Shown one piece after another: positions 1 to 64,000 of a stretch of 64,000 nt of DNA; within the stretch, counting starts at the first letter, position 1, and each line of letters opens with the position of its first letter. Made by a program: the position numbers and the translations under genes. Origin of the DNA: an uncultured Gammaproteobacteria bacterium. GTDB lineage: Bacteria > Pseudomonadota > Gammaproteobacteria > Xanthomonadales > Rhodanobacteraceae. The stretch is from positions 284,149-348,148 of the forward strand of contig CAWGHP010000010.1 in the NCBI GenBank assembly GCA_963822465.1. Reading direction: 5' to 3'. Below the pieces are notes generated by a model that ran no database searches, was not told the origin of the DNA, and saw only the letters and a list, made by a program, of their open reading frames with translations.

Positions 1-841
1 CGCCAAGCTGGCGTTCGAAGCGCTCGCTGCCGCCTGCACTGATACTGACGATCGCGCGCGTGACCGGTGCGTAGCGCTGGCCGAACGCACGCATCAGCTT
101 GCCGCGCTGGAAGTCGTCGTAACGATCCGATTTGTTGAGGGCGAGGATCAGCGGCTTGCCGAATCCTGCCAGCCAGCGCAGTTCGGCATCCTGTGCGCGG
201 GTCAGGTCGGAGTCGACCAGGTAGATCACCGCATGCGCGCGCAGTGCCTCGTCGCGCGCCAGCTGTTCACGCTGGTTGCCGGAGACTTCACCGGTACCCG
301 GCATGTCGGCGAGCACGAGTTCGCGGCCGTCCGGCAACCCGCCCTTGTAGTGGCGTACCCAGCGCGTGGTGCCGCCGGTGACGTCGATTTCAGGTGCCGG
401 CTCGCGGGTCAGGCGACTGATCAGGCTCGATTTGCCGGTGCTGATCTCGCCAAACAGCGCTACATGGCATTCGCCGCTCAGGCGACGGCGGTCGAGTTCG
501 ACGAGTTCCTGCTCGAGGCCCTGGGCTTCGGCCTGGCGCTCGCGCAGCGCGGCGAGGCGGGCCTCGACCGATTCGCGGCTGGGCAGGTTGGCCGGTTTGC
601 CGCGCGCGGGCTTGCGCCGGGACGGCCGCAGCAGCTTCCAGGCCAGCACGGCCAGGCCCAGCAGCGCGGCGGCGGCGACGAGGATCAGTGGCGCGCGGAC
701 CAGCAAGGGCAGGCTGGCCAGGCGCTCGTAGAACTCGAGCAGGCTGTTGACCAGGCTGATTCCGAGGCCGAGCAGGACCAGCGCGGCGACGACGAGCAGT
801 GCCAGCAGGATGAAACGCAGGGGCAGGCGGGATTGCGACAT
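1..841 (-). CDS. P-loop GTPase with N-terminal membrane anchor (C-terminal part lies beyond the window start)
   Basis: Not in the ORF track because it runs off the edge. My own translation from ATG 841-839 gives MSQSRLPLRFILLALLVVAALVLLGLGISLV... with two hydrophobic helices. G1 is GEISTGKSS, G3 is DMPG and G4 is NKSD. Codon usage is GC3-rich like the neighbouring genes. Confidence 0.7.
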   Translation of the reverse strand, partial: MSQSRLPLRFILLALLVVAALVLLGLGISLVNSLLEFYERLASLPLLVRAPLILVAAAALLGLAVLAWKLLRPSRRKPARGKPANLPSRESVEARLAALRERQAEAQGLEQELVELDRRRLSGECHVALFGEISTGKSSLISRLTREPAPEIDVTGGTTRWVRHYKGGLPDGRELVLADMPGTGEVSGNQREQLARDEALRAHAVIYLVDSDLTRAQDAELRWLAGFGKPLILALNKSDRYDDFQRGKLMRAFGQRYAPVTRAIVSISAGGSERFERQLG

Positions 842-934
842 CGAACAATTCTATCCTGAGCCGCGCTCCGCCCGCGCTGGCCGGACGCTCTTCCGGCATG
901 GCACCATCGGCCCGGAATGGCTCAGGAATGCACA

Positions 935-3900
935 ATGAGACGATTCGCGGCCTTCGTTTCCGGCATCTTGCTGGCGGGCGCGCTGATGGCCGGGCCGCCG
1001 CCGGCGGCGCCCTGGTTCGAGGTGCTGCGCGTGGCCGATGGCCTGCCTTCGAACGAGATCTACGCCCTGCGCCAGGGCGCCGATGGCTACATCTGGATCG
1101 GCACGCGCGACGGGCTGGCCCGCTACGACGGCGTCGATTTCCGCGTCTGGCGACATGATCCGGACGACGCCGCCACGCTGGCCAGCAACGACGTTTCCGC
1201 CCTGCTCATCGACCGCCGCGGGCGGGTCTGGTGCGGTGGCGAGGCGGGCGGCCTCAACGAGATGCTGGACGACGGCGGGTTCCGCCGCTACCGGCACGAC
1301 AAGGACGATCCCGGCAGCCTGAGCAGCGACGACGTTTTCGCCATCGCCGAGGACGCGGCCGGCACGATCTGGGTCGGCACTTACCTCGGCGGCCTCAACC
1401 GCCTGCGCGACGATGGCCGTTTCGAGCACATCGAATACGACGCGGATGATCCGGCCAGCCTGCGCTCGACCACGGTCATCGCACTGGCCGCCGATGCCGC
1501 GGGCCGGCTCTGGATCGGCACCGACGACGGTCTCGACGTGCGCGGTGCGGACGGCCGCATCACGCATGTCGACCTGCCGATGTTCGCCGGCAAGGCCGAC
1601 AAGCTGCAGATCGGCAGCCTGCGCCCGCAGGCCGACGGCAGCATGCTGGTCGGCACCGACCATGGCGTCGTCCGCGTGTCGCCCGGACTCGCCGTCGCCG
1701 GGCAGGTCTTTGCGCCGCCTTCGCGCATGCCGACGATGGCCATGCTGGCCGAATCCGGTGGCGATTTCTGGATCGGAACGACCGCCGGACTGTGGCGTCT
1801 CGATGCCGATGGCGAGCAGCGTTTCGGCGGTGGCGATGCCTTGCCCGGCGACCTGCCTTCGACGCGCGTCATGGACATCCTGCGCGATCGCGAAGGCGGC
1901 CTGTGGATCGCCCTGCTCGATGGCGGCATCGCCCGCTTGCCGGCGCGCTGGCGCAACTTCTCGGTCTGGCGCCATCGTCCGGGGCAGGAAGACAGCCTGC
2001 AGCATGCCGTTTCCGATGCGGCCAGTGTCGACAGCGAAGGCGCCATCTGGGTCAGCAGCGCGCGCGATGGCATCGACCGCATCGATCCGGTCCGCGGCAC
2101 GGTGGAACGCTTCGGTGCGCGCCTCGACGTGCAGGGCAGCCCGCTGCGTTCGCTGCTGCACATCGGCAATCATCTCTGGGTGGGCCACTACCGGGGGATC
2201 CGGCGCTATGCACTGGATGACCACGGCCATGTCGAGTTGCCGGTCGCCGAGGACTCGCCGACGGCGCTGCCGCGTGGCTACGTCAACCGCCTGCTGCAGG
2301 CGCCCGATGGCGGCCTCTGGGCCAGCCTGCGCGGTGGCGGCGTCGCCCACATCGATCCGGCGACCCTCGCCATACGCGGTTATTCGGTGGCGACCGCGAC
2401 CCTCGGCAGTGCCGACATCACCGGCATGGTCCTCGACGGCCAGTCCGATCCCTGGATATCGACCAGCGATGGCGTCGAACGCTACAACCGGGCCGGCGAC
2501 CGTTTCGAGCGCATGGCCGGTGCTCCCGGTGAAGCGGTGCAGGCGCTTGCGTTCGACGCCGACGGCTCGCTCTGGCTGCACCGGCTCGGTGCGCTCGAAC
2601 GCTTCGAGCTCGAGGCGGGCAGGCTGGTGCGCAGGGCAAGTTTCGCCAGCGCCGAGGGTTGGCCCGCCATGCAGGTCAGCGATCTGCATGTCGGCGCCGA
2701 TCATTCGGTCTGGGCGGCCAGCCAGCGCGGGCTGTGGCGCGTCGACGGGCGCAGCCATGCCGTTCGCCAGTTCAGCGAGCGCGACGGATTGCCGAGCGCG
2801 GAACTGATCGGCGCCTTTGCCGTCGCCGGCGACGGCGTCGTCTATGCCAACACGCGCTCCGGCCTGGTCGGTTTCGACCCGCGGGCGATTTCGCTCGAAT
2901 CCCCGCCGCCGCCCCTGCAGGTGTCGGGACTCACGGTGCGTCGCGACGGCAACGTGATCGGCCTCGACGCACGCCAACCCGTGCGGCTCGGCTATTCCGA
3001 CCGCGACCTGACGATCGAGGCGCGCGTGCTCTCGTTCCTCAATCCGGGTGGCAACAGCTACCGGTTCAAGCTCGATGGCTTCGACAAGGACTGGGTGGAC
3101 ACCGGCGCGCGTGGCGAACGCGTCTTCTCGCAGTTGCCGGCCGGCGACTATCGCCTGCGGGTGCAGGCGGCGAATGCCGATGGCATCCGCAGCGAGACCA
3201 TCGAGTCGGTGCCGATCACGGTGGCCGCGGCGCCGTGGCGGACGCCGGGCGCCTACCTGGCCTATCTGGTGGCGGCGGCGCTCGGCGTGCTGCTGGTCCT
3301 GCGTGCCTGGCGCCATCGCGTCGACCAGCAGCATGCCGTGGCGCTCGCCGAGGAACAGCGTCGCGCCGCCGAACAGCTGGCCGAGGCCAAGTCCGCGTTC
3401 CTCGCCAACATGAGCCACGAGATCCGCACGCCAATGACGGGCGTGCTCGGCATGGCCGAGCTGCTGCGCGCCACCGAACTCGATGAACGCCAGCGTGGCT
3501 ATGCCGAGGCGATCAGCCGTTCGGGCGATCTCATGCTGCGCCTGGTCAACGACAGCCTCGACCTCGCCCGCATCGAAGCCGGCAAGCTCGAGCTCGACCG
3601 GCGCGCCGTGGATCCCTCGCAGGTGGTTCGCGAAGTCGTTGCGCTCGAAGCGCCGCTGGCCGCGAAGAAGGGCCTCGTCCTGCTGTCGGACATCGGTGGA
3701 TCGGTGCCGCGCTGGGTCAATGGCGATGCGCTGCGCATCAAGCAGGTCCTGCTCAACCTGATCAGCAATGCGATCAAGTTCACCGAGCGCGGAACGATCC
3801 GGCTGGATCTCGGCAATGCCGCCGACGGCGCCCTCGAGTTCACCGTCAGCGATACCGGGCCGGGCATGAATGCCGACATGCAGGCGCGCCTGTTCGGGCG

Positions 3901-4549
3901 CTTCGAGCAGTCCGCGGGGGTGACGCCGCGCCACGGCGGGAGCGGACTCGGCCTGGCGATCTGCCACGAGCTGGTCGAGCTGATGGGCGGCAGCATTGAC
4001 GTAGAAAGCCAACTGGGCGAGGGCTCGCGCTTCACGATCCGCCTGCCGCTCGTCGAAGTCGAGGCGCCCGTTCGCGACGCGACGACGCCACGGCGCCGCT
4101 CAGGCGACCGCGAACCGCTGTCATCGCCCCGCACCGATGCAAGGCAACGCGGCGCCCATGTGCTCGTGGTCGAGGATGACGCAACGATTGCCCAAGTCAT
4201 CCTCGGCATGCTCGGATCGGCTGGCCATCGCACCACGCACGCCGCGCACGGCCTCGCCGCATTGGCGGCCCTGGAGCAAGCAGGCATCGACCTGGCCCTG
4301 GTCGATCTCGACCTGCCCGGCATCGACGGATTGCAACTGGCGCGCCTGTTGCGCGAGCGTGAAGGCACCCAGGGTGGCCATCTGCCGTTGATCGCGATCA
4401 CCGCACGCTCAACCGGCAATGAGGAAGAACAGGCGCGCGAGGCGGGCATGGACGGCTTCCTGCGCAAACCGCTGGGCGCACGTGCGCTTGAAGCCGCGAT
4501 GGCGCCGTGGCTGCCCGCGAAGGATCCGCCAGAAAGCGCGCCGGCCTGA
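935..4549 (+). CDS. hybrid sensor histidine kinase/response regulator with periplasmic two-component-regulator propeller and Y_Y_Y-type region
   Basis: ORF 917..4549. The likely start is [19 protein letters not shown] (signal or anchor). Repeated blades follow the pattern G..WIGT..GL.R. TM segment is [19 protein letters not shown]-box is [12 protein letters not shown]; ATPase boxes are [15 protein letters not shown] and GSGLGLAI. The receiver is HVLVVEDD...[11 protein letters not shown]. Confidence 0.9.
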
Positions 4550-4576
4550 GCGGGCCCCGGGCGAAGCGCCCCCCGC

Positions 4577-5083
4577 TCAGGGCCGTACGGCAGTAACCTC
4601 GATCTCGACGAGGAAGCCCGGATTGGCCAGCGCGGCGACCTGCATGGCCGAGCGCGCGGGCAGGTTCGGTTGCTCCCTTGTGCCGAAGAACTGCGTGTAG
4701 CCCTTCATGAAGCCGGTGAAGTCCATCCTGCCGTTCGCGGCCGGGTCGCCGACCAGGAACACCTGCATCCTGACGATGTCGCCCATGCCCAGGCCGAGGC
4801 CCTCGAGCTGGTCACGGATGGCGCCGAGCACGGCGACGGTCTGGGTTTCGGTGTTGCCGTACGCGGCCACGCTGTCCTTGGGGGCCTTGGCATCGGCCAG
4901 CGGCGGCACCTTGCCGCTGAGCAGGACCAGGGTCTTTCCCGCGGGCACTTCGACGGCCGCTGCGATCGGGAAGGTGCTGTTGTTGGGCAGCTTGTGGCGA
5001 ACCACATCCTGTGCGGATGCCGTTGCCGGGGCCGCCAGTACGAGGATGCAAGAGAGCAGGATCCTGTTGGCGCGCATGGTCAT
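4577..5083 (-). CDS. RidA/YjgF-family imine deaminase with Sec-type signal peptide
   Basis: Last 168 codons of ORF 4577..5677. ATG at 5083 is preceded by AAGGAGA. Signal peptide is MTMRANRILLSCILVLAAPATASA. The YjgF-like core includes GDIVRMQVFLVG and LVEIEVTAV. The start overlaps the stop of the upstream gene (ATGA). Confidence 0.8.
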   Translation of the reverse strand: MTMRANRILLSCILVLAAPATASAQDVVRHKLPNNSTFPIAAAVEVPAGKTLVLLSGKVPPLADAKAPKDSVAAYGNTETQTVAVLGAIRDQLEGLGLGMGDIVRMQVFLVGDPAANGRMDFTGFMKGYTQFFGTREQPNLPARSAMQVAALANPGFLVEIEVTAVRP

Positions 5084-5550
5084 TCTCCTTCCTGTCGCGG
5101 ATGCAACGCGGCGACTTCGGCCGGCGTGATCGGCGGCTCGTAGTGGTTGCCGAAATGAGTACGAAGATAATTGACGACATTGGCGACCTGGGTGTCGTTG
5201 AGCCAGAGCGGATCGAAGAAGAATTCGAAATCCGTCGGGCGCTCGAACGAGGGCATGTTGCGGCGGCCGTTGAGGATCGTCGCGGCCAGGTAGTTTGCCG
5301 AAGCGATGGCCGGATTGCCGGCGAATGCCGGATAGTGGCCGGCGCCTTGCGCGCCGCGGCCGTCCGGCATATGGCAGCCCTGGCAGACCTGCACAAAGAT
5401 CTGCTCGCCATCGGCAAAGCCGAGCATGCCGTTGACGCCGTCGTGGGCGTCGCGCCGCGCCGCATGCGCTGCAGCGGGCAGCAGCATCGTGGTCGTCAGC
5501 AGCGCCGGCAGGATCGACTTCAGGGACACGCGCAGGGTCGAACATTTCAT
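5080..5550 (-). CDS. monohaem c-type cytochrome (exported)
   Basis: Last 156 codons of ORF 5080..6147. Signal-like N-terminus is MKCSTLRVSLKSILPALLTTTMLLPAAAHA. There is a single haem motif CQGCH and a downstream Met (NMPSF). ATG 5550 overlaps the stop of the oxidase gene (ATGA). Confidence 0.8.
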   Translation of the reverse strand: MKCSTLRVSLKSILPALLTTTMLLPAAAHAARRDAHDGVNGMLGFADGEQIFVQVCQGCHMPDGRGAQGAGHYPAFAGNPAIASANYLAATILNGRRNMPSFERPTDFEFFFDPLWLNDTQVANVVNYLRTHFGNHYEPPITPAEVAALHPRQEGE

Positions 5551-7157
5551 GTCGCGGCTCCCTTTCCGATGGCGCGCTTGTGCAGGCGGTCGATCGCATC
5601 GTGGGCCGAGGTGACGGCGCCTTCCTGCCATGCAGGCAGCCAGGAGGCATGTTCGCCGGCCAGCACGATGCGGCCATCGAATGCGCAGAGATTCCGGTAG
5701 TGCTGCTCGCGGGCCTTTTCCGTCCACAGGCCGAAACAGCCCATCGTGAATGGCGAACGATGCCAGGCCACGGATATGCCGTTGTCGAACTCTGCCGGGT
5801 ACTGCGGATGGATCTGGCTGCCCTGCGCCACGGCGGCCTCGATGCGCTGGGCCGGGCTCATCGCGGTGAATTTCGACGCATTGCTGCCGAACATGTAGGC
5901 CCCGAGCATCACTGCCTTGCCCGGCTCGTTGTAGCCATGGCACGGATAGCTGAGCGTATCGATCGGCAGGTCGGTATAGCTGATGCCGCCGTAGATCGCC
6001 TCGTCCTGCTCCCAGAAGCGGCGCTTGAACTGCAGGCCGATCTTGACCGACGCGGCATAGGGCACGGCGGCGATCGCATCGGCCATGGCCTGGCCGACAT
6101 TCATCGGGATCTGGCCGAGTATCGACAGCGGGATCGTGCAGACGCACCAGTCGGCGCTTGCCTCGCGGCGGCTGCCGGACGTGGCGCCGTCTTCATAGGC
6201 AACGCGCACGCCGTTTTCATCCTGGTGGATGTCGACGACCCTCGCGCGATAGCGGATCAGCCCCTGCAATTCGCGCGCGAACGCCTCGCCGATGCGGCCC
6301 ATGCCGCCAACGGGCTGCAGCAGGGTGCCCTGCATTTCGTAGAGTTCCGCGATCGGCAGGCGGCTCCACAGGCTGTTGTCGAGAACGTCCTTGAGGCCGA
6401 CCGGCGTGGATGGCAGCGGTTCGCCGGAGAGCCCGCCACCGGGATCGCTGGCGTAGCCGCGCCGGTCGCTGCTGTCGCGATTGCGGCTGTACCTGTAGTT
6501 CCTGTCGAGGGCGCCCCACCATTGCAGGGAAGCCAGCAGCTTCTGCTGGTCCTCCTGGCTCATGGGCGCGTCGAGCCTGCCGTCCTGGGTGGTCTTGGCA
6601 AGCAGTTCGGCGACGTTGCCGTGGTAGTCGGCGAGCACTTCACGGTAGCGTTGCGGCTTGCCGCCTGGCGCGGAACTCTTGTGCAGCCAGGCGTTGTAGT
6701 TGACCTGGACGAAATTCTCGAGCGGGATCCCGAACTGGCGGCAGTAGCCGAGGATGCCGCGATGGTGATGCGGCAGGCGCCACGGACCGGGATTGAGATA
6801 GAGCCCCGGCGCGAAATCGCATTGCTGGGTCGCGCCGCCGAGCTCGGTGTAGCGGTCGCCGCCGCGCAGGCTCCAGTTGCGGCCGCCGGCGCGCTCGTTG
6901 TACTCGAGGACCTGCACCGCGTAGCCGGCCTTTCTCAGTTCGTAGGCCGCGACCATGCCGGCGATGCCGGCGCCGAGCACGAGGACCGTTGCGCCCTTCG
7001 GCGCCTGGCCGAGTTGCGGCATGCCGGTGAAGCCCGATTCGGCGGCGAATCCGAGGCTGGTCATGGCCTGGTACATCGCCGCACTGCCGGCCGCCATGCC
7101 GATCATGCGCAATACCTGGCGCCGCGTGATCACGCCGTTCCCGGTCACGTCATGCAT
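5547..7157 (-). CDS. flavin-containing amine oxidase family protein with twin-arginine signal
   Basis: ORF 5547..7196. The preferred start MHDVTG at 7157 sits behind GGAGGGGG. Tat motif is TRRQVLRMIGMAAGSAAMYQA. FAD fingerprint is VLVLGAGIAGMVAAYEL...LEYNERAGGR. Confidence 0.85.
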   Translation of the reverse strand: MHDVTGNGVITRRQVLRMIGMAAGSAAMYQAMTSLGFAAESGFTGMPQLGQAPKGATVLVLGAGIAGMVAAYELRKAGYAVQVLEYNERAGGRNWSLRGGDRYTELGGATQQCDFAPGLYLNPGPWRLPHHHRGILGYCRQFGIPLENFVQVNYNAWLHKSSAPGGKPQRYREVLADYHGNVAELLAKTTQDGRLDAPMSQEDQQKLLASLQWWGALDRNYRYSRNRDSSDRRGYASDPGGGLSGEPLPSTPVGLKDVLDNSLWSRLPIAELYEMQGTLLQPVGGMGRIGEAFARELQGLIRYRARVVDIHQDENGVRVAYEDGATSGSRREASADWCVCTIPLSILGQIPMNVGQAMADAIAAVPYAASVKIGLQFKRRFWEQDEAIYGGISYTDLPIDTLSYPCHGYNEPGKAVMLGAYMFGSNASKFTAMSPAQRIEAAVAQGSQIHPQYPAEFDNGISVAWHRSPFTMGCFGLWTEKAREQHYRNLCAFDGRIVLAGEHASWLPAWQEGAVTSAHDAIDRLHKRAIGKGAAT

Positions 7158-7235
7158 GCGCTTCCCCCTCCCCGAGTCGGGCGAGTGTAACGCCAAATCC
7201 GGCGCCGCTGCTGCCGGCGGGCCTGCGCTGCCGGC

Positions 7236-8294
7236 CTACTCGGGCGCTTCGACGAGGTAGCCGCGATCGCGCAAGCGGGCCAGCAATCCGTCCGCTTCGA
7301 GCAAGTGCCGCACGGGCAGGACGGCGAAGCTGCTCGGGTTGCGCGCCAACGTCGATTCGGCGGCATCGAGCCAGACCCTGGCGATGCGCTCGCGCAGGTC
7401 GCCGAGGCCGCGTTCCTCGGCGACGCTGGCCTTGAGCACGGCATCGCTGCACGCCTGGAACTGGTCGTCGTAACCGAAGCTGCGCAGCGCCTCGACATCA
7501 CCGCTGGCCCAGGCATTGGCGCGCAATTTCATCGCCTCGATATCGGTTTCGAGACGGGTCATGGTTTTCGCGAAGCAATCGATATCGTCGAGCTCGGATT
7601 TCTTGAACTCGCGGACTGCGGCACGGGCCGATTCGATGCGCAACTCGATACGCGGTTCGACGATCGCGACCTTGTTGCGCCGCGCGGCCTTCTTCACCAC
7701 CTTGCCGACCACGTCATCGAGCGACATGCCCGAATCCTTGATCGCCTCGACGAACAGTTCCTGCGAGGCAAAGATCGGCCGGCGCTTTTCGATGCCGTTG
7801 TCGCGGCCGATGTAGCGGGCCTTGAGCACGACCCAGCGCGCATAGAGTTCGGCCGGCACGACGTCGGCGAGGCGGGCGTCGTCAGGATTGTTGCGTGCGC
7901 CGATCAGCGAGGGCAGCAGGAACAGCCCGCCCAGCATGCCGCCCTTGACGTTGATCGAAGCGCCGGGGCTGAGGATGACTTCCTGCGAAGCGGCAATCGT
8001 GGCCTCGACATCGCGCGAGATCCATTCCATCTTCCTTGGCAGCGGGTTCAAGGTACCGAGTATCCAGAGGACATGTTCGCCCTTGCTCACCTTCCACATG
8101 CCCGGGCCCGGCTGCTCGCCGCTGACGACGACCGTCTGCAGGATCGAAACTTCGGGATCCGCCGACTCCTTCGCGGTTTCGTCGGCGGCGCCGGAAAGTG
8201 GCGCGGCCAGCAGCACCAGCATCAGCAACATTCTGCGCATCGGCAGGAACGCCCTGCATGCGATGGCGAGGAACGACAGCAAAGGGGAGGTCAT
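7236..8294 (-). CDS. TraB/GumN family protein (exported)
   Basis: ORF of 352 aa. Signal is MRRMLLMLVLLAAPLSGA (alternative start at 8240). The family-typical motif MWKVSKGEHVLWILGTLNPLP is present. Confidence 0.75.
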   Translation of the reverse strand: MTSPLLSFLAIACRAFLPMRRMLLMLVLLAAPLSGAADETAKESADPEVSILQTVVVSGEQPGPGMWKVSKGEHVLWILGTLNPLPRKMEWISRDVEATIAASQEVILSPGASINVKGGMLGGLFLLPSLIGARNNPDDARLADVVPAELYARWVVLKARYIGRDNGIEKRRPIFASQELFVEAIKDSGMSLDDVVGKVVKKAARRNKVAIVEPRIELRIESARAAVREFKKSELDDIDCFAKTMTRLETDIEAMKLRANAWASGDVEALRSFGYDDQFQACSDAVLKASVAEERGLGDLRERIARVWLDAAESTLARNPSSFAVLPVRHLLEADGLLARLRDRGYLVEAPE

Positions 8295-8297
8295 TCT

Positions 8298-9344
8298 TCA
8301 GCGACGGCCGAATTCGTGCACGGCGTCGACCAGCACGGCGACATGCGCCGGGTCGATGTCGGGCGTGATGCCGTGGCCGAGGTTGAAGACATGGCCGGGG
8401 CCCTGGCCAAAACTTGCGAGGGTTGCCTTGACCTCGTCGCGGATCGCCTGCGGGTTGGCGGCGAGGGTCGCCGGATCGAGGTTGCCTTGCAGGGCAACGC
8501 GCGAACCGACGCGTTCGCGCGCTTCGGACAGGCGGATCGTCCAGTCCAGCCCGAGTGCATCGCAACCGCTGTCGGCGAGTCCTTCGAGGTGGCCGTTGGC
8601 GCCCTTGGAAAAGAGGATCAGCGGGATGTCGCGCGTGGCCGGATCGGCCTTGAGCGCCCGTGCGATCACGGTCAGGTAGCGCTGCGAGAATTCGACGAAC
8701 GCGTCGGGCGAGAGCATGCCACCCCAGGTGTCGAACACCATCAGCGCCTGCGCGCCGGCGGCGGCCTGTGCGGCGAGGTAGGCGCTGACCGCGCGTGCAT
8801 TGATATCGAGCAGGTGATGCAGCGTTTTCGGGTCGTCCCACATCAGCGCCTTGGCGCGCGAGAAGTTCGATGAACCGCCGCCTTCGATCATGTAGCAGGC
8901 CAGCGTCCACGGGCTTCCGGAAAAGCCGATCAGGGGCACGCGATCGGCCAGCTCCCTGCGGATCAGGCGCACCGCATCGGTGACGTAGCGCAGCTCCGCT
9001 TCGGGATCGGGCACGCCGAGTTTCATGATCGCCTCGCGCGTGCGCAGCGGGTGGTGGAACTTCGGGCCTTCGCCCTCGATGAAATGCAGGCCGAGTCCCA
9101 TCGCGTCGGGAATCGTGAGGATGTCGGAGAACAGGATCGCCGCATCGAGGGCGAAGCGGTCGAGCGGCTGCAGGGTCACCTCGCAGGCCAGCTCGGGGGT
9201 CTTGGCCAGGGCGAGGAAGCTGCCGGCGCGTTCGCGCGTGGCCCGGTACTCGGGCAGGTAGCGACCGGCCTGGCGCATGATCCAGACGGGCGTGGTGTCG
9301 ACAGGCTCGCGCTTGAGCGCGCGCAGGAAGCGGTGATCGGTCAC
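8298..9344 (-). CDS. hemE: uroporphyrinogen decarboxylase
   Basis: C-terminal 348 codons of ORF 8298..10298. GTG start at 9344 lies behind GGAG. Diagnostic N-terminus is [33 protein letters not shown]. Confidence 0.9.
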
Positions 9345-9358
9345 GGGAACTCCAGGGA

Positions 9359-10318
9359 TTATCTTGCGATTTCGCTTTGCAGCAGGCCGATGCGGTGCGG
9401 CCAGCCCGAGGTGATGGCGGCATTCGCCGGCAGCGTGGAGCGCGCGGCGCGCGCGGCGTCGAGGTCGTCGAACTCGGACCAGCACAGGCTGTACCAGTCG
9501 CCGTCCGGCATGCCGAGCTTGAGCAGGTAAAGCCGGCCGGGTGTGCCGCCCATGTCCGTGACCAGCGCATCGAGCGTGGACGGATCGCGCACGCTGGCCA
9601 GCACCAGGGTGTAGTGGCCGGCCGGCAGGCGGCTGAACTCGGCCGCACCTGGAAGATCCTGCCGTGGCATCGGCGCAACTGTCGAGTCCTGGGTGGCGGC
9701 CGCGGGCATCGGCGCTGCGGCAGGTGGCGTGGCCTCCCGGGCGGCTGCACGTGGGACCGCCGCTGCGGGAGCCGGCGATTGCGGCAGGGCGGAAGCGGAC
9801 GGCGAGTCGGGCGCGGACGGCGCTTCCGCAGCGGCCTGCGCTGGCGCTGGCGTGGACGGTTCGGTTGGCTTCCGTGCGGCCGCGGCGCCGGAATCGGGCG
9901 CACTTTCCGGCGCACTGGCGGATTGTGCGCCGCTCGTTGGGGCGGGTTGCGGATTGCCCGAGGGAGCGCGCGGCTCTGCCGGCACAGCAGTCTCCGCGGC
10001 CGGCGACTGGCGCAGGTAGTTGGGCAGCTTGCTGGCCGCGGGTGCGGGTCGCGGGCGTGCCGCGGCGCCCGTGGCAGGCGCGGGATCCGGTGCAGCCGCC
10101 GGCGCAGCCACGGGAGCGGGCACAGGCGCGGCCTTCCGGACCTCGGTCTTCGCGGGCTCGGCCAGTTCGCCTGTCGCCTTGTCCCGGCAATCGAAGGATT
10201 GCCCGTCGGCGGAGGGCTCGCAGACCCGCTCGGTTCCCGGTTCGAAGGCGGTACCGGTCGCGGCCAGGCCCAGGCCGAGGCCGATCAGGATGCAGCACAG
10301 GGCCTTCCTAGTGCGCAT
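9359..10318 (-). CDS. SPOR domain protein (DamX-like), Pro/Ala-rich linker
   Basis: N-terminal anchor, then a long low-complexity PA-rich region. The C-terminal SPOR-like segment is [18 protein letters not shown]...[24 protein letters not shown]. It sits where damX sits after aroK-aroB in enterics. Confidence 0.8.
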
Positions 10319-10568
10319 GGGAGTTGTCCATTCCCTGGCTGAACATCACGCGGAAGCCGCGCTTGACCTGCGAATCGCGCGCCTTTTCGAACGCCGCCAG
10401 GGCGCTGTCGCGATCGAGATAGACCTCGCGCTTGAGGCTCGAGCGCGCGCCCTGCTGGCCCCATTCGCGATACAGGGTCCAGCCGCCGAGCAGGTCCTGC
10501 TGCAGCGATAGCTGATAGAAGCGGGGCGATTCGGACTCGTCCGGCCGTGTTTGCATGTAGATGCGCAT
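10308..10568 (-). CDS. stand-alone WGR domain protein
   Basis: 86 aa. The sequence RFYQLSLQQDLLGGWTLYREWGQQGARSSLKREVY...ALAAFEKARDSQVKRGF matches the WGR pattern (W-G-R triad region). Confidence 0.75.
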   Translation of the reverse strand: MRIYMQTRPDESESPRFYQLSLQQDLLGGWTLYREWGQQGARSSLKREVYLDRDSALAAFEKARDSQVKRGFRVMFSQGMDNSHAH

Positions 10569-10649
10569 GCCTTGATTTTAACGCGCAATGGCCGTGCTGC
10601 GCTGCATCCGCATGGCTGACCGGTTGCCGCAGCCGCTGCGATCGACCGT

Positions 10650-11738
10650 TCAGGCGGCCGTCGCGATGGCCTGCTCGAGTTCGGCACGAATGATCGATTC
10701 ATCGATGCCGCCAACGATGTCGGCCGCGCCGAGTCCCGTCCACAGCACGAGACGCAACTGGCCGCTCACGGACTTCTTGTCCAGGCGCATGCGTTCCAGC
10801 AGCCGGTGCGCGGCGCAACCCGGGGGCAGGCCGGTCGGCAGGCCGAGTCGCTGCAGCAGCATCTCCAGGCGATCGGCATCGCTGGCCGGGGCGCGCCCGA
10901 GCCTGCTGGAAAGTCGCGCGGCGAGGAGCATGCCGATGGCGACGGCCTCGCCGTGCAACAGGCGGCCGTAACCCGCTTCGACCTCAAGCGCGTGGCCGAA
11001 GGTGTGGCCGAAGTTGAGCAGGGCGCGCTCGCCGGTCTCGCGCTCGTCACGCGCGACCACGCCGGCCTTGTGCCGGCAGCTCTGGGCGATTGCCTGTTCC
11101 AGCGCGCGTTCGTCGCGCGCCAGCAGGGCGTCGGCGTTGGCCTCGATCCAGGCAAAGAATGCCGCATCGCCGATGGCGCCGTACTTGAGTACCTCGGCGA
11201 GGCCGGCGATGTATTCGCGGCGCGGCAGGGTCGCCAGGGTGGCGATATCGATGAACACGGCGCGTGGCTGGTGGAAGGCGCCGACCAGGTTCTTGCCGGC
11301 AGGCAGGTTGACGCCAGTCTTGCCGCCGACCGAGGAATCGACCATGGCCAGCAGGGTGGTCGGCATCTGCACGAAATCGATGCCGCGCATCCAGCAGGCC
11401 GCGGCGAATCCGCCGAGGTCGCCGACCACGCCGCCACCCAGCGCGACCAGGGTGGCGTCGCGGCTGGCACCCAGCCGGGCCAGCGCGTCGAGCACGCGGG
11501 CCACGTTGTCGAAGGTCTTGTGCTGCTCGCCGTCCTCGAGGATGACCGTGGCGTGCTCGAGCCCGTGCAGTCCGGCGAGCACGCGATCGAGGTAGAGCGG
11601 CGCCACGACGGTGTTGCTGAGGACGAGGACATGCTTGCCGGCAATCGCCGGTCGCCATGTCGACGCGGCGTCGAGCACGCCGGAGCCGATGTCGATCGGA
11701 TAGCTGCGCGCGCCGAGTTCCACCTCGAGCCGGATCAT
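10650..11738 (-). CDS. aroB: 3-dehydroquinate synthase
   Basis: 362 aa with motifs GGGVVGDLGGFAAA, GKNLVGAFHQP and FGHTFGHALE. There is an ATGA overlap with aroK. Confidence 0.92.
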   Translation of the reverse strand: MIRLEVELGARSYPIDIGSGVLDAASTWRPAIAGKHVLVLSNTVVAPLYLDRVLAGLHGLEHATVILEDGEQHKTFDNVARVLDALARLGASRDATLVALGGGVVGDLGGFAAACWMRGIDFVQMPTTLLAMVDSSVGGKTGVNLPAGKNLVGAFHQPRAVFIDIATLATLPRREYIAGLAEVLKYGAIGDAAFFAWIEANADALLARDERALEQAIAQSCRHKAGVVARDERETGERALLNFGHTFGHALEVEAGYGRLLHGEAVAIGMLLAARLSSRLGRAPASDADRLEMLLQRLGLPTGLPPGCAAHRLLERMRLDKKSVSGQLRLVLWTGLGAADIVGGIDESIIRAELEQAIATAA

Positions 11739-12286
11739 GCGTGCGCTCCGCTGTCGTTCGCCTGCCAGTGGTGCATGACCTGCGCGCCGACCTGGCGCGC
11801 CATGGCGCTGCTGCTGCCGGCGCCCGATGCGGGCACGCGCAGGTCGGCGATTTCGGCATACAGGGGATTGCGCACCCGGGCGAGGTTCAGCAGTTGTTCG
11901 CGGCGGTCGCCGACGCTCAGCAGGGGCCGCTTGCGATCCGCATGCAGTCGATGCAGCTGCGTGTCGACATCGGCATCGAGCCAGATCACGAAACCGTTGC
12001 TGCGCAGCAGCTCGCGATTGCCTGCATCGAGCACGGCGCCGCCACCGGTCGAAAGGACGATGCCGCGCCGCTGGACGAGTTCCGCAAGCAGGGCGCTTTC
12101 GCGTTTGCGGAATCCGGCTTCGCCTTCGATCTCGAAGGTCAGTGCGATGCTCACGCCCGTGCGTTCCTCGAAAGCGAGGTCCAGGTCGAGGAACGGCAAT
12201 CCCAGCTGCGCAGCCAGGCGGCGCCCGATCGACGTCTTGCCCGCGCCCATCGGACCGACAAGGAACAGGTTGGGAGCAGGGTTCAT
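11735..12286 (-). CDS. aroK: shikimate kinase
   Basis: Last 183 codons of ORF 11735..12733, with ATG at 12286. Walker A is LVGPMGAGKTSIGRRLA; STGGGAV is also present. Confidence 0.9.
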   Translation of the reverse strand: MNPAPNLFLVGPMGAGKTSIGRRLAAQLGLPFLDLDLAFEERTGVSIALTFEIEGEAGFRKRESALLAELVQRRGIVLSTGGGAVLDAGNRELLRSNGFVIWLDADVDTQLHRLHADRKRPLLSVGDRREQLLNLARVRNPLYAEIADLRVPASGAGSSSAMARQVGAQVMHHWQANDSGAHA

Positions 12287-12356
12287 GGTGCGGATGCTAG
12301 CAGCCTGGATTGCCGCTTGGGCTACACTGTGCGTTCTTGTCCGATCAATTTCGCCC

Positions 12357-12884
12357 ATGTTGCGTTTCATTCTCGTGTTCATGCTGCTGCTCGTCGTCCT
12401 CTTCATCGCCGAGCTGACCCCATTCGTCGAGCGCCACGTCATCGTCCCGTTCACGACGATCCTGGCCGACATTTGCGCGTGGATCATCCATCTTTTCGAC
12501 GGCAGCACGGTTTCCCGCGGCAAGCTGATCCAGAACGCCACCGGCACCTTCATCGTGTCGATCGAGCGCGGCTGCAACGGCATCGAGGCGGTGATCATCC
12601 TGATTTCGGCCATCCTCGCGTTTCCGGCGCCATGGAAGCATCGACTGGCCGGCCTGTTCCTCGGCTTCTTCGCCATCCAGCTGCTCAATCTGGTGCGTAT
12701 CGTCAGCCTGTTTTTCCTCGGTCTCTGGAGCAAGGTCTGGTTCGAGTGGTTCCACCTGTACCTGTGGCAGGCGCTGATCGTGATCGATGCGCTGATCGTG
12801 TTCCTGGTATGGCTGCGTTACATTCCGAGGGTCCCGCGGGATTCCGGGCCGGGGTCTCCCGCGATGCCGACGCCGGCGGCCTGA
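12357..12884 (+). CDS. xrtH: minimal exosortase, exosortase H (XrtH)-like
   Basis: Last 175 codons of ORF 10806..12884, with ATG at 12357. It is a polytopic membrane protein. Exosortase signature residues are Cys in ERGCNGIEA, Arg in NLVRIVSLF and His in WFHLYLWQ. Confidence 0.65.
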   Translation: MLRFILVFMLLLVVLFIAELTPFVERHVIVPFTTILADICAWIIHLFDGSTVSRGKLIQNATGTFIVSIERGCNGIEAVIILISAILAFPAPWKHRLAGLFLGFFAIQLLNLVRIVSLFFLGLWSKVWFEWFHLYLWQALIVIDALIVFLVWLRYIPRVPRDSGPGSPAMPTPAA

Positions 12885-12944
12885 GTCCGCGGCGCGCAGG
12901 CTTTGCTATAGTGCAAGTACGCGTTTTGCAAGGGAGTTTGTGCA

Positions 12945-13148
12945 ATGTCTGTAGCCAAGGTCATCGAATTCAGCAGTTCCTCGAAAAAAGGCGTCGAAGA
13001 CGCCGTGCAGAGCGGCCTGAAGAAAGTCGCCGAGACGGTGAAAAACATCCAGGGCGCGTGGGTCAGCGAAACCAAGGTCATCACCGACAAGTCCGGAAAC
13101 ATCAAGGAATGGCGGGTCAACCTGCGCATCACCTTCGTTGTCGAATAG
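12945..13148 (+). CDS. dodecin family (flavin-binding) protein
   Basis: 67 aa: MSVAKVIEFSSSSKKGVEDAVQSGLKKVAETVKNIQGAWVSETKVI...WRVNLRITFVVE, the typical dodecin length and pattern. Confidence 0.8.
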   Translation: MSVAKVIEFSSSSKKGVEDAVQSGLKKVAETVKNIQGAWVSETKVITDKSGNIKEWRVNLRITFVVE

Positions 13149-13202
13149 GCGGTTGGGCGCGGTAACTGAATCGGCGCCATGGGCGCCGAAAGGCTTGTAC
13201 CG

Positions 13203-13901
13203 ATGAGCAAGCTCGATCCGGTGATCGGATTCCTCGAAGATGATACGGACCAGGCCGACCTGATCCTGCACTGGCTCGAACAGGCCGGCTACCGTACGCG
13301 CATGTTCGCCTCGGCCGCGGAGTTCCGGCGTCGCCAGGGTGCCGAGGCCATCGACCTGCTCCTGCTCGACTGGATGCTGCCGGATGCCAGCGGACCCGAG
13401 GTGGCCGACTGGATCCGTTCCTCGGCCAATGCCAATTTGCCGATCATCTTCCTGACCGTGCGCGGCAGCGAAGCCGATGTCGTGCGCGGACTCAATGCCG
13501 GCGGCGATGACTACGTCATCAAGCCCGCCAAGCAGCAGGAGCTGATCGCGCGCGTGGGCGCCGTGCTGCGCCGGCTCGGCCTCGAAGGGGGCGATGGCGA
13601 AAGCTTCGAGGTGGCGCCCTACACGGTGGACCCGAGGCGCCAGCGCATCAGCGTCGGCGAACAGTCCATCGATCTGACGCCGCGAGAATTCGAACTGGCG
13701 TCGTTCCTGTTCCGCCGCCATGGGCGCATCGTCAGCCGCGATGCCCTGCTCGAGAACGTCTGGAACATGAATGCGTCCGTATCCACGCGAACGGTCGATA
13801 CCCATGTCAGCCGATTGCGCAAGAAACTCGAACTCAATGGCGAACACGGCTGGCGCCTGTCGGCCGTCTACCAGCATGGCTACCGCCTCGAGCAGACTTG
13901 A
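13203..13901 (+). CDS. OmpR/PhoB-family response regulator
   Basis: ORF 13179..13901 (start at 13179 or 13203). Receiver is IGFLEDD...LLLLDWMLPDASG...KP. The winged helix is LTPREFELASFLFRRHGRIVSRDALL...VDTHVSRLRKKL...GYRL. Confidence 0.9.
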   Translation: MSKLDPVIGFLEDDTDQADLILHWLEQAGYRTRMFASAAEFRRRQGAEAIDLLLLDWMLPDASGPEVADWIRSSANANLPIIFLTVRGSEADVVRGLNAGGDDYVIKPAKQQELIARVGAVLRRLGLEGGDGESFEVAPYTVDPRRQRISVGEQSIDLTPREFELASFLFRRHGRIVSRDALLENVWNMNASVSTRTVDTHVSRLRKKLELNGEHGWRLSAVYQHGYRLEQT

Positions 13902-13951
13902 AGTACGCGCGATTCGACGCGCTGGATTGATACCGAAGAGGGGAAATCCGC

Positions 13952-14608
13952 ATGGCAGCAGCAGGCAAGTCAGGACGGAAAAAGGCCGGATCACGTTCCG
14001 CTTCGCATAAACTGGTCGCCGCAGCCAAGCGAACCCAGCCGAAAGCAAGGAACAGAACCATGTCCGAGCCGAAGAAACCCGCAGCCGATGCGGACGCAGA
14101 GCGCAATGTCGACCAGATCCGCGACATCCTTTTCGGCGGCCAGATGCGCGACTACGAGCGCCGCTTCCAGGAACTGGGCCAACGCCTCGAAGCCGAAATG
14201 GGACGCCTGCGCGAAAGCCAGGACAAGCGAATGGCGCAGATGGACAAGCGCATCGACGAGCAGTTCGAAAAGGCAGGCAAGCAATTGCGCCAGGAAATCA
14301 GCGATCGCAACCAGGCGGTCGATGACCTCGAAACACGCATGCAGCAGGCCGCGCGCACCGCGCGTACCGAAATCAACAAGGCGCTCGAAGGGCTCGGCGG
14401 CGAGTTGGGCGCGGTCGATGAACGCTTGCGCGATGCACTGGCCGAACTCGGTTCCGCGCTCAACGAACGCGCCAGCGAAGCGGCCGCGTCGATTTCTCGC
14501 GCGAGCGCCGAGCTGCGCGCCGAGAAAGTCGGCCGCGAAGACATGTCCGCGTTGCTGACCGAGCTGGCGCTGCGCCTGAAGGGCGATTTCGAACTGCCTT
14601 CAAACTGA
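13952..14608 (+). CDS. coiled-coil protein of unknown function
   Basis: ORF with GAGGGG 8 nt upstream of ATG 13952 (alternative start at 14060). It has a basic N-tail followed by continuous heptad-like E/R/Q/L-rich helices. No TM or catalytic motif is seen. Confidence 0.6.
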   Translation: MAAAGKSGRKKAGSRSASHKLVAAAKRTQPKARNRTMSEPKKPAADADAERNVDQIRDILFGGQMRDYERRFQELGQRLEAEMGRLRESQDKRMAQMDKRIDEQFEKAGKQLRQEISDRNQAVDDLETRMQQAARTARTEINKALEGLGGELGAVDERLRDALAELGSALNERASEAAASISRASAELRAEKVGREDMSALLTELALRLKGDFELPSN

Positions 14609-14630
14609 CCGGCCGGGCCGTACCGCCGCC

Positions 14631-16373
14631 ATGAGCGACCTCGACCGGCTCAAGCAACTCCTGCTTGCCGAAGAGCGCGACGCCCTGGCACGCGCGCAGC
14701 AACGGCTCGACCAGCTGGAGCAGAAGAACCGCGAGCTCGCCGCGATCCTGCCTGCGCTGGTGCGCGCGGCGCCGCAGGAGCCGATGACCCGCGCGCTGGC
14801 CAGCCCGGTCGCCGCTGCATTGGGCAGCGCGGTGCGCGACAACCGCAGCAGCATCGTCGATGCCCTGTTCCCGGTGATCGGCCCGATCATCCGCAAGGCC
14901 ATCGCCGAGGCCCTGCGCGGACTGATGAGCGACCTCAACCGCGTCGTCGAACACGGCTTCAGCCCGCGCGGCATCCGCTGGCGCATCGAGGCCTGGCGCA
15001 GTGGCGTGCCGTTCGCGCAGATCGTCCTCAGGCACACCTTGCGCTACAGCATCGACCACCTGTTCCTGATCGAGCGCGATTCGGGCCTTGTCCTGCATCG
15101 CGAGTCGGCGCCGGGCCTGCCCGATCTCGATGCGGATGCAATAGCAGGCATGCTCACCGCGATTGGCCAGTTCGTGCGCGACTCGGTCGGCCGCGAGGGC
15201 GAAGGTTCGCTCGAAGCCGCACGCGTCGGCGAGCACCTGCTGTGGGTGCTCGACGGTCCGCGCGCTTCGCTGGCCTGTTTCATATCCGGCGTGCCGCAGG
15301 AATCGCTGCGTGGAATCCTCAGCGATCGCCTTGAGCAGATCCATGCGCAATGGCCGGATGCGGTCGACGCTGGCGGGCCGGCGGCACCAGCCGGGCTGGA
15401 CTGGCAGGCGGCGCTGGATCCGGTGGAACTGGTAGCCGCGAGTGCGGCCATGGCCGGCGATGCGGAGCCGGCTGCTGCGGGCGGCACGCGCTGGCCGCTG
15501 CTGATCATCCTGGTGCTCCTGCTTGGCGCGGTCGGCTGGTATTTCGTGCGCAACGAGCGTTGGCAATCGCGGGTTGAAAGCGTGCGCAGCACGCTGGCCG
15601 CGCAGCCTGGCTTCCTGTTGACCGGGATCGACTCCGAGCCCTGGAAGTCCCTGGTCATCCACGGCGTCCTCGATTCCGATGCCGAACCCTTGCAGCCGCT
15701 GCTGGCTGCGGCTGATCTCGGCGACGTGCAGCCGCAATGGGAGCTCAAGGGCTATCTGTCGAGCGCCGACCCGATCCTCGAAAAGCGCGCCCGACGCCTG
15801 CTCGATCCGCCTGCGAGCGTGAGTCTGGCCGTGCGCCAGGGCGTCCTCACCCTGCAGGGCAGCGCGGACGCCGAATGGATCCGCACGGCTCGCGAACGCG
15901 CGGCCTGGATTGCCGGCGTGCGCGATGTCGACTGGCAGGTTGCCGCGCCAGCCGCGAGCGGGCCGGACCCGGATGCGCTGGCCAGGGCAGCCGCGCACGC
16001 GAAACTGGTGGCGCTGGCCGATGAGCTGGCCCGGGCAAGGGTGATCTTCGTCGACGACAGCCAGCCGAGTGCCGAGGGCCTGGCGCAACTCGCGCGCATT
16101 GCCGCCGACCTGCAACAGGCCGGGACGCTGGCGCGGGAGGCGCGGGCCAGCCTGCGCCTGCACATCCTCGGTCATACCGACGCCACCGGCAGCGCCGAAA
16201 CCAACCGCCGCCTGCGCGCCGAACGCGCCGCATGGCTTCGCGATAGACTGGGTGAATCAGGGGTCCCGGCCGACTGGCTGCGGAATGCGCAAATGGGCGA
16301 GGACGTGCAGGACGACGACTCGGAATTTCGCGGCGCGAGTCTGCGCCTGGTCATCGCGGCGAACGAGCCATGA
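14631..16373 (+). CDS. membrane protein: N-terminal coiled coil, Roadblock/LC7-like region, one TM, C-terminal OmpA-like peptidoglycan-binding domain
   Basis: 580 aa. TM is WPLLIILVLLLGAVGWYFV. OmpA_C-like motif is LHILGHTDATGSAETNRRLRAERAAWLRDRL. The Roadblock-like assignment (YSIDHLFLIERDSGLVLHRES...DADAIAGMLTAIGQFVRDS...LLWVLDGPRASLACFISG) is pattern-based only. Confidence 0.75.
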   Translation: MSDLDRLKQLLLAEERDALARAQQRLDQLEQKNRELAAILPALVRAAPQEPMTRALASPVAAALGSAVRDNRSSIVDALFPVIGPIIRKAIAEALRGLMSDLNRVVEHGFSPRGIRWRIEAWRSGVPFAQIVLRHTLRYSIDHLFLIERDSGLVLHRESAPGLPDLDADAIAGMLTAIGQFVRDSVGREGEGSLEAARVGEHLLWVLDGPRASLACFISGVPQESLRGILSDRLEQIHAQWPDAVDAGGPAAPAGLDWQAALDPVELVAASAAMAGDAEPAAAGGTRWPLLIILVLLLGAVGWYFVRNERWQSRVESVRSTLAAQPGFLLTGIDSEPWKSLVIHGVLDSDAEPLQPLLAAADLGDVQPQWELKGYLSSADPILEKRARRLLDPPASVSLAVRQGVLTLQGSADAEWIRTARERAAWIAGVRDVDWQVAAPAASGPDPDALARAAAHAKLVALADELARARVIFVDDSQPSAEGLAQLARIAADLQQAGTLAREARASLRLHILGHTDATGSAETNRRLRAERAAWLRDRLGESGVPADWLRNAQMGEDVQDDDSEFRGASLRLVIAANEP

Positions 16374-16870
16374 CGCCGCGTGCGCACAAGATCTGCATGC
16401 TCGGCGATTTCGGCGTGGGCAAGACCAGCCTCGTCTCGCGCTTCGTGCGCAATACGTTCTCCGACAAATACCTGACCACCGTTGGCGTCAAGGTCGACAG
16501 CAAGGAAGTCAATTGCGGCGACGCCGGAACGGTCAAGCTCGTGGTCTGGGACATCGCCGGCAATAGCATCCTCGATGCACTCAACATGAGTTACCTGCGT
16601 GGCGCCAGCGGATTGCTGCTGGTCGCCGATGGCACCCGCGAATCGACGATGCGTGCGGCGATCGACCTGCTGCTGCAGTCGCGCAGCCTGCTTCCGGAAG
16701 CCCGGGCCGTCCTGCTCGTCAACAAGCTCGACCTCGTCGAACGCTGGGAAGTTGCTGCGTCGACCCTGGTGGAATTGCGCAAGACGCTGCCGGTCATCGA
16801 GACCAGCGCCCTCTCCGGTACCGGCGTGGAGGAGGCCTTCGTCGAACTGGCGCGGAGGGTGGGCGAATGA
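16370..16870 (+). CDS. Ras/Rab-like small GTPase
   Basis: 166 aa. G1 is GDFGVGKTS, G3 is WDIAG, G4 is NKLD and G5 is ETSAL, followed by GTGVEEAFVELARRV as in Ras. ATGA overlaps occur at both ends (16370-16373 and 16867-16870). Confidence 0.88.
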   Translation: MTPRAHKICMLGDFGVGKTSLVSRFVRNTFSDKYLTTVGVKVDSKEVNCGDAGTVKLVVWDIAGNSILDALNMSYLRGASGLLLVADGTRESTMRAAIDLLLQSRSLLPEARAVLLVNKLDLVERWEVAASTLVELRKTLPVIETSALSGTGVEEAFVELARRVGE

Positions 16871-18429
16871 ACGAAGCGCTCGACCTCGCCGACTTCTCGC
16901 CCGAAGTGGAACGCGAGATCGCGCGCTTCCTGTTCAAGCGCGCACAACCGCTGCTGCTCGAATTCGACGCGGCCTGGCACCTGGTCAACCTGCAGGGCGA
17001 TGCGTCGCGCTTCGGCTTCGACGTCGACAATGCGCAGGCCGGCGCACGCCAGTTGCAGGACCTGTTCCTCGGCATGGTGCTGGACGAAGCCATCGACCTG
17101 CCGTTCGTGCAGATGCCGAACGGTCGCAGCGTGCACGTGCACCTGATGGTCGTCGACGGCGGCTACCAGGTGCTCCTGCTCGATGCACAGGGTGAGCACG
17201 ACCGCCAGCAGGCCCAGCAGCAATCGGGCAACGAGGCGACCCTAATCGGCTACCAGAAGAGCAAGGCGATCGCGCAGCTGCGCCAGATCCGCAGCGAGCT
17301 CGAGCAGCAGCGCAGTCGCCTGCAGGAAGCGAATGCACTGAAGAACGCGCTGATCGCGACGCTCAGCCACGACTTCCGCACGCCACTGACTTCGGTCTTC
17401 GGTTATCTCCACCTGCTCGAGAAGCAGGTAAACGGCGATGACGAGGTAAGGCATTCGCTGCGCGCGCTGAAACGCAATGCGCATTTTCTCTTCACCCTGG
17501 CGGAAAACCTCCTCGAGTACGCGCGCAGCGACAGCCGCTCGAGCCTGCTCGCCCCGGTCGCCACCGACCTGCACGCCATGGCCGACGACATGGATGGCAT
17601 GTTCCGGCCACTGGCCACCGAGCGGAAGCTGAACTTCGACATCCGCGTCGACGTTCCTGCCGGGCAACAACCCGTGCTCGACGAGATGCGCGTGCGCCAG
17701 ATCCTCGTCAACCTGCTTTCGAACGCGGTGCGCTATACCGCCGAAGGCGGCGTCAGCGCGCGCCTGGAGTGGAAGGACGACGCCCTCATCATCGAGGTCA
17801 GGGACACCGGCATCGGCATCGCCGAGGAATTCCGCGAACAGGTCTTCGTGGCGTTCAATCGTACCGGCCAGGCGGCTGGCAGCGGCGCCGGCCTCGGCCT
17901 CAGCATCGTCAAGCGCCTCGTCGACCAGATGCACGGCACGCTCGAGCTGCAGTCCAGGCTAGGCGCGGGTTCGCGCTTCCGCATCGTCCTGCCGAGCCTG
18001 GCGACGATGCGCGACCAGGAACGCGCGGCCGGAATGCCGGAGGCCGCCGCGGCCCGCGTCGACGGCGTGCACCGGGTGCTCGTGGTCGACGATGATCCGG
18101 ACATCACCCACCTGCTCGAGGTGCTGCTCGGCGATCTTGGCTTCCACGTGCGCAGCGTCGGCGATGCCACGAAGGCGGTCGAGCAGGCCATGGCCGATCC
18201 GCCCGACGTGCTCGTCGTCGATGTCGAACTGCCAGGCCTCTCGGGCAATACCGCGGTATTCCGCCTGCGTGCCAAGGGCTATCGCGGGCACATCATCACG
18301 CTCTCGGCGACACCCACAGAGGAAGCGCGGCTGGTTGCGCTGAATGCCGGCGCCAACCAGTACCTGACCAAGCCGATCAACGTCGAGCAGCTTGCGCGCG
18401 CGATGCAGCGCGCCGTCGCAGCACCCTGA
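16867..18429 (+). CDS. cytoplasmic hybrid histidine kinase/response regulator
   Basis: 520 aa with no TM. H-box is LSHDFRTPLTS. ATPase boxes are NLLSNAVRYT, DTGIGI and GAGLGLS. Receiver is VLVVDDDPDI...VLVVDVELPGLSG...KP. About 150 N-terminal residues are unassigned. Confidence 0.9.
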   Translation: MNEALDLADFSPEVEREIARFLFKRAQPLLLEFDAAWHLVNLQGDASRFGFDVDNAQAGARQLQDLFLGMVLDEAIDLPFVQMPNGRSVHVHLMVVDGGYQVLLLDAQGEHDRQQAQQQSGNEATLIGYQKSKAIAQLRQIRSELEQQRSRLQEANALKNALIATLSHDFRTPLTSVFGYLHLLEKQVNGDDEVRHSLRALKRNAHFLFTLAENLLEYARSDSRSSLLAPVATDLHAMADDMDGMFRPLATERKLNFDIRVDVPAGQQPVLDEMRVRQILVNLLSNAVRYTAEGGVSARLEWKDDALIIEVRDTGIGIAEEFREQVFVAFNRTGQAAGSGAGLGLSIVKRLVDQMHGTLELQSRLGAGSRFRIVLPSLATMRDQERAAGMPEAAAARVDGVHRVLVVDDDPDITHLLEVLLGDLGFHVRSVGDATKAVEQAMADPPDVLVVDVELPGLSGNTAVFRLRAKGYRGHIITLSATPTEEARLVALNAGANQYLTKPINVEQLARAMQRAVAAP

Positions 18430-19287
18430 TCAACCCCGCGCGCGATGGCGGCGCGCAATCACAGCACGCGCGGCGTCGAGTTCGAGGACGAGATCGGCCT
18501 GGCCCGGCAGCGTCGCCAGCGCATGCCGGCTCAGGCGTTCGCTGAACTGGATGAAGCGACGGATGCCCTGGCGCGACATCGCGCGCGCGGCGCCGCGACG
18601 GCGCAGGGCGCGCTCCTGCTGGTCGCGCCAGCGCTCGACGACCTCGAAGCAGGGCGCCTGCAACACGAGCAGGCGATCGATGCGTCGCCAAAGGCGCGCG
18701 TAGGCGCCGGCCAGCTGCGCATTGACGAAGGTTCGCCAGCGGCCATCCGCATCCTCGTCGCGCTCGAGCCGGTTGACCGGCTCGGGCAAGGCTGCCGCCT
18801 GCTCGGCCTTGAGCGCGACGCACCAGCCTTCGAGCACGATCCACTGCGGCGGCCGCGTGACGCGGCGCCAGCGCGACGGCGGCAGGCGCGTGTCGCGTCC
18901 CTTGTCGAAGCGCGGCAGGCGCGCCGGCGTGGCCGGATCCGCCCGCAGCAGCGCGGCCAGCGTGCTTTCCAGCAGGGCGATGTCGTGCGTGCCCGGCACG
19001 CCGCGCACGGCCAGCAACGGATGGACCTCGCGCGCAAGCGTGTTGCGCTGGCGCCGGCCGTAGTAGAAGTCATCGATCGACAGGGCCAGCGCTGAAATGC
19101 CGCAGCGACGCGCGGCGGCCACCAGTTGCGCAGCCAGCGTGCTCTTGCCGCTGCCCTGCAACGCCGAGAGGCCGACCAGCAGCGGCTTGCGGCGCCGCGC
19201 GGACACGGCGCGCAGATGGCCGACCGCCTCGTCGACGACATCGAGGGCAAAGCCGTGCTGCGTGCTAGCATTTCGTCCCATGAACAA
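18430..19287 (-). CDS. P-loop kinase, D-glycerate 3-kinase-like family
   Basis: 285 aa. Walker A is GLSALQGSGKSTLA, followed by SIDDFYY and RGVPGTHD, as in GLYK/YFH7-type kinases. Confidence 0.6.
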   Translation of the reverse strand: MFMGRNASTQHGFALDVVDEAVGHLRAVSARRRKPLLVGLSALQGSGKSTLAAQLVAAARRCGISALALSIDDFYYGRRQRNTLAREVHPLLAVRGVPGTHDIALLESTLAALLRADPATPARLPRFDKGRDTRLPPSRWRRVTRPPQWIVLEGWCVALKAEQAAALPEPVNRLERDEDADGRWRTFVNAQLAGAYARLWRRIDRLLVLQAPCFEVVERWRDQQERALRRRGAARAMSRQGIRRFIQFSERLSRHALATLPGQADLVLELDAARAVIARRHRARG

Positions 19288-19903
19288 TGCCGCCCCGAGG
19301 AATACCGCCGCTGGCGAACTTTACCAGCAGGCCATCGACACCCTGCGCCAGTTGCTGGCTGAAGCGGCCGCAGTGGACGATCCCGAGCCCACCGCGATGA
19401 ACCTGGCCACGGCCGATGCCGACGGTCGCGTGCATTCGCGCGTCGTCCTGCTCAAGGGCCTCGACGCCGATGGCCTGCGCTTTTTCACCAACTACGAGAG
19501 CGCCAAGGCGACCCAGCTTGCCGCGCATGCGCAGGCTGCACTGACCTTCCACTGGAAGACCCTGCGCGACCAGGTCCAGGTGCGTGTCGAGGGACTGGTC
19601 GAAAAGCTTGGCGCCGCGGATTCGGACGCCTATTTCGCGTCGCGGCCGAGGCTGAGCCAGATCGGCGCCTGGGCCTCGCTGCAATCGCAGGAACTGCCGG
19701 GGCGCGAGGTGTTCGATGCGCGCGTCGCGGAAATCGAGAAGCGCTTCGACGGCATCGACGTGCCGCGGCCGCCGCACTGGGGCGGCTACCTTCTCGTTCC
19801 CGACCTCTTCGAATTCTGGTACGGCGCGAAATTCCGGCTTCACGAGCGCCAGCGCTACCAGTTCACCGACGGCGAATGGCGCAAACGCCAGCTGTATCCC
19901 TGA
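19280..19903 (+). CDS. pdxH: pyridoxamine 5-prime-phosphate oxidase
   Basis: Last 207 codons of ORF 19097..19903, with ATG at 19280. Motifs are RVVLLKGLDADGLRFFTNYESAKA, RDQVQVRVEG, SRPRLSQIGAWAS and FEFWYGAKFRLHER. Confidence 0.9.
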   Translation: MNNAAPRNTAAGELYQQAIDTLRQLLAEAAAVDDPEPTAMNLATADADGRVHSRVVLLKGLDADGLRFFTNYESAKATQLAAHAQAALTFHWKTLRDQVQVRVEGLVEKLGAADSDAYFASRPRLSQIGAWASLQSQELPGREVFDARVAEIEKRFDGIDVPRPPHWGGYLLVPDLFEFWYGAKFRLHERQRYQFTDGEWRKRQLYP

Positions 19904-20706
19904 TGACGAAGGGTGATCCCTTTCCGCAACGCATCGTCTGCCTGACCGAGGAACCGACCGAAGTGCTGTATGCGCTTGGCGAGGAGCGGCGCATCGTCGG
20001 CATTTCCGGATTCACCGTGCGGCCGCCGCGCGCGCGCAAGGAGAAACCGAAGGTCTCCGCATTCACCAGCGCGAAAATCGGCGCGATCCTCGACCTCGAA
20101 CCTGATCTCGTCATCGGCTTTTCCGATATCCAGGCCGACATCGCGCGCGATCTGATCCGCGCCGGCGTCGAGGTATGGATCAGCAACCATCGATCGGTCG
20201 AAGGCATCCTCGGCTACATCCGGCGCCTCGGCGCGATGGTGGGAGCGGCCGAAAAGGCCGATCGGTATGCAGGCGAAGCACAGGCGCATATCGAGCGGAT
20301 CCGGCAAGCGGCCGCTGGCCTGCCGCGCCGGCCGCGGGTCTATTTCGAGGAATGGGACGAACCGCCGATCAGCGGCATCCGCTGGGTCGCCGAACTGATC
20401 CGCATCGCCGGCGGCGACGACGTGTTTCCGGAGCTGGCCGGGAAGTCGCTGGCGCGCGATCGCATCATCGCCGACGCCGGCGAAGTCGTGCGTCGCCAGC
20501 CCGACCTGATTCTCGGCTCCTGGTGCGGCAAGAAGTTCCGTCCGGCCAGCGTCGCCGCGCGCCCGGGCTGGCAGGACATTCCCGCCGTGCGCAACGGGCA
20601 GCTGCACGAGATCAAGTCGCCGATCATCCTGCAGCCCGGCCCGGCCGCCCTGTTCGACGGCCTCGATGAACTGCACCGGCGCATCGCCGCCGTCGCGCAT
20701 CCGTAG
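19903..20706 (+). CDS. cobalamin-binding/BtuF-like periplasmic-binding-fold protein, no obvious signal peptide
   Basis: ORF 19876..20706. The start MTKGDPFPQRIVCLTEEPTE overlaps the pdxH stop by 1 nt. Family-like pattern is RIVGISGFT...PDLVIGFSD...VYFEEWDEP. Confidence 0.65.
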   Translation: MTKGDPFPQRIVCLTEEPTEVLYALGEERRIVGISGFTVRPPRARKEKPKVSAFTSAKIGAILDLEPDLVIGFSDIQADIARDLIRAGVEVWISNHRSVEGILGYIRRLGAMVGAAEKADRYAGEAQAHIERIRQAAAGLPRRPRVYFEEWDEPPISGIRWVAELIRIAGGDDVFPELAGKSLARDRIIADAGEVVRRQPDLILGSWCGKKFRPASVAARPGWQDIPAVRNGQLHEIKSPIILQPGPAALFDGLDELHRRIAAVAHP

Positions 20707-20740
20707 GAGCGCCTTCAGGCGCGATGCTTCTTGCGTTTTT

Positions 20741-20816
20741 TTGTAGGAGAGGCATTTATGCCCGATGCTCTCCGTCACGTGACGAACGGCATCGGGCATA
20801 AATGCCTCTCCTACAA
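20741..20816. repeat. perfect 27-bp inverted repeat (REP-like hairpin)
   Basis: Arm ttgtaggagaggcatttatgcccgatg (20741-20767) is the exact reverse complement of 20790-20816. The 22-nt loop contains cgtcacgtgacg. A related motif gtaggagcgccttcaggcgcgatg lies at 20703-20726. Confidence 0.9.
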
Positions 20817-21036
20817 GAGCTGTCGAACTACGGCGCGGGAGTCGATGGCATTGCCCGCGTTGCCGCTTCGTTGTTGGGCATAAATGCCTCTCCTACAAGA
20901 GCTGTCGAACTACGGCGCGGGAGTCGATGGCATTGCCCGCGTTGCCGCTTCGTTGTTGGGCATGAATGCCTCTCCTACAAAAGTTGTCGAACTGCGGCGC
21001 GGGATTCGTGGGAATTGCCCGCGTTGCCGCTCAAGC
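20794..21036. repeat. 82-bp tandem repeat, about 3 copies
   Basis: The unit gggcataaatgcctctcctacaagagctgtcgaactacggcgcgggagtcgatggcattgcccgcgttgccgcttcgttgtt starts at 20794, 20876 and 20958 (third copy diverged). It lies between convergent genes. Confidence 0.9.
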
Positions 21037-21043
21037 CCCGCCT

Positions 21044-21493
21044 CTACTCGCCAACGAAGTCCTGGCTGAAGCGCAATTCGTAGGCCTGCCCGGAACCGGC
21101 CGGCTTGATCGACAACGCAAAGGTGTAGGTGTCCGGCGCGACGACCTTGAACAGGCCGACGTAGGAAACGTAGAGGTCGGGGATCTCGCGGATCGTGATC
21201 GGGGATTTCTGCCCGGTCAGGTTGGTCGCCTCGCCGCTGATTTCCGCGGCGACCGGCGTCGCGGTGCCATCGCTGGCCACCTTCTGCACCGAGATGTTGA
21301 GCATGCCTCGCTGCGGTGAGCGTTCGATCGAGTACTGGCGCGCCATGTCCGGGCTGAGGACCTGGGTCGACAGCGCGTTGTAGTGGATCAGGTAGTCGCC
21401 GAATTTGTCGGTGCCGTCCGACGGATTGGCCTGGGCCGTCGCGACCGGGGCGAACAGGGCGAAGAAGAGCAGGGCATGTAGGGAAGGGCTCAT
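21044..21493 (-). CDS. DUF4426-like exported protein
   Basis: ORF 21044..21556. Likely start is MSPSLHALLFFALFAPVATAQA (signal peptide). It sits downstream of yggT, as in other gammaproteobacteria. Confidence 0.65.
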   Translation of the reverse strand: MSPSLHALLFFALFAPVATAQANPSDGTDKFGDYLIHYNALSTQVLSPDMARQYSIERSPQRGMLNISVQKVASDGTATPVAAEISGEATNLTGQKSPITIREIPDLYVSYVGLFKVVAPDTYTFALSIKPAGSGQAYELRFSQDFVGE

Positions 21494-21611
21494 GGGGGTT
21501 CCTCGAATACGGCGGGTTGCTGCGATGTCGGGTGGGGCGGGTGCGGATTCCGTCAATGCGCCGGCCTGCTTTCCTGATCCCGGTTGGACGCCTTGCCGCG
21601 GCCGCAGTTCC

Positions 21612-22181
21612 TCAACCGATGCGCAGGCCCAGGTCGAACAGTGGCGCGACCAGCAGGGCCTGCATGAGCGAGATGGCGAGCAGGACGATCACCGGCGAGA
21701 AATCGAGCCCGCCCAGCGCCGGCATGCGCGTGCGCACCGGCTTGAGCACCGGTTCGGTCAGCTGGAAGACCAGCGGCACGACCGGATGGTAGCTGTCGCT
21801 GCCGACGAAACTCAGGATCACGCGCACGATGACCAGGATCAGCATCATCATCAGCACGAATCCGACCAGGTCGGCCAGGGCAATCACGGCCAGGCCGGCG
21901 AACGAGGGCACTGCGCCGAACATGGCGAAGACGAGCACCCGCTTGACCAGCAGCAAGAGCCAGGCGAGCAGGACGCCGGCAAGGTCGAGGCGCCGCCAGG
22001 ACGGGATGAATCGGCGCAGCGGCATCAGGATCGGGTTGCTCGCCTTGTACAGGAACTGGCAGATCGGATTGTGGAAATTCGCGCGCACCAGCTGCAGCAG
22101 CACGCGCAGCACGATCAGCCCGACCAGGATGCCGAACGCGAATTCGATCAGGATCTGGCCGGCATTGGCGAAGTAGTTCAT
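21612..22181 (-). CDS. yggT: YggT family membrane protein
   Basis: 189 aa, four hydrophobic segments, and NPICQFLYKASNPILMPLRRFIP typical of YggT. Confidence 0.85.
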   Translation of the reverse strand: MNYFANAGQILIEFAFGILVGLIVLRVLLQLVRANFHNPICQFLYKASNPILMPLRRFIPSWRRLDLAGVLLAWLLLLVKRVLVFAMFGAVPSFAGLAVIALADLVGFVLMMMLILVIVRVILSFVGSDSYHPVVPLVFQLTEPVLKPVRTRMPALGGLDFSPVIVLLAISLMQALLVAPLFDLGLRIG

Positions 22182-22192
22182 CGCATCGTTCC

Positions 22193-23041
22193 TCAGCCCA
22201 GTTCGGCGGACATTTCGCGACCGCGCTCGGTGGCGGCGCGCACGGCGGCGGCCACCAGTTCGCGCAGGCCGCCATCGGCGAACGCCTGCAGCGCGGCATG
22301 CGTGGTTCCACCCGGCGATGTCACGCGTTCGCGCAGGCGTGCCGGTGCCTCGGCGTCCTCGCTGGCCAGCCGCGCGGCGCCGAGGCAGGTCTGGATGGCC
22401 AGCGCACGCGCCGTTTCGCGCGGCAGTCCCTGGGCGACGGCGGCATCCTCGAGCGCCTCGATCATCAGCAGGAAGTAGGCCGGGCCCGAGCCGGACAGCC
22501 CGGTGACCGTATCCATCAGCGCTTCCTTTTCGATCCAGACGGTCAGACCGGAGCCGGAAAGGACCGCCTCGGCCTGCGCACGCTGTGCTGCGCTGACGCC
22601 GGGATTGGCGAACATGCCGGTGGCGCCGGCACCGATCAGGGCCGGCGTGTTCGGCATGCAGCGCACGATCGGGTAGCCGCCACCGAGCCAGCCGTCGATC
22701 TGCGCGATGCGCAATCCGGCCGCAACCGAGATGACCAGCGGATGGCGTGCGCCGAGTATGGGGGCAAGTTCCTCGCAGACGCCGCGCATGACCTGCGGCT
22801 TGACCGACAGCATGACGATGTCGGCGCCCTTCGCCGCTTCCGCGCCGTTGTCGAAAACGGCGACGCCAAAATCCGCCGCCAGCTGCTTGCGCAGGGCCTC
22901 GTTGGGCTCGGCCACGTGGATCGCCGCGGCTTCGGCGCCGCCGCGCAGCAGCGCCGCGATCAGGCTGCGCGCCATGTTGCCGCCGCCAACAAAGGCTACA
23001 ACGCTGGAGCCAATGGATCGGTTATCGAAGTCAGAAGACAT
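22193..23041 (-). CDS. proC: pyrroline-5-carboxylate reductase
   Basis: ORF 22193..23083, with start MSSDF at 23041. Motifs are VAFVGGGNMARSLI, SVKPQVM, RCMPNTPALIG and VTSPGGTT. Confidence 0.9.
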   Translation of the reverse strand: MSSDFDNRSIGSSVVAFVGGGNMARSLIAALLRGGAEAAAIHVAEPNEALRKQLAADFGVAVFDNGAEAAKGADIVMLSVKPQVMRGVCEELAPILGARHPLVISVAAGLRIAQIDGWLGGGYPIVRCMPNTPALIGAGATGMFANPGVSAAQRAQAEAVLSGSGLTVWIEKEALMDTVTGLSGSGPAYFLLMIEALEDAAVAQGLPRETARALAIQTCLGAARLASEDAEAPARLRERVTSPGGTTHAALQAFADGGLRELVAAAVRAATERGREMSAELG

Positions 23042-23132
23042 CACTAGGCTCTTTGCTGCAGAACGGGTCAACCAGCATACCAAGGCTGCCGGCAGGGCGA
23101 AGCATGAGGTCGGGGTGTCTCATGGCCCTTTC

Positions 23133-23160
23133 GAATCCCGAATCCCGAATGCCGAATCCC
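23133..23160. repeat. tandem heptamers gaatccc x4
   Basis: Sequence gaatccc gaatccc gaatgcc gaatccc lies in the yggS-proC spacer. The same heptamer family recurs at 41443-41616. Confidence 0.8.
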
Positions 23161-23167
23161 GGCGGCG

Positions 23168-23854
23168 TCAGCCGCCCCGTGCCCCAAACAACAGACTCCC
23201 CACCCGCACCATCGTCGCACCTTCGCGGATGGCCAGCTCGAAATCGTCCGACATGCCCATCGACAGGGTGTCGACGGCCGGGTGCGATTCGCGCAGGGTT
23301 TCGAAGCAGCCGCGCATGCGCGCGAAGGCGTGGCGCCGTGCATCGAGGTCGGGTGCGGGCGCCGGGATCGCCATCAGGCCGCGCAGTCGCAGGCGCGGCT
23401 CCCGGGCGATCGCATCGGCGAGCGGCCCGATCGCGTCCGGCTGGCAGCCCGCCTTGCTGGCTTCGTCATCGATGTTCACCTGGACCAGCAGGTTGAGCGG
23501 CGCCATGCCGTCGGGCCGTTGGCGGGCCAGCAGGCCGATCAGCTTGGGCCTATCCACGGTCTGCAGCCAGTCGAAGTGCGCGGCCACCTCGCGACACTTG
23601 TTCGACTGCAGCGGGCCGATCAGGTGCCATTCGATGGCGCAGCCGGCCAGTTCGGCCTGCTTGGCCAGGGCTTCCTGCACGTAGTTCTCGCCGAAGGCGC
23701 GCTGGCCCAGCGCCGCGAGCGCGCGAATCGACCCGGCCGGCTTGGTCTTGCTCACCGCCAGCACCTGCACCGGGCGCCCCTGCGCCGCCGCTTCCGCGCG
23801 CTGCGTCACGGAACGCCAGGCCACTTCGAGCAATTTCAGGTCTTGTTCTTGCAT
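23168..23854 (-). CDS. yggS: YggS-family PLP homeostasis protein
   Basis: 228 aa with LAVSKTKP (PLP lysine), FGENYVQE, WHLIGPLQSNK and SMGMSDDFELAI. Confidence 0.9.
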   Translation of the reverse strand: MQEQDLKLLEVAWRSVTQRAEAAAQGRPVQVLAVSKTKPAGSIRALAALGQRAFGENYVQEALAKQAELAGCAIEWHLIGPLQSNKCREVAAHFDWLQTVDRPKLIGLLARQRPDGMAPLNLLVQVNIDDEASKAGCQPDAIGPLADAIAREPRLRLRGLMAIPAPAPDLDARRHAFARMRGCFETLRESHPAVDTLSMGMSDDFELAIREGATMVRVGSLLFGARGG

Positions 23855-23927
23855 CGCATTGATTTTGCCACGCTATACTCGCGTTTACCGCAGCCATGCG
23901 CCCGTCGGCGCCTTCAGGGGAGTTCTC

Positions 23928-24965
23928 ATGGATATTGCCGAGCTGCTCGCGTTTTCGGTCAAGAACAAGGCCTCCGACCTGCATCTGTCGGCCGGGCTGC
24001 CACCGATGATCCGGGTCGACGGCGACGTGCGCCGCATCAACATCCCCTCGCTCGACCACAAGCAGATCCATTCGCTGATCTACGACATCATGTCGGACAA
24101 GCAGCGCCGTGACTACGAGGAATTCCTCGAAGTCGACTTCTCCTTCGAGATTCCGGGACTGGCGCGCTTCCGCGTCAACGCCTTCAACCAGAACCGCGGC
24201 TCGGGCGCGGTGTTCCGGACGATTCCCTCCGAAGTGCTTTCGCTGGAGGATCTGGGCTGTCCGAAGATCTTCCGCGAGCTGATCGAGCAGCCGCAGGGAC
24301 TGATCCTCGTCACCGGCCCGACCGGCTCCGGCAAGTCGACCACGCTGGCGGCGATGATCGACCACGTCAACAAGCACGAATACGCCCACATCCTCAGCGT
24401 CGAGGATCCGATCGAGTTCGTGCACACCTCGCAGAAGTGCCTGATCAACCAGCGCGAGGTGCATCGCGATACGCATGGATTCACCGAGGCGCTGCGCTCG
24501 GCCCTGCGCGAAGATCCCGACTACATCCTGGTCGGCGAGTTGCGCGACCTTGAAACGATTCGCCTCGCGCTGACCGCCGCGGAGACCGGCCACCTGGTGT
24601 TCGCCACCCTGCACACGAGCTCGGCCGCGAAGACGATCGACCGCATCATCGACGTGTTCCCGGCCGGCGAGAAGCCGATGGTGCGCTCGATGCTTTCCGA
24701 ATCCCTGCGCGCGGTGATCTCGCAGTCGCTGCTGAAGAAAGTCGGCGGTGGCCGAATCGCCGCGCACGAAATCATGGTCGGCATCCCGGCGATCCGCAAC
24801 CTGATCCGCGAAGACAAGGTCGCGCAGATGTATTCGTCGATCCAGACCGGCGCCCAGCACGGCATGCAGACCCTCGACCAGTGCCTGCAGGACCTGGTCA
24901 AGCGTGGCCTCGTCACCCGCCAGGCCGCGATGAACTACGCGAAGAACAAGGAAATCTTCAAGTAG
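23928..24965 (+). CDS. pilT: type IV pilus twitching-motility ATPase PilT
   Basis: Last 345 codons of ORF 23742..24965. Sequence is MDIAELLAFSVKNKASDLHLSAGLPPMIRVDG. Walker A is GPTGSGKST; also present are ILVGELRD, TGHLVFATLHT and AHEIM. Confidence 0.93.
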   Translation: MDIAELLAFSVKNKASDLHLSAGLPPMIRVDGDVRRINIPSLDHKQIHSLIYDIMSDKQRRDYEEFLEVDFSFEIPGLARFRVNAFNQNRGSGAVFRTIPSEVLSLEDLGCPKIFRELIEQPQGLILVTGPTGSGKSTTLAAMIDHVNKHEYAHILSVEDPIEFVHTSQKCLINQREVHRDTHGFTEALRSALREDPDYILVGELRDLETIRLALTAAETGHLVFATLHTSSAAKTIDRIIDVFPAGEKPMVRSMLSESLRAVISQSLLKKVGGGRIAAHEIMVGIPAIRNLIREDKVAQMYSSIQTGAQHGMQTLDQCLQDLVKRGLVTRQAAMNYAKNKEIFK

Positions 24966-25276
24966 CGATTCAATCACCCGGGCCGGGCCGGAAGGCCGGC
25001 ACGGGACCGCGCGCCATTCCGGTCCGCGCCGATTTGCACTTCTTGCGGTTGCCTCCGGTCTGCGGCGCCAGGGCGCACGGGCGGTTCGCCCGGCCAGCGC
25101 CATCTGCAGCACGCGACGCCATTCATGTTTCGCCGGTTTCGTGACGGTTCGCGCAATTCCCCCGCATTCCCGCGCTCTCATCCTGCAGGCTTCGTTGCAC
25201 TCCGCCTGAAGGCGGATTAAGGTTGAGGTTCGAGTCCCCGCACAGGGGGCGAATGCCACCTGATTGGGGAAACACC

Positions 25277-28060
25277 ATGCGATTGACGAGGATTCTTTGG
25301 CCGCTGGCCTTTGGCGTCGTGCTGGCCGGCGCCAGCGTGCAGGCGTTCGCCGCGAATGCCGACAAGGATGCAACGGTCGAGCAGATCGACAACGCCACGA
25401 TCGTGCAGGCGCAGGGCGTCGACCAGCGTGTCGATTACGCCAGCCTGCGCCGCTTCGGCCCGTGGGACGATCGCAACTACCAGCTGACCCTGGCCGACGT
25501 CGGCCTGCTGCCTGCGGATGACGAGTACCGTTATGGCGTGCCCGCGTTCTTCAAGATCCTCAAGCGCAAGGAAACCGCGGCCGAGGGCTATCCGATCGAG
25601 GAGCACTATCCGCGCGAGATCGACAAGGAGTTCGAGATCCGCTTCGGTGGCCTGCTCCAGGACGGCGTGCTGCACCGGCGCGGCCTCGGCATCTACTCGC
25701 ACCCCGATCCGGCCAATCCGCCGCAACCGCTGATCTACGCCACCGATCCGCTGCCGCATGCCGTGCCGGTCAACGGCGAAACGCCGATGGCCATCGGCGA
25801 CAACGAAACCTCGATCAAGTACAACCCGGTCGATCCGCAGATCGTCATCGCCGGATCCAATGGCCCGGGCGGCCAGGTGCAGAACTACTCGACCGATGGC
25901 GGCGTGACCTGGTCCAGCGCCGGCGTCCTGCCGAGCACCTGCTGCGATCCGGCCATGGAATGGTCGGCCGACGGCACGGTGGCCTATGCCGCGACGCTGC
26001 CTTCGTCGGGCGGCTTGCGCGCCGGCCTGTTCCGCTCCACCAACAATGGCCAGACCTGGGGCCCGGTGATCATCGTTTCCACCGGCAGCTCGGACAAGGA
26101 ATGGATCCACGTCGACAAGTCGCCGAGTTCGCCGTACCTGGAGAATGTCTACCTGACCTGGCACCAGTCCAACGTGATGTTCTTCTCGCGCTCGGTCGAC
26201 AAGGGCCTGACCTGGTCGACGCCGATCTCGTTCCCGAGCGCGGCGCGCGGCATCGGCAGCGACATCACCACCGACAGCGCCGGCAACATCTACTACATCT
26301 GGCCGAGCAGTTCATCGACCACGGCGAACATCTACATGGTCAAGTCGACCGACGGCGGAGCGACCTTCGGCGCGCCGGTAGCGGTGCAGCCGCTGTTCGA
26401 CACCTTTGATTTCCCGATTCCGTCGATGGAGACACGGCGCGCGTTCATCTACATCGCCGCCGACACCGATCGTTCCGGCGGCCCGTTCAATGGGCGTGTC
26501 TATGCCGCCTATACCGCGCTGCATCCGAGCAGCGGAAACACCACGGCGACCAACCACGCCTGGATCCAGGTTGCCTATTCGGATGATGGCGGTGCGACCT
26601 GGGCGCTGACCACGACGCCGCATTCGGAGGCCGACATCGCGACCGTCGACCGCTACCACCCGTGGCTCGAAGTCGACCAGGGCGGTGCCGTGCATATCGG
26701 CTTCTACGACACGCGCAATTCGCCCAACCGCACCGGTGTGGATTTCTACTACAACTATTCGGTCGATGGCGGCGCCACCTGGCTCGACGAGACGCGCGTT
26801 TCCGCGGCCACGTCGGTGAACATCACCAATGGCCAGGAATGGGGCGATTACAACGGCATCACGGCCGGCCCGGTCGAGGCGGCGATGAGCTGGACCGACA
26901 ATCGCCCGGGTGGCGGCGGCACGCCGGTGCAGAAATCCTACGTCGGACGCGTGCAGAACCTCGCCGCGGGCCCGACTTACACGATGGGCAGCGCAGATCC
27001 GGCCAGCGTCGCCGTCTGCGCCGGCGACCCGGTGCCGCCGCGCACAATCACCCTTCAGGGCTTTTCGGGCTACACCGGTTCAGCCACCATCTCCTTCCCC
27101 GGTCTCAATGCGGCGGTGTTCCCGAGCGCCACCGCGACACCAAATCCAGTCACTGTCGGCCCCAGTCCGGCGAATTCGACGATCAACCTGACCACGTCGG
27201 GCGCCGCGTCGACCGGCAACTACCCGGTCAACGTGCAGGCCAGCGATGGCGGCGCGCCGGCGATCGTTCGCCAGGTCGGCTTCACGGTCAACCTCGCCGC
27301 CGGCGTGCCGGCCGCGTCGACCCTGATGATGCCGCCCGACAATGCCACCGACATCGGCCTGACCCCGACCTTCACCTGGTCCGCCGTTGCCGGCGCCGTG
27401 GACTACACGGTCGAGATCGCCACCGACGCGGGCTTCGCCAGCATCGTCGCCAGTGGCACTGTTGCAGGCACCAGCTTCACCCCGGCCTCGACCCTCGATC
27501 CCGAGACGCCCTATTTCTGGCGCGTGCGTGCCAGCAATGCCTGTGGCGACGGCAGCTACTCGGCGACTTCGAGGTTCACGACCGGTTTGCTGATCTGCTT
27601 CACGGGACCGGTGGCGATTCCCGACAACAACACGACCGGCGCGACCGGAACCCTCGCCGTTTCCGCCGGCGGCACGCTCGCCGACCTGAATCTCGACGTG
27701 GTGATCAACCATACCTATCCCGGCGATCTCGAGTTGCAGCTCAGCAACGGCACGACGTCGGTGACCCTGGCGACCCGCCTCGGCGGCAGCGGTTGCGGCA
27801 CCGACAATGTCGATGTCACCTTCGACGACGAAGCGGCCGGGCCGGTGGTCTGCGGCTCGACGCCGCCCGGCATCAGCGGCATCCGCCAGCCGGCCAATCC
27901 GCTCAGCGTGTTCGACGGGTCGCCGCTGTCGGCTTCGTGGTCGCTCAAGGCGATCGATCGCGCCAACATTGATACGGGCACGATCGAGTCGTTCTGCCTG
28001 GTGCCGACCCTGTTGCCCGACCTGATCTACGCCGACGGCTTCGATCCGCCGCCTCCGTAG
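25277..28060 (+). CDS. secreted BNR/Asp-box (sialidase-fold) repeat protein with FN3-like and proprotein-convertase P-domain-like modules
   Basis: ORF 25223..28060. Signal is MRLTRILWPLAFGVVLAGASVQAFA. Asp-boxes are YSTDGGVTWS, RSTNNGQTWG, SVDKGLTWS, KSTDGGATFG, YSDDGGATWA and YSVDGGATWL. The P-domain-like part is HTYPGDLELQLSNGTTSVTL...WSLKAIDRANIDTGTIESFCL. The protein ends LIYADGFDPPPP. Confidence 0.85.
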   Translation: MRLTRILWPLAFGVVLAGASVQAFAANADKDATVEQIDNATIVQAQGVDQRVDYASLRRFGPWDDRNYQLTLADVGLLPADDEYRYGVPAFFKILKRKETAAEGYPIEEHYPREIDKEFEIRFGGLLQDGVLHRRGLGIYSHPDPANPPQPLIYATDPLPHAVPVNGETPMAIGDNETSIKYNPVDPQIVIAGSNGPGGQVQNYSTDGGVTWSSAGVLPSTCCDPAMEWSADGTVAYAATLPSSGGLRAGLFRSTNNGQTWGPVIIVSTGSSDKEWIHVDKSPSSPYLENVYLTWHQSNVMFFSRSVDKGLTWSTPISFPSAARGIGSDITTDSAGNIYYIWPSSSSTTANIYMVKSTDGGATFGAPVAVQPLFDTFDFPIPSMETRRAFIYIAADTDRSGGPFNGRVYAAYTALHPSSGNTTATNHAWIQVAYSDDGGATWALTTTPHSEADIATVDRYHPWLEVDQGGAVHIGFYDTRNSPNRTGVDFYYNYSVDGGATWLDETRVSAATSVNITNGQEWGDYNGITAGPVEAAMSWTDNRPGGGGTPVQKSYVGRVQNLAAGPTYTMGSADPASVAVCAGDPVPPRTITLQGFSGYTGSATISFPGLNAAVFPSATATPNPVTVGPSPANSTINLTTSGAASTGNYPVNVQASDGGAPAIVRQVGFTVNLAAGVPAASTLMMPPDNATDIGLTPTFTWSAVAGAVDYTVEIATDAGFASIVASGTVAGTSFTPASTLDPETPYFWRVRASNACGDGSYSATSRFTTGLLICFTGPVAIPDNNTTGATGTLAVSAGGTLADLNLDVVINHTYPGDLELQLSNGTTSVTLATRLGGSGCGTDNVDVTFDDEAAGPVVCGSTPPGISGIRQPANPLSVFDGSPLSASWSLKAIDRANIDTGTIESFCLVPTLLPDLIYADGFDPPPP

Positions 28061-28084
28061 TCCATCGCGTCCGCAGTCAATCGA

Positions 28085-28114
28085 CCGCGCCCCAGCAGGG
28101 GCGCGGTTTTTTTT
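28085..28114 (+). terminator. rho-independent terminator
   Basis: Stem-loop ccgcgcccc-agca-ggggcgcgg followed by tttttttt. Confidence 0.85.
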
Positions 28115-28302
28115 GGCCGGGCCCTCTTCACCGACGGGCAATCGGCGCGCGTCGGGGCGCGGGCGGCGCAGGCGCCGGAAGGCGATCCATCGGTCTCCGG
28201 ATGGATGTAAAACACGCCCCGCCTGAACTACCATCGCGCCCCGGATCAACAGCTGGTCCGCCCGCCGACGGATCGTCGGCTTCCGGGATTGGGGAAAAAT
28301 CG

Positions 28303-31218
28303 ATGAAGATGCGTGTAGCCGGCCTTTCGATGGCGCTGGGCGTGTTCGCGTTGGCGGGCAATGCCCTGGCCGCCGCTGCCTGGCCCACTGTCTCGCAGCA
28401 ACTCGCGGCTGACCGGGTCCAGCCCGGAAGTGCGCTCGAACAACTGATTCGCGCCAACCAGGACTTCAGCCTGTTGCGCGCGGACGAACTCGCGACCACG
28501 CGACCCGACCTGCCGCCGTGGCTCAAGGTCATCTGGCGCAAGGAGCATCCGAAGGGCAACTACACGGCCGACGATCCGAGCGGCGGCTATCCGCTGGTGC
28601 TGCGCGAAGTCCACGAGTGGATGCTCTCGCACCAGGACCTCAAGCCCGGCACGCCGGATTCCGACCAGTTCCCGAAATCGAACGTGGATCCGGACGCGCC
28701 GATCGTCAATGGCGAGCAGCGCGTCTCCGGCCTGCAGACCAGCCCGCGCAGCGAGTCGGATATCCGCGTCAACTACTGGGATCCGCAGAAGATCATCTCC
28801 GCTTCGAACAACATCAGCAGCGCCGGAACGCAGGCGCAGTTCTATTCCACCGATGGCGGGGCGACCTGGGGCCAGACCAACCTGAGCCTCGCCAGCGGCG
28901 ACGCGTTCCATTCCGACCCGACCGTCGAATGGACATCCAACGGCACCGCGTGGTCGAGCACGCTCGGCATCAATTCTGCCGGCAACGTCCTCAAGCTGCG
29001 TACCTACAGTTCGGCCGATTCGGGCGCGACCTGGACGCTAGAGGCGACGCCGTCGGCCGCGCAGACCGCGGTCGACAAGCAGATGCACTGGGTCGACCAC
29101 AGCGCCAGCTCGGCCTGCAAGGATTACCAGTACATCATCTACCACAACAACGCGCCGGCCTACATCACGACCAGGAACGCGGGCACCGGCACCTGGGGCG
29201 CGCCGATCCAGGTCAGCGGCGCCGAGTCGACCGGCACCGCCATCGGCAGCGACATCAAGTCCAACTCCGCCGGTGACGCCTTCGGCTTCTGGCCGACCAC
29301 GACCAATCGCAAGGTCTTCGTCACCAAGAGCAGCAACTGCGGCGTTGCCTGGGCTACCCCGGTGCAGGTGGCCACGACGTTCGACGGCTACGACATCGGC
29401 GTACCGGGCTTCGCCAATCGGCGCATCCTGATCTACGTCTCCGGCGGCACCTATCGCTCGGCGACGAAGAACATGGTCTATGCCTCCTGGACCGACCTCT
29501 CGGGCGAGACCGGTTGCACGGTCGCCGCCAACGAGCCGGGCTCCAACGTCGCCTCGACCTGCAAGACGCGCATCTGGTTCGCGCGTTCGCTGGATGGCGG
29601 CGCCACCTGGCAACCCAAGGTCATGCTCAACAACCAGGCTTCGCTGAACGACCAGTTCAACCAGTGGCTGGTGGTGGATGAAGCGACCGGCGGCGTCGGC
29701 ATCATCTACTACGACACCGTTGCCGATTCCGGCCGCAAGAAGACCCATCTCTACTACCAGTCCTCGTTCGACGACGGCGCGACCTGGATCCCGGCGGTGC
29801 AGGTCACCTCGGCGCAGACCGACGAGACCACCGGCGGCCAGGACAGCGGCAACCAGTACGGCGACTACAACGCGTTCTCGGGCATCGCCGGCACCTTCTT
29901 CCCGTCGTGGACCGACCGCCGCGCCGGACTCAAGGAAGAGATCTGGACCGCGAAGATCCTCGATCTGGTCTGCACCGCGCCGGCCTCGCCGGTCGCCGGT
30001 GCGGCGACGGCGGTCGCGCCCAACCAGGTCGAACTCAGCTGGTCGAACGGCGCGCCGGCGGCAACCACGTTCAATGTCTATCGGGCGAATGGAACCTGCG
30101 CTTCACCCGGGTCCTTCGGCGCCATCGCCAGCGGACTCGCCGGCAGCCCGTTCACCGACAGCACGGTCTCGGGCGGCCTGACCTACGCCTACAAGGTTTC
30201 CGGAGTCGATGCATCGGGTTCCTGCGAATCCGCGCAAAGCGCCTGCCTCGAGGCCACCGCGACCGGCCAGTGCACCCTGGGCGCCACCTTCGGCGGCCTC
30301 GACACGGCGAGCAATTCGGCAACGGCGACCTGCACCAACAACCTCGGCTGGACGGCGGCCGTCGCGCAGTGCGCCGGGCCGGTCAGCTACAACGTCTACC
30401 GCGACACGACCAGCGGATTCGCGCCGTCGCTCGCCAACCGGATTGCCAGCGGCGTCAGCGGCACTTCCTACCTCGACAGCGATTCGCTGGCCAGCGGGAC
30501 CCGCTACTACTACGTCGTGCGTGCCGTGGACGCCTCCAACGGCGTGATCGATCCCAATAGCGTGCAGCGCAGCGCCGTGCCGACCGGTCCGATCGCGAGC
30601 GCCAACCTGGTCGATACCTTCGAGGCCGCCGGCGGCTTCGACACGGCAGGCTGGACGCACGCCGCGCTCAGCGGCGCCAATGACTGGACCTGGTCCAGCG
30701 CGCAGAGCCAGACGCCGAGCCACTCGTGGGCATCTGCCGAGTTGCCCTCGGTGTCCGATCGCGTGCTGACCACGCCAAGCCTGACCGCGCAGGCAAACAC
30801 GACGCTGAGCTTCTTCCATACCTTCGCGTTCGAGGGCACGCTGGCGACATGCTACGACGCCGGCACGCTGGAAATCTCGACCGACGCCGGCGCAAGCTGG
30901 AGCGTCGTGCCGGATGCCGCTTTCACTGCCGGCGGCTTCAACGGCACGGTCAATTCCGGCTTCGGCAATCCGATCGGCGGCAAGCGCGCGTGGTGCGCGG
31001 GCACGATCGGGGCGATGACCGAAGTCGGCGTCAACCTCGGCGCCTACGCGGGCCAGCAGTTCCAGCTGCGCTGGCACGAAGGCGACGACAGCTCGGCGAT
31101 CGTGACCGGCTGGTTCGTCGACAGCGTGACGATCAGCAATGTCGGTACCGCCAGCGCGTGCAGCACCGGCACCAACGACTTCATCTTCGTCGACGGCTTC
31201 GATCCACCGCTTCGCTGA
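28303..31218 (+). CDS. secreted BNR/Asp-box repeat protein with FN3-like modules and a C-terminal MAM/jelly-roll-like (choice-of-anchor-type) domain
   Basis: ORF 28201..31218. Start is MKMRVAGLSMALGVFALAGNALA, behind gattggggaaa (the same 5-prime context as at 25277). Asp-boxes are YSTDGGATWG, SSADSGATWT, RSLDGGATWQ and SSFDDGATWI. The protein ends FIFVDGFDPPLR. Confidence 0.85.
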   Translation: MKMRVAGLSMALGVFALAGNALAAAAWPTVSQQLAADRVQPGSALEQLIRANQDFSLLRADELATTRPDLPPWLKVIWRKEHPKGNYTADDPSGGYPLVLREVHEWMLSHQDLKPGTPDSDQFPKSNVDPDAPIVNGEQRVSGLQTSPRSESDIRVNYWDPQKIISASNNISSAGTQAQFYSTDGGATWGQTNLSLASGDAFHSDPTVEWTSNGTAWSSTLGINSAGNVLKLRTYSSADSGATWTLEATPSAAQTAVDKQMHWVDHSASSACKDYQYIIYHNNAPAYITTRNAGTGTWGAPIQVSGAESTGTAIGSDIKSNSAGDAFGFWPTTTNRKVFVTKSSNCGVAWATPVQVATTFDGYDIGVPGFANRRILIYVSGGTYRSATKNMVYASWTDLSGETGCTVAANEPGSNVASTCKTRIWFARSLDGGATWQPKVMLNNQASLNDQFNQWLVVDEATGGVGIIYYDTVADSGRKKTHLYYQSSFDDGATWIPAVQVTSAQTDETTGGQDSGNQYGDYNAFSGIAGTFFPSWTDRRAGLKEEIWTAKILDLVCTAPASPVAGAATAVAPNQVELSWSNGAPAATTFNVYRANGTCASPGSFGAIASGLAGSPFTDSTVSGGLTYAYKVSGVDASGSCESAQSACLEATATGQCTLGATFGGLDTASNSATATCTNNLGWTAAVAQCAGPVSYNVYRDTTSGFAPSLANRIASGVSGTSYLDSDSLASGTRYYYVVRAVDASNGVIDPNSVQRSAVPTGPIASANLVDTFEAAGGFDTAGWTHAALSGANDWTWSSAQSQTPSHSWASAELPSVSDRVLTTPSLTAQANTTLSFFHTFAFEGTLATCYDAGTLEISTDAGASWSVVPDAAFTAGGFNGTVNSGFGNPIGGKRAWCAGTIGAMTEVGVNLGAYAGQQFQLRWHEGDDSSAIVTGWFVDSVTISNVGTASACSTGTNDFIFVDGFDPPLR

Positions 31219-31411
31219 GCGCAGCGGGCGAGCCCGACCCTGCATGCCGCCGCGCCCGATTCGTCGGGCGCGGCACAGCGCTGCAGGCGGGCAAGCCGGA
31301 CGGCAAGCGGCAAGCCGGCCGCGGGCAGGTGGCCGCTGCGCCGCAGGCCACGGCGCCTCCGTCGCCGATATGCTAGGTTCCTGCCTCTATTCGACCGGGG
31401 GAGTCGTGCGG

Positions 31412-33847
31412 ATGCGGGCAACAACGAGGATCCTGGCGGGAGTTGCGTTGCTGCTGGCAGCGGCCGGCGCCACGGCGGAAACGCGCCACACCACGCCCTG
31501 CATCGACGGACTGGCCGAAGGGTATCCCTGCAACAAGGTCGACCTGATCGGGCATCTCGGCCTGGTCGAGCTTGGCACCACGGCCGGCGGCAGCGGCAAC
31601 GACATGTGGGGCTGGACCGATCCCGATACCGGCAAGGAATATGCGCTGGTCGGCCTCAACAACGGCACCGCCTTCATCGACCTGTCGGATCCCGATCACC
31701 TGCTGCGCGTCGGTAACCTCGCCACGCACAGCAGCAATTCGACCTGGCGCGACATCAAGACCTACGGCTACTACGCCTTCATCGTCTCCGAGGCGGCCGA
31801 CCACGGCATGCAGGTGTTCGACCTGCGCCGCCTGCGCAACGTGGCGACGCCGCCGGCAACCTTCACCGAGGATGCCTGGTACGGCAATTTCGGCCGCGCC
31901 CACAACATCGTCATCAACGAGCAATCGGGCTTCGCCTACGCGGTCGGTTCGCGCCAGGGCACGCAGCAATGCGGCGCCGGCCTGCACATGATCGACATCC
32001 GCAATCCGCTGCTTCCCGTGTTCGCCGGCTGCTTCGGCGCAGACGGCTACACCCACGATGCCCAGTGCATCGTCTACGACGGCCCGGACACCGCGCATGT
32101 CGGGCGCGAGATCTGCTTCGCCGCGAACGAGGACACGCTGACCATCGTCGATGTCGAGAACAAGTCGGTCCCGGTCATGCTGTCGCGCACCGCCTACGCG
32201 GGCTCCAGCTACACGCACCAGGGCTGGCTGACCGCCGATCGCCGCTATTTCCTGCTCAACGACGAACTCGACGAACAGGACTTCGGCCACAACACGCGCA
32301 CCTACGTCTGGAACGTGCAGGACCTCGACGCGCCGCAGCTGGCCTTCGCCTACACCGGTCCGGTGCCGGCGATCGACCACAACCTCTACGTGCACCAGGG
32401 CTACGCCTACGAATCGAACTACCGCAGCGGATTGCGCATCATCGACCTGTCCAATATCGACAGCGGCAGCCTCGCCGAGGCGGCGTACTTCGATACCTAT
32501 CCGGCTTCCGATGACGCGAACTACGGCGGCACCTGGAGCAACTATCCCTATTACGCGAGCGGCCTGGTCGGCATCAGCGACATGAACCGCGGCTTCTTCG
32601 TCGTCGAACCGAACCTCTGCGTGGCGCCGGCGGCGGCGAACGGACTGGTGGCCAATGCCAATGGCGACAACCGCATCGACCTGGCCTGGAACGCCAGTGC
32701 CACCGCGGGTGCCAGCTACAGCGTCGACCGCGTGCTCGGCGGCTGCACTGGCAGCGCCAGCGAGACCATCGCGACGGGATTGCTCTCGCCCGGCTTCAAT
32801 GATGTGTCCGCGTCCGGTGCGGTCACCTACGGTTATCGCGTGCGCAGCGTGGCCGCCTCCGGGCAATGTGCGGCCGCGCCGAGCGCCTGTGTCGAGGCGA
32901 CCACCACCGGTGCCTGCACGGCGCCACCCGCATTCAACGGAATCTCCAGCGCGAACTCGGCCGGCACCGCGCAATGCGCGATCGACCTGGCCTGGCAGTC
33001 GGCGCAGTCCTATTGCGGTGCACAGACGGCGTTCGAGGTCTACCGGTCGGAGGATCCTGCCTTCACGCCGGCGCCGGCCAACCGCGTGGCGTCGGGCATC
33101 GCCGCGCTGTCCTGGCTCGATGCCGCCGTCGCGCCGGCGACCGCCTATACCTATGTCGTGCGCGCCGCCGACAGCGGCAACGGCAGCGTGGACTTCAACA
33201 ACATCCGGCTCACGGCGACTCCCGCCGGCCCGCCCGGTGACGGCGACTATTTCAGCGGTGCCGAAATCGGTACGCCGATCCTTTCCGGCGCCGACGGCAC
33301 GGCCACCACCGACAGCGCGGAAACGCCGCGTCACGTGGCATGGGAGGTCGTCACCGACCAGGCGCACAGCGGAGCACGCAGTTATTACTCGGGCTACAAC
33401 AACTCCGAGTGCCTGTCGATCGGTACCGACACGATCACGCTGACCGCGGCGACCAGTCCGCAGCTCGAATTCTGGACACGCTACGGCATCGAGGCCAATT
33501 GGGATGGCGGCATCGTGCAGGTCTCGACCGACGAGGGCCAGTCATGGAGCACGATCACGCCGGCCGGTGGCTATCCGGGCACGCTGACCCACACCGGCAA
33601 TGCCTGCGGGATTCCGCTCGGCAGCGGCGCCTATACCGGCACCAATCTGGGCTGGACGCGGCAGCAGTTCGACCTGGCCAGCTATGCCGGCCAGGCGATC
33701 CGGCTGCGCTGGCGCTTCGGCACCGATACATCCCAGACCGCCGAGGGCTGGTGGATCGACGATATCCGCGTGACCCATGCCCAGGTGCCGGGCCTGTGCA
33801 CGGCCGGCATCGACAGCATCTTTGCCGACGGCTTCGAGACGCCCTGA
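31412..33847 (+). CDS. secreted LVIVD/choice-of-anchor-B-like propeller protein with FN3-like modules and the same C-terminal jelly-roll-like domain
   Basis: ORF 31139..33847. Start is MRATTRILAGVALLLAAAGATA. The N-terminus is TPCIDGLAEGYPCNKVDLIGH...DMWGWTDPDTGKEYALVG...YAFIVSE. The C-terminal half is collinear with that of 28303..31218. The protein ends SIFADGFETP. Confidence 0.8.
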   Translation: MRATTRILAGVALLLAAAGATAETRHTTPCIDGLAEGYPCNKVDLIGHLGLVELGTTAGGSGNDMWGWTDPDTGKEYALVGLNNGTAFIDLSDPDHLLRVGNLATHSSNSTWRDIKTYGYYAFIVSEAADHGMQVFDLRRLRNVATPPATFTEDAWYGNFGRAHNIVINEQSGFAYAVGSRQGTQQCGAGLHMIDIRNPLLPVFAGCFGADGYTHDAQCIVYDGPDTAHVGREICFAANEDTLTIVDVENKSVPVMLSRTAYAGSSYTHQGWLTADRRYFLLNDELDEQDFGHNTRTYVWNVQDLDAPQLAFAYTGPVPAIDHNLYVHQGYAYESNYRSGLRIIDLSNIDSGSLAEAAYFDTYPASDDANYGGTWSNYPYYASGLVGISDMNRGFFVVEPNLCVAPAAANGLVANANGDNRIDLAWNASATAGASYSVDRVLGGCTGSASETIATGLLSPGFNDVSASGAVTYGYRVRSVAASGQCAAAPSACVEATTTGACTAPPAFNGISSANSAGTAQCAIDLAWQSAQSYCGAQTAFEVYRSEDPAFTPAPANRVASGIAALSWLDAAVAPATAYTYVVRAADSGNGSVDFNNIRLTATPAGPPGDGDYFSGAEIGTPILSGADGTATTDSAETPRHVAWEVVTDQAHSGARSYYSGYNNSECLSIGTDTITLTAATSPQLEFWTRYGIEANWDGGIVQVSTDEGQSWSTITPAGGYPGTLTHTGNACGIPLGSGAYTGTNLGWTRQQFDLASYAGQAIRLRWRFGTDTSQTAEGWWIDDIRVTHAQVPGLCTAGIDSIFADGFETP

Positions 33848-33941
33848 GCGCGGTCGCGGCTTCCGGCTGCGCGCGGTGCCCGACGCAACGGTTCGCGGCC
33901 CGATGCCGGCGCGGGATGGATGGCCTGGCCGCCGCGCAGGC

Positions 33942-33972
33942 AATAAAAAACCCCGGGTGTCGCCACCCGGGG
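33942..33972 (-). terminator. rho-independent terminator of the cold-shock gene
   Basis: On the minus strand, ccccgggtg-gcga-cacccgggg is followed by a T-run (plus-strand aaaaaa at 33945-33950). Confidence 0.8.
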
Positions 33973-33998
33973 CTCTTCATTTCGCAATGGCGCGAAGC

Positions 33999-34208
33999 TC
34001 AGGCAACCTGGACTTCGTCGGCCTGCATGCCCTTCTGGCCCTGCACGGCGACGAACGTCACGCGCTGGCCTTCCTGCAGGGACTTGAAGCCGCTGCCCTG
34101 GATCGAACGGAAATGCACGAACAGGTCGGGGCCGCTTTCCGGGGTGATGAAGCCGAAGCCTTTGGCATCATTGAACCACTTCACGGTACCGTTCTGACGA
34201 TTGGACAT
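33999..34208 (-). CDS. cspA: CspA-family cold-shock protein
   Basis: 69 aa with [15 protein letters not shown] (RNP1) and DLFVHFS-like FVHFRSI (RNP2). Confidence 0.95.
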
Positions 34209-34602
34209 ATCTAACTCCTAACAAACTCAAAAGTAATGGTATTCACGTCCGGGGGAGACCCCGTGGGACGAGACTGAGGTTGCTAAGGAGCGCGCAATCG
34301 GAACGATGGAATCGTGATATTCGACCACATCGGGCCACGATTAACAGTGACCCTGGCAAACACAGTGCGCACACTGTACAGAGGATTGTTAAACAAAGCG
34401 ACTGGGAAAACGAAAAAAGTGCCTTGCCGGACTTGCAAAATCTGCCTCGATATGACGCCCGGGGCCGCAGGTTCCAATAAAACGCATATATAACAACAAC
34501 CTGGCTATGGTTTGCCCCGGTCCGCCACGGCCGGCCGGGGGCCGGTTCCGGTGGCTGTCCCGCTATCGGGCCAGCCCGTTGCCGGTCTGCGGGGAGGGCG
34601 TA

Positions 34603-35913
34603 TCAGGAGCCCTGGGCAGCAACCGGGCGCAGTTTCTCGTGCAGTGCGGCGTATTCCGCGGCCAGGGGTTCGGCCGCCGACGGGCGCGCAAGCAGGGCGG
34701 CGAGCGCAGCCGGTGGCGGCACCGGATGACCGACCAGCGGTTCGACGATCTGCTCGAACTTGGCCGGGTGCGCGGTGGCGATGATGGCCCAATGTCCGTG
34801 CGCGCCGCGTTCTCGCAAAACGTCGAGGACATGGGCGGCGCAGGCGGTATGCGGGCAGAACACTTCGCCGTAGCGGGCGACGCCGGTGCTGATGGCCAAC
34901 CGGATTTCGTCATCGCTGACGGCATGCGCCTGGAATGCGCCACGCAGTGCGTCGGCGTCGGCATACAGCCAGCGCAGCCGCTCGAAATTGCTTGGCGCCC
35001 CGACATCCATCGCGTTGGCCAGCGTCGCCACGCTGTCCTTGGGCTGGTAGGCGTCGCCGGCAAAGAAGTCGGGCAACACGCGATTGGCATTGGTTGCCAG
35101 TGCGATATCCGCGAGCGGAAGCCCGCAGGCACGGGCGAGGATGGCGGCCTGCGCGTTGCCGAGGTTGCCGGTGGGCACGACCACGTTGAGCGGGGCTTGC
35201 GTGGCACGCCAGTGCGACAGCGAAGCATGCGCGTAATAGGCCATCTGCGGCAGCAGGCGCCCGAGGCTGATGCTGTTGGCCGAGCTGAGCGGTACGTGCT
35301 CCTGCAGGTCGCGATCGCCGAGCGCCTGCTTCACCAGGCGCTGGCAGTCATCGAAGCTGCCGGCAACGCGGAACGCGTGGATGTTCTCGCCGAAGCAGCC
35401 CAGCTGGTGGGCCTGGCGCGGTGACACGCGTCCATCGGGATAGAGGATGACGACACGCAGGTTGGGCAGGCCATGGAAGGCTGCCGCGACGGCGGCGCCG
35501 GTGTCGCCCGAGGTGGCGACGAGGATCGTCAGCGGCGGCGCATCGCTGCGGCGCAGGCGCGTCATGCAGCGCGCGAGGAAGCGCGCGCCGAAATCCTTGA
35601 ACGCCGCGGTCGGCCCGTGGAACAGTTCGAGGACATGGGTTTCGGCAACCGGAAGCGCCTTCAGCGGCGCCGCAAAATCGAAGGCTTCGGCGCAGATCGC
35701 ATCGAGCTCGCCAGCCAGCGCATCGCCCGCGAAAAACGGTCTGAGCAGGCGCGCGGCGACCTCCGCCAGCGATTCATCGGCGGCGAAATCGGCCGCGGCG
35801 AAGCGCGGCAGGCTGGCCGGGACGTAGAGGCCGCCATCGGCGGCGAGGCCGGCGATCAGCGCCTGGCTGAGGGCCACCCTGGTGCTGCCATCGCGCGTGG
35901 AAACATAGTTCAT
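34603..35913 (-). CDS. thrC: threonine synthase
   Basis: ORF 34603..35994. Start MNYVSTRDG is at 35913 (ATGA overlap with thrB). Motifs are [17 protein letters not shown] (PLP lysine) and ATSGDTGAA. Confidence 0.92.
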
Positions 35914-36830
35914 GCGATCACCGCGGCGGCCGGGCCGTTGACCGGGGTCAGATAGGCGCGACTGGCCAGGCCGGCTTGCGCGAACGCGTCGCACATCGCC
36001 GGCGCCGCCGCTTGCGCGCCGACTTCATCCTCGAACCAGGCGAACACGCTCGGCCCCGCGCCGGAGATCGCCGAGCCCATCGCATCGTGGTCCAGCGCGG
36101 CGCGTTTGACCGAATGAAATCCGGCGATCAATGGCGCGCGGCGCGGCTCGACGATGACGTCGGCGAGGCCGGCACGCACGAGGTCGGCGTCGCCACGCAG
36201 GCAGCCGGCGATGACCAGGGCGAGATTGCCACTCTGTTCGACGAATTCCGCAAGACCGTAACTGCCTTGCAGCGCCTCGCGCGCGCGGCGCGTTTCGAGT
36301 ACCGCGTCGGGATGCACGACCACGCAATGCCAGGCATCCGGCACCACCAGGCGGACCAGCCGGCCCTGCGCGGCGAGGACGAGGCCGCCGAGCAGCATCG
36401 GTGCGACGTTGTCGCCGTGGCGGCTGCCGCTGGCGACCGCCTCGCCGTCGAGGGCAAACGGATACAGCGCTTCGCTTGGCAAGGGCTGTTCGAGCAGCGC
36501 ATTGGCCGCGACCAGGGCGGCGACGCAGGAAGCGGCCGAGCCGCCCATGCCCGAACCGAGCGCGATGCCCTTGTCGATGTCGATGGCGAAACCATGCTCG
36601 AGGCCGAGCGCCTCGCGCAGCGCGATCACGGCGCGCCCGGCGGTGTTGAGCGTGGCGTCGAGCGGCAGCCCGGTCACGCAACCGCGGATCGAATCGATGC
36701 GCACGACGGGCTCGTCGATCGAACGCACCGTCACCCGGTCACCGACGCCGGCGATGCTCTGGCCGAGGATGTCGAAGCCGACGGCGACGTTGCCGATGCT
36801 GGCCGGTGCGAACGCCGTGGCCGACTTCAC
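35910..36830 (-). CDS. thrB: homoserine kinase
   Basis: C-terminal 306 codons of ORF 35910..37820. GTG at 36830 overlaps the thrA stop (GTGA). The GHMP motif is [14 protein letters not shown]. Confidence 0.88.
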
Positions 36831-39367
36831 AGGCGGGCTCCGAGCGCGGCGCCGAGCCTGAGCAGGTCGGCGAACACGCCGGCCGCGGTCACCTCGCGAC
36901 CGGCACCGGGGCCCTGCACGATCAGCGGATTTTCCGCATAGCGCCGGGTCGTGAACTGCACGCTGTTGTCGGTCAGGCGCAGGTTGGCAAACGCATGCGA
37001 TTCGGGCAATTCGACGAGGCCGACGCTGGCGCGCCCCGCCTGGTCGAGCCGGGCCACGTAGCGCAGCACGCAGCGGTTCGCGCGTGCGCTGGCGTACTTC
37101 GATGCGATGTCGGCATCGAGCGATTCGAGTGCGGCGATGGCGGCGTCGCGATCCAGCGCGAGCAGGGCGGCGGGCACCAGGCTCTCGACCTCGACATCGG
37201 ACAGTTCGAGGTGCTGGCCGGCTTCGCGGGCAAGGATGACGAGCTTGCGCGCCACGTCGAGACCGGAAAGATCGTCGCGCGGATCCGGCTCGGTATAGCC
37301 GAGGGCGAGGGCCTCGCGGACCAGCGCCGAAAACGGCTGGCTGCCGTCGTAACGGTTGAACAGCCAGGCCAGCGTGCCGGACAGGATGCCATCGATGCCG
37401 ATCAGTTCGTCGCCGGTATCGAGCAGGTCGCGCAATGTCGAGATCACCGGCAGGCCGGCGCCGACCGTCGCCTCGTAGCGCCAGCGCGCGCCGCTCAGCG
37501 CGCGCGCCTGGCGGATCGCCTGCCAGCGCTGCTGCGGCCCGGCGCCGGCCTGCTTGTTCGGCGTGATCACGTGGATGCCGGCAGCCAGCCAGTCCGCATA
37601 GCGGGCAGCCACGGCGTCGCTGGCGCTGCAGTCGATGATCACCGCATGCGGCAGGTGCGCGGCATGCACATGCGCGGTGAATTCGTCGAGGTCGGCGCCG
37701 GAATCGCTGGCGGCCAGTTGGGCGGACCAGTCGGCCGGCAGCTCGCCGCGGTCGCTGCGCCACAACTGGCGGCTCGATGCGATTGCGCGCACGCGCAGGT
37801 CGAGGTTCGCCTCGCCGCACAGCCGCGGCGAGGCCTCGCGCAGCTGTTCGAGCAGGGAGCGACCGACATTGCCGGGGCCGATCACGCCGACCGAAATCGT
37901 CTGCGGCGACAGCCAGAACCCGGCATGCGCGGCGCGCAATGCACGCGAGGCATCCGCGCTGGCCAGGGCCACCGAGATGTTGCGCTCCGACGCGCCCTGG
38001 GCGATCGCGCGGATGTTGACCTGGGCGCGGCCGAGCGTGGCGAACAGGCGCGCGGCGACGCCGGGCGTGCCGGCCATGCCGTCGCCGACCGCGGCCAGCA
38101 CGCTGATGTCGCGGGTGACCGTGATCGCCTGGATCTGGCCCGAGGCGAGTTCACGCGAGAACACCGCATCGAGCGCCACTTCCGCGCGCGTGCAATCGAT
38201 CGCGCGCACGACCACGCAGATCGAATGTTCCGAGGAGCCCTGCGAGATCATCACGACCGAGACCTTGGCGTCGCGCAGCGCGGCGAACACGCGTTCGGCC
38301 GTGCCCGGCACGCCGATCATGCCGGCGCCTTCGACGTTGACGATGGCGAGCTGGTCGGCCAGCGACAGGCCGCGCACGGGTCCCTGCGCGGCGTCGCCGA
38401 GCGTGGTGATGCGCGTACCCGGATGTCCGGGCCGGAACGTGTTGCGGATCAGGATCGGCAGGCCGAGCGCCATCGCCGGCAGCATGGTCTGCGGGTGGAT
38501 CACCTTGGCGCCGAAGTAGGCGAGCTCGCAGGCTTCCTCGTAGGACAGCGCGTTGAGTGAGACCGCCTCGGGCACGAGGCGCGGATCGGCCGACAGCACG
38601 CCATCGACGTCGGTCCAGATATGCAGTTCGACGGCTTCGAACAGGGCGGCGAAGATCGCCCCGGAAAAATCGCTGCCGTTGCGTCCGAGCGTGGTCGGCC
38701 GTCCGTCCGCATCGCGGGCGACGAAGCCGGTAATGATGGCGCGCCGCTGCGGATGGCCGGCGCGCCACTCGGCCAGCCGCGCCGCGCTGGCCTGCCAGTC
38801 GACGGCGACGCCGAGTTCGCCGTGGCTGACCACGAGCACGTCGCGTGCGTCGAGCAGGGCGCATTCCTGGCCGAGCGCTTCGATGTGCGCGCGCAGCAGG
38901 TGCGCGGACCAGACCTCGCCGAGTCCCTGGATCGCATCGAGCGCCTCGCGGGCCGGAATGCCGAGCACGGCCAGCGCCTTCAGCGTGTCGGCGAGATCGG
39001 CGAAGCGCGCCTCCAGCCAGACCTGCATGGCCCCGGAGTTTTCGGCCAGCAGGTCGCGTGCGGTTTCGAGGTGGCGTTCGCGCAGCGCACCCCATTGCGC
39101 CTGCCAGCCCGGGTCCTTGTTCGCGGCAGCCTGGGCCAACGCAATGAGTCCGTTGGTGACGCCCTGCATGGCCGAGACCACGGTCACCTGGCGCGCATCG
39201 TCGCGCTCGAGCAGGATGCCGGCGACGCGACGGAAACAGGCTGCATCGGCCAGCGACGAGCCGCCGAACTTGTGCGCGGTCAGCGCACCGCGGGTGTCGT
39301 CCGCAGTGGCGGCAAGGTCATGACGCGTGGCAGCAAGCGTGGCTGACAATCGGGCAAACGGACTCAT
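36827..39367 (-). CDS. thrA: bifunctional aspartate kinase / homoserine dehydrogenase I
   Basis: ORF 36827..39535. Start MSPFARL is at 39367 behind GGAGGC. Kinase motifs are [10 protein letters not shown] and [13 protein letters not shown]-like repeats are present. The dehydrogenase motif is [14 protein letters not shown]. Confidence 0.92.
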
Positions 39368-39456
39368 GAAGCCTCCGGCTGGTGGCCCTGCGTTCGTCGA
39401 GGAGGGGAGCGCGCTTCCCGCAGCCTCTTCGAGCTGCGGGGTCGTTGCGATGGAAA

Positions 39457-39513
39457 TTAACTGCGCACGACTGACCGCACCCGGGTGGGCGTCGTAATCA
39501 TCGTCGTAGTCAT
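39457..39513 (-). CDS. thrL: candidate thr-operon leader peptide MTTTMITTPTRVRSVVRS
   Basis: My own translation (too short for the ORF track). It is an 18-codon ORF 90 nt upstream of thrA, with 6 Thr and 1 Ile among the first 10 codons. It is followed by the hairpin ccccgcagc-tcgaagag-gctgcggg. There is no clear SD and no U-tract after the hairpin. Confidence 0.45.
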   Translation of the reverse strand: MTTTMITTPTRVRSVVRS

Positions 39514-39596
39514 GAAGATTGTGCACATGCAGCAAGTTGAGCCGATCGGCTGCAGTTTTGTCAAGTTACGGTTGCATACGAAACTACAGCGAACCG

Positions 39597-41420
39597 CTAC
39601 TTGCGCCGATGTGCGGGCTTGTTCGCCATCAACTGGCGCAGTTCGTCGCGCTCGGCGTCCGAGAGCTGGCCCTCGACCTGGCGGGCGATCAGGTCATCGA
39701 GTCGCTGTTGGGACGTCTGGACGTCCAATTGGGCGATGGCGCCGAGGAAGTCGGCGCGGCCCTGGTCGGTGTCGACCAGCAGGTCCATGGTCGCCAGCTT
39801 GTTCAGGGCGCCGGCTTCCTCGCGGCCGGCGAAGTGTTCGAGCAGGGCGCCGGTGGTCAGCGAAGGGCGCTCCCGGCACAGGCGGATCAGTTCGACCAGC
39901 AGCGGGATGCCCGGCTGGCGCAGTTCGGAAAACGTCCATGGCGGCTCGATCTCGGCGGCCAGCGACGGGTACTGCACGAGCAGGGCCACGGCGGTGCGCA
40001 CCAGCGAACGTTGCGCGGGGCGCTTCGGTTGTGGACGTGCGCCGGCGCTTCCGCTGCCAGCGGGGGCGACCGTCTTCGCGCCACTCAATCGCTCCAGCTC
40101 GGCATACATGAGGTCACGGAACGCGCCATCGGGAATCTGCCCGATCAGCGGGCGCGCGCGTTCGGCCAGGCGCGCCTTGCCGTCGAGGCTGGAAAGGCTG
40201 ACGTCCTTGCCGGTCTCGGCGAAGAAGAACTCGCTGAGCGGCATCGCCTGCTTGAGCCGCTGTTCGAACCCGTCGAGGCCTTCCTTGCGGATCAGCGAAT
40301 CCGGATCCTCGCCGTCGGGTACGAACAGGAACCAGGCCTGGCGGCCGTCGCGCATGCGCGGCAGCACCGATTCGACCGCGCGCCAGGCCGCCTGGCGCCC
40401 GGCGCGATCGCCGTCGAAGCAGAAGTACACATCGGCCGAGTTGCGGAACAGGATCTCGGCATGGTCGCTGGTCGTCGCCGTGCCGAGCGTCGCCACGGCC
40501 TGGGTGATGCCGTACTGGTGCAGGGCGATCACGTCCATGTAGCCCTCGACCACGAGCAGGCGCGGAATCTTCTGGTTGGCATCGCGCACCTGCCAGAGGC
40601 CGAACAGCTCGCGACCCTTGTGGAACAGTGGTGTCTCCGGCGAGTTGAGGTATTTCGGCCCGGGGCTCTTGTCGGGAGTCGTTTCGCTCCGATCGGCTTT
40701 GATTCTTGTGCGCACATCCTGTGCGCGAGAATCAAGAAGCGGCGATCCATCGCCGCACTTCTCAACAAGGCGCCCGCCAAAGGCTATGGTCCGCCCGCGC
40801 CGGTCGAGGATCGGGAACATCACGCGGTCGCGGAAGCGGTCGTACTTGCCGCCGCGGTCGCCGCTGGCGAGCATGCCGGCCTTGTCGAGCAGGGCGATGC
40901 GCTGCGGCGTCGTGCCGAGCGCGTTCTTCAGCGCATCCCACTGGTCCGGCGCGAAGCCGAGGTTGAAGCGTTCGAGGATCGCCGCATCGAGGCCGCGGCG
41001 TTCGAAATAGTCGCGCGCCGCCGCGTTGTGCTTGAGCTGTTCACGATAGAACGTGGCCGCGGCATCAAGCAGGGTATAGAGGTCGCTGACATCCTCGCGT
41101 GGCTTGTCGCGCTGGCCACCCTCGTACTCGACCTTGACGCCGGCGCGCGACGCCAGTTCCTCGATCGCATCGGGAAACTCGAGGCGGTCGTAATCCATCA
41201 GGAAGCGGATCGCGCTGCCGTGCGCGCCACAGCCGAAGCAGTGGTAGAACTGCTTGGCCGGGCTGACCGTGAACGAGGGCGAGCGCTCGTCGTGGAACGG
41301 GCAGCGCGCCGACCAGTCGCGCCCGGCCTTCTTCAGGGTCACGCGCTCCTGGATCACATCGACGATGTCGATGCGGGTCAGGAGATCGTCGATGAAGCGT
41401 TCGGGGATGCGGCCAGCCAT
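39597..41420 (-). CDS. dnaG: DNA primase
   Basis: 607 aa. Zn ribbon is CPFHDERSPSFTVSPAKQFYHCFGCGAHG. Also present are PKYLNSPETPLFHKG and the TOPRIM motif LVVEGYMDVIAL. Confidence 0.93.
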   Translation of the reverse strand: MAGRIPERFIDDLLTRIDIVDVIQERVTLKKAGRDWSARCPFHDERSPSFTVSPAKQFYHCFGCGAHGSAIRFLMDYDRLEFPDAIEELASRAGVKVEYEGGQRDKPREDVSDLYTLLDAAATFYREQLKHNAAARDYFERRGLDAAILERFNLGFAPDQWDALKNALGTTPQRIALLDKAGMLASGDRGGKYDRFRDRVMFPILDRRGRTIAFGGRLVEKCGDGSPLLDSRAQDVRTRIKADRSETTPDKSPGPKYLNSPETPLFHKGRELFGLWQVRDANQKIPRLLVVEGYMDVIALHQYGITQAVATLGTATTSDHAEILFRNSADVYFCFDGDRAGRQAAWRAVESVLPRMRDGRQAWFLFVPDGEDPDSLIRKEGLDGFEQRLKQAMPLSEFFFAETGKDVSLSSLDGKARLAERARPLIGQIPDGAFRDLMYAELERLSGAKTVAPAGSGSAGARPQPKRPAQRSLVRTAVALLVQYPSLAAEIEPPWTFSELRQPGIPLLVELIRLCRERPSLTTGALLEHFAGREEAGALNKLATMDLLVDTDQGRADFLGAIAQLDVQTSQQRLDDLIARQVEGQLSDAERDELRQLMANKPAHRRK

Positions 41421-41622
41421 GGCGCTAGTGTAGCGGGGAGCCGGGATTGGAGATTCGGGATGACCAGCCGTTCGGCTGTTGAAAGCCGGGATTCGTCAAG
41501 GCCAGGCTGCAGCCAGGAGCCAACGTTCCGGATGACTTGGACGCTCGCACCATGCAAATCCGCTAATCACCGCAATGGGCTCTCCTGCGAATCCCAAATC
41601 TCGAATCCCGAATCTCGCCTCG

Positions 41623-42066
41623 CTACGCAAGCCTGGCCTTGATCAGCTCGGAAACCTGGCCCATGTCGGCGCGGCCGGCGACCTGCGGCCTGACCAGGCC
41701 GATCACCTTGCCCATGTCACGCGGGCTGGCGGCGCCGGAATCGGCAATCGCCTTGCCGATGATGGCATCGAGCTCCGCGGCCGACAGCTGTGCGGGCAGG
41801 TAGGTCTGGATGACCTCGACTTCGGCACGCTCGACGGCGGCCAGGTCCTCGCGGTTGGCGGCCGAATACTGCTCGATCGAGTCGCGGCGCTGCTTGAGCA
41901 TCTTCTCGAGGATGCCGAGCACCTGGGCGTCGTCGAGTTCGATGCGCTCGTCCACCTCGCGCTGCTTGAGCGCGGCGAGGATCAGGCGAATGACGCCAAG
42001 GCGATCCTTTTCGCCGGCGCGCATGGCGGTCTTCATGTCATCGGTAATGCGGGCCTTGAGAGACAT
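41623..42066 (-). CDS. GatB/YqeY domain protein
   Basis: 147 aa with [35 protein letters not shown] and YLP motifs typical of YqeY. Confidence 0.88.
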
Positions 42067-42142
42067 CGTGCACCTCGTCCTGGGAATGATGGTGGCGACG
42101 CCGGGCCCGGATCCATGCCCCGGGCGCCGTGTCGATGGGCCG

Positions 42143-42181
42143 GAAACACAAACGGCCGGCGCTGCGTGGGCAGAGCCGGCC
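42143..42181 (-). terminator. possible internal terminator/attenuator between rpsU and yqeY-dnaG
   Basis: On the minus strand, the stem ggccggc...gccggcc is followed by gtttgtgttt. It occupies the same position as the known T1 terminator in the E. coli rpsU-dnaG-rpoD operon. Confidence 0.4.
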
Positions 42182-42276
42182 GAATGTTTCAGCCCGGATG
42201 TTGCGGCTTCAGAACGGAGCTGAAACCGCGATCAATCGGTCATGCGGAGCGCCGAAGCGACCGCGCGACCGCCCGA

Positions 42277-42492
42277 TCAATACATGCGTTGACGCTTGGT
42301 GACGTCGCGCGAAACGCGGCGCAGGTGGCGCTTGACCGCAGCCGCGCGCTTGCGCTTGCGTTCCTGGGTGGGCTTTTCGTAGAACTCGCGCTTGCGCACT
42401 TCGGCCAGCACGCCGGCCTTTTCACAGGTGCGCTTGAAGCGGCGCAGGGCAAACTCGAACGGTTCGTTCTCGCGAACTTTGACGCTTGGCAT
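42277..42492 (-). CDS. rpsU: 30S ribosomal protein S21
   Basis: Last 71 codons of ORF 42277..43530: [42 protein letters not shown]. Confidence 0.95.
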
Positions 42493-42551
42493 AGTCTCTC
42501 CGCTGTTAAACTCGACAACCCGGGCTCTCGGGCGAGCCGCGCATTCTATTT

Positions 42552-43593
42552 CATGGCATCGATCATTGCAAAACCCGGTCCGGTCCTTGGTATCGAGACC
42601 TCCTGCGACGAAACCGGCGTGGCGGTCTATGACCGCCAGCGCGGCCTGCTTGCGCACGCCCTGTACAGCCAGATCGACCTGCATGCCGAATATGGCGGCG
42701 TGGTGCCGGAACTGGCCTCGCGCGACCACGTACGCAAGCTGCTGCCCTTGATCCGGCAGACCCTGGCCGAGGCCGGGATGGCCGTTGCGGATCTCGGCGG
42801 GGTGGCCTATACGGCCGGCCCCGGCCTGGTCGGCGCCCTGCTGGTAGGCGCCGCGGCGGCGCGTTCGCTGGCCTGGGCGCTGGAAATCCCGGCCATTGGC
42901 GTGCACCACATGGAGGGGCACCTGCTCGCTCCGATGCTCGAGGATGACCCGCCCGAGCCGCCTTTCGTCGCCCTGCTCGTGTCTGGCGGCCATTCCATGC
43001 TGATCGAGGTCGAGGCCATCGGCCGCTATCGCCTGCTCGGCGACACCCTCGACGACGCGGCCGGCGAGGCCTTCGACAAGACCGCCAAGCTGATGGGGCT
43101 GCCCTATCCGGGCGGCCCGGCCCTGGCGAAGCTCGCGGAGACCGCCGAACCGGGCCAGTTCCGCTTCACCCGTCCGATGACCGACCGTCCCGGGCTCGAT
43201 TTCAGCTTTTCGGGCCTGAAGACCCAGGTCCTGCTGGCCTGGCAGCGCAGCGACCAGGGCGATGCCATCCGCGCCGCGATCGCCCGCGATTTCGAGGAAG
43301 CCATCGTCGAGACCCTGGTCATCAAATGCCGTCGGGCGATGCTGGCAACCGGCGCAAAGCGCCTGGTCATCGCCGGCGGCGTCGGCGCCAATCGTCGCCT
43401 GCGCGCCGAACTGGCGAAGGCGGCCGGCGAAGACGGCTTCCGCAGCTACTTCCCGCGCCTGGAGTTCTGCACCGACAATGGCGCGATGATCGCCCTGGCC
43501 GGCTCGATCCGCCTGCACGCCGGCCAGCACAACGACCCGCAGATCAAGGCATTCCCGCGCTGGGATCTCGAGTCACTGCCTGCCGTGGTCTGA
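42552..43593 (+). CDS. tsaD: tRNA N6-adenosine threonylcarbamoyltransferase
   Basis: Last 347 codons of ORF 41575..43593. Motifs are [34 protein letters not shown] and [11 protein letters not shown]. Confidence 0.93.
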
Positions 43594-43641
43594 CGGGCAA
43601 CGCCGTCGCCGGCACCCAATCCAACCAACCGATCCGAATCC

Positions 43642-43995
43642 ATGGACATCGTATTCATCGAAGACCTGCGCATCGAGACCGTCATCGGCATCTACGACTG
43701 GGAGCGGCGCATCCGCCAGGTCGTCGCGCTCGACATCGAGATGCGCTTCGACAACACGCGACCGGCGGCGACCGACCGCATCGAGGACACGCTCGACTAC
43801 AAGGCCGTGTCCAAGCGCCTGATCGCCTTCGTCGAGGCCTCGGAATTCCAGCTGGTCGAAACCCTGGCCGAGCGCTGCGCGGCGATCATCCTCGACGAAT
43901 TCGCCGTGAAGCACGTGCGCCTGCGCCTGGCCAAGCCGGGCGCCGTGCGCGGTTCGAAGTCGGTCGGCGTACAGATCGAGCGCGAGCGAAGCTGA
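43642..43995 (+). CDS. folB: dihydroneopterin aldolase
   Basis: 117 aa with MDIVFIEDLRIETVIGIYDWER, DYKAVSKRL and LVETLAE. Confidence 0.9.
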   Translation: MDIVFIEDLRIETVIGIYDWERRIRQVVALDIEMRFDNTRPAATDRIEDTLDYKAVSKRLIAFVEASEFQLVETLAERCAAIILDEFAVKHVRLRLAKPGAVRGSKSVGVQIERERS

Positions 43996-44036
43996 TACGC
44001 GTGCCGTTCTTGCGGGTGGTATTCGGCACACGGCGC

Positions 44037-44114
44037 CGTCATCCCGGCGAAGGCCGGGATCCAGTGGCCTGGGATTCCAGCGAAGACTGGATCCCGGCCT
44101 GCGCCGGGATGACG
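44037..44114. repeat. REP-like long inverted repeat (29-bp arms)
   Basis: Arm cgtcatcccggcgaaggccgggatccagt, then 20 nt, then arm actggatcccggcctgcgccgggatgacg. Confidence 0.85.
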
Positions 44115-44258
44115 AGCTAAATGCGATGTCCGGCACGTGCGCCTGCGCCTGGCCAGGCCGGGCGCCGTGCGCGGATCGAAGTCGGTCGGCGTGCAGATCG
44201 AGCGCGAGCGAAGCTGATACGCGTGCCGTTCTTGCGGGTGGTATCCGGCACACGGCTC

Positions 44259-44336
44259 CGTCATCCCGGCGAAAGCCGGGATCCAGTGGCCTGGGATTCC
44301 AGCGAAGACTGGATCCCGGCCTGCGCCGGGATGACG
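44259..44336. repeat. REP-like long inverted repeat, second copy
   Basis: The same element, 222 bp downstream within tandem copy 2. Confidence 0.85.
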
Positions 44337-44598
44337 AGATAAATGCGATGTCCGGCACGTGCGCCTGCGCCTGGCCAGGCCGGGCGCCGTGCGCGGATCG
44401 AAGTCGGTCGGCGTGCAGATCGAGCGCGAGCGCGCGTAGGAATCGGAGTTCTCCCGAGACGGCGCGCTGTTTCCCTCTCCCGCCGGGAGAGGGTGCCCCG
44501 CAGGGGCGGGTGAGGGTACGGGCGGAGCGAGTGATCAGGGTTTCGCAGAACCCGCTGTGCGGTGCCGCCAGCATGACGGGAAATCCGGTCAACCTCCG

Positions 44599-44675
44599 CG
44601 TCATCCCGGCGCAGGCCGGGATCCAGTGTCGTGGGGCTTCAGTAACGGCTGGATCCCGGCTTGCACCGGGATGAC
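44599..44675. repeat. REP-like long inverted repeat, third (diverged) copy
   Basis: Sequence cgtcatcccggcgcaggccgggatccagt...ctggatcccggcttgcaccgggatgac. Another hairpin pair lies at 44473-44507 (ccctctcc-cgccg-ggagaggg, then gcccc-gca-ggggc). Confidence 0.8.
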
Positions 44676-44768
44676 AGGATGCGTTTGGTGGCCTGCGCGT
44701 CCGGGCGCGGCATTCGCCCGCATTTCCTGATCGGCTGCCGAAACGGTTTCGCGGTTTCTGCGCCGCCT

Positions 44769-45518
44769 TCAGGCGTTGCCCGTCGCGGTTTCCCACGGGA
44801 ACGGCGGCAGCGTGTGCACGGCTTCCGTGAGTTTCTGTGCCCAGGCCTGGCGGATGTCGGCGAAGAATTCGGTGTCTTCGTCGATGCGTACCTTGTGGCC
44901 GACACGCAGTTCGCCCTCGCGGATGATCGCCAGGTCGATCGGCAGCCCCACCGACACATTCGAGCGGATCGTCGAATCGAGCGAGACCAGCGCGCAGCGC
45001 GCCGCATCGCCGAGCGAGGTGTCGCGATCGATGATGCGGTCGAGGATCGGCTTGCCGTACTTGGATTCGCCGATCTGCAGGTAGGGCGTTTCCGGCGACG
45101 CGCTGATCCAGTTGCCGAGCGGGTAGATCAGGCGCACGGCCGCTTCGCCGCCGGCGATCTGGCCGCCGAGTATGAGCGTGGCCTCGACGCTGACGCCGCT
45201 CTGTTGCGCGTTCTCGTTGACCTGGGCCTGGTTGGCGACGAGCACGCGGCCGATATAATCGGCCACTTCGTAGAGGCGCTTGGCCTTGAACAGGCTGAAC
45301 CTGGCGTCAGGGTCCTCGATGTCGCGGCGCAGGGTCGAAATCACCGCCTGCGTCGTCGCCAGGTTGCCGGCCGACATCAATACGAACACGCACTCGCCCG
45401 GCTTTTCGAAGACATGCATCTTGCCGTGCGTGCGCACATCGTCGAACGAGGCGCTGGTGCGTGTGTCGGCGGCGAGCACGAGGCCCTGGTCGACGTGGAT
45501 ACCCACACAATAGGTCAT
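44769..45518 (-). CDS. proteasome-type (Anbu-like) Ntn protease
   Basis: ORF 44769..45584. Start MTYCVGIHVDQGLVLAADTRTSA places Thr directly after Met, the position of the N-terminal nucleophile. Also present are MHVFEKPGE and LMSAGNLATTQAV. Confidence 0.75.
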   Translation of the reverse strand: MTYCVGIHVDQGLVLAADTRTSASFDDVRTHGKMHVFEKPGECVFVLMSAGNLATTQAVISTLRRDIEDPDARFSLFKAKRLYEVADYIGRVLVANQAQVNENAQQSGVSVEATLILGGQIAGGEAAVRLIYPLGNWISASPETPYLQIGESKYGKPILDRIIDRDTSLGDAARCALVSLDSTIRSNVSVGLPIDLAIIREGELRVGHKVRIDEDTEFFADIRQAWAQKLTEAVHTLPPFPWETATGNA

Positions 45519-45615
45519 GGTTGGAACTGCGATCGATCTGGTCGGCCATTGTAGGCACGGCTTGCTATCACCGCGATAGCCCAAACCTGACCATATTGTG
45601 AATCACGGCACGAGG

Positions 45616-46878
45616 ATGGCGATGAATGAACTGACCGAATGGCTGGCCTTGCCCTGGATGCAGACGGCATTGGGCGTGCTTGCACTGGTCGCAGCGAGCT
45701 GGCTGACCGCTACCGTCGCCCGCCGCGCGCTGGTGCGGGCCTTTCGCGCGGTGGCGGTGCGCACCAGCTGGACCTGGGACGACGTGCTCATCGAGCATGG
45801 CACCCTGCGCCAGATCACGCGCATCGCGCCGACCCTGGTGATCCAGCTCGGCATCGGTTTCGTGCCGGGCCTGCCCGAGCGGATCGACGTGCTGGTCCAC
45901 AAAGTGGCCATGGCAGGCACGATCCTGTTCGTCGTGCTGGCTCTTGGCGCCGCGCTGAACGCGCTGGCCGACCTGTACAGCCGCAAGTCCGGCGGCACGC
46001 GCTCGATCAAGGCCTACGTGCAGTTCCTCAGGATTGCGATCTACGTCGTCGCCGCGGTGGTGATCATGGCCATCCTGATCGACCGTTCGCCGCTGATCCT
46101 GCTGTCCGGCCTCGGCGCGCTCTCGGCGATCCTGCTGCTGGTCTTCAAGGACACCATCCTCGGCTTCGTCGCCGGCATCCAGCTGACCACCAACGACATG
46201 CTGCACGTCGGCGACTGGATCGAGGTGCCGGCGGCCGGCGCGGACGGCGATGTCATCGACATCGCCCTGCACACGGTCAAGGTGCAGAATTTCGACAAGA
46301 CGATCACCACGATCCCGACCTGGCGCCTGATCGCCGATCCATTCAAGAACTGGCGCGGCATGTCGGAAGCCGGCGGGCGCCGGATCAAGCGTTCGCTGCT
46401 GATCGACGCGGGCAGCGTGCACTTTCTCGATGACGAGGAAATCGCGCGGATGTCTTCATCGCTGGTGTTGCACGATTACCTGACCGGCAAGGCCGGCGAG
46501 GTGTCGCGTTTCAATGTCGGGCTGGGCGAGGCCGGGCGCTACGTGCTCAACCAGCAGCGCCTGACCAACCTCGGCACGCTGCGCGCCTATGCCGTGTCCT
46601 ATCTGACCTCGCTGCCCGGGATCCGCAAGGACATGACCCTGCTCGTGCGCCAGCTCGATGCCCGCGGCGAGGGCATACCGCTGGAGCTGTACTGCTTTAC
46701 GCGGACCACCGACTGGTACGAGTACGAAGGCATCGTCTCGGACATCTTCGACCACATGTTCGCGGTGCTCCCGGAATTCGGCCTGCGCCTTTACCAGAAG
46801 CCCGCCGGTGGCGACCTGCGCGATGCCATCGCGAGCGCCGCCGGGCGCGGTGCCGGCGCCGCGGAAGCGAAACCGTGA
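45616..46878 (+). CDS. MscS-family mechanosensitive channel
   Basis: ORF 45598..46878 (start uncertain: 45598, 45616 or 45622). It has TM helices, then FKDTILGFVAGIQLTTNDMLHVGDWIEV...GDVIDIALHTVKVQNFDKTITTIPT. Confidence 0.85.
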   Translation: MAMNELTEWLALPWMQTALGVLALVAASWLTATVARRALVRAFRAVAVRTSWTWDDVLIEHGTLRQITRIAPTLVIQLGIGFVPGLPERIDVLVHKVAMAGTILFVVLALGAALNALADLYSRKSGGTRSIKAYVQFLRIAIYVVAAVVIMAILIDRSPLILLSGLGALSAILLLVFKDTILGFVAGIQLTTNDMLHVGDWIEVPAAGADGDVIDIALHTVKVQNFDKTITTIPTWRLIADPFKNWRGMSEAGGRRIKRSLLIDAGSVHFLDDEEIARMSSSLVLHDYLTGKAGEVSRFNVGLGEAGRYVLNQQRLTNLGTLRAYAVSYLTSLPGIRKDMTLLVRQLDARGEGIPLELYCFTRTTDWYEYEGIVSDIFDHMFAVLPEFGLRLYQKPAGGDLRDAIASAAGRGAGAAEAKP

Positions 46879-47360
46879 CGCGAGTCCTGCTCAGCCTCGG
46901 CTCCAACCTCGAACCGGAACGCCACCTGCGCGCGGCGCTGGGCGAGTTGCGCGCGCAGTTCGGCGAACTCGCCGTATCGCCGGTGTATCGCACCGAGGCC
47001 GTCGGCTTCGAAGGCCCGGCGTTTCTCAATCTCGCGGTGGGTCTCGACACCGACTGGACTCCGCAGCAGCTGGACGACTGGCTGCACGCGCTCGAAGACC
47101 GGCATGGCCGGCGTCGCGACGTGGCCCGCTATTCCAGCCGCACCCTCGACGTCGACATCATCCTGTTCGGCGATCTGGTCGTGGAGGGTCCCGGCCATCT
47201 GCAGGTGCCGCGCGACGAACTCAGGCACGCCTTCGTGCTCGCGCCGATCGCCGACATTGCGCCGGATGCGCTGCATCCGGTCAGCGGCAAGACCATGGCC
47301 GGGCTCTGGCAGGCGCACCCGGAGCACGGCCGGGACATGCAGCGCGTCCGCCTGGAGTGA
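46875..47360 (+). CDS. folK: 2-amino-4-hydroxy-6-hydroxymethyldihydropteridine diphosphokinase
   Basis: The GTG start overlaps the MscS stop. Motifs are LSLGSNLEPERHL, SPVYRTEAVG, RTLDVDIILFGD, PRDELRHAFVLAP and IAP. Confidence 0.88.
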   Translation: MTRVLLSLGSNLEPERHLRAALGELRAQFGELAVSPVYRTEAVGFEGPAFLNLAVGLDTDWTPQQLDDWLHALEDRHGRRRDVARYSSRTLDVDIILFGDLVVEGPGHLQVPRDELRHAFVLAPIADIAPDALHPVSGKTMAGLWQAHPEHGRDMQRVRLE

Positions 47361-47463
47361 CGACGGCGCGCCGTTCCCGCCGCGGCGCATGACGGACGGG
47401 GCGGCGACGCTATACTTTGCCGGTGCCGCCTGAAGGCACCCACATTCGAAACGGGGAGTCGAC

Positions 47464-48309
47464 ATGTTCGAGAAGTTTTCGCATAGCTGGTCACTGGTCA
47501 AATCCAGCGCAGCGGTGTTGCGCGCCGACAAGGAGTTGCTGGTCTTTCCGCTGCTCTCGGCGATCTGCTGCATCATCGTCGCCGCGAGTTTCTTCATCCC
47601 GGCCATCCTCGGCGGCCTGTTCGCCGGCATCCGCGGCGACCAGGCCAACCCGCTGATGTACGTGCTGCTGTTCGCGTTCTACGTGGTCCAGTATTTCGTC
47701 ATCATCTTCTTCAACTCGGCCCTGATCGGCGCGGCCATGATCCGCCTCGACGGCGGCGACCCGACCGTCGCCGACGGCTTCCGCATCGCCATGTCGAAAC
47801 TGCCGGCGATCCTCGGCTACGCGGTGATCGCTGCGACCGTCGGCGTGCTGTTGCGTGCCCTGCAGGAACGCGCCGGCTTCATCGGCCGCTTCGTCATCGG
47901 CCTGATCGGCCTGGCCTGGACGGTAGCCTCGTTCCTCGTCGTGCCGGTGCTGGTCAGCCAGGACATCGGCCCGATCGACGCGGTCAAGCGCAGTGCGGAA
48001 CTGCTCAAGAAGACCTGGGGGCAGAACCTGATCGGTACCGGCGGCATCGGCCTCGTGTTCGGCCTCGGCATCTTCGCCCTGGCCGTGGTCGGCGGCGGAT
48101 TGATCGTGCTGGCCGTTTCCAGCGGAATTGTCGCGATCATCGTGACTTCCGTGGTCGCCGTCGTGCTCGCCCTGCTCCTGCTGATCCTGATCCAGGCGGC
48201 CCTGCAGGGCGTCTACGCGGCGGCCCTGTATCGCTATGCCACCGAGGGAGATGCGGGCGCAGGATTCGGCAACGAGCTCGTCGCCGGCGCCTTCAAGGTC
48301 AAGGCCTGA
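47464..48309 (+). CDS. polytopic membrane protein (DUF6159-like)
   Basis: 281 aa with about 6 hydrophobic helices. The N-terminus is MFEKFSHSWSLVKSSAAVLRADKELLVFPLLS. The family name is from memory only. Confidence 0.55.
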   Translation: MFEKFSHSWSLVKSSAAVLRADKELLVFPLLSAICCIIVAASFFIPAILGGLFAGIRGDQANPLMYVLLFAFYVVQYFVIIFFNSALIGAAMIRLDGGDPTVADGFRIAMSKLPAILGYAVIAATVGVLLRALQERAGFIGRFVIGLIGLAWTVASFLVVPVLVSQDIGPIDAVKRSAELLKKTWGQNLIGTGGIGLVFGLGIFALAVVGGGLIVLAVSSGIVAIIVTSVVAVVLALLLLILIQAALQGVYAAALYRYATEGDAGAGFGNELVAGAFKVKA

Positions 48310-48354
48310 GCCAGTCCGGCGCGGAGCCTGCCCGGGTCCCGCGCCGACTGCCGG

Positions 48355-49593
48355 TCAGGTGTCGAAGCCGATTTCGGCGAGGCGGCTGGCCTGTTCGCGC
48401 CAGCTGGCCAGCTTCGGCAGCACGCCTAGGCTCGACAGGTATTCCTCGTCGATCGGCTCGTCGCAGGCGAGCGCGACGGCCACGTGGACGGCGCCGGGAA
48501 CCCAGAAACTGCGCAGGCTCGACCGGCGTGGCGTGCGGTGGAAGGCGACGGCTTCGACGATCGGCATCGGCAATCCCCACAGGCCGAGCAGGTAGGCACC
48601 CGCTTCGGCGTGGCCCGGGCGCTGGTCGTCGGCGGAAGTCTTGTCCGGCGCGATGCATTCGTTGCGTACGCCGGGCAGCAACAGCCCGATATTGGCCAGC
48701 AGCGCCGCCGTCGAACCAAGATCCGCGCTGCTTTCGGGCAGCATCTTCGAGGGCAGGCGCGAGGCGAGCAGGGCGCGTCGCTGCAGGTCCTGGCGATCGA
48801 CCGCGAGCGGACTGGCCATCGAGAACACCTCGCTGGCGAGGACCAGTTCGCGCAGCGTGGTGGTGCCGAGCCGGGTCACCGCCGAGCGCAGGTCGCTGAT
48901 CTCGCGGCCTTTCGAGAAATAGGCCGAGTTGCACAGGCGCAGCACCTTGGCGGCGATCGCCGGATCGCTCGCGACCAGCGAGGCGACATCCGACGAACTG
49001 CTGCCCTCCTCGTCGTCGAGCGTCTGCATGAGGCTGAAATAGAGCTTCGGCGGCGCCGGCAAGGTGTCGATGCCGCCGACCAGGGTGCGCAGGCGCGTGT
49101 TGTCGATGGTCTCGCGCAGTTCCTCGTAGCTGTGCACGGACTCGAGCAGCTGCGCCGCGCTCATCGGCAGCGGCAGGAAGCGGTGGGCGACGCCGAGTAG
49201 GCGGCTCAGCGCGCGCTGGTCCATCCTTTCCGGCTCGACCAGGGCGATGCGGATCGCGCCGGGGCGGAGGATGCGGATCTGTTCAAGCAGGTCGGCGGGC
49301 GAGTGGTTGGCCTGCATCGGGCCGACGATGACGACGTCGTAGTCGCTTTGCGCGGTGGCGGCGATCGCGCTGCGGCCGCTGGCGGCCATGTCCAGGCGCG
49401 AACCGTCCCCGAGGTCGGCCACGTAAGCATCAAGGTCGCCGGTGGTCGATCCCGGCACTCCCACGTAAAGGATTTGCAAGTCAGTTCCCGTGCCGGGCGA
49501 CGATAGGTTTCCCTGCCGCGTCAATGTATCCAATGCAGGCAGCCACGGCCAGACCTGCCGCAATGCACGGGCAGTGATCTGCAAGCGGCACAA
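48355..49593 (-). CDS. HDOD domain protein with N-terminal receiver-like domain
   Basis: ORF of 412 aa; the true start is probably downstream, near LQILYVGV. The HDOD pattern is LPAPPKLYFSLMQTLDD...LVASDPAIAAKVLRLCNSAYF...ISDLRSAVTRLG. Confidence 0.75.
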   Translation of the reverse strand: MCRLQITARALRQVWPWLPALDTLTRQGNLSSPGTGTDLQILYVGVPGSTTGDLDAYVADLGDGSRLDMAASGRSAIAATAQSDYDVVIVGPMQANHSPADLLEQIRILRPGAIRIALVEPERMDQRALSRLLGVAHRFLPLPMSAAQLLESVHSYEELRETIDNTRLRTLVGGIDTLPAPPKLYFSLMQTLDDEEGSSSSDVASLVASDPAIAAKVLRLCNSAYFSKGREISDLRSAVTRLGTTTLRELVLASEVFSMASPLAVDRQDLQRRALLASRLPSKMLPESSADLGSTAALLANIGLLLPGVRNECIAPDKTSADDQRPGHAEAGAYLLGLWGLPMPIVEAVAFHRTPRRSSLRSFWVPGAVHVAVALACDEPIDEEYLSSLGVLPKLASWREQASRLAEIGFDT

Positions 49594-49802
49594 GGCAGAC
49601 GGAGGCGCGGCAGGTTGGCGCGGCAGGTCGCGCGGCAGGGGGCGCGGCAGGGCGGACGGCCGAAGCGGGGCAGTGGCGAATACCCCTGCGGACCCGCTGC
49701 CAAGGGGAAAACTGTTAATCCGGTCACAAAACGGATACCTTTCAGGAGTCGTCCAACCGATGTGTTTCCCGTTTCCGAGCGATCAGTCCGGGCAGGAGCG
49801 CC

Positions 49803-50366
49803 ATGTTGTCTAGCTTGCGCAGCATGTGGAGAGGGGTGAACGGCGGACGGCAGCCCAATGGCGCGGCGACCCACGACGACGGCGAATTCGGCGAAGTCCG
49901 CTACCGTCCCCTGCTGGTCAACCAGGTGGTGCATGGCCACCAGCAATTGCGCATGCTGATGCGTGGCGTCCTCTCGGCCTGCGCGCGGCGCGACGAAGCG
50001 GCCATGGTAAGCGGCCTGCAGGCCTTCGCCGAACTGTTCCGCGCACTCGCCCTGCTGAAATCCTCGCAGTTGTTCCCCTATGTGCGCTGGGGCCTGCACA
50101 ACGACAGCTCGGCGCTGCTCATCCTCGATTCCGTCCAGCATGAATCGCAGCGCGGCACGCGGATCATCGAGGCCGTGCTCAGCGAATACCTCGGCACGCC
50201 GTGGAACAGCGAGCACCGGCGCCGCATCGTCGCCGATGTATCGCGCGTGGCCAGGTTTCTGGCCGAAATGATCGGGCGCGACGAGACCTCGGTCCTGCCC
50301 CACTACATGTCGCCCGGCCAGTACCGCCACGTCGGCATTCCGCCCGTGTTCAACCTGTCGCGCTAG
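49803..50366 (+). CDS. hypothetical protein (helical; weak hemerythrin-like H/E pattern)
   Basis: 187 aa with a balanced composition (W, Y, F, N, H present), unlike the R/A/G-rich antisense ORF 49521..50549. No firm family is recognised. Confidence 0.5.
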   Translation: MLSSLRSMWRGVNGGRQPNGAATHDDGEFGEVRYRPLLVNQVVHGHQQLRMLMRGVLSACARRDEAAMVSGLQAFAELFRALALLKSSQLFPYVRWGLHNDSSALLILDSVQHESQRGTRIIEAVLSEYLGTPWNSEHRRRIVADVSRVARFLAEMIGRDETSVLPHYMSPGQYRHVGIPPVFNLSR

Positions 50367-50371
50367 CGCCG

Positions 50372-51121
50372 CTACATCGCCAGCGAGCGCCCGCCGTCGA
50401 CATTGATGACCTGGCCGGTGACGAAGTGTGCGTCGCGCAGCAGCCAGAGCACGGCCGAGGCGACATCGGCGGCTGAGCCGGCGCGCTTGAGCGGCGTGCT
50501 GGCGATGATGTCTTCCTGCCGCGCGTAGGCCTTGCCGTCTTCGGGCCACATCACGGCACCGGGGGCGACGCCGTTGACGCGGACTTCAGGTCCCAGTTCG
50601 AGCGCCAGTGCCTTGGTCATCGTTGCCTGTGCGGACTTGGCCATGCAGTACACGGCATAGCCCGCCAGCGGACGTTCGGCGTAGATGTCGAGCAGGTTGA
50701 CGATGGCGCCGCCGCGTTCACGCAGGTGCGCGGCGGCGGCCTGGGCGAGGAAGAACGGTGCGCGTGCATTGGACGCGAACAGCTCGTCCCACTGCATCTG
50801 GCTGACCTCGCCGAAGGCCGTCGGATAGAACGCCGAGGCATTGTTGACCAGTCCGTCGAGGTGTCCGAAGCGCGCCACGGTCGCCGCGACGAGGTCGGGC
50901 AGGCGTTCGAAATCGGCCAGGTCGGCCTGCAGGGCGAGCGTGCTCGACGGGCGCGCGCATTCCAGTTCGGCGACGAGGGCGTCGAGTTCATCGCGCGAAT
51001 GGCGGCAATGCAGGGCGAGATCGTAGCCCGCTGCGTGCAGGTTGCGCGCGATGGTCGCGCCGACCCTGCGCGCGGCGCCGGTGACCATCACGACCGGGCG
51101 GGCGCTGGCTGGATCCGTCAT
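50372..51121 (-). CDS. pteridine reductase-like SDR
   Basis: ORF 50372..51172, with start MTDPAS at 51121. Motifs are VTGAARRVGATIARNL, NNASAF and YCMAKSA (YxxxK). Confidence 0.75.
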   Translation of the reverse strand: MTDPASARPVVMVTGAARRVGATIARNLHAAGYDLALHCRHSRDELDALVAELECARPSSTLALQADLADFERLPDLVAATVARFGHLDGLVNNASAFYPTAFGEVSQMQWDELFASNARAPFFLAQAAAAHLRERGGAIVNLLDIYAERPLAGYAVYCMAKSAQATMTKALALELGPEVRVNGVAPGAVMWPEDGKAYARQEDIIASTPLKRAGSAADVASAVLWLLRDAHFVTGQVINVDGGRSLAM

Positions 51122-51192
51122 CTGGCATCTCCGTGGACGTCGGGTTTCGGTATTCTGGGCAGATTGCCGCAACTTGGCGCAACGAGCCAGCC

Positions 51193-52383
51193 GTGTCCAA
51201 CCTCCTGCCGACGCCCTCCATCGAGGAACTCGCCCATTCCGCCCGCCTCGTGGACCTGATCCGCGGCGAAATCGCCGCGCAGGGGCCGATGCCGTTCTCG
51301 CGCTTCATGGAGCGCTGCCTGTATGCGCCCGGCTTGGGCTATTACAGCGCCGGCCGCACCAAGTTCGGCGCCGCCGGCGATTTCGTCACCGCGCCCGAAC
51401 TCGGCATGCTGTTTGCGCAGACCATCGCCGATGCGCTGATGCCCGCGCTCCGTGAATTGGGTCCCGAAGCGGAATTCTGCGAGCTCGGCGGCGGCAGCGG
51501 TGCATTTGCCGAGGCGGCCCTGCTCGCTTTCGCCGAGGCCGGCGTGGTGCCGCGGCGCTACCGCATCCTCGAGCCGAGCGCCGACCTGCGCGAACGCCAA
51601 CGCGAACGCCTGCGCGCCGCCTTGCCGGCCGAGCTGAATGCGCGCGTCGAATGGCTGGACCGTCCGCCCGAGGCGGACTGGCGCGGCGTGCTGTTCGCCA
51701 ATGAAGTGATCGATGCCTTGCCGGTGACGCGCTTCTGCAAGCGCGACGGCGAAGTCTACGAGGAACACGTGACGCTCGACGATTCCGGCCATTTCCGCCG
51801 CAGCGATCGCCCGGCCGATGCCCTGGTGGCCGGTGCCGTGCGCCATGTCGAGCGCGATCTCGGACGCGAGTTCGCCGATGGCTACCGATCGGAAATCCTG
51901 CCGCAACTGCCGTACTGGATGCAGGCCGTGCTCGGTAGCCTGAAGGCCGGACTCGTCCTGTTCGTCGATTACGGCTATCCGCGCGCCGAGTACTACCTGC
52001 CGCAGCGCGACGACGGCACCCTGGTCTGCCACTACCGGCATCGCGCGCATGGCGATGCGCTGGGCATGCCCGGCTTGCAGGATGTCACCGCCTTCGTCGA
52101 TTTCACGGCACTGGCGGAAGCCGGCAACCAGGCCGGGTTCGGCGTCGCCAGCTACGCCACGCAGGCACAGTTCCTGATGGCCGCGGGCCTGCCGGAGCGC
52201 TTCGCGGCGGCCAGCAGCGGTGCCGATGAAATGACTTGCTATCGCCTGGCCCAGGAGGTCAAGCGCCTGACCTTGCCCGGTGAAATGGGCGAGAAGTTCC
52301 AGGTCATGCTGCTGGCGCGTGATGTCGGGCAGTCCGCGCTGGTTCCGGGCCTCGCGGCGATCGATCGTGGAGGCCGGCTGTGA
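51193..52383 (+). CDS. MidA/NDUFAF7-family (DUF185) SAM-dependent methyltransferase
   Basis: ORF 51133..52383; GTG 51193 is preferred. Motifs are FSRFMERCLYAPGLGYYS, GDFVTAPELG, ANEVIDALPV and DYGY. Confidence 0.82.
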   Translation: MSNLLPTPSIEELAHSARLVDLIRGEIAAQGPMPFSRFMERCLYAPGLGYYSAGRTKFGAAGDFVTAPELGMLFAQTIADALMPALRELGPEAEFCELGGGSGAFAEAALLAFAEAGVVPRRYRILEPSADLRERQRERLRAALPAELNARVEWLDRPPEADWRGVLFANEVIDALPVTRFCKRDGEVYEEHVTLDDSGHFRRSDRPADALVAGAVRHVERDLGREFADGYRSEILPQLPYWMQAVLGSLKAGLVLFVDYGYPRAEYYLPQRDDGTLVCHYRHRAHGDALGMPGLQDVTAFVDFTALAEAGNQAGFGVASYATQAQFLMAAGLPERFAAASSGADEMTCYRLAQEVKRLTLPGEMGEKFQVMLLARDVGQSALVPGLAAIDRGGRL

Positions 52384-52429
52384 CGCGACAGGCAACCGTT
52401 AGCGGACCCACTCTCGGCGGGCGCCCGCC

Positions 52430-53209
52430 ATGTTGACCTCGTTCTTCTCGCCGGTCCGCTTCGGCGTCCTGCTGGCCCTGCTGCTGCTCGTCCTCTGGCG
52501 CTGGATGCCGCGCTGGATGCGCGTGCTGGCCAGCCTGCCGCTTGCCGCCTGCATCGCGCTGAGCCTGCCGCTGGTCGCCAACCAGCTGGTGCGTTTCCAG
52601 GAATCACGGGCGCCGGCGACGGACGCCTGCGCGGCTTCGGCGCCGACCACGATCGTCGTGCTCAGCGGCGGCATCACGCGGCAACCGGTCGATGCCTCCG
52701 ATTACGCGGCACTGGGCGAATACAGCCTGCGTCGCCTGCTCGCCGCCGTGGCGCTCTACCAGGCGCAGCCAGCGGCACGGCTGGTCATCTCCGGCGGCGA
52801 AGGGCAGTACGGCATCGCCGAAAGCGCGCTGATGGCGCGGCTCGCCCGGCAACTCGGCGTGCCGGCCGCGGCGATCACGCTGGAAGCGCGTTCCCGCTCG
52901 ACCTGGCAGAACGCGCAGTTCACCCGCGAACTCGAGCCGGCCGTGGACCAGCGCATCTGGCTGGTTACTTCCGCCCTGCACATGCCGCGTGCGCTCTACG
53001 CATTCCGCGAGGCCGGCTTCGACGCCTGCGCCTGGCCCGCCGATTCGCGATTCGCCAGCGCCAACAGCGTGGGCTACTACCTGCCGTCGACCGGCGCGCT
53101 CGACAAATCCGACGCGGCGATCCACGAGATGCTCGGCGAGGCTGCCTACCGCATGGGCTGGATGCGCAGCACGACGCGCGATCCGTGGTCGGGTTCCGAC
53201 GAACGCTGA
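52430..53209 (+). CDS. YdcF/DUF218 family protein
   Basis: N-terminal TM helices, then IVVLSGG...VISGGEGQYGIAESALMARLARQLGVPAAAITLEARSRSTWQNAQF. Confidence 0.82.
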   Translation: MLTSFFSPVRFGVLLALLLLVLWRWMPRWMRVLASLPLAACIALSLPLVANQLVRFQESRAPATDACAASAPTTIVVLSGGITRQPVDASDYAALGEYSLRRLLAAVALYQAQPAARLVISGGEGQYGIAESALMARLARQLGVPAAAITLEARSRSTWQNAQFTRELEPAVDQRIWLVTSALHMPRALYAFREAGFDACAWPADSRFASANSVGYYLPSTGALDKSDAAIHEMLGEAAYRMGWMRSTTRDPWSGSDER

Positions 53210-53227
53210 GCGCGCGATCGCCGCCGA

Positions 53228-53773
53228 TCAGGCGTCCTTCTTCTCGAACTCGCGCGCCAGCCAGTCCTTGAGCAGGCGCTTCTCGAAGCGATAGGACTCG
53301 CTGCTGTTGGTCGAGCCGCGATTGAGGAAGGCGGGATCGCGCAGCTTGCGCTCGCCGCTGTCGATGACCTTGCCATCCGCGTCGACCAGGCTGAAGCGCA
53401 GGTCGATGCTCGGCGGGTACAGCGACTTGACGATGCGAATGTCGTTGTAGCTGGGACCGCGCCAGGGTTCGTACTGGCCGGCCAGCTTGACGTCGGTGAT
53501 GGTCACGTCGAGGCGCTGGCCGGGCTTGAGCAGGCGGTCGGCGCGGCGCACGACGGTCTTGCGCAATTCATTGAGCCAGCTCTCGGGCTTCGGCCGGTTG
53601 AGTCCGTGGCTGTAGCGCGTTTCGGTGAATTGCGCGGGATCGGTCCAGGTCACGTTGACCCGGGCGTTGTCGTTCGCGGCCTCGCTGGCGAAAGCGGCGG
53701 CCGCGCCGCCGAGCGCCGCGGTGGCCAGGGCCAGGCTGGCGAGCGTACGGAGTGCCAGGTTCTTGCAATGCAT
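53228..53773 (-). CDS. DUF3016-like exported protein
   Basis: 181 aa with a signal peptide. Motifs are VNVTWTDPAQFTE, LDVTITDVKLAGQYEPW and DIRIVK. Confidence 0.65.
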   Translation of the reverse strand: MHCKNLALRTLASLALATAALGGAAAAFASEAANDNARVNVTWTDPAQFTETRYSHGLNRPKPESWLNELRKTVVRRADRLLKPGQRLDVTITDVKLAGQYEPWRGPSYNDIRIVKSLYPPSIDLRFSLVDADGKVIDSGERKLRDPAFLNRGSTNSSESYRFEKRLLKDWLAREFEKKDA

Positions 53774-53927
53774 GTCGGTCTCCAGAGGATGGATGCGCGG
53801 CGGAATCGCCTGCAGCTGATATCAGTGACGTCGCAGCGCGGGCTTTGGTTGCACGGCCTGAACGACCGGCAGCCGGTCGTTCTCCGCGGGTTCAGTTGAA
53901 CGCGCGATGCCGGGCGGCACGCCGCCT

Positions 53928-55268
53928 TCAGCGCGCGCCAACCAGCGCAAACGCATCGCGGGTCAGGTTTTCCGGTTCGCCGTCGGTGCAGGCCACGTCG
54001 TCCTCGATGCGGATGCCGCCATAGCGGCGGAATGCGTCGACGCGATCCCAGGCGATGTCCTTGCCGGCCGGCTTGTCCTTCAGTTTCGCCAGCAGCATGT
54101 CGATGAAATAGAGGCCGGGTTCGATCGTGACGACCATGCCCGGTTCGAGCCGGCGCGTCATGCGCAGGTGCGGATGGCCTTGCGGCCGATCGATCGTGGC
54201 GCCGGCGTCATCGGCGGCGAAGGCGGCCACGTCGTGCACCTGCAGGCCGATCGGATGGCCGAGGCCGTGCGGGAAGAACACGGCCGACACGCCCGATTCG
54301 ATCGCGCTTTCGGCGCTCATGCGGATGAAACCGTGCTGTTTGAGGATGCCGGCGAGGACAAGATGGGCGTGCACGTGCAGGCCGGCGTAGTCCTGGCCCT
54401 TGCGCACCTGCGCGCAGAAGCCCTTCTGCGCGGCCTCGACCGCGTCGATCAGGGCCTGGAATTCGCCCGCGGTGTCGGTGGCATAAGTGCGCGTGATGTC
54501 GCAGGCGTAGCCGTGGAAGCTCGCGCCCGCGTCGATCAGGAATGAATCGAGGTGCGAGGGCGGGGCATGGCGCAGATCGTGGTAGTGCAGGATCGCACCG
54601 TGCTCGTTGAGCGCGATGATGTTGCTGTAGGGCAGCTCGTTTTCGGTCTGCCGGGCCGCGTCGAGATAGGCCATGTGGATGCCGAATTCCGATTCGCCGG
54701 CGCGGAACGCCTTCTCGGCGGCGCGGTGCGCACGCGTGCCGATCTTGCTGGCCACGCGCATCATCGCCAGTTCGTAGGCGGTCTTGTACGAGCGCTGGTA
54801 GTGCAGGTAGTCGATCACGGCCTGCGGATTGTTCGGCGCGAAGCCGTCGAGCGCGGCATTTTTCTCGCCGATGATCGCGCAGCGCGGCTTGTCCTTCGGC
54901 AGGTGCGCGGCGGCTTCGGCGGCTTCGCGGATGACCACGATGTCGAACTGTTCGACCCAGTAGCCGGCCGGAGCTTCGGGCACGACATGCCAGTAGTCGG
55001 CCGGTTGCAGATACACCAGTTTCGGCTTCTTGCCGGGCGTGTAGACCAGCCATGAGCCCGGCGCCCTGGTCACCGGCAGCCAGTGCTTGAAATGCGGGTT
55101 GACGAAGAACGGATAGTCGCGATCGTCGAGGAACTGGTAGCGCAGGACGCCGGCAGGCACGACCAGGTGATCGAATCCGCCGCGCTGCAGTGCCGCGTCC
55201 GTGCGCTTCGTCAGGATATCGACGTGCTCGGCGAAGAGCGGATGGAGATCGGGATGCTGGGTATCCAT
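53928..55268 (-). CDS. pepQ: Xaa-Pro dipeptidase
   Basis: ORF 53928..55406, with start MDTQHPDL at 55268. The N-terminus is collinear with E. coli PepQ (FLDDRDYPFFVNPHFKHWLPVT). The metal site includes DAGASFHGYACDITRT, HGLGHPIGLQVHD and EPGLY. Confidence 0.9.
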   Translation of the reverse strand: MDTQHPDLHPLFAEHVDILTKRTDAALQRGGFDHLVVPAGVLRYQFLDDRDYPFFVNPHFKHWLPVTRAPGSWLVYTPGKKPKLVYLQPADYWHVVPEAPAGYWVEQFDIVVIREAAEAAAHLPKDKPRCAIIGEKNAALDGFAPNNPQAVIDYLHYQRSYKTAYELAMMRVASKIGTRAHRAAEKAFRAGESEFGIHMAYLDAARQTENELPYSNIIALNEHGAILHYHDLRHAPPSHLDSFLIDAGASFHGYACDITRTYATDTAGEFQALIDAVEAAQKGFCAQVRKGQDYAGLHVHAHLVLAGILKQHGFIRMSAESAIESGVSAVFFPHGLGHPIGLQVHDVAAFAADDAGATIDRPQGHPHLRMTRRLEPGMVVTIEPGLYFIDMLLAKLKDKPAGKDIAWDRVDAFRRYGGIRIEDDVACTDGEPENLTRDAFALVGAR

Positions 55269-55423
55269 GGAGGCTCCTTGGGGCAGGCCCCCATTGTGCC
55301 GCGTCTGGCGCGCCGGCGCGATTCGTGTCGGCGCAGGCGGATACGTCGCGCGACGGCCTGCCGGCGAGTCGCGGCGGGTTTCGGCTGGCTTGCCTGCGGC
55401 GAACATGGTTCAATGCCGCGATG

Positions 55424-57457
<2,034 letters not shown>

Positions 57458-57487
57458 TAATGGGCGGTCGTCCGTCCAGGTGAAGGC

Positions 57488-59395
57488 ATGAAGCTGCAGG
57501 TTCCGTTTGTCCAGTTTCCGCTCGATTTCGACGCGGAAGCGCTGCTGGCCGAGATCGGCCAGCTCGGTGAAGATGCGTGGCGCCCGCATCCTCAGGGTTA
57601 CGCCGGCAATTCCGCGCTGGCCCTGATCTCGGTCGATGGCGATCCGGGCAGCGATTCGATCTCCGGGCTGATGCGGCCGACCCCGTACCTCGAGGCCTGT
57701 CCGTACCTGCGCCAGGTACTGGCCAGCCTCGGCGCGGTCTGGGGCCGCAGCCGGCTGATGCGCCTGAGCGGCCATGCCGAAGTGCCGGCGCATGCCGACC
57801 TCGCCTATTACTGGCGTGAACGCGTCCGCGTGCACGTGCCGATCCTGACCCAGCCCACGGTGCGCTTCATCTGCGGCGAGGGCGAAGTCAACATGGCCGC
57901 CGGGGAGTGCTGGATTTTCGATACCTGGCGCCGGCATCGCGTCATCAACGCGGCCAACAGCCAGCGCATCCACCTGGTTGCCGACACGGTCGGCGGCGAG
58001 GCTTTCTGGAACCTCGCCAGCGGTGGCCGCGTCCCGGGACGCCCGGCGCCCGGGTGGAAGTCGAGCCATGTCGCGCCCGATCCCGCCGCGAATCCCGAAT
58101 TGCAGTTCGAATCGGTCAACCTGCCGAGCGTGATGTCGCCGTGGGAACTGCGCGAGCACCTCAACTTCCTGCTTGGCGAAGCGCAGCCCAATCCCCAGCT
58201 GGCGGCTATCCAGGAACAGTGCGCGCGGCTGACCTCGACCTGGCTCGGCCTGTGGGCGCGCCACGGCAGCGACCGCGCCGGCATGCCGGCCTATCGCGCC
58301 GCACTCGATGCCTTCGGCCAGCAGATGAAGTTGCTCGGCCAGGCGGTCGCCCTGCGCAACGGCTCGCAGTTCCTCTCCGCACTGGCGCCGATGATCCTGC
58401 GCGCGGCGCTCGATGACCAGCCAAGGACCGGCATGAGCGACGAGCGTGGCACCGACCCGGATGCCGGGGCGCAAGCGGCGGCAACGACGGCGGCGGGTGC
58501 TGCGCAGGTGGCGACCGCTGCCGTTGCGCCAGGCGCCGCGCGGCGCCCGGCAAGCGCTGGCAGCGATGCGCGTTTCGATCGTCCGGTGTTCATCGTATCC
58601 CCGCCGCGATCGGGCTCAACCCTGTTGTTCGAGACGCTGGCGCGCGCGCCGGCCCTGTACACGGTTGGCGGCGAAAGCCACGGCCGTGTCGAAGGCATGC
58701 CCGGCCTGCATCCGGCGGCGGGCGGCTGGCAATCCAACCGGCTCGAGGCCGCTGCGGCCACGCCGGCGATCATCACCGAATTGCGCGCGCGCTTCGACGA
58801 AGCCTTGCGCGATCGCGAGGGCGCACCCGCGCCGGCCGGCCGCGTGCGCATGCTCGAGAAGACGCCGAAGAACGCGCTGCGCATTCCGTTCCTGCGCAAG
58901 GTGTTTCCCGAGGCCCGCTTCATCTATCTTTACCGTGATCCCCGCGAAGTGCTCTCGAGCATGATCGAGGCGTGGAATTCGGGGAAATTCCGCACCTATC
59001 CGAACATGCCCGACTGGGGCAGCCCGGCGTGGTCGCTGGTGCTCGTGCCGGGCTGGCGCGACCTGCACGGCAAGCCCCTGCACGAGATCGTCGCCCAGCA
59101 ATGGGCGAGGACGACGCACATCCTGCTCGACGACCTCGCCAGCGTTCCTGACGGCCAGGTCAGCCGGATCCGCTACGATGCCTTCCTTGCCGATCCGCGC
59201 GGCGAAGCGCAGCGCCTTTGCGCCGAGAGCGACATCGCCTGGGATGTCGAGCTGGAAGCGCAATTGCCGCATTCGCGGCATACCCTGTCTGCCCCGGCCG
59301 CCGAAAAGTGGCGTCGCCATGAGCGCGAGATCGAGGCGGTGCTGCCGCTGATCGCGGCAGTGCGCGAGCGTGCCGAGGCGGCCAGCCGCGGCTAG
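57488..59395 (+). CDS. fusion protein: Asp/Asn beta-hydroxylase-type cupin (N-terminal) + sulfotransferase (C-terminal)
   Basis: The N-terminal half has HAEVPAHAD (HxD), RVHVPILT, GECWIFD and RIHLVAD. An Ala/Thr-rich linker follows. The C-terminal half has VSPPRSGSTLL (PAPS 5-prime-phosphosulfate-binding loop-like) and LYRDPREVLSS. Confidence 0.8.
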   Translation: MKLQVPFVQFPLDFDAEALLAEIGQLGEDAWRPHPQGYAGNSALALISVDGDPGSDSISGLMRPTPYLEACPYLRQVLASLGAVWGRSRLMRLSGHAEVPAHADLAYYWRERVRVHVPILTQPTVRFICGEGEVNMAAGECWIFDTWRRHRVINAANSQRIHLVADTVGGEAFWNLASGGRVPGRPAPGWKSSHVAPDPAANPELQFESVNLPSVMSPWELREHLNFLLGEAQPNPQLAAIQEQCARLTSTWLGLWARHGSDRAGMPAYRAALDAFGQQMKLLGQAVALRNGSQFLSALAPMILRAALDDQPRTGMSDERGTDPDAGAQAAATTAAGAAQVATAAVAPGAARRPASAGSDARFDRPVFIVSPPRSGSTLLFETLARAPALYTVGGESHGRVEGMPGLHPAAGGWQSNRLEAAAATPAIITELRARFDEALRDREGAPAPAGRVRMLEKTPKNALRIPFLRKVFPEARFIYLYRDPREVLSSMIEAWNSGKFRTYPNMPDWGSPAWSLVLVPGWRDLHGKPLHEIVAQQWARTTHILLDDLASVPDGQVSRIRYDAFLADPRGEAQRLCAESDIAWDVELEAQLPHSRHTLSAPAAEKWRRHEREIEAVLPLIAAVRERAEAASRG

Positions 59396-59530
59396 CCACG
59401 GGCTGTTCAGCGCAGGCTGTGGATCGGCCGGCACAATCGGCGGGACGAAGAAGCGGCGGACACGTTATGCGTGGCTGCCTGCTTCGCTTCGCCAGCCCGC
59501 GATCTTCACCCCAGCCGAGGAGCAGACACC

Positions 59531-60136
59531 ATGGCCGCCAGCAAGCCGTTCGTTTCCGATATCAAGAACATCCGCAAGCGCGCGCGCGAGCACATCGAGC
59601 GTGGCGCCGTAACCGACGGCTACAAGGCCGATCGCGAGACCGTGATCAAGATCCTCAACGAAGCGCTGGCCACCGAGATCGTCTGCGTGCTGCGCTACAA
59701 GTACCACTACTACATGGCATCGGGCATCAACGCACAGAGCGTGGCCGCCGAATTCCTCGCCCACGCCAACGAGGAGCAGGGCCATGCAGACCGCATCGCC
59801 GAACGCATCACCCAGCTCGGCGGCGCGCCGAACCTGTCGCCGGAAGGCCTGCTCACGCGCAGCCATTCCGACTATGTCGAAGGCGACGACCTGGTCGACA
59901 TGATCAAGGAAAACCTGGTTGCCGAGCGCATCGCCATCGACAGCTACCGCGAGATCGTCGCCTATCTCGGCAACGCCGACACGACCACGCGGCGCATCAT
60001 GGAAGAGATCCTCGCCGTCGAGGAGGAGCACGCCGAGGACATGAGCACCCTGCTCGAGGAACTCGGCAAGAAGGGCGAGCCGGCCAAGCCGGAGAAGCGG
60101 GGCAAGTCGGGCGGCGCCAAGCGTAGCCGCAAGTAG
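59531..60136 (+). CDS. ferritin-like/bacterioferritin-family protein with Lys-rich tail
   Basis: ORF 59471..60136, with start MAASKPF at 59531 behind GAGGAG. The di-iron-type pattern is EALATEI, NEEQGHADRIAERI, LVAERIAI and VEEEHAEDM. Confidence 0.75.
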   Translation: MAASKPFVSDIKNIRKRAREHIERGAVTDGYKADRETVIKILNEALATEIVCVLRYKYHYYMASGINAQSVAAEFLAHANEEQGHADRIAERITQLGGAPNLSPEGLLTRSHSDYVEGDDLVDMIKENLVAERIAIDSYREIVAYLGNADTTTRRIMEEILAVEEEHAEDMSTLLEELGKKGEPAKPEKRGKSGGAKRSRK

Positions 60137-60539
60137 CCGCGCCGATCTGCCGCCAGCCCGCCACTCAGCCGTCTAATGAATAGCCGTGGCGGACGATGAC
60201 GTCGCGGTCGCGCCCGGCCACGAGCGCGGCCAGCTGATCGTCGTAATACTCGCGATAGGACTTGTGCGCCGACGCATTGCGCGGCGCGGCCTGCTCGATG
60301 AATTCGCGCAACGGCTCGACGGTCGCCAATACGATGGGAGCGCCAGAAGCGATGCCGGTTGATCAGTAACTCACCCATGTGACGCCGGACTCCCGAGCGC
60401 AGCGCTCCAGCGCGGATCCTGATGTGCCTGGGCAACCAGCCGGGTTGATCGAAAGCCGCGTGGTAAACTGGGCCTGCACGGTTCCCCCGGCAAGGCCCGC
60501 GTCAGCATTTCAATTGCCGTTCGAGAACGGGAGGTCGTC

Positions 60540-61580
60540 ATGCGCTCGATAACAGCGGTAGCGATTGTCACTATCGGATGCCTTGTGGCCGCTCCGGCCT
60601 ATTCACAATCCGCGTTGATGAAACAGGCGCAGGGTTTGTTCAAGCCGATACCTGCCAAGGCACCTCCACTTCCGGGCAATGCATCGACACCGGCCAAGGT
60701 GAGTCTCGGCAAGATGCTCTACTTTGAGCCGCGACTCTCCGAAAGCCACTCGATAAGCTGCAACTCCTGCCACATGATTGGAATGGGCGGCGTCGATGTC
60801 CAGGAAACTTCACTCGGCCACCGCTGGCAGCACGGCGGTCGCAATTCACCTACGGTCTACAACGCGGTGTTCGATATCGCGCAGTTCTGGGATGGCCGGG
60901 CAAAGGATCTTGAGCAACAGGCAGGAGGTCCGCTGGTCAACCCGGTCGAAATGGATACAACCGAGGTACATGTCGTCGAACAGCTCAAGGGCATTCCGGG
61001 CTATTCGGCATTTTTTGGCAAGGCCTTTCCCGGCGAATCCGATCCGATCACTTTTGACAACGTGCGCAAGGCGATTGCGGTATTCGAGGCGACCCTGATT
61101 ACGCCGAATGCGCCGCTTGATCGCTATCTCAAGGGTGACGAGAAAGCACTTGGAGCAAACCAGAAGGCAGGTCTGGAGTTGTTCATAAGCAAGGGCTGTG
61201 CGGCATGCCATAACGGAATCAATATTGGCGGTGGCATGTACGCTCCGTTTGGAGTGGTGGAGCGGCCCGGTGCCGACATCCTGCCACCCGGTGACAAGGG
61301 ACGCTTCGAAGTCACCAAGACCGTCAGCGACGAGTATGTGTTCCGGGTACCGCCACTACGCAACATCGCTTTGACAGCGCCCTACTTCCATACGGGCAAG
61401 GTCTGGGATCTTCGCCAGGCCGTGGCGATCATGGGCAGCAGCCAGCTGGGTGCAAAGCTTGGCGACGATGAAGTCGAAAAGATCGAATCATTCCTCGGCG
61501 CGCTGACCGGAGACCAGCCGAGTGTGACGCTGCCGATCCTTCCTCCCAGCGTTGCCACTACACCTCGCCCGAAACCCTAG
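60540..61580 (+). CDS. dihaem cytochrome c peroxidase (CCP/MauG family)
   Basis: 346 aa with a signal peptide. Haem motifs are CNSCH and CAACH. Also present are FWDGRA and PPLRNIALTAPYFHTG. Third codon positions are visibly more A/T than in flanking genes. Confidence 0.9.
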   Translation: MRSITAVAIVTIGCLVAAPAYSQSALMKQAQGLFKPIPAKAPPLPGNASTPAKVSLGKMLYFEPRLSESHSISCNSCHMIGMGGVDVQETSLGHRWQHGGRNSPTVYNAVFDIAQFWDGRAKDLEQQAGGPLVNPVEMDTTEVHVVEQLKGIPGYSAFFGKAFPGESDPITFDNVRKAIAVFEATLITPNAPLDRYLKGDEKALGANQKAGLELFISKGCAACHNGINIGGGMYAPFGVVERPGADILPPGDKGRFEVTKTVSDEYVFRVPPLRNIALTAPYFHTGKVWDLRQAVAIMGSSQLGAKLGDDEVEKIESFLGALTGDQPSVTLPILPPSVATTPRPKP

Positions 61581-61940
61581 AACACCCCGGGTCTGTGCGA
61601 TGGGCGGCAAGCGGGACAGATGACAATTGGCCGGCACATGGAGGCGCTGGCCATTTGGTGAGGATCCACACAGGCGCAGCATCGGCAAGGTCGTCGGGAG
61701 ATGCGCCGTTCTCCGGTTGATATGTCGACTGCCGTACTTGCCGGTTCCGCCTGCATTGTGATTGTTGAGGATCCACAGGTTCCAGGAGCGCCCAGCGTCT
61801 GCATGCGGAGCGTGCATTCCTGAATCGCCAGGAGGTTCCGCGTGCCTGGTTCCGTCTGGTCAGCGCACGGACCGGCTACGCATCGACGCGCTGCTCGCAT
61901 ACTTCGGCAAATGCCGATCGCGTCGTATGCACCTGTCCGC

Positions 61941-62639
61941 CTAGGGACTCTTGCATTCATAGCCGAAAGCCTCGATTACCGCGCAGTCGCGCCGGGCGAC
62001 GAGGGCACTCAGTTCGGCGTCGTAGTGCCCTGCGGCTTCACCATGCCGCGAACGGTTGCGTGGAGGTTCATGCTGGATGAACTCGCGCAGGGGCTGCGGA
62101 ATCGGCGTGCCGAGGCCCGAGAGGAAATCGAGCAGGTCGGCGCGCAGGTTTTCGACGCGGCCAACGACCGCCGGTACGTTGCCACCGCCATACATGTAAT
62201 CGAAGAGATAGCTGTAAAAGCCCTTCCCGCTGTTGCGGATCGGCGCCAGCGCGAACCCCGGCAGGTTCAGTCCCTGGTTGCCGTAGCTCGCCGGCAATCG
62301 CGCGACCAGATCGTCCAACTTGTCGCTGCCGCTGCCGAGTTCGAGCAGGTTGCGGATCGTGCCGGAAAAGCCGAGGGTGCGATCCTCGCTGACGCAGCGG
62401 AACAGGGCATTCGGCTGCGCCATCTGCGACTGGAAGCTGTACCAGGAGACGTAGTAACTCCAGGGATTTCGCACGAAGCCGAGAACGGGGAGTGAGGCAA
62501 GCTCCGGCGGAATCAGGCTGCGCGGCAGGTGGTAGCCGAGCTGGCGTGCATCCGGGAAAAAACGCAGCAGGCATTCATTGACAAACGTGCCGCCTGATTT
62601 GTGCAGGTGGATGTAGATGAAGCGACGGGTCGCGATCAT
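61941..62639 (-). CDS. sulfotransferase (family-2-like)
   Basis: 232 aa with IYIHLHKSGGTFV (PAPS loop-like HxxKxGGT) and FVRNPWSYYVSWY. ATG overlaps the stop of the upstream hydroxylase gene (ATGA at 62636-62639). Confidence 0.75.
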   Translation of the reverse strand: MIATRRFIYIHLHKSGGTFVNECLLRFFPDARQLGYHLPRSLIPPELASLPVLGFVRNPWSYYVSWYSFQSQMAQPNALFRCVSEDRTLGFSGTIRNLLELGSGSDKLDDLVARLPASYGNQGLNLPGFALAPIRNSGKGFYSYLFDYMYGGGNVPAVVGRVENLRADLLDFLSGLGTPIPQPLREFIQHEPPRNRSRHGEAAGHYDAELSALVARRDCAVIEAFGYECKSP

Positions 62640-63292
62640 GCCCGACGCGCGAGTGGCCGCTCGGCGAAGAGGCGCGCTTCGATGTCCGCATTGCGTTCGC
62701 CGAGGCCACGCTCGGCTGATCCAAGCAGGTCTCCCAGCGCCGGACTTGGCAGGAAATCGCAGATCAAATGGGTTCGTGATTCCTGCTCATCGGCATTGAC
62801 GACGCCATGCACGGCACTGTTGTTGAGCGCCCAGACCTCGCCCGGGCGCATCCGGTAGCACTGTCCAGCACAATACATCCAGGCGTTTTCGTTGCTGGTG
62901 ATCGGAATGTGCACACGGATGGTCTTGCTGAAATAGTCGGCCTGGTCGATATGTGGAGCGATGATTGCACCCGGTGGCAGCAACGCGACCAGGCAGCGCA
63001 TCGGCTGGGCAGGGATCCGCTGTTCGATCAACTCGCGCACATAAGGTAGATGAGGCAGTGCCTCACGTTCCTCGATCGGCAGATTGCCGTCTGCGGGCGC
63101 GTGTCCGCGCAGAAAGATCGCCTGCGCCGGACTGTGCACGCCGACGCGTCCGCCGCTCTGTCCCCAGAATGTCATCGGCAGGCTCGAAACTTCCGCTTGC
63201 AGGCGATGAATGTCGATGGAGATGCCCAAACGCGCGCAACCGCCGATCAGGGCGACCTTGTCGAGAACGGGCTGGTCGGGAAGGTACAGCAT
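62636..63292 (-). CDS. Asp/Asn beta-hydroxylase-type cupin protein
   Basis: 218 aa with IIAPHIDQAD (HxD), RVHIPITS, GEVWALN and RTHLICD. It is collinear with the N-terminal half of 57488..59395. Confidence 0.78.
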   Translation of the reverse strand: MLYLPDQPVLDKVALIGGCARLGISIDIHRLQAEVSSLPMTFWGQSGGRVGVHSPAQAIFLRGHAPADGNLPIEEREALPHLPYVRELIEQRIPAQPMRCLVALLPPGAIIAPHIDQADYFSKTIRVHIPITSNENAWMYCAGQCYRMRPGEVWALNNSAVHGVVNADEQESRTHLICDFLPSPALGDLLGSAERGLGERNADIEARLFAERPLARRA

Positions 63293-63419
63293 GTGGCGCC
63301 TGCTTCGGCCTCTTCTGGATGACCGATTCTATCGCATCGTCCTGGTCCGGGCGTGTCCGGCCGGGCGCCTGCGACAGGTGGATGGTTGTGGGATATGGAA
63401 TGCCGGTTAGACTCCTGCA

Positions 63420-64000
63420 ATGCGCTATCAGTTCGATCCTTTCATTTTCGACGCGGACAATGCACAGCTCAGCGGACCGGGTGGCGAAATCGCGTTGCGA
63501 CCGATCACCTTGCTCGTCCTGAAGTGCCTGATCGAGAATGCACAACGCCTTGTCAGCCACGAAGAATTGCTCGACCACGCCTGGGGGCGTCAGGCGGTCA
63601 GCATCGGCGTGGTTTCGCAGTCGATTCGCGAGCTGCGCCAGGCCCTGGGCGACTCCGCACGCAACTCGACGTTCATTGAAACCAAGCACAAGCTTGGCTA
63701 TCGCTTCCTCGTGCAGCCGCGGGTGTTGGTCGATGAGGAGCAGGCGCCCCACACGGGCGCGCCCGTTACCGCGCTCGCGGACGGATCCGTGCAGGCCCGG
63801 ACTCATCTGTCTCGTCCGCCGTTGTTGCCAAAGTGGGTGGCCGTGGCCTCGACGGGTGCTGTCCTGCTCCTGGGCGTCCTGGGTTGGGCATGGCTCCCGA
63901 TGTCGCGGCATGCCGCCACGGAACAAGCGCAGCAGCAGCCTGCCGTCGAGGTCCTGCATGAAGGCCGGCCACAGGAGCCGCAGGCTCTGGCCTGGTATGT
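63420..64000 (+). CDS. ToxR/CadC-like membrane-anchored winged-helix transcriptional regulator (3-prime end beyond the window)
   Basis: Not in the ORF track because it runs off the edge. My own translation gives MRYQFDPFIFDADNAQLSGPGGEIALRPITLLVLKCLIENAQRLVSHEELLDHAWGRQAVSIGVVSQSIRELRQALGD...KLGYRFLV, followed by a TM segment WVAVASTGAVLLLGVLGWAWL. Confidence 0.75.
   Translation, partial: MRYQFDPFIFDADNAQLSGPGGEIALRPITLLVLKCLIENAQRLVSHEELLDHAWGRQAVSIGVVSQSIRELRQALGDSARNSTFIETKHKLGYRFLVQPRVLVDEEQAPHTGAPVTALADGSVQARTHLSRPPLLPKWVAVASTGAVLLLGVLGWAWLPMSRHAATEQAQQQPAVEVLHEGRPQEPQALAWY

Follow-up and report, generated by a model that had tools for sequence, protein, structure and literature searches.

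The five-gene operon of a Dokdonella-like bacterium analysed here joins a Ras-like GTPase to a two-component system and to a protein that spans the envelope. The locus probably constitutes a Group 1 Rup ('Rup1') G-protein signalling system with a histidine-kinase output, acting through the mechanism proposed below. A four-gene core of this kind was described computationally as 'Group 1 Rup' (Wuichet and Søgaard-Andersen 2015, Genome Biol Evol 7:57; PMC4316618), so the original prediction that the arrangement was undescribed does not hold. The published account lists 27 members with the gene order DUFY>DUFX:OmpA>Rup>output, the output being typically a diguanylate cyclase/phosphodiesterase fusion or a histidine kinase with an 'invariant glutamine' in its N-terminal region; DUFX is treated there as a domain of unknown function, and MglB homologues were not predicted to be partners of Rup proteins (PMC4316618). 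In published trees Rup1 groups with Rab/Ras/Rho/Ran. The 2015 authors hypothesized a membrane-linked complex for G-protein signalling, comparable to the conservon (PMC4316618); the switch predicted independently from the present sequence, in which a G protein couples an envelope-anchored partner to a signalling output, amounts to the same hypothesis. Our literature search found no experiment on any Rup1 family member.

The locus matched Group 1 Rup (PMC4316618) in every tested feature of sequence and gene content, phylogenetic placement lying outside the comparison. The assignment was made because the operon encodes a coiled-coil DUFY, a DUFX–TM–OmpA protein, a Rab-like GTPase without the G3 Gln and an output protein with a conserved Gln in its N-terminus; the gene order, the Rab/Ras-like GTPase lacking this Gln and the conserved N-terminal region of the output with its invariant Gln are common to both descriptions. 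Here, however, the output is a hybrid kinase with a dedicated OmpR-type regulator heading the operon, and sister lineages add an Hpt gene. For DUFX, uncharacterised in the paper, an MglB-like Roadblock fold is predicted together with two BON-like units, and PAS-only, HD-GYP and adenylate cyclase proteins as well as a PP2C phosphatase were found as further outputs. What is new relative to 2015 is the predicted Roadblock fold and BON-like units of DUFX, the PAS-like kinase N-terminus and the linkage to an OmpR-type regulator.

Organization and Conservation of the Operon

In the window (the whole stretch of 64,000 nucleotides analysed), five open reading frames were read from the sequence at 13203–18429, all in the same direction on the + strand. 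They encode an OmpR/PhoB-type response regulator with REC and winged-helix domains (13203–13901, +), DUFY (14060–14608, +), DUFX (14631–16373, +), the Rup GTPase (16370–16870, +) and a soluble hybrid histidine kinase (16867–18429, +). The same five genes, of 232, 182, 580, 166 and 520 aa, were returned by an independent gene caller on identical Logan contigs. This and direct reading confirmed the predicted co-directional layout with a 22-nt gap between the DUFY and DUFX genes (14609–14630) and two ATGA start/stop overlaps, at 16370–16373 (DUFX/GTPase) and 16867–16870 (GTPase/kinase). The longest DUFY reading frame starts at 13952; the 14060 start (182 aa) is that of the independent gene caller. 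The domain content listed in the original prediction stood overall, with the exception of the catalytic boxes of the GTPase and the completeness of the kinase.

A DUFX relative was encoded in 591 of 600 candidate stretches from a collection of species-representative genomes, and 80 loci from 80 genomes of at least seven phyla were kept for the synteny analysis. The gene immediately upstream of DUFX was DUFY in 73/76 loci, and the one immediately downstream was the Rup GTPase in 64/72; Rup lay anywhere in the locus in 69/72. Four-base gene overlaps were frequent among the 80 loci, and the synteny spanned Pseudomonadota, Acidobacteriota, Gemmatimonadota, Desulfobacterota, Bacteroidota, Chloroflexota and Cyanobacteriota. 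The gene order of the Rup1 cassette is far beyond chance, and this neighbourhood survey bears out the view of the five genes as a conserved unit.

DUFY and DUFX

Synteny and Pfam matches to coiled-coil families only, all under their cut-offs, point to DUFY as a cytoplasmic coiled-coil protein. The motifs IRDILFGxQMRDYExRF near the N-terminus and LAxLLTELAxRL near the C-terminus were conserved over 77 sequences. Weak matches to ZorA covered the coiled-coil tail only.

DUFX was modelled by AF2 with a mean pLDDT of 80.8. Its first 124 residues (14631–15002, +) form a long helical region of helices 3–46, 49–70, 72–109 and 112–124 (pLDDT 61–86), in which the motif LFPxIGPxIRK at residues 79–89 is invariant. 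Cytoplasmic residues of about 128–240 (15012–15350, +), with the modelled topology α-β-β-α-β-β-β-α, are predicted to adopt an MglB-like Roadblock/LC7 fold. The Foldseek matches of this region included the Asgard Roadblock2 structure 9jq8 (7.6e-4), Thermus MglB 3t12/1j3w (about 1e-3), the Streptomyces Roadblock protein 3leq and the roadblock domains of Ragulator/GATOR1. When the whole 580-aa protein was compared with Thermus MglB, the best BLASTP alignment was marginal (residues 125–207, 31% identity, 98 columns, E = 0.005), and hhalign against a two-sequence MglB alignment gave P = 0.004 in the same register; similarity to M. xanthus MglB was not significant. No Robl_LC7 match was obtained in the Pfam profile search and PDB profile searches did not detect a Roadblock domain either. 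Thus, the proposed profile-HMM check turned out negative, and the Roadblock-like segment, predicted at residues 100–260 and modelled at 128–240, finds its support in structure prediction and a marginal pairwise alignment. The best-conserved stretch of this domain is helix α2, DxDAIAGMLTAIxxFxxDS.

The hydrophobic stretch WPLLIILVLLLGAVGWYFV, read from the translation, corresponds to a single transmembrane helix at residues of about 288–310 (15492–15560, +), modelled by AF2 as part of a helix spanning 288–323. Two BON-like α/β units follow at residues 328–438 (15612–15944, +), with dual-BON OsmY 8rjx, BonA 6v4v and DolP 7a2d as the top Foldseek matches (about 1e-4) and a faint Pfam BON match (E = 0.041, residues 393–434). 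For the OmpA_C-like, putatively peptidoglycan-binding domain at residues 470–576 (16038–16358, +), many OmpA_C, Pal, OprF and YfiB matches were found by Foldseek (target TM-scores 0.5–0.69), and the Pfam OmpA match stayed under the threshold (23.0 bits vs. the 27.2 cut-off, E = 1e-4). In its HTDxxGxxxxNxxLxxxRA motif N525, R529 and R532 are family-invariant and D517 nearly so. The coiled coil or long helices, the one transmembrane segment and the BON and OmpA-like domains expected at the outset were therefore all recovered in the model, the BON-like region as two units. Altogether, the model shows DUFX as a predicted bitopic inner-membrane protein, with helices and a Roadblock-like domain in the cytoplasm and two BON-like units and an OmpA-like domain in the periplasm. 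Its N-terminal 300 aa matched 3262 representatives of 50%-identity clusters at E ≤ 1e-3; judged by sequence similarity, the DUFX family is now very large.

The Rup GTPase

Rup matched Pfam Ras (E = 4e-29), and its best PDB matches were Rab4, Ypt1 and Rab1 (about 1e-23), with wdiagN aligned to wdtagQ. The motifs were located at G12–T19 (G1, with Phe14), D61–G64 followed by Asn65 (G3), N118–D121 (G4) and S146–A147 (G5). Among 71 orthologues the P-loop, the switch-I Thr and the DxxG, NKxD and SA motifs were strictly conserved, the residue after DxxG varied (most commonly K/E/A/R/T), and Phe occupied the position of Ras G12 in 64. By these alignments Rup is shown to keep the nucleotide- and Mg-binding motifs and to lack the cis catalytic Gln, with Phe at the Ras-G12 position. 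The claim that the GTPase has all Ras/Rab boxes has to be corrected accordingly, the catalytic Gln being missing family-wide.

Substitutions of Ras at G12 or at the catalytic Gln abolish both intrinsic and GAP-stimulated hydrolysis. With Phe at the first position and no Gln at the second, Rup may perhaps not cycle nucleotides whatsoever. It could then be a GTPase-dead, constitutively GTP-bound adaptor, like the eukaryotic Rnd and RhoH, that bridges DUFX and the output so that the kinase is recruited or released at the membrane without any GAP. The unconstrained residue after DxxG and the prevalent Phe agree with such a role, as does the lack of a recognisable RasGAP, RapGAP or TBC domain in the cassette by Pfam. 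We nevertheless regard it as unlikely: strict conservation of the remaining motifs is expected if nucleotide exchange and state matter, and two elements could act in trans, the Gln pair of the partner described below and the Roadblock domain, which shares its fold with the GAP of MglA.

The Hybrid Kinase and the Response Regulator

The kinase contains HisKA (159–223), HATPase_c (272–377) and REC (404–513) domains by Pfam, which assigned neither a domain to residues 1–150 nor an Hpt domain anywhere in the protein. Its full-length homologues were 41–83% identical in the aligned sample, the named sources being mostly Dokdonella and other Rhodanobacteraceae. The N-terminal part, which had been noted as about 150 unassigned residues and is indeed blank in Pfam, includes a PAS-like domain according to AF2 and Foldseek (residues 12–106; 16900–17184, +). 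It was modelled with pLDDT 81.8 and the topology α-β-β-α-α-β-β-β, and its best Foldseek matches were PAS-like domains of kinases (FlrB 7yrt, 1.5e-3, and VC2136). A conserved Gln pair, Q118–Q119 (17218–17223, +), is situated in the predicted linker helix (residues 108–154); conservation was 54/55 for Q118, 53/55 for Q119 and 54/55 for D106. The pair corresponds to the published 'invariant glutamine' (PMC4316618). Given its place in the modelled helix, it could be a structural coiled-coil feature instead of a catalytic finger.

A homologous PAS-like N-terminal domain was present in 53 of the 80 loci, fused across phyla to different outputs: hybrid kinase, PAS-only, PAS-HK-REC-REC-Hpt, HD-GYP and adenylate cyclase proteins. 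One domain on such varied outputs is what a shared input module for G-protein docking would be expected to show. The fourth gene of the Gemmatimonadota loci encodes a PP2C phosphatase without this module; hence, docking of Rup on it cannot be universal. The Pyrinomonadaceae counterpart consists of the N-terminal module and a PAS domain only and has no enzymatic output.

These observations bear on the direction of signalling. In an inside-out scheme, the PAS-like module would sense a cytoplasmic cue and set the state of Rup, which would act through the Roadblock domain to alter the engagement of peptidoglycan or the outer membrane by the BON/OmpA part of DUFX, e.g., for envelope tethering or remodelling, with the kinase and regulator as a parallel branch. 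PAS-like domains are typical sensor modules, the Pyrinomonadaceae protein lacks an enzymatic output, and the multiplied periplasmic BON-like units carried by long DUFX variants suggest a structural or reach function. However, the fourth gene in most phyla encodes a classical output enzyme (a kinase, cyclase or HD-GYP protein with the PAS-like module, or the PP2C of Gemmatimonadota), a pattern consistent with information flow towards the output, and the N-terminal module of the kinase yielded neither a ligand-binding pocket nor a cofactor motif. The inside-out scheme therefore seems quite improbable.

The response regulator matched Pfam Response_reg (2.8e-21) and Trans_reg_C (1.6e-24). Of the related loci, 26 have a homologous regulator immediately upstream, among them 22 of the 34 with a histidine-kinase output. 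The OmpR-type regulator is conserved in gammaproteobacterial loci of the histidine-kinase type and some of these add an Hpt gene; the order Hpt-RR-DUFY-DUFX-Rup-hybrid HK was observed in eight Woeseiaceae-type loci. Because the kinase lacks an Hpt domain, it is not the complete phosphorelay enzyme that had been supposed; the window carries no Hpt gene either, although related loci have a separate one.

Comparison with Other Systems

Like the Rup1 cassette, the MglA/MglB systems of Myxococcus xanthus and Thermus thermophilus combine a small Ras-superfamily GTPase with a Roadblock/LC7-fold regulator, and Thermus MglB superposes on DUFX in Foldseek in addition to the 31% identity at residues 125–207. 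The mechanism of MglA employs an intrinsic Arg and Gln. MglA stands in a family apart, which has a catalytic mechanism of its own (PMC4316618), whereas Rup has no cis Gln. MglB is soluble and stand-alone; the predicted Roadblock domain of Rup1 lies inside the trans-envelope DUFX and fails the Robl_LC7 profile.

In eukaryotes, Roadblock/longin domains (Ragulator-Rag, GATOR1, Mon1-Ccz1, TRAPP) serve as membrane-anchored GEF, GAP or scaffold platforms for Ras-like GTPases. The DUFX matches in Foldseek included roadblock/longin domains of GATOR1-Rag-Ragulator and of CPLANE. The likeness is at the fold level, and the anchoring predicted for DUFX, with peptidoglycan, would be bacterial. The periplasmic half of DUFX shares the TM–BON–OmpA_C architecture of Rv0899 (ArfA/OmpATb; 2l26, 278 columns aligned in Foldseek), and the dual-BON arrangement occurs also in OsmY and DolP. 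To our knowledge, Rv0899, OsmY, DolP and BonA have no cytoplasmic signalling domain or G-protein partner.

The operon logic of the conservon (CvnA-D/Mfp), a kinase, a Roadblock protein, a small GTPase and an accessory protein, is the same, and 3leq of Streptomyces was among the structural matches. True homology with the actinobacterial conservon, with a mechanism common by descent, is nonetheless very improbable, and 'conservon-like' is not supported as a claim of relatedness. The GTPase CvnD belongs to MglA group 2, but Rup is Rab/Ras-like and of the Rup family (PMC4316618); CvnC (DUF742) has no counterpart in the cassette. The CvnA kinase is membrane-bound and has HAMP as well as an LPxR motif at its C-terminus, whereas the kinase here is soluble and hybrid, with a PAS-like input in place of TM-HAMP, and the putative Roadblock domain, unrecognised by the Robl_LC7 profile, is fused to a BON/OmpA envelope protein. 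Finally, that the genes are merely adjacent, with DUFX an ordinary MotB/Pal/ZorB-like anchor or defence part and the GTPase and two-component genes independent, is hardly credible: some databases name DUFX homologues 'MotB' or 'OmpA', ZorB is among the DUFX Foldseek matches and the coiled-coil protein weakly matches ZorA, but this similarity is limited to the tail, no MotA/ZorA-type channel partner is present, PADLOC gave no significant match for DUFX, the GTPase or the regulator, and the synteny with overlapping stop/start codons extends over at least seven phyla.

Proposed Mechanism

In the preferred reading, signalling from the envelope to the output, the periplasmic BON/OmpA part of DUFX would report or exploit the state of the envelope through contact with peptidoglycan or the outer membrane. 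On the cytoplasmic side, a probably dimeric Roadblock domain would bind Rup and set its nucleotide state or membrane location; this step is proposed by analogy because MglB acts so on MglA, and Roadblock/longin platforms on Rag and Rab GTPases. Docking of Rup-GTP at the PAS-like module would alter the autokinase/phosphatase balance of the hybrid kinase, and hydrolysis of GTP would require a residue in trans; the candidate put forward in the literature is the conserved Gln pair in the linker of the output protein. The OmpR-type regulator, whose gene opens the operon, would then obtain the phosphate directly or via an Hpt protein encoded elsewhere, and transcription would change. The coiled-coil DUFY might act as a scaffold by pairing with the N-terminal helices of DUFX. 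We infer every protein–protein contact in the Rup1 cassette from gene order and analogy. The predicted Roadblock fold of DUFX provides a useful mechanistic lead for the Rup1 system.

The Five-Gene Cassette and Its Surroundings

The ORF reading of the window placed five genes on the + strand between positions 13203 and 18429, and an independent gene caller gave the same set of products (232, 182, 580, 166, and 520 aa) in identical Logan metagenome contigs. The 22-nt gap before position 14631 and the two ATGA overlaps (16370–16373 and 16867–16870) were read in the sequence, so both the five-gene cassette of the original prediction and its junctions were confirmed. In the Pfam searches, the first product (13203–13901) was assigned to the OmpR/PhoB-type response regulators, and the second, DUFY (14060–14608), matched coiled-coil families only. 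DUFX, the 580-aa envelope protein (14631–16373), matched OmpA below the gathering score (23.0 bits, E = 1e-4, vs. the cut-off of 27.2) and, faintly, BON (E = 0.041, below the cut-off). The small GTPase Rup (16370–16870) was of the Ras/Roc/Arf type (Ras, 4e-29). The hybrid kinase (16867–18429) contained HisKA (residues 159–223), HATPase_c (272–377), and REC (404–513) domains, with no domain match for residues 1–150.

The window has a high GC content (about 61–71%), and the nearest homologues of the cassette proteins were found in Dokdonella and other Rhodanobacteraceae. Its flanks carry housekeeping genes, with aroK and aroB upstream and pdxH, proC, and a YGGT-family gene downstream; the locus is therefore chromosomal and not an island. 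No sigma-70-like promoter was found, the frequency of terminator-like sites did not exceed that of shuffled sequence, and no second copy of any cassette component was found within the 64-kb window.

A dodecin gene (67 aa, PF07311; 12945–13148, + strand), absent from the original prediction, lies upstream of the regulator on the same strand, 54 nt from its start, and may have a common promoter with the cassette. Just upstream of it, an exosortase-like membrane protein of ~190 aa is encoded (12303–12884, + strand; Exosortase_EpsH, E = 9e-7; CNGIE motif). The GC content dips to 0.62 at 12001–14000, a segment spanning the exosortase-like, dodecin, and regulator genes, compared with about 0.67–0.70 in the flanks. 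At the other end, a convergent gene for a 285-aa protein with the Walker A motif GSGKST (18430–19287, − strand) abuts the kinase stop codon and is kept there in the identical Logan contigs; its product had no Pfam match at 1e-3. The minus strand at 9359–12733 carries aroK, aroB, and the genes of a small WGR-domain protein (10308–10568) and of a Pro/Ala-rich protein (9359–10318), the latter with a SPOR/DamX-like look at its C-terminus and no match in the Pfam search. These genes resemble the aroK-aroB-damX order of enterobacteria.

Assignment of the Cassette to the Group 1 Rup System

Wuichet and Søgaard-Andersen (2015; PMC4316618) described a conserved four-gene neighbourhood of Group 1 rup genes, noted in their Table S2 as 'DUFY>DUFX:OmpA>Rup>'. 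The first gene encodes a coiled-coil protein of the cytoplasm, and the second a protein whose conserved domain is of unknown function; in many cases a membrane helix and an OmpA domain come after it. The third gene is rup, and the fourth encodes a signalling output with an invariant Gln in its N-terminal region, in typical cases a histidine kinase or a diguanylate cyclase/phosphodiesterase. The same authors noted that Group 1 Rup proteins lack the catalytic Gln of G3, proposed its supply in trans by a partner, and suggested that the products form a membrane-linked complex for signalling, as an analogue of the conservon. The name Rup1 was retained in later papers for a eubacterial group clustering with Rab/Ras/Rho/Ran and Asgard RasL.

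Each of these features was recognized in the window. The 166-aa GTPase is a single-domain protein (≤240 aa) with the G1–G5 motifs and, in G3, no Gln (DIAG-N65). Gene 14060–14608 corresponds to DUFY, the 580-aa protein has the DUFX-TM-OmpA architecture, and the kinase contains, at residues ~24–147, the N-terminal region with the conserved Gln. Judged by its sequence features and gene content, the cassette belongs to the Group 1 Rup system and would work like it; the GTPase itself is placed in Group 1 by its motifs and synteny only. Hence, the arrangement, which the original prediction took to be undescribed, is already in print, and the G-protein switch that it envisaged between an envelope partner and phosphorelay output is the same as the hypothesis published there. 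No experimental study of any Group 1 Rup member, of Rup1, or of the published locus tags was found in the literature searched.

At E ≤ 1e-3, the cytoplasmic 300 residues of DUFX matched the representatives of 3262 clusters formed at 50% identity; at E ≤ 1e-30, the number was 1184. Scanning of species-representative genomes confirmed at least 591 stretches among the first 600 candidates, and 80 loci were kept for the gene-order counts. They came from Gammaproteobacteria (Xanthomonadales sensu lato, Woeseiaceae, Chromatiales, and Thiomargarita) as well as from Acidobacteriota, Gemmatimonadota, Desulfobacterota, Bacteroidota, Chloroflexota, and Cyanobacteriota/Sericytochromatia. The DUFY gene directly preceded DUFX in 73 of the 76 loci with contig room, and the GTPase gene directly followed it in 64 of 72 (anywhere in the locus in 69); four-base overlaps were frequent among the cassette genes.

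The fourth gene, whose product is regarded as the output, varied with the taxon. It encoded a hybrid kinase in Gammaproteobacteria, a ~290-aa protein made of the N-terminal module and PAS in Pyrinomonadaceae, a PAS-HK-REC-REC-Hpt protein in Blastocatellia, HD-GYP in Dehalococcoidales, an adenylate cyclase in Cyanobacteriota/Sericytochromatia, and a PP2C phosphatase in Gemmatimonadota. An N-terminal module of about 123 aa was common to the outputs of 53 of the 80 loci. The PP2C gene following rup in Gemmatimonadota lacks the PAS-like N-terminal module (loci L023, positions 9054–9941, L033, L049, L057, and L068), and an output of this kind is not named in the available passages of PMC4316618.

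A Predicted Roadblock-like Domain in the Cytoplasmic Half of DUFX

The AlphaFold2 model of DUFX was based on 38 sequences and had a mean pLDDT of 80.8. Residues 3–124, holding the invariant motif LFPxIGPxIRK, were modelled as long helices with lower confidence (pLDDT 61–86). They were followed by an alpha/beta domain (helix 128–136, strands 140–148 and 154–159, helix 168–186, strands 195–199, 202–208, and 212–219, helix 224–240), a disordered linker, and, from residue 288 onwards, a hydrophobic helix. The predicted periplasmic part consisted of two alpha/beta units (328–438), a long helix, and an OmpA-like domain (470–576). Foldseek comparison with the PDB returned three classes of matches, i.e., dual-BON proteins, OmpA_C/Pal/OprF/YfiB, and Roadblock/longin proteins.

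The predicted structure contains the alpha-beta-beta-alpha-beta-beta-beta(-alpha) order of the Roadblock fold. The best matches of this class were Asgard Roadblock2 (9jq8, 7.6e-4) and Thermus MglB (3t12/1j3w/3t1s, about 1e-3, 25–26% identity), accompanied by Streptomyces Roadblock (3leq) and domains of the GATOR1-Rag-Ragulator and CPLANE complexes; 9jq8, 3t12, 1j3w, 3t1s, 3leq, 7t3a_K, and 8fw5_D were superposed at about 1e-3 with a Foldseek probability of 1.00. Because Foldseek gave no query coordinates, the Roadblock match was located independently via BLASTP and hhalign, with the Thermus MglB sequence obtained from the PDB alignment. The best BLASTP match of whole DUFX to this protein covered residues 125–207 (31% identity over 98 columns, E = 0.005), and hhalign of the DUFX family profile with a two-sequence MglB alignment found the same register (P = 0.004), both values being marginal. 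M. xanthus MglB alone gave E = 1.8 in BLASTP and no match to the family profile in hhalign. Robl_LC7 (PF03259) was not matched in Pfam by DUFX or 19 diverse members of its family even at E ≤ 10, and the NCBIfam search and the PDB hmmsearch with DUFX and its relatives produced no Roadblock match. Altogether, DUFX probably has a Roadblock-like fold, well supported as a prediction, whereas membership in the Robl_LC7 sequence family was not demonstrated by the profiles. The Roadblock/LC7 segment originally postulated for DUFX therefore stands as a predicted fold but not as a profile match.

Within the domain, conservation is highest in helix alpha2, which carries the motif DxDAIAGMLTAIxxFxxDS. Just before the domain, DUFX carries 'GVPFAQI' (15003–15023), which resembles 'GSPFAEI' of the M. 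xanthus MglB C-terminus (BLASTP E = 0.22), a likeness probably due to chance. The DUFX N-terminus, LDRLKQLLLAEE (14634–14675), resembles the conserved N-motif of DUFY, VDQIRDILFGGQ (14102–14143). This similarity is weak (hhalign local P = 0.003 over 14 columns) and may reflect a common interaction motif or chance.

The Envelope Half of DUFX

The dual-BON proteins OsmY, BonA, and DolP were the top Foldseek matches of DUFX (about 1e-4), with a high rmsd stemming from domain orientation; Rv0899, a TM-BON-OmpA_C protein, was also among the matches. The OmpA_C fold was recovered through OmpA_C, Pal, OprF, and YfiB (target TM-scores, 0.5–0.69). Of the BON and OmpA_C domains expected from the original prediction, the profiles gave the faint and sub-threshold matches only, and the OmpA_C fold is present in the predicted structure. 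In OmpA-like domains, an Asp and an Arg bind the peptidoglycan stem peptide. Within the DUFX motif HTDxxGxxxxNxxLxxxRA, residues N525, R529, and R532 were invariant and D517 nearly so; we take D517 and the Arg to be the canonical peptidoglycan-binding residues.

No signal peptide was detected at the DUFX N-terminus, which, together with the cytoplasmic partner of the Roadblock domain, argues for an N-in, C-out topology, as in MotB, TssL, and Rv0899. Long variants of DUFX (860–1000 aa) contained several repeats of the periplasmic BON-like unit (homologues P0156, P0164, P0176, and P0207), and in some of them the N-terminal helical motif was duplicated with a long coiled coil between the copies. 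Anti-phage defence or a Zorya-like stator was considered and rejected: the only PADLOC matches were coiled-coil ones to the ZorA tail, neither DUFX nor the GTPase nor the regulator had any, and a MotA/ZorA partner gene is absent.

The GTPase, the Kinase Module, and the Phosphorelay

The window GTPase scored 58.7 bits with TIGR00231 (cut-off 42.5), and its nearest PDB entries were Rab4, Ypt1, and Rab1, with 'WDIAGN' facing 'WDTAGQ'. The motifs GxxxxGKT, the switch-I Thr (T37), DxxG, NKxD, and SA were conserved in 71 orthologues. The residue after DxxG was variable, most commonly K/E/A/R/T, with no conserved Gln. Thus, the claim that all Ras/Rab boxes are present applies to the nucleotide- and Mg-binding motifs and fails for the G3 Gln, replaced by Asn65 in the window. 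In 64 of the 71 orthologues, Phe occupied the position of Ras G12.

The AlphaFold2 model of kinase residues 1–155 (45 sequences, pLDDT 81.8) comprised helix 12–26, strands 29–34 and 39–43, helices 46–49 and 53–66, and strands 76–82, 88–96, and 99–106, followed by a long helix (108–154) continuing into the HisKA domain. The top Foldseek matches were PAS-like domains of the histidine kinases FlrB (7yrt, 1.5e-3), VC2136, and YF1, with nothing below 1e-3 and Roadblock proteins only lower in the list. The domain may tentatively be considered PAS-like. The possibility of a second Roadblock, paralogous to that of DUFX, was dismissed, as hhalign showed no similarity and Foldseek weakly favoured the PAS-like fold. 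In the module family assembled from the related loci, Q118 and Q119 were conserved in 54 and 53 of 55 sequences, respectively. The conserved D106 closes the last strand, and the linker helix carries the Gln pair roughly three turns from its start. This pair could be the trans-acting catalytic element proposed by Wuichet or, equally, a part of the signalling helix with a structural role.

In addition to the HisKA, HATPase, and REC domains and the OmpR-type regulator assigned by Pfam, the H-box SHDFRTPL and the receiver Asp contexts were read in the translations of the window kinase and regulator. An OmpR-type regulator gene is outside the universal core; it lay directly upstream of the latter in 26 loci, and 22 of these were among the 34 loci whose output is a kinase. 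In eight Woeseiaceae-type loci (L026, L050, L056, L059, L061, L062, L070, and L071), the regulator gene was preceded by a stand-alone Hpt gene of ~100 aa with the motif GHNLxGSGxAYG (e.g., 5049–5375 in L061). The complete order in these loci, Hpt-RR-DUFY-DUFX-Rup-hybrid HK, links the regulator functionally to the hybrid kinase. No Hpt domain was found by Pfam in the window kinase, and no Hpt-like ORF in the 64-kb window was detected at E ≤ 10 with an HMM derived from the Hpt genes in the related loci. The Hpt step is missing from the window cassette itself, and the kinase cannot be called a complete phosphorelay enzyme, as the original prediction had it.

A Possible Receptor-Coupled G-Protein Pathway

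The present analysis adds to the Group 1 description the predicted identities of DUFX domains (Roadblock and BON) and the putative PAS-like identity of the output module, as well as the broader output catalogue, the gammaproteobacterial linkage of the regulator and Hpt genes, and the Phe at the G12 position. Tentatively, and with somewhat less than even confidence, we propose that Rup1 is hard-wired to a cryptic MglB-like Roadblock of a trans-envelope BON/OmpA protein and forms a bacterial receptor-coupled G-protein pathway with interchangeable outputs. In the mechanism considered most likely, DUFX would span the inner membrane and engage the peptidoglycan and envelope with its BON and OmpA parts, and DUFY would probably act as a scaffold for the helical DUFX N-terminus. 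The cytoplasmic Roadblock domain would bind Rup and control its nucleotide state or location. Rup-GTP on the PAS-like module would then modulate the hybrid kinase, and the phosphate would pass to the OmpR-type regulator directly or through an Hpt encoded elsewhere.

Bulky residues at Ras G12 block the GAP arginine finger. The Phe at this position and the lack of Gln therefore make the classical RasGAP mechanism impossible for Rup. Two options remain: a carboxamide supplied in trans, RapGAP- or TBC-like, or no hydrolysis, as in Rnd and RhoH. Under the second option Rup could be a GTPase-dead adaptor; as all nucleotide- and Mg-binding motifs are strictly conserved, the nucleotide state is likely to matter, and we regard such an adaptor as unlikely. 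Signalling in the inside-out direction, towards the envelope, seems slightly less probable again. The likeness of the cassette to MglA/MglB and to the conservon lies in logic only, and it does not qualify as a member of either. CvnA-D combines an MglA group 2 GTPase, the DUF742 protein CvnC, and the membrane kinase CvnA with HAMP and LPxR, whereas the cassette has a Rab-like GTPase, no DUF742 in any of the five proteins, and a soluble kinase built of PAS-like, HisKA, HATPase, and REC domains. The label 'conservon-like' does not hold as a claim of relationship, and true homology with the conservon is very improbable. Mere adjacency of the cassette genes, with their order recurring across phyla, hardly merits consideration.

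If the receptor-coupled pathway operates as proposed, a periplasmic module engaging peptidoglycan or lipid would control a Ras-like switch via a Roadblock GEF/GAP platform, and this switch would drive a kinase, cyclase, HD-GYP, or PP2C output. The gene of the DUFX partner is present beside Rup1 in nearly every locus examined. The view that Rup proteins work without MglB-type partners, as published in PMC4316618, would then be overturned. Group 1 Rup is a widespread, large, and phylogenetically important system, and for annotation the present result corrects the labels 'MotB', 'OmpA family', and 'hypothetical protein' on thousands of genes. Published trees put the Rup1 GTPase in a prokaryotic group with Rab/Ras/Rho/Ran of eukaryotes, and the GTPase–Roadblock partnership would be extended to the Ras-like clade in bacteria. 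The probable Roadblock fold of DUFX and the putative PAS-like docking module with its Gln pair offer mutable surfaces that bear on how a bacterial Ras-like switch devoid of the catalytic Gln is turned on and off, and on whether Ras-like GTPases were under Roadblock-type regulation before eukaryotes arose.

Follow-up and report, generated by a model that had tools for sequence, protein, structure and literature searches.

A short conserved C-terminal tail on exported multi-domain proteins of Xanthomonadales/Lysobacterales and Acidobacteriota, a candidate sorting or attachment tag

The C-terminal tail that we describe here is best set against several described elements. The tripartite signals (PEP-CTERM/exosortase, GlyGly-CTERM/rhombosortase, MYXO-CTERM, IPTL-CTERM, and LPXTG/sortase) combine a short C-terminal motif with a transmembrane helix, a basic cluster, and a dedicated enzyme; they are found on Sec-exported, often "choice-of-anchor" proteins, with many paralogues per genome and upstream domains that are immaterial. 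The T9SS CTD (Por_Secre_tail, PF18962), a folded beta-sandwich of 70-100 aa in Bacteroidota and relatives, is a TM-less C-terminal element that directs outer-membrane passage and attachment. Dockerin/TSP3-type modules are C-terminal as well and dock a secreted enzyme onto a partner; dockerins bind Ca2+, are ~60-70 aa long, and have known cohesin partners. The OMP beta-signal and PDZ ligands are short, strand-forming C-terminal peptides that act by periplasmic beta-augmentation, and their last residue must be aromatic or hydrophobic, with its carboxylate free. A last point of comparison is the first strand of CBM4_9, LamG, MAM, and choice-of-anchor J jelly-rolls, with the pattern ..NGxFExGxxxxW...

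We identified the tail on the products of three neighbouring plus-strand genes of a Dokdonella-like bacterium, P1, P2, and P3 (927, 971, and 811 aa), which have signal peptides and shuffled modules (Table 1). The ORF lengths agree with those of the first-pass annotation, which had reported these tandem genes and their signal peptides; the sequence gattggggaaa that it had noticed on the 5′ side of genes 1 and 2 is also present. For signal peptides we relied on inspection by eye, on a crude heuristic, and on the N-terminal helix of the AF2 model. All three genes end cleanly, with terminators behind P1 and P3; since a hairpin with a T8 run lies just past the P1 stop, the P1 ORF really ends after the tail. 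The genes lie in a variable slot bordered by pilT and thrC, and the gene following pilT is not pilU, as had been remarked. The pilT orthologue in two related fragments (L122 and L123) matches T2SSE (PF00437), and the flanks are syntenic. In D. immobilis the P2 orthologue (L122, 6924-9839) ends in ..DYIFVDGFDPPVR, and gene 1 of the same slot is non-orthologous, with a MAM domain in place of the P-domain and the ending DVIFADGFDPPPP. In the window (the whole 64-kb stretch of DNA that was analysed), the three genes have only housekeeping neighbours (pilT, proC, and the thr operon). Synteny comparison of the pilT-thrC slot revealed no recurrent accessory gene as an operon partner, nor did the co-occurring secretion or processing gene that had been proposed as a check recur there.

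Table 1. Positions of the genes, terminator-like hairpins, shared blocks, and tails in the window.
Feature	Position	Strand	Description
pilT (345 aa)	23928..24965	+	upstream border of the variable slot holding the three genes
Gene 1 (P1, 927 aa)	25277..28060	+	signal peptide, DUF8300/BNR (Asp-box) propeller, Ig/fn3-like units, proprotein-convertase P-domain, tail
P1 tail	28019..28060	+	D915-L-I-Y-A-D-G-F-D923, then PPPP, stop
Terminator-like hairpin, 11 bp (9 GC) and T8 run	28083..28118	+	23 nt after the P1 stop
Gene 2 (P2, 971 aa)	28303..31218	+	signal peptide, BNR propeller (homologue of that of P1), two Cys-bracketed fn3-like units, MAM-like jelly-roll, tail
C-terminal block common to P2 and P3, P2 copy	29968..31218	+	two fn3-like units, MAM-like unit, tail
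P2 tail	31177..31218	+	D959-F-I-F-V-D-G-F-D967, then PPLR, stop
Gene 3 (P3, 811 aa)	31412..33847	+	signal peptide, choice-of-anchor B (LVIVD) beta-propeller, two fn3-like units, MAM/choice-of-anchor J jelly-roll, tail
C-terminal block common to P2 and P3, P3 copy	32615..33847	+	by BLASTP
P3 tail	33812..33847	+	D801-S-I-F-A-D-G-F-E809, then TP, stop
Terminator-like hairpin	33951..33982	+	downstream of P3
thrC	34603-35913	-	downstream border of the variable slot

By their profile matches, P1 and P2 are members of the BNR/Asp-box propeller group, and sialidase activity is at most putative. P1 matches BNR_2 (PF13088; 35.7 bits, cut-off 31.4) and BNR (PF02012; 33.6, cut-off 27) in Pfam, and P2 matches BNR (PF02012; 28.4, cut-off 27); the kinship claimed for the two propellers is borne out by an alignment of 743 columns with 29% identity (E 5e-54). 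P1 orthologues were found at 92-43% identity. The module of P1 that had been called P-domain-like (residues 803-908) matches P_proprotein (PF01483; 24.4 bits, cut-off 21). P3 has the different, choice-of-anchor B propeller that had been assigned to it (TIGR04312; 501.6 bits, cut-off 100; E 1.4e-150; residues 29-399), as well as matches to InhA-like_MAM (PF20773; 65.9, cut-off 26.9; E 4.6e-18) and choice_anch_J (NF038128; 30.9, cut-off 30); its AF2 model (ma4da501bcad7) has a mean pLDDT of 87, and Foldseek recovered a propeller and tandem FN3. The C-terminal region of P2 is Reelin_subrepeat-B/MAM-like (PF21471; 42, cut-off 27), and the C-terminal block said to be common to P2 and P3 was recovered by BLASTP (P2 556-969 against P3 402-811; 34% identity, 436 columns, E 7e-61).

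The common ending of the three proteins was read directly from the ORF translations, as first noted: P1 ends in ...LLPDLIYADGFDPPPP, P2 in ...NDFIFVDGFDPPLR, and P3 in ...IDSIFADGFETP, each followed by the stop. These tails (9-13 aa) have the form [ILV][FY]x[DN]GF[DE] and 2-4 further residues; PPPP, PPLR, and TP lead directly to the stops, with no hydrophobic helix after the motif and no basic cluster at the C-terminus (a single R in P2, none in P1 or P3), just as the first-pass annotation had described. DGF[DE] occurs only seven times in the six frames of the window, and three of these occurrences are the tails, which belong to ORFs of >900 codons and leave 2-4 residues to the stop; the chance that 3/3 adjacent genes would carry such a tail is ~1e-10 (at ~5e-5 per codon). 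Compositional bias, mere chance, or truncated gene models (premature stops, assembly errors) would be conceivable sources of such an ending, as high-GC codon bias leads to near-identical DNA for identical peptides, and some related metagenome ORFs are frameshift artefacts; but the same stop position is found in >150 independent homologues from many assemblies. Along with the terminators, the three of seven occurrences in the window, and a C-terminal excess among called ORFs (binomial p = 2e-32, see below), this rules out chance or truncation, the probability of which we consider to be close to nil.

The motif was followed in two position-blind DNA-pattern scans, of genomes and of metagenomes, with a high-GC codon pattern; their frequencies describe samples among the matches listed. 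In genomes, 37 of the 122 matches listed have FADGF[DE] at most 16 aa from the stop, and 27 of the internal matches listed come from a single family of cytoplasmic aldehyde dehydrogenases; if the residue at -1 is required to be hydrophobic, the matches listed comprise 33 terminal and 22 internal instances. In metagenomes, IFADGF[DE] is terminal (≤16 residues from the stop) in 93/121 matches listed. The internal matches of both scans, again among those listed, are mostly cytoplasmic enzymes. A regex search of called ORFs placed 35 out of 67 motifs at the C-terminus (≤14 residues after) vs. 3.7% expected, which is the excess quoted above. The crude heuristic predicted signal peptides in 21 of 29 tail ORFs vs. 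89 of 434 others (Fisher p = 1.2e-8), and by eye ~28 of the 29 have one; the enrichment among signal-peptide proteins expected by the first-pass annotation is therefore found, and, given this enrichment and the terminal bias, the motif is not equally common at internal positions or in cytoplasmic proteins. Tail genes lie side by side in the window and in five further fragments (L018, L089, L090, L117, and L197).

Genuine instances of the motif are nevertheless internal in ~20-25% of cases, so a structural or junction element fits as well as a tag does. The initial picture of a tail restricted to three neighbours at the extreme terminus holds as to its terminal position here, but the motif is wider, occurs in two phyla, and has these internal instances. 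Some have a Pro-rich linker and further domains behind them (L002, L070, L029, L048, P0148-151, and P0195-type), and others form the first strand of a ~200-aa jelly-roll (L069, L104, L167, L188, and L221); the motif literally begins an uncharacterised jelly-roll family of this size (L069, L104, and P0241-P0336). The L104 jelly-roll weakly matches Polysacc_lyase (PF14099) from profile position 1 (E 0.01; 16.1, cut-off 29.9) and CBM_4_9 at profile positions 2-40 (13.3, cut-off 25.9), in both cases below the cut-off, and a PDB sequence search with the motif-initial jelly-roll returned only the xylanase CBM 4xup/4xuo, at a sub-threshold E of 0.6-0.8. The motif appears, as far as sequence can tell, to equal the first beta-strand/hairpin of CBM4_9-, LamG-, and MAM-type jelly-rolls.

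The motif may instead mark module boundaries, as a generic module end or linker start that began as jelly-roll strand 1 and was carried along in the domain shuffling of paralogues; tail-only proteins would be those in which the downstream domain is absent, and any role (capping, folding, or solubility) would be in cis. Module shuffling is obvious at the locus, the internal instances coincide with junctions that precede Pro-rich linkers (DPAVVPTFPP, DLPPQPE, and DGAGGPVPP), and the PPPP, PPLR, and TP behind the short tails resemble linker starts; the start of the jelly-roll family with its weak matches points the same way, as do the InhA-like_MAM and NF038111 models, which extend through the motif. 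However, a role-less leftover strand should decay, whereas the tail-only state and the F, G, and [DE] are kept at ~50% identity and in two phyla, and where a DUF11 was inserted, the tail is found again at the terminus so created. AF2 predicts no cis contact of the tail, and a common cis-capping role is unlikely because the upstream modules are structurally unrelated. We judge a pure boundary element to be rather unlikely.

Comparison of homologues revealed the motif within the last 30 residues of 109 out of 120 members of the P3 family and 72 out of 120 of the P1 family, with a variable linker, which indicates purifying selection on the tail. Orthologues keep the tail down to ~50% identity; within the motif F and [DE] are invariant and G is ~90% conserved, whereas the linker residues around it vary. 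F808 of P3 is at least 90% conserved in 102 homologues at ~50-96% identity. The consensus of the P1 orthologues is D-x-[ILV]-[FY]-x-[DN]-G-F-[DE], and 0-16 residues follow GF[DE] across homologues (0-6 in most instances). The ending ..IYADGFE persists in P1 homologues in which a DUF11 was added behind the P-domain (P0162, P0166, P0167, P0172, and P0173), and the modules found before tails include MAM, P-domain, FG-GAP, Kelch, HZS_alpha, PMP/beta-helix, and unknown ones. The evidence supports a real, selectively maintained motif that is not tied to the preceding domain. In Acidobacteriota (Thermoanaerobaculia and Holophagae) we observed a long form, h-F-x-D-G-F-E-S-G-D-x-S-x-W-S-x-x-V-P (written ..FADGFESGDTSAWSxxVP), and by its sequence the Xanthomonadales/Lysobacterales tail is the short form of this wider, two-phylum tail. 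The position of the tail is also a slot for sorting modules: P3 is itself a choice-of-anchor B protein, a homologue of P3 (P0083) carries PF18962 there, and in distant homologues of P1 this place is taken by TSP3/dockerin-like tails.

AF2 modelled the MAM domain of P3 with confidence, but gave the tail (801-811), which lies past the last MAM strand (779-794) and Cys796, a pLDDT of ≤50, and in a long-tail homologue (P0115) residues 816-841 are modelled as coil with a pLDDT of 41-54, although these are models of monomers, in which low pLDDT is no proof of disorder in vivo. The tail is thereby predicted to sit on a flexible C-terminal extension, unstructured in monomer models. We rejected the possibility, raised with the initial observation, that it is merely the last strand of the preceding domain: both models place it as a low-confidence extension outside the MAM sandwich, and the upstream domains are unrelated. 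A split jelly-roll, in which another gene would encode a "hairpin-less" receptor, found no support either; the 179-aa ORFs that had suggested it (P0283, P0295, and similar) are gene-calling artefacts, and in L124 and L125 the upstream part with the motif or its remains is present in another frame. No sorting-signal model matched P1-P3 (NCBIfam, E ≤ 0.01) or the tail-containing fragments (E ≤ 10), Pfam/NCBIfam scans up to E = 10 contained no tail-specific family (only the InhA-like_MAM and rhom_dep_M36 models reach through it with their ends), and a full-text literature search found no description of the tail. An IPTL-CTERM-like reading of "LVPTL" in P1 was dismissed, since this is the end of the P-domain with no transmembrane helix behind it.

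At the [DN]-G of the motif, D-G and N-G are almost the only pairs (59 and 35 cases, respectively, in the P3 family; 38 and 33 in the P1 family), and these are the two most succinimide-prone dipeptides. Together with its flanks the [DN]-G could be a maturation site, cut by succinimide-type self-cleavage or by a protease, from which a C-terminal extension is removed after export; the internal instances, which precede removable-looking C-terminal domains, would suit such a site. D/N-G is, however, equally typical of the tight beta-turn at the start of a jelly-roll, and there is nothing meaningful to remove in most instances because only 0-6 residues lie behind the motif, so we regard processing as improbable. 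The same low probability applies to binding of Ca2+, glycan, or LPS by the acidic and aromatic tail, or to tail-to-tail pairing into a surface or matrix network. The conserved D/N, D/E, and aromatic residues would fit this, and the corresponding N-terminal "FE" strand contributes to the structural Ca2+ site of many CBM/MAM jelly-rolls; but 7-9 residues are few for an autonomous site, the structural predictions (AF2 of P3 and P0115) lend no support, and the adjoining of several tail genes, which could suggest a network, is equally explained by tandem duplication.

We conclude that the three proteins end in a genuine short linear motif of Sec-exported multi-domain proteins, D-x-[ILV]-[FY]-x-[DN]-G-F-[DE] with 0-6 further residues. 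Like the tripartite signals it is a short C-terminal motif on many paralogues, with upstream domains immaterial, but only 0-6 residues (12 polar ones in the long form) and no helix follow it, and DGF[DE] also occurs internally. It shares with the T9SS CTD its position (in P0083) and the lack of a transmembrane segment, but it is 8-20 residues long and modelled as unstructured, and P1-P3 have no match to PF18962/TIGR04183. Dockerin/TSP3-type modules occupy the same position in distant P1 homologues; dockerins have no sequence relation to the DGF[DE] tail. The likeness to OMP beta-signals and PDZ ligands lies in a short strand-forming C-terminal peptide, whereas the tails end in P, R, E, or D (P, R, and P in the window), and with 0-16 residues between GF[DE] and the free C-terminus the terminal carboxylate is outside the motif. 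The jelly-roll first strand has the same pattern, h-F-x-[DN]-G-F-E-(S-G-x-x-S-x-W), but the window tails and most instances end right after the strand; because nothing follows it, no jelly-roll can form in cis in tail proteins, and the conservation of the strand in an orphan state is what is unusual here compared with jelly-roll domains.

The tail is thus widespread, conserved, and unannotated on exported proteins in two phyla, and hence a promising candidate for a sorting or attachment tag that has so far gone unrecognised. The first-pass annotation had proposed such a signal: the tail is conserved, independent of the preceding domain, present on signal-peptide proteins, and located in a sorting-module slot, but no cognate gene was found. 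In the window and syntenic loci no gene tied to secretion or sorting co-occurs with the tail, and among genes adjoining tail genes (64-kb window and fragments of 8-22 kb) there is no sortase, exosortase, or rhombosortase. Our best reading, which we put forward tentatively, is a C-terminal tag that a partner protein recognises. Once the carrier has been exported by Sec, its exposed tail would be bound by this partner, probably by beta-strand augmentation with the tail as an orphan edge strand; the tag would direct the protein to, or retain it in, the cell envelope, through outer-membrane passage or surface/matrix attachment, and would functionally stand in for the sorting modules (T9SS CTD, dockerin-like, or transmembrane-type) that occupy this position in homologues from other lineages. 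More specifically, and with some doubt, the tail may represent a new class of TM-less C-terminal sorting/attachment signal common to Xanthomonadales/Lysobacterales and Acidobacteriota, an orphan jelly-roll strand/hairpin for which a dedicated receptor in the envelope, or a component of secretion, would offer a docking site through beta-strand augmentation; dozens of large exported proteins per genome would then form a cargo set not recognised before.

If the motif is only a module-boundary element, jelly-roll strand 1 plus linker would be a junction used in the domain shuffling of secreted proteins. In practical terms, annotators gain a simple, testable C-terminal signature and experimenters a 9-residue handle. 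If the tail is a tag, it would mark a large cargo class overlooked until now, namely big multi-domain propeller, beta-helix, and protease proteins of Xanthomonadales and Acidobacteriota from soil and wastewater, and point to an unknown diderm sorting, secretion, or surface-retention step that works without a membrane-anchored signal.

Three adjacent plus-strand ORFs in the window (GC content ~67%), as proposed in the first-pass annotation, encode proteins P1, P2, and P3, which share one ending: LLPDLIYADGFDPPPP, NDFIFVDGFDPPLR, and IDSIFADGFETP, respectively, each followed by a stop codon. Since DGF[DE] occurs just seven times in the six frames of the whole 64 kb, and three of the seven are these ends, chance is excluded as the source of the three endings; artefact is likewise excluded as the origin of the tail. 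Strong terminator-like hairpins are found 3′ of P1 and P3, indicating that these ORFs truly end there, with no hidden transmembrane segment beyond. Typical signal peptides, previously claimed for all three proteins, are recognizable by eye (MRLTRILWPLAFGVVLAGASVQAFA in P1, MKMRVAGLSMALGVFALAGNALA in P2, and MRATTRILAGVALLLAAAGATA in P3), and the AlphaFold2 model of P3 has an N-terminal helix at residues 2-18. Genes 1 and 2 do share the reported 5′ context gattggggaaa, 4-5 nt upstream of the ATG; it contains a GGGGA Shine-Dalgarno-like core, for which gene 3 has gggggag, and is probably just a ribosome-binding site.

Positions and occurrences of the features discussed (L numbers, loci fetched from other genomes or metagenomes; four-digit P numbers, homologue sequences)
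Feature	Sequence	Position	Strand	Remark
P1	window	25277-28060	+	ORF, 927 aa
P2	window	28303-31218	+	ORF, 971 aa
P3	window	31412-33847	+	ORF, 811 aa
P3 propeller	window	31412-32620		choice-of-anchor B/LVIVD
Stretch with gattggggaaa, gene 1	window	25258-25276
Stretch with gattggggaaa, gene 2	window	28284-28302
Slot between pilT and thr operon	window	24966-34602		variable content
Slot between pilT and thr operon	L122 (D. immobilis)	1664-13220		variable content
Slot between pilT and thr operon	L123 (second syntenic locus)	7247-14011		variable content
Split jelly-roll gene	L124	3619-5540
Split jelly-roll gene	L125	1012-2171
Tandem tail copies	L197	459-478, 3468-3487		near-identical
Internal motif	L002, L070			metalloprotease, ILFADGFDPAVVPTFPP, DUF7933, and more
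Internal motif	L029			FG-GAP, motif, 389 more residues
Internal motif	L048			beta-helix, motif, 188-aa domain
Internal motif	P0148-151, P0195-type			P1-like proteins, motif, MAM or GEVED
TSP3/dockerin-like ending	P0211, P0213, P0215, P0216, P0218, P0229, P0231, P0233, P0237, P0240

Family-profile matches and pairwise alignments agree with all the domain assignments made earlier. P1 consists of a BNR/Asp-box propeller, Ig/fn3-like units, and a proprotein-convertase P-domain; P2 of a BNR propeller and a MAM-like jelly-roll; and P3, a bona fide choice-of-anchor B protein (TIGR04312, E 1.4e-150), continues with fn3-like units and an InhA-like MAM/choice-of-anchor J domain. The N-terminal ~700 residues are common to P1 and P2 (29% identity, E 5e-54), and the C-terminal ~415 residues to P2 and P3 (34% identity, E 7e-61). 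Foldseek searches with the P3 model returned propeller and tandem-FN3 architectures; the best single-domain superposition of its propeller was on that of the Sphingobium sp. TCM1 phosphotriesterase (5hrm; TM 0.52 on target), which hints that the modelled propeller may be metallo-hydrolase-like.

The best homologues are from Dokdonella and other Rhodanobacteraceae. In Dokdonella immobilis the slot between pilT and cspA/thrC contains three genes with the tail. The second and third are orthologous to P2 and P3; the first is not orthologous to P1, being similar only in the Ig/fn3 middle and having a MAM domain in place of the P-domain, yet it ends DVIFADGFDPPPP. Extra genes in this slot are a 2OG-Fe(II) oxygenase, a 281-aa lipoprotein-like gene, and cspA. 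In another genome, the P1 orthologue is the only tail gene in the slot, adjoining an S9/S15 peptidase. The slot therefore varies in content and harbors shuffled secreted proteins that bear the tail. The compared slots have no conserved accessory gene alongside the tail genes, and pilU, whose usual place after pilT the tail genes had been said to occupy, follows pilT in none of the three intervals. Tail-bearing genes frequently adjoin one another: L197 carries tandem copies, and in L018, L089, L090, and L117 an unseeded second tail ORF adjoins the seeded one, which points to tandem duplication and to many copies of tail genes per genome.

The shared tail first noticed on the three neighbors is real, but it extends well beyond them. 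It is conserved within the last 30 residues of 109 of the 120 best P3 homologues (96-49% identity, Xanthomonadales to Acidobacteriota) and 72 of the 120 best P1 homologues, with the consensus D-x-[ILV]-[FY]-x-[DN]-G-F-[DE], in which F is invariant and G ~90% conserved (F808 of P3 is ≥90% conserved among 102 aligned sequences), while the preceding linker residues vary freely. A processing site at the [DN]-G of this consensus is improbable, as is, to a similar degree, a small ligand-binding or self-association element. The tail is also independent of the preceding domain: P1 homologues with an extra DUF11 after the P-domain still end ..IYADGFE, and, beyond the P1 and P3 families, FG-GAP, Kelch, HZS_alpha-containing, PMP/beta-helix, and unannotated proteins of Dokdonella, Rhodanobacteraceae, Lysobacteraceae, Aquimonas, and Oceanococcaceae end in it too. 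A long form, h-F-A-D-G-F-E-S-G-D-T-S-A-W-S-x-x-V-P, followed by a stop, is seen in Thermoanaerobaculia, Holophagae, and other Acidobacteriota.

The motif is abundant, given at least 122 matches in public genomes (a 17-nt pattern encoding FADGF[DE], blind to position within the gene) and at least 121 in metagenomes (a 20-nt pattern for IFADGF[DE]). Among the 122 genome matches listed, 37 lie ≤16 residues from a stop codon (in 33 of them the residue at -1 is hydrophobic), 54 are further internal sites, for the most part cytoplasmic or due to chance, and 4 reach the end of the fetched stretch; the remaining 27 (L005, L006, L014, L015, L017, and 22 more), internal in one cytoplasmic aldehyde-dehydrogenase family, served as a negative control. 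The match in this family to the FADGFE DNA pattern lies 46 codons before the stop, in many Beta- and Gammaproteobacteria. The 121 metagenome matches listed comprise 40 short tails, 53 long tails, 27 internal sites, and one reaching the stretch end. Of 67 regex matches in 505 high-GC ORFs (the window plus the fetched loci), 35 are C-terminal (≤14 residues after the motif), vs 3.7% expected (binomial p = 2e-32). A crude signal-peptide heuristic was positive for 21 of 29 tail ORFs vs 89 of 434 others (Fisher p = 1.2e-8), and nearly all 29 have a signal peptide by eye. From the scans and this enrichment, the motif is biased to the termini of exported proteins rather than occurring just as often at internal positions or in cytoplasmic proteins.

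AlphaFold2 with deep alignments gave confident models for two proteins, P3 (mean pLDDT 87) and the long-tail homologue P0115 (mean 88). The last MAM strand of P3 is at 779-794; its tail block (801-810) averages pLDDT 50, with residues 806-811 below 50, and residues 816-841 of P0115 are coil (pLDDT 41-54). Thus neither model makes the tail the final strand of the domain before it; the tail is unstructured in these monomer models, which are blind to binding of a partner protein, and is predicted to behave as a flexible extension carrying a linear motif.

Roughly one in five to one in four of the genuine motif instances is internal. These occurrences favor the main alternative, in itself rather unlikely, in which the tail would be a module-boundary or linker element that acts in cis and was inherited from strand 1 of a jelly-roll. 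Some lie at domain junctions, with a Pro-rich linker and more domains after the motif, and the residues after short tails (PPPP, PPLR, TP) resemble such linker starts. In others (L069, L104, L167, L188, L221, P0241-P0336) the motif is strand 1 of an uncharacterised ~200-aa jelly-roll, weakly matching Polysacc_lyase (from profile position 1) and CBM_4_9 (positions 2-40); together these suggest that the tail is an orphan strand 1 (or hairpin) of a CBM/LamG/MAM-type jelly-roll. Against a mere boundary element, however, the orphan state is conserved long-term, the tail re-appears at new termini, and the upstream folds are diverse. In L104, a Chloroflexota MAG, two paralogous Rhs/YD-repeat proteins have a PT-rich linker and then an internal jelly-roll beginning LIFADGFESGNLNAWS, which extends the motif-initiated domain to polymorphic-toxin-like proteins from a monoderm-type phylum. 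A jelly-roll without strand 1, encoded by a separate gene and serving as receptor, has no support so far, the 179-aa candidates being frameshift or gene-calling artefacts: in L124 and L125, frameshifts split motif-initiated jelly-roll genes into two called ORFs (either assembly errors or pseudogenes), and the spurious proteins start at a conserved internal Met (AAAM.GT).

No description of the DGF[DE] tail was found in Pfam, NCBIfam, or the searchable literature. The Pfam InhA-like_MAM and NCBIfam NF038111 models extend through the long tail (..LIFADGFESGDTSAW) at their C-terminal edges (PF20773 positions ~164-183, NF038111 ~1165-1181); these curated models have apparently incorporated the motif without its being recognized as a separate element. 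Unlike PEP-CTERM, GlyGly-CTERM, IPTL-CTERM, and LPXTG-type signals, the tail has no transmembrane helix, basic cluster, or sorting-signal model match, as had been noted of the helix and basic residues in P1-P3; it also lacks the defining features of T9SS CTDs, OMP beta-signals, and PDZ ligands. Known modules take its position in homologues: a T9SS tail in P0083 and TSP3/dockerin-like tails in distant P1 homologues, where the gammaproteobacterial members recurrently end in a putatively TSP3/dockerin-like ..DADFNGDGxVNxxDLxxxKxxFFxxxPGPSG...

The reading we tentatively prefer, short of even odds, is that a partner protein recognises the tail after Sec export, probably through beta-strand augmentation, which would aid passage across the outer membrane or retention at the surface or in the matrix. 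Such a role in sorting or attachment is a well-motivated hypothesis, and the tail would be a variant on the theme of C-terminal tags on exported proteins, possibly a new class.

Follow-up and report, generated by a model that had tools for sequence, protein, structure and literature searches.

The pairing of beta-hydroxylases with sulfotransferases has been described by comparative genomics. Iyer et al. (2010) reported gene neighbourhoods and fusions combining the two enzymes, and predicted hydroxylation followed by sulfation, with proteins as substrates (PMC2938197). The hydroxylate-then-sulfate idea is, thus, already published since 2010, on computational grounds, and no experimental study of the pairing was found in the literature. 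Elsewhere, a published gene list numbers a sulfotransferase and an aspartyl beta-hydroxylase between lasso B2, PqqD, and asparagine-synthase entries (PMC10040529), and CanE is an Fe/2-oxoglutarate-dependent Asp beta-hydroxylase of lasso peptides (PMC8498205).

The window analyzed here, a stretch of 64,000 nucleotides from Dokdonella, a soil bacterium, holds two versions of a dioxygenase teamed with a sulfotransferase (Table 1). In the explanation that we favor, and hold with moderate confidence as a whole, these would be two related cytoplasmic enzyme sets, each combining an Fe(II)/2-oxoglutarate dioxygenase with a PAPS-dependent sulfotransferase. The first set would be a single bifunctional protein, in which a flexible linker ties a proline-hydroxylase-like dioxygenase to a Sulfotransfer_3 domain; the second would consist of ATGA-overlapping genes, one for a small sulfotransferase of an undescribed family and the other for a paralogous dioxygenase. 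With O2 and 2-oxoglutarate, the dioxygenase would hydroxylate the substrate at a C-H bond. The tethered or co-translated sulfotransferase would then use PAPS to sulfate a hydroxyl on that substrate, in the simplest case the one just made. Between them, the sets would target different positions or related substrates, and the substrate, either an amino-acid-like small molecule or a peptide or protein side chain, would be encoded outside the module. In this scheme, it is the reaction order, the sulfation site, and the nature of the substrate that we infer.

Table 1. Features of the window around the two dioxygenase-sulfotransferase sets (positions within the window).
Feature	Position	Strand	Description
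TPP riboswitch aptamer	55418..55527	+	Rfam RF00059, 57.6 bits (gathering 54.3), E=2.5e-9; upstream of thiC
thiC, phosphomethylpyrimidine synthase	55580..57457	+	PF01964, 619 bits; NCBIfam ThiC equivalog, 1079 bits
Fused gene, dioxygenase part	57488..58012	+	aa 1-175; Fe(II)/2-oxoglutarate dioxygenase core, double-stranded beta-helix
Fused gene, helical domain	58013..58417	+	aa 176-310; conserved, without Pfam match
Fused gene, linker	58418..58573	+	aa 311-362; Ala/Thr-rich, flexible
Fused gene, sulfotransferase part	58574..59395	+	aa 363-635; PAPS-type, Sulfotransfer_3
Ferritin-like protein, Lys/Arg-rich tail	59471..60136	+	PF00210, 100 bits
Di-haem cytochrome c peroxidase / MauG-like	60540..61580	+	PF03150, 186 bits
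Small sulfotransferase	61941..62639	-	232 aa; family without Pfam or NCBIfam model
Second Fe(II)/2-oxoglutarate dioxygenase	62636..63292	-	218 aa; PF05118, 55 bits

All the open reading frames listed in the original prediction are present. The gene at 57488..59395 encodes a 635-aa product, which matches PF05118 (Asp_Arg_Hydrox) at aa 68-167 with 47.6 bits (cut-off 22.6) and PF13469 (Sulfotransfer_3) at aa 366-586 with 101 bits (cut-off 27). The linker is predicted to be disordered (pLDDT < 50 at aa 314-340), and its length and sequence differ among the homologues of the fusion. These profile matches, together with the linker, establish the fusion of a cupin with a sulfotransferase that had been read from the sequence. 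Structure searches agree with the profiles, as the AF2 model (pLDDT 89) finds 4P7W as its best Foldseek match (E=1.3e-11).

Catalytic residues are kept in all four domains, that is, in the two dioxygenases and the two sulfotransferases. In the second dioxygenase, alignment to the solved proline hydroxylases 4P7W (E=4.8e-8) and 1E5R (E=5.6e-5), with the ligand columns aligned, predicts H114-x-D116 and H162 as iron ligands; those predicted in the fused enzyme are H102-x-D104 and H150, positions taken from this alignment of the paralogue plus residue numbering. The arginine of RIHLVAD (R160 in the fusion, R173 in the second dioxygenase) occupies the 2-oxoglutarate-binding position in the alignment. 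In the fused enzyme, H102, D104, H150, and R160 are invariant in 16 and in 40 homologues. A proper alignment, thus, places iron and 2-oxoglutarate ligands in both dioxygenases, and the proposed 2-His-1-carboxylate pattern is present, but its distal ligand is H150 rather than the histidine of RIHLVAD/RTHLICD.

Beyond the core of the fused protein, aa 176-310 gave no match in a Pfam search; W190, E208, P218-W219-E220, W252, and L255-W256 are invariant there among homologues, and helices are modelled at aa 218-304 with pLDDT > 90. Matches to free-proline hydroxylases span 280-340 alignment columns, about twice the length of the AspH matches (322 columns for 4P7W versus 164 for AspH in the Foldseek alignments). 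Within the moderate confidence given to the favored explanation as a whole, the fused dioxygenase is modelled as built like the free-proline hydroxylases, with a beta-helix core and a helical domain.

This architecture bears on a first substrate sub-hypothesis, held tentatively, in which the target of hydroxylation and sulfation is a low-molecular-weight compound, such as a free amino acid. It gains support from the top matches by sequence and by fold (L-proline cis-4-hydroxylase, proline 3-hydroxylase, and Cpz10), from the reach of these alignments well past the catalytic core, from a weak match to the TIGR04531 model ('nonproteinogenic amino acid hydroxylase'), and from a module without a substrate gene. 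Nevertheless, identity to the proline hydroxylases is low (15-30%), and no biosynthetic scaffold genes were identified.

In the sulfotransferase domain of the fusion, the 5'-phosphosulfate loop (P373-R374-S375-G376-S377-T378) and the 3'-phosphate motif (R483...S491) are invariant among homologues. Among solved structures, it is closest in sequence to the CurM sulfotransferase (E=5.8e-6), followed by tyrosylprotein sulfotransferases at about 1e-3. CurM sulfates a beta-hydroxyl and so enables decarboxylative elimination, as part of alkene formation by a sulfotransferase and a thioesterase. Sulfate could likewise be a leaving group here, with hydroxylation and then sulfation activating the position for elimination or cyclisation and leaving a sulfate-free end product; one structure that the small sulfotransferase matches in fold is LGS1 ('sulfation-assisted ring formation'). 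This is unlikely, as the similarity to CurM is weak and lies mainly in PAPS-binding motifs, and neither a thioesterase nor another eliminating partner is conserved beside the genes.

The dioxygenase of the gene pair is homologous to that of the fusion, as had been noted (29% identity over 107 aa, E=6e-12), and the ATGA overlap with its partner gene is present, which suggests translational coupling. As the 232-aa partner has no match in Pfam or NCBIfam, its sulfotransferase label needed testing. The 50 best Foldseek matches of its AF2 model (pLDDT 88) in the PDB are all PAPS sulfotransferases, and the motifs HLHKSGGT (K14), GYHLP (H37), and RNPWSYYVS (R57, S65) are invariant in 24 homologues. 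Residues 27-72, with GYHLP and RNPWSYYVS, align with residues 101-148 of SULT1C2, which we take to be the site of the SULT catalytic histidine and 3'-phosphate-binding motif; HLHKSGGT falls outside the aligned stretch. The predicted fold and the invariant motifs are those of a sulfotransferase, which upholds the earlier call. Its placement in a different subfamily is also right, since it does not resemble the sulfotransferase domain of the fusion in sequence. At E<=1e-3, the family counts 4050 representatives, and some relatives score on Sulfotransfer_1 or Sulfotransfer_2. One distant homologue adjoins APS kinase, the enzyme that makes PAPS; among the window ORFs scanned against Pfam, no PAPS-synthesis gene was found.

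Fusion and co-location recur across genomes. Relatives of the dioxygenase-then-Sulfotransfer_3 fusion are encoded by at least 589 matched stretches of species-representative genomes, in lineages that include Rhodanobacteraceae, Steroidobacteraceae, Caulobacteraceae, and Hyphomonadaceae, and all 120 best fusion homologues have both domains. The small sulfotransferase is itself fused to PF05118, in the reverse order, in P0264, P0270, P0277, P0292, and P0323, while P0296 unites the small sulfotransferase and Sulfotransfer_3 in one chain of 1025 aa, together with a dioxygenase and TPR repeats. None of the 80 loci has a split pair: both genes are found in 16 of the 65 informative ones, and a single gene in none. 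Linkage between the two sets is not obligatory, as the other 49 fusion loci lack the pair within the downstream flank retrieved (10 kb at most). The fusion adjoins the pair in two contexts, one with thiC and the other a thiC-less island with a TonB-dependent receptor. Because both pairings recur, P0296 joins both types, and fusion and pair adjoin in unrelated contexts, coupled hydroxylation and sulfation by these gene sets appears well supported from comparative sequence data. The argument that one hydroxylase family, paired independently with two sulfotransferase types, points to functional coupling has, thus, gained strong comparative evidence. The fusions demonstrate a shared pathway or substrate; that sulfate is placed on the new hydroxyl does not follow from them. 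In one compact module (L005), the intergenic gaps are just 8-100 nt, leaving no room for a substrate gene, in line with the earlier remark that none is evident.

The context of relatives also informs a second substrate sub-hypothesis, compatible with the favored explanation and possible rather than probable, in which peptide or protein side chains (e.g., Asp or Asn) are hydroxylated and O-sulfated, the target being encoded elsewhere. At one locus (L089), an HprK-related kinase and a lasso-peptide PqqD chaperone flank a homologous dioxygenase and small sulfotransferase that overlap by 4 nt; the locus also has a 54-aa ORF that resembles a precursor, but lies on the opposite strand. Some pair relatives are fused to TPR repeats or SEC-C domains. 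Such a lasso-peptide cluster and such fusions suggest peptide or protein targets, and weigh against a small molecule. The gene list with its lasso entries, the CanE precedent, the protein substrates predicted by Iyer et al., and the resemblance of the fused sulfotransferase domain to tyrosylprotein sulfotransferases point the same way. Against this, neither the module nor the Pfam-scanned window ORFs include a precursor gene, protease, cyclase, or exporter, Pfam finds no TPR or SEC-C domain in the window proteins, and the closest enzymes of solved structure have small-molecule substrates.

A small-molecule substrate is further favored by islands in which the fusion recurs with TonB-dependent receptors, several TPR-sulfotransferases, and other 2-oxoglutarate oxygenases (PiuC-like, JmjC, and P4H-like types), and by SapC, which adjoins one relative of the small sulfotransferase. 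Such a substrate may be taken up or recaptured via the TonB-dependent receptors of paralogous clusters. The substrate class is, thus, ambiguous, with solved relatives pointing to free amino acids or a nucleoside intermediate, and the context of pair relatives to a peptide or protein.

LpxO and OlsC belong to PF05118, and the conserved Rhodanobacteraceae neighbourhood includes waaA, a lipid A acyltransferase, a PMT_2 (ArnT-like) glycosyltransferase, and DUF2333, both of which would suit hydroxylation and then sulfation of a lipid A or ornithine lipid acyl chain. An envelope lipid is, nevertheless, quite improbable. The window dioxygenases reach E<=0.01 on neither the LpxO nor the OlsC NCBIfam model; LpxO and OlsC are membrane proteins, whereas by-eye inspection of the window proteins revealed no clear hydrophobic stretch; and tolC, pcm, tetR, and thiC separate the envelope genes from the fusion, a neighbourhood that looks like inherited synteny. 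As a separate observation, a TPR-hydroxylase gene of related islands matches the OlsC model (3e-21).

Among the nearer neighbours, the ferritin-like gene lies downstream of the fusion in 31 of the 65 informative loci. The MauG-like gene has a GC content of 0.58 and a GC3 of 0.66, against 0.83-0.90 for its neighbours, and is found at a single locus (L007) among the 80; it is probably a recent insertion between fusion and pair, outside the module.

The fused gene starts 30 nt after thiC, and this gap holds GGTGAAGG, a ribosome-binding-like site, and no terminator-like site. With the riboswitch upstream, the junction is as originally described, and, to judge from the sequence, thiC and the fused gene may share a transcript in this genome. 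A functional place in the TPP-riboswitch-controlled thiC operon, and hence a role linked to thiamine, is, however, highly improbable. Although thiC directly adjoins the fusion in 17 of the 65 informative loci (gaps of 17-204 nt), the flank lacks it at 38; no TPP riboswitch is present at six Rhodanobacter loci that carry tetR-fusion-ferritin without thiC; and the fusion is also found without thiC in Alphaproteobacteria and in unrelated receptor islands. Read-through is, therefore, plausible here, but the link is not conserved: thiC adjacency is positional, a lineage synteny, and the riboswitch is context outside the module.

Compared with known systems, the window dioxygenases have their nearest solved relatives in hydroxylases of free L-proline and in Cpz10, a nucleoside-antibiotic hydroxylase, with AspH ranking below them; these are nearer than the Asp/Asn hydroxylases and LpxO/OlsC-type enzymes named in the original prediction. 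Overall, we rate the present modules as an uncharacterised variant within the computationally predicted hydroxylase-sulfotransferase systems.

The hydroxylase-sulfotransferase pairing takes two forms in this region, one fused gene and one pair of overlapping genes, and all the open reading frames (ORFs) on which the original prediction was built are present, at the coordinates collected in the table. The 635-aa fusion product contains a dioxygenase domain (PF05118, Asp_Arg_Hydrox, aa 68-167) and a sulfotransferase domain (PF13469, Sulfotransfer_3, aa 366-586), both assigned with Pfam. The former scores 47.6 bits against a gathering cut-off of 22.6, and the latter, at the C-terminus, 101.3 bits against a cut-off of 27. 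The 218-aa product of the second dioxygenase gene also matches PF05118 (55.1 bits); aligned over 107 residues, it shares 29% identity with the dioxygenase domain of the fusion (E=6e-12). In the sequence ATGA, the stop codon of this gene and the start codon of the small sulfotransferase gene overlap. Among genomes, a metagenome-assembled genome of Dokdonella sp. matches best, with 96% identity in the fusion.

Features of the window and of related loci (L-numbers, retrieved contigs of relatives), with their coordinates
Sequence	Feature	Coordinates	Strand	Remarks
Window	Three consecutive large ORFs (~970, 1080 and 905 aa)	25145..33847	+	BNR/Asp-box, Reelin subrepeat-B, LVIVD and InhA-like MAM domains
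Window	TPP riboswitch	55418..55527		Upstream of thiC
Window	thiC	55580..57457	+	Ends 30 nt before the fused gene
Window	Fused gene, dioxygenase-sulfotransferase	57488..59395	+	635 aa
Window	Ferritin-like protein gene	59471..60136	+	Lys/Arg-rich C-terminal tail; 75 nt downstream of the fusion
Window	Di-haem cytochrome c peroxidase/MauG-like gene	60540..61580	+	Between the ferritin-like gene and the pair
Window	Small sulfotransferase gene (pair)	61941..62639	-	232 aa
Window	Second dioxygenase gene (pair)	62636..63292	-	218 aa
Window	Winged-helix Trans_reg_C regulator gene	63420..64000	+	Runs off the window; E=7e-16; divergent from the second dioxygenase gene; hydrophobic segment follows
L050 (Rhodanobacter sp. 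B05)	Two tandem fusion copies	7976..11851
L087	Gene of P0296	396..3473		PF05118 dioxygenase, about eight TPR repeats, both sulfotransferase types
L089 (low-GC metagenomic contig)	HprK-related kinase gene	85..813
L089	PF05118 dioxygenase gene	815..1414
L089	Small sulfotransferase gene	1411..2130
L089	54-aa ORF	2127..2291	-	…KPVVQKLDIKQTEFGTNTNTDATRYS
L089	Lasso PqqD chaperone gene	2386..2670
L092	Distant small-sulfotransferase homologue, then directly APS kinase	6001..7168
L093	Densest island seen (~10 kb)	6069..16696

A 2-His-1-carboxylate site had been proposed for the fused dioxygenase. The full triad is present, but the distal histidine had been wrongly chosen, as alignment to L-proline cis-4-hydroxylase (4P7W) and proline 3-hydroxylase (1E5R) identifies RIHLVAD as the 2-oxoglutarate-arginine motif. 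The second dioxygenase matches these enzymes with E=4.8e-8 and E=5.6e-5, respectively; its H114-x-D116 falls on the PHRD motif, H162 (AVHGVVN) on the distal histidine, and R173 (RTHLICD) on the arginine ten residues later, which binds 2-oxoglutarate in both proline hydroxylases. The iron/2-oxoglutarate residues are H106, D108, H154 and R164 in 4P7W, and H107, D109, H158 and R168 in 1E5R. H102, D104, H150 (RRHRVIN) and R160 (RIHLVAD) of the fusion are the counterparts of the ligand residues of the second dioxygenase, and are invariant in 16 and in 40 homologues.

The AF2 model of fusion residues 1-345 (pLDDT 89) has its beta-helix core at aa 1-170, followed by a conserved helical domain without Pfam match (aa ~218-304) and a disordered stretch (aa 314-340), where the variable Ala/Thr-rich linker lies. 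The double-stranded beta-helix fold of the modelled domain returns 343 PDB matches at E<=1e-3, of which the best 50 are all 2-oxoglutarate oxygenases. Ranked by fold, 4P7W comes first (E=1.3e-11, 322 columns), followed by 1E5R, Cpz10 (7V4F, 25% identity), human AspH (~5e-7, 164 columns), and the prolyl hydroxylases. In the fused sulfotransferase domain, the motifs PPRSGST (R374-T378) and YRDPREVLSS (R483, S491) are invariant among homologues, and both align with the CurM sulfotransferase and the tyrosylprotein sulfotransferases.

The 232-aa product of the pair is more elusive. Neither Pfam nor NCBIfam matches it at E<=0.01, and sequence searches against the PDB, using the single sequence and a 24-sequence profile, found nothing better than E 0.06-0.1, in the SULT region opposite GYHLP and RNPWSYYVS. 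Its best 120 homologues carry no Pfam domain, and every name given by their sources is 'hypothetical protein'. As sequence searches stayed below threshold, its assignment required structure prediction and Foldseek. The AlphaFold model, built with 24 homologues, has a pLDDT of 88, and when the PDB is searched with it by Foldseek, each of the best 50 matches is a PAPS-dependent sulfotransferase (probabilities 0.90-1.00, most 1.00; TM-scores 0.39-0.56). HLHKSGGT (K14), GYHLP (H37) and RNPWSYYVS (R57, S65) are invariant in the family, the first being presumably the 5'-phosphosulfate loop. With HMMER, residues 27-72 (H37, R57, S65) align with residues 101-148 of SULT1C2, so that GYHLP lies on the SULT 'THLP' stretch and RNPWSYYVS on the 'RNPKD..VS' stretch, which we take to be the site of the catalytic histidine and the 3'-phosphate motif, respectively. 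Among distant relatives, one scores on Sulfotransfer_1 (9e-6), and another, weakly, on Sulfotransfer_2; the gene of the latter adjoins an APS kinase gene. A profile search of 1.84 billion representative proteins yielded 4050 family members at E<=1e-3, these ~4000 sequences being representatives at 50% identity. Judging from its model, the 232-aa protein is a sulfotransferase-fold protein from a family without a curated model. Its earlier description as a separate sulfotransferase of a different subfamily is upheld, because fold and motifs are those of a sulfotransferase and no sequence similarity to the fused Sulfotransfer_3 domain is detectable.

Five independent lines of evidence show that the pairing of hydroxylase and sulfotransferase exceeds chance. 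Both domains are found in every one of the best 120 fusion homologues, and relatives of the fusion are encoded in at least 589 matched stretches of species-representative genomes, mostly from Rhodanobacteraceae and other Xanthomonadales, and also from Steroidobacteraceae, Caulobacteraceae, and Hyphomonadaceae. In other lineages, members of the small sulfotransferase family are themselves joined to a PF05118 dioxygenase in one protein, the sulfotransferase coming first, and some of these proteins also have TPR repeats or a SEC-C motif. Of the two window dioxygenases, the second is the closer relative of the dioxygenase domains in such fusions. The protein P0296 (1025 aa) combines small sulfotransferase, dioxygenase, TPR repeats, and Sulfotransfer_3 in one chain. 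The pair is present in 16 of the 65 informative fusion loci (those with enough downstream sequence, out of 80), and none of the 65 carries one of its genes alone. In the thiC context, fusion and pair lie immediately next to each other and converge (8 nt apart in L005), and in a thiC-less island they are separated by a single 374-aa gene. Co-occurrence and fusion of the two families, proposed earlier as a check on the idea of a coupled reaction, are thus found across genomes as recurrent fusions and as an intact pair. Because fusions recur, functional coupling of hydroxylase and sulfotransferase is well supported on genomic grounds; for the rest of the predicted scheme (hydroxylation, then O-sulfation of the new hydroxyl), we only infer the reaction order, the sulfation site, and the substrate.

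The fused gene closely follows thiC, and the absence of a visible terminator noted in the original prediction is borne out: no terminator-like site was found in the 30-nt gap, which contains a purine-rich GGTGAAGG. Read-through from the thiC transcript is, therefore, plausible in this genome. Among the 65 informative loci, thiC is directly adjacent in 17, further upstream in 10, and missing from the flank in 38, and a search upstream of the fusion in six thiC-less Rhodanobacter loci found no TPP riboswitch. Since the riboswitch is missing from these loci and adjacency is a minority state (17/65), the association with thiC is probably positional, and a thiamine link of the fusion seems unlikely. 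The chromosomal surroundings of the fusion in Xanthomonadales are stable, with the gene order waaA, tolC, pcm, tetR, (thiC), fusion, (pair), (ferritin), DUF2333, PMT_2, ppa, where the genes in brackets are variably present. The ferritin-like gene lies downstream of the fusion in 31/65 informative loci, many of them without thiC. Rhodanobacter sp. B05 carries its tandem fusion copies where other species have thiC and then the fusion, and another locus (L029) holds a second, partial copy.

The peroxidase gene has a GC content of 0.58 and a GC3 of 0.66, against a GC3 of 0.83-0.90 for its neighbours. As it is found only here and, among the 80 related loci, in the closest relative (L007), it was probably inserted recently between the ferritin-like gene and the pair. 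The GC3 of the pair (0.71-0.79) is also below that of the fusion. A comparison of window positions 61900..63450 with positions 13345..14900 of L007 shows ~97-98% DNA identity in the small sulfotransferase gene, except at its 5' third; this third and the second dioxygenase gene have ~80-85%, and upstream of the latter the identity vanishes, as if recombination or a break in synteny had occurred within the pair. The product of the regulator gene beyond may be CadC/ToxR-like; in L005 and L095, Trans_reg_C genes with TPR repeats (787-797 aa) are found at a distance of 4.3-4.5 kb from the pair. Elsewhere in the window, the three consecutive large ORFs have an unusually low GC content at the first codon position (0.58-0.61), and their products may be secreted.

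The second setting of the fusion is an accessory island, with a TonB-dependent receptor, several TPR-Sulfotransfer_3 genes, a TPR-hydroxylase gene resembling OlsC (3e-21), and P4H-like, PiuC-like, and JmjC oxygenases. It also holds a 358-aa gene without Pfam or NCBIfam match, which is read as sulfotransferase-like. On the short contig L096, a Sulfotransfer_3 gene, a small-sulfotransferase relative, and SapC stand in a row. The densest island (L093) comprises the fusion, the pair, a TonB-dependent receptor, a TPR-sulfotransferase, a 2-oxoglutarate oxygenase, a TPR-hydroxylase, a 374-aa methyltransferase-like gene, and a Sel1 plus 2-oxoglutarate oxygenase gene. The P0296 gene adjoins further TPR-sulfotransferase genes and a multi-haem cytochrome. 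On L092, the distant small-sulfotransferase homologue and its APS kinase suggest a self-contained sulfation cassette, and the contig looks phage-like, from its many small ORFs and HNH endonuclease genes.

The search for a substrate gene covered 29 further ORFs annotated over 0.9-55 kb of the window and 779 neighbour ORFs clustered from the fetched loci. Of the window ORFs scanned against Pfam, none proved to be peptide-like or collagen-like or to belong to ribosomal or nonribosomal peptide synthesis, and no precursor-like, collagen-like, or tail-collar gene was found among the listed families of the 779 ORFs, of which only the larger families were annotated. The module itself contains no candidate substrate gene, and in the compact relative L005 only 8-100 nt separate its genes. 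The lasso tailoring module (precursor, PqqD/B1 chaperone, B2 protease, C cyclase) is likewise missing from the scanned window ORFs and the compact relatives.

A small-molecule substrate is consistent with the nearest solved enzymes, which take free proline or a nucleoside intermediate, and with the TonB-dependent receptors that accompany paralogous clusters. A peptide or protein substrate carries similar weight: relatives of the enzymes are fused to TPR and SEC-C motifs, and the fused sulfotransferase domain resembles the tyrosylprotein sulfotransferases. The contig L089 points in the same direction, being the only place where a lasso-type cluster surrounds a (distant) homologous pair. There, the two genes, overlapping by 4 nt, lie between those of an HprK-related kinase and a lasso-peptide PqqD chaperone, with a 54-aa precursor-like ORF nearby, which we take to resemble a paeninodin-type lasso precursor. 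A published gene list numbers the same families consecutively in a lasso cluster (PMC10040529), and CanE, an Fe/2-oxoglutarate enzyme performing Asp beta-hydroxylation in lasso precursors, constitutes a precedent (PMC8498205). A far broader reading would be a widespread bacterial cytoplasmic pathway that puts an O-sulfated hydroxy residue (e.g., beta-sulfo-oxy-Asp or -Asn) on a free amino acid or on a residue of a peptide or protein, by means of dedicated bifunctional enzymes and a new small sulfotransferase family, the toolkit being reused in lasso clusters and in islands that combine several oxygenases and sulfotransferases with TonB-dependent receptors; as a whole, this seems rather unlikely.

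Eukaryotes provide the classical cases of hydroxylation with subsequent sulfation, for instance in the metabolism of xenobiotics and steroids and in proteins of the extracellular matrix. No characterized bacterial counterpart was found in the literature and, to our knowledge, hydroxylation-dependent sulfation of the beta-sulfo-oxy-Asp/-Asn kind is not known in bacteria. The finding is genuine, and its concept was already predicted computationally in 2010. New here are a bifunctional fusion that is both widespread and well defined, a sulfotransferase family for which no curated model exists, and the finding that both sulfotransferase types, dioxygenase, and TPR repeats can be united in one chain. 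The literature search found no experimental characterization of a bacterial PF05118-sulfotransferase fusion; only the 2010 comparative-genomics prediction and incidental gene lists are relevant. As the fusion is small enough for single-polypeptide expression and should perform both steps, it makes that prediction directly testable. The locus also defines a sulfotransferase family currently annotated as hypothetical, and the identity of the product could uncover a new sulfated metabolite or a new post-translational modification.

The study in question (Iyer, Abhiman, de Souza, and Aravind 2010, NAR 38:5261, PMC2938197) described genes of beta-hydroxylases and sulfotransferases as neighbours or fused, and predicted, on computational grounds only, that the substrate is first hydroxylated and the hydroxyl then sulfated. 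The same families are involved, namely 2-oxoglutarate dioxygenases of the amino-acid beta-hydroxylase type linked or fused to P-loop sulfotransferases, and the multi-oxygenase neighbourhoods reported there, with TonB-type receptors, SapC, and JmjC proteins, recur in the related loci. Its clusters further comprise genes for PhyH-methyltransferase fusions, for PAPS synthetases, and for putative substrates of collagen-like or tail-collar type, whereas none of these genes was found in the scanned window ORFs or the compact relatives. Neither the thiC-linked Rhodanobacteraceae fusion nor the Pfam-less small sulfotransferase family is mentioned in the text consulted.

The proline hydroxylases 4P7W and 1E5R are the best sequence and fold matches of the window dioxygenases and have the same HxD...H...R spacing. 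Their alignments to the fusion model span 280-340 columns, about twice the AspH length, and extend beyond the catalytic core. Nevertheless, at ~15-30% identity, these are stand-alone enzymes acting on free L-proline and unlinked to sulfotransferases, and their substrate specificity would not be transferable to the window dioxygenases. Cpz10, with its 25% identity, superposes on the catalytic core with a TM-score of 0.76 (target-normalised). It is a small, soluble beta-hydroxylase of caprazamycin biosynthesis, acting on an aminoacyl-type small molecule or nucleoside-antibiotic intermediate (PMC9814697), but it belongs to an actinomycete antibiotic cluster and has neither a fused sulfotransferase nor the helical domain.

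AspH, LpxO, and OlsC, named in the original prediction as known relatives, are kin at the family level, since PF05118 is common to all and the AspH oxygenase domain gives a fold match (E ~5e-7). They are not the nearest, because the LpxO/OlsC NCBIfam models match neither window dioxygenase at E<=0.01, and AspH ranks below the proline hydroxylases and Cpz10; an LpxO/OlsC-type reading was rejected for want of a model match. AspH is membrane-anchored and binds iron through two histidines only, while the window dioxygenases have the full HxD...H triad. Its matched PDB entries name a TPR domain and a Factor X peptide substrate. In the window, neither dioxygenase protein has a TPR match in Pfam, and no obvious hydrophobic N-terminus or segment was seen by eye in the translations; TPR-hydroxylases are separate genes in the related loci.

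The likeness to lasso tailoring enzymes lies in the homologous dioxygenase and small sulfotransferase pair of the lasso-type cluster L089, and the difference in the scanned window ORFs, which are without lasso machinery or precursor. Among sulfotransferases, CurM and the tyrosylprotein sulfotransferases have the PRSGST 5'-phosphosulfate loop and the RDP...S 3'-phosphate motif, as in the fused domain, and the cytosolic SULTs have the fold predicted for the small sulfotransferase, which differs from them in being only 232 aa long, with TM-scores of ~0.5 and no family model. Unlike CurM, the tyrosylprotein sulfotransferases, and the SULTs, both window sulfotransferases are fused or coupled to a dioxygenase.
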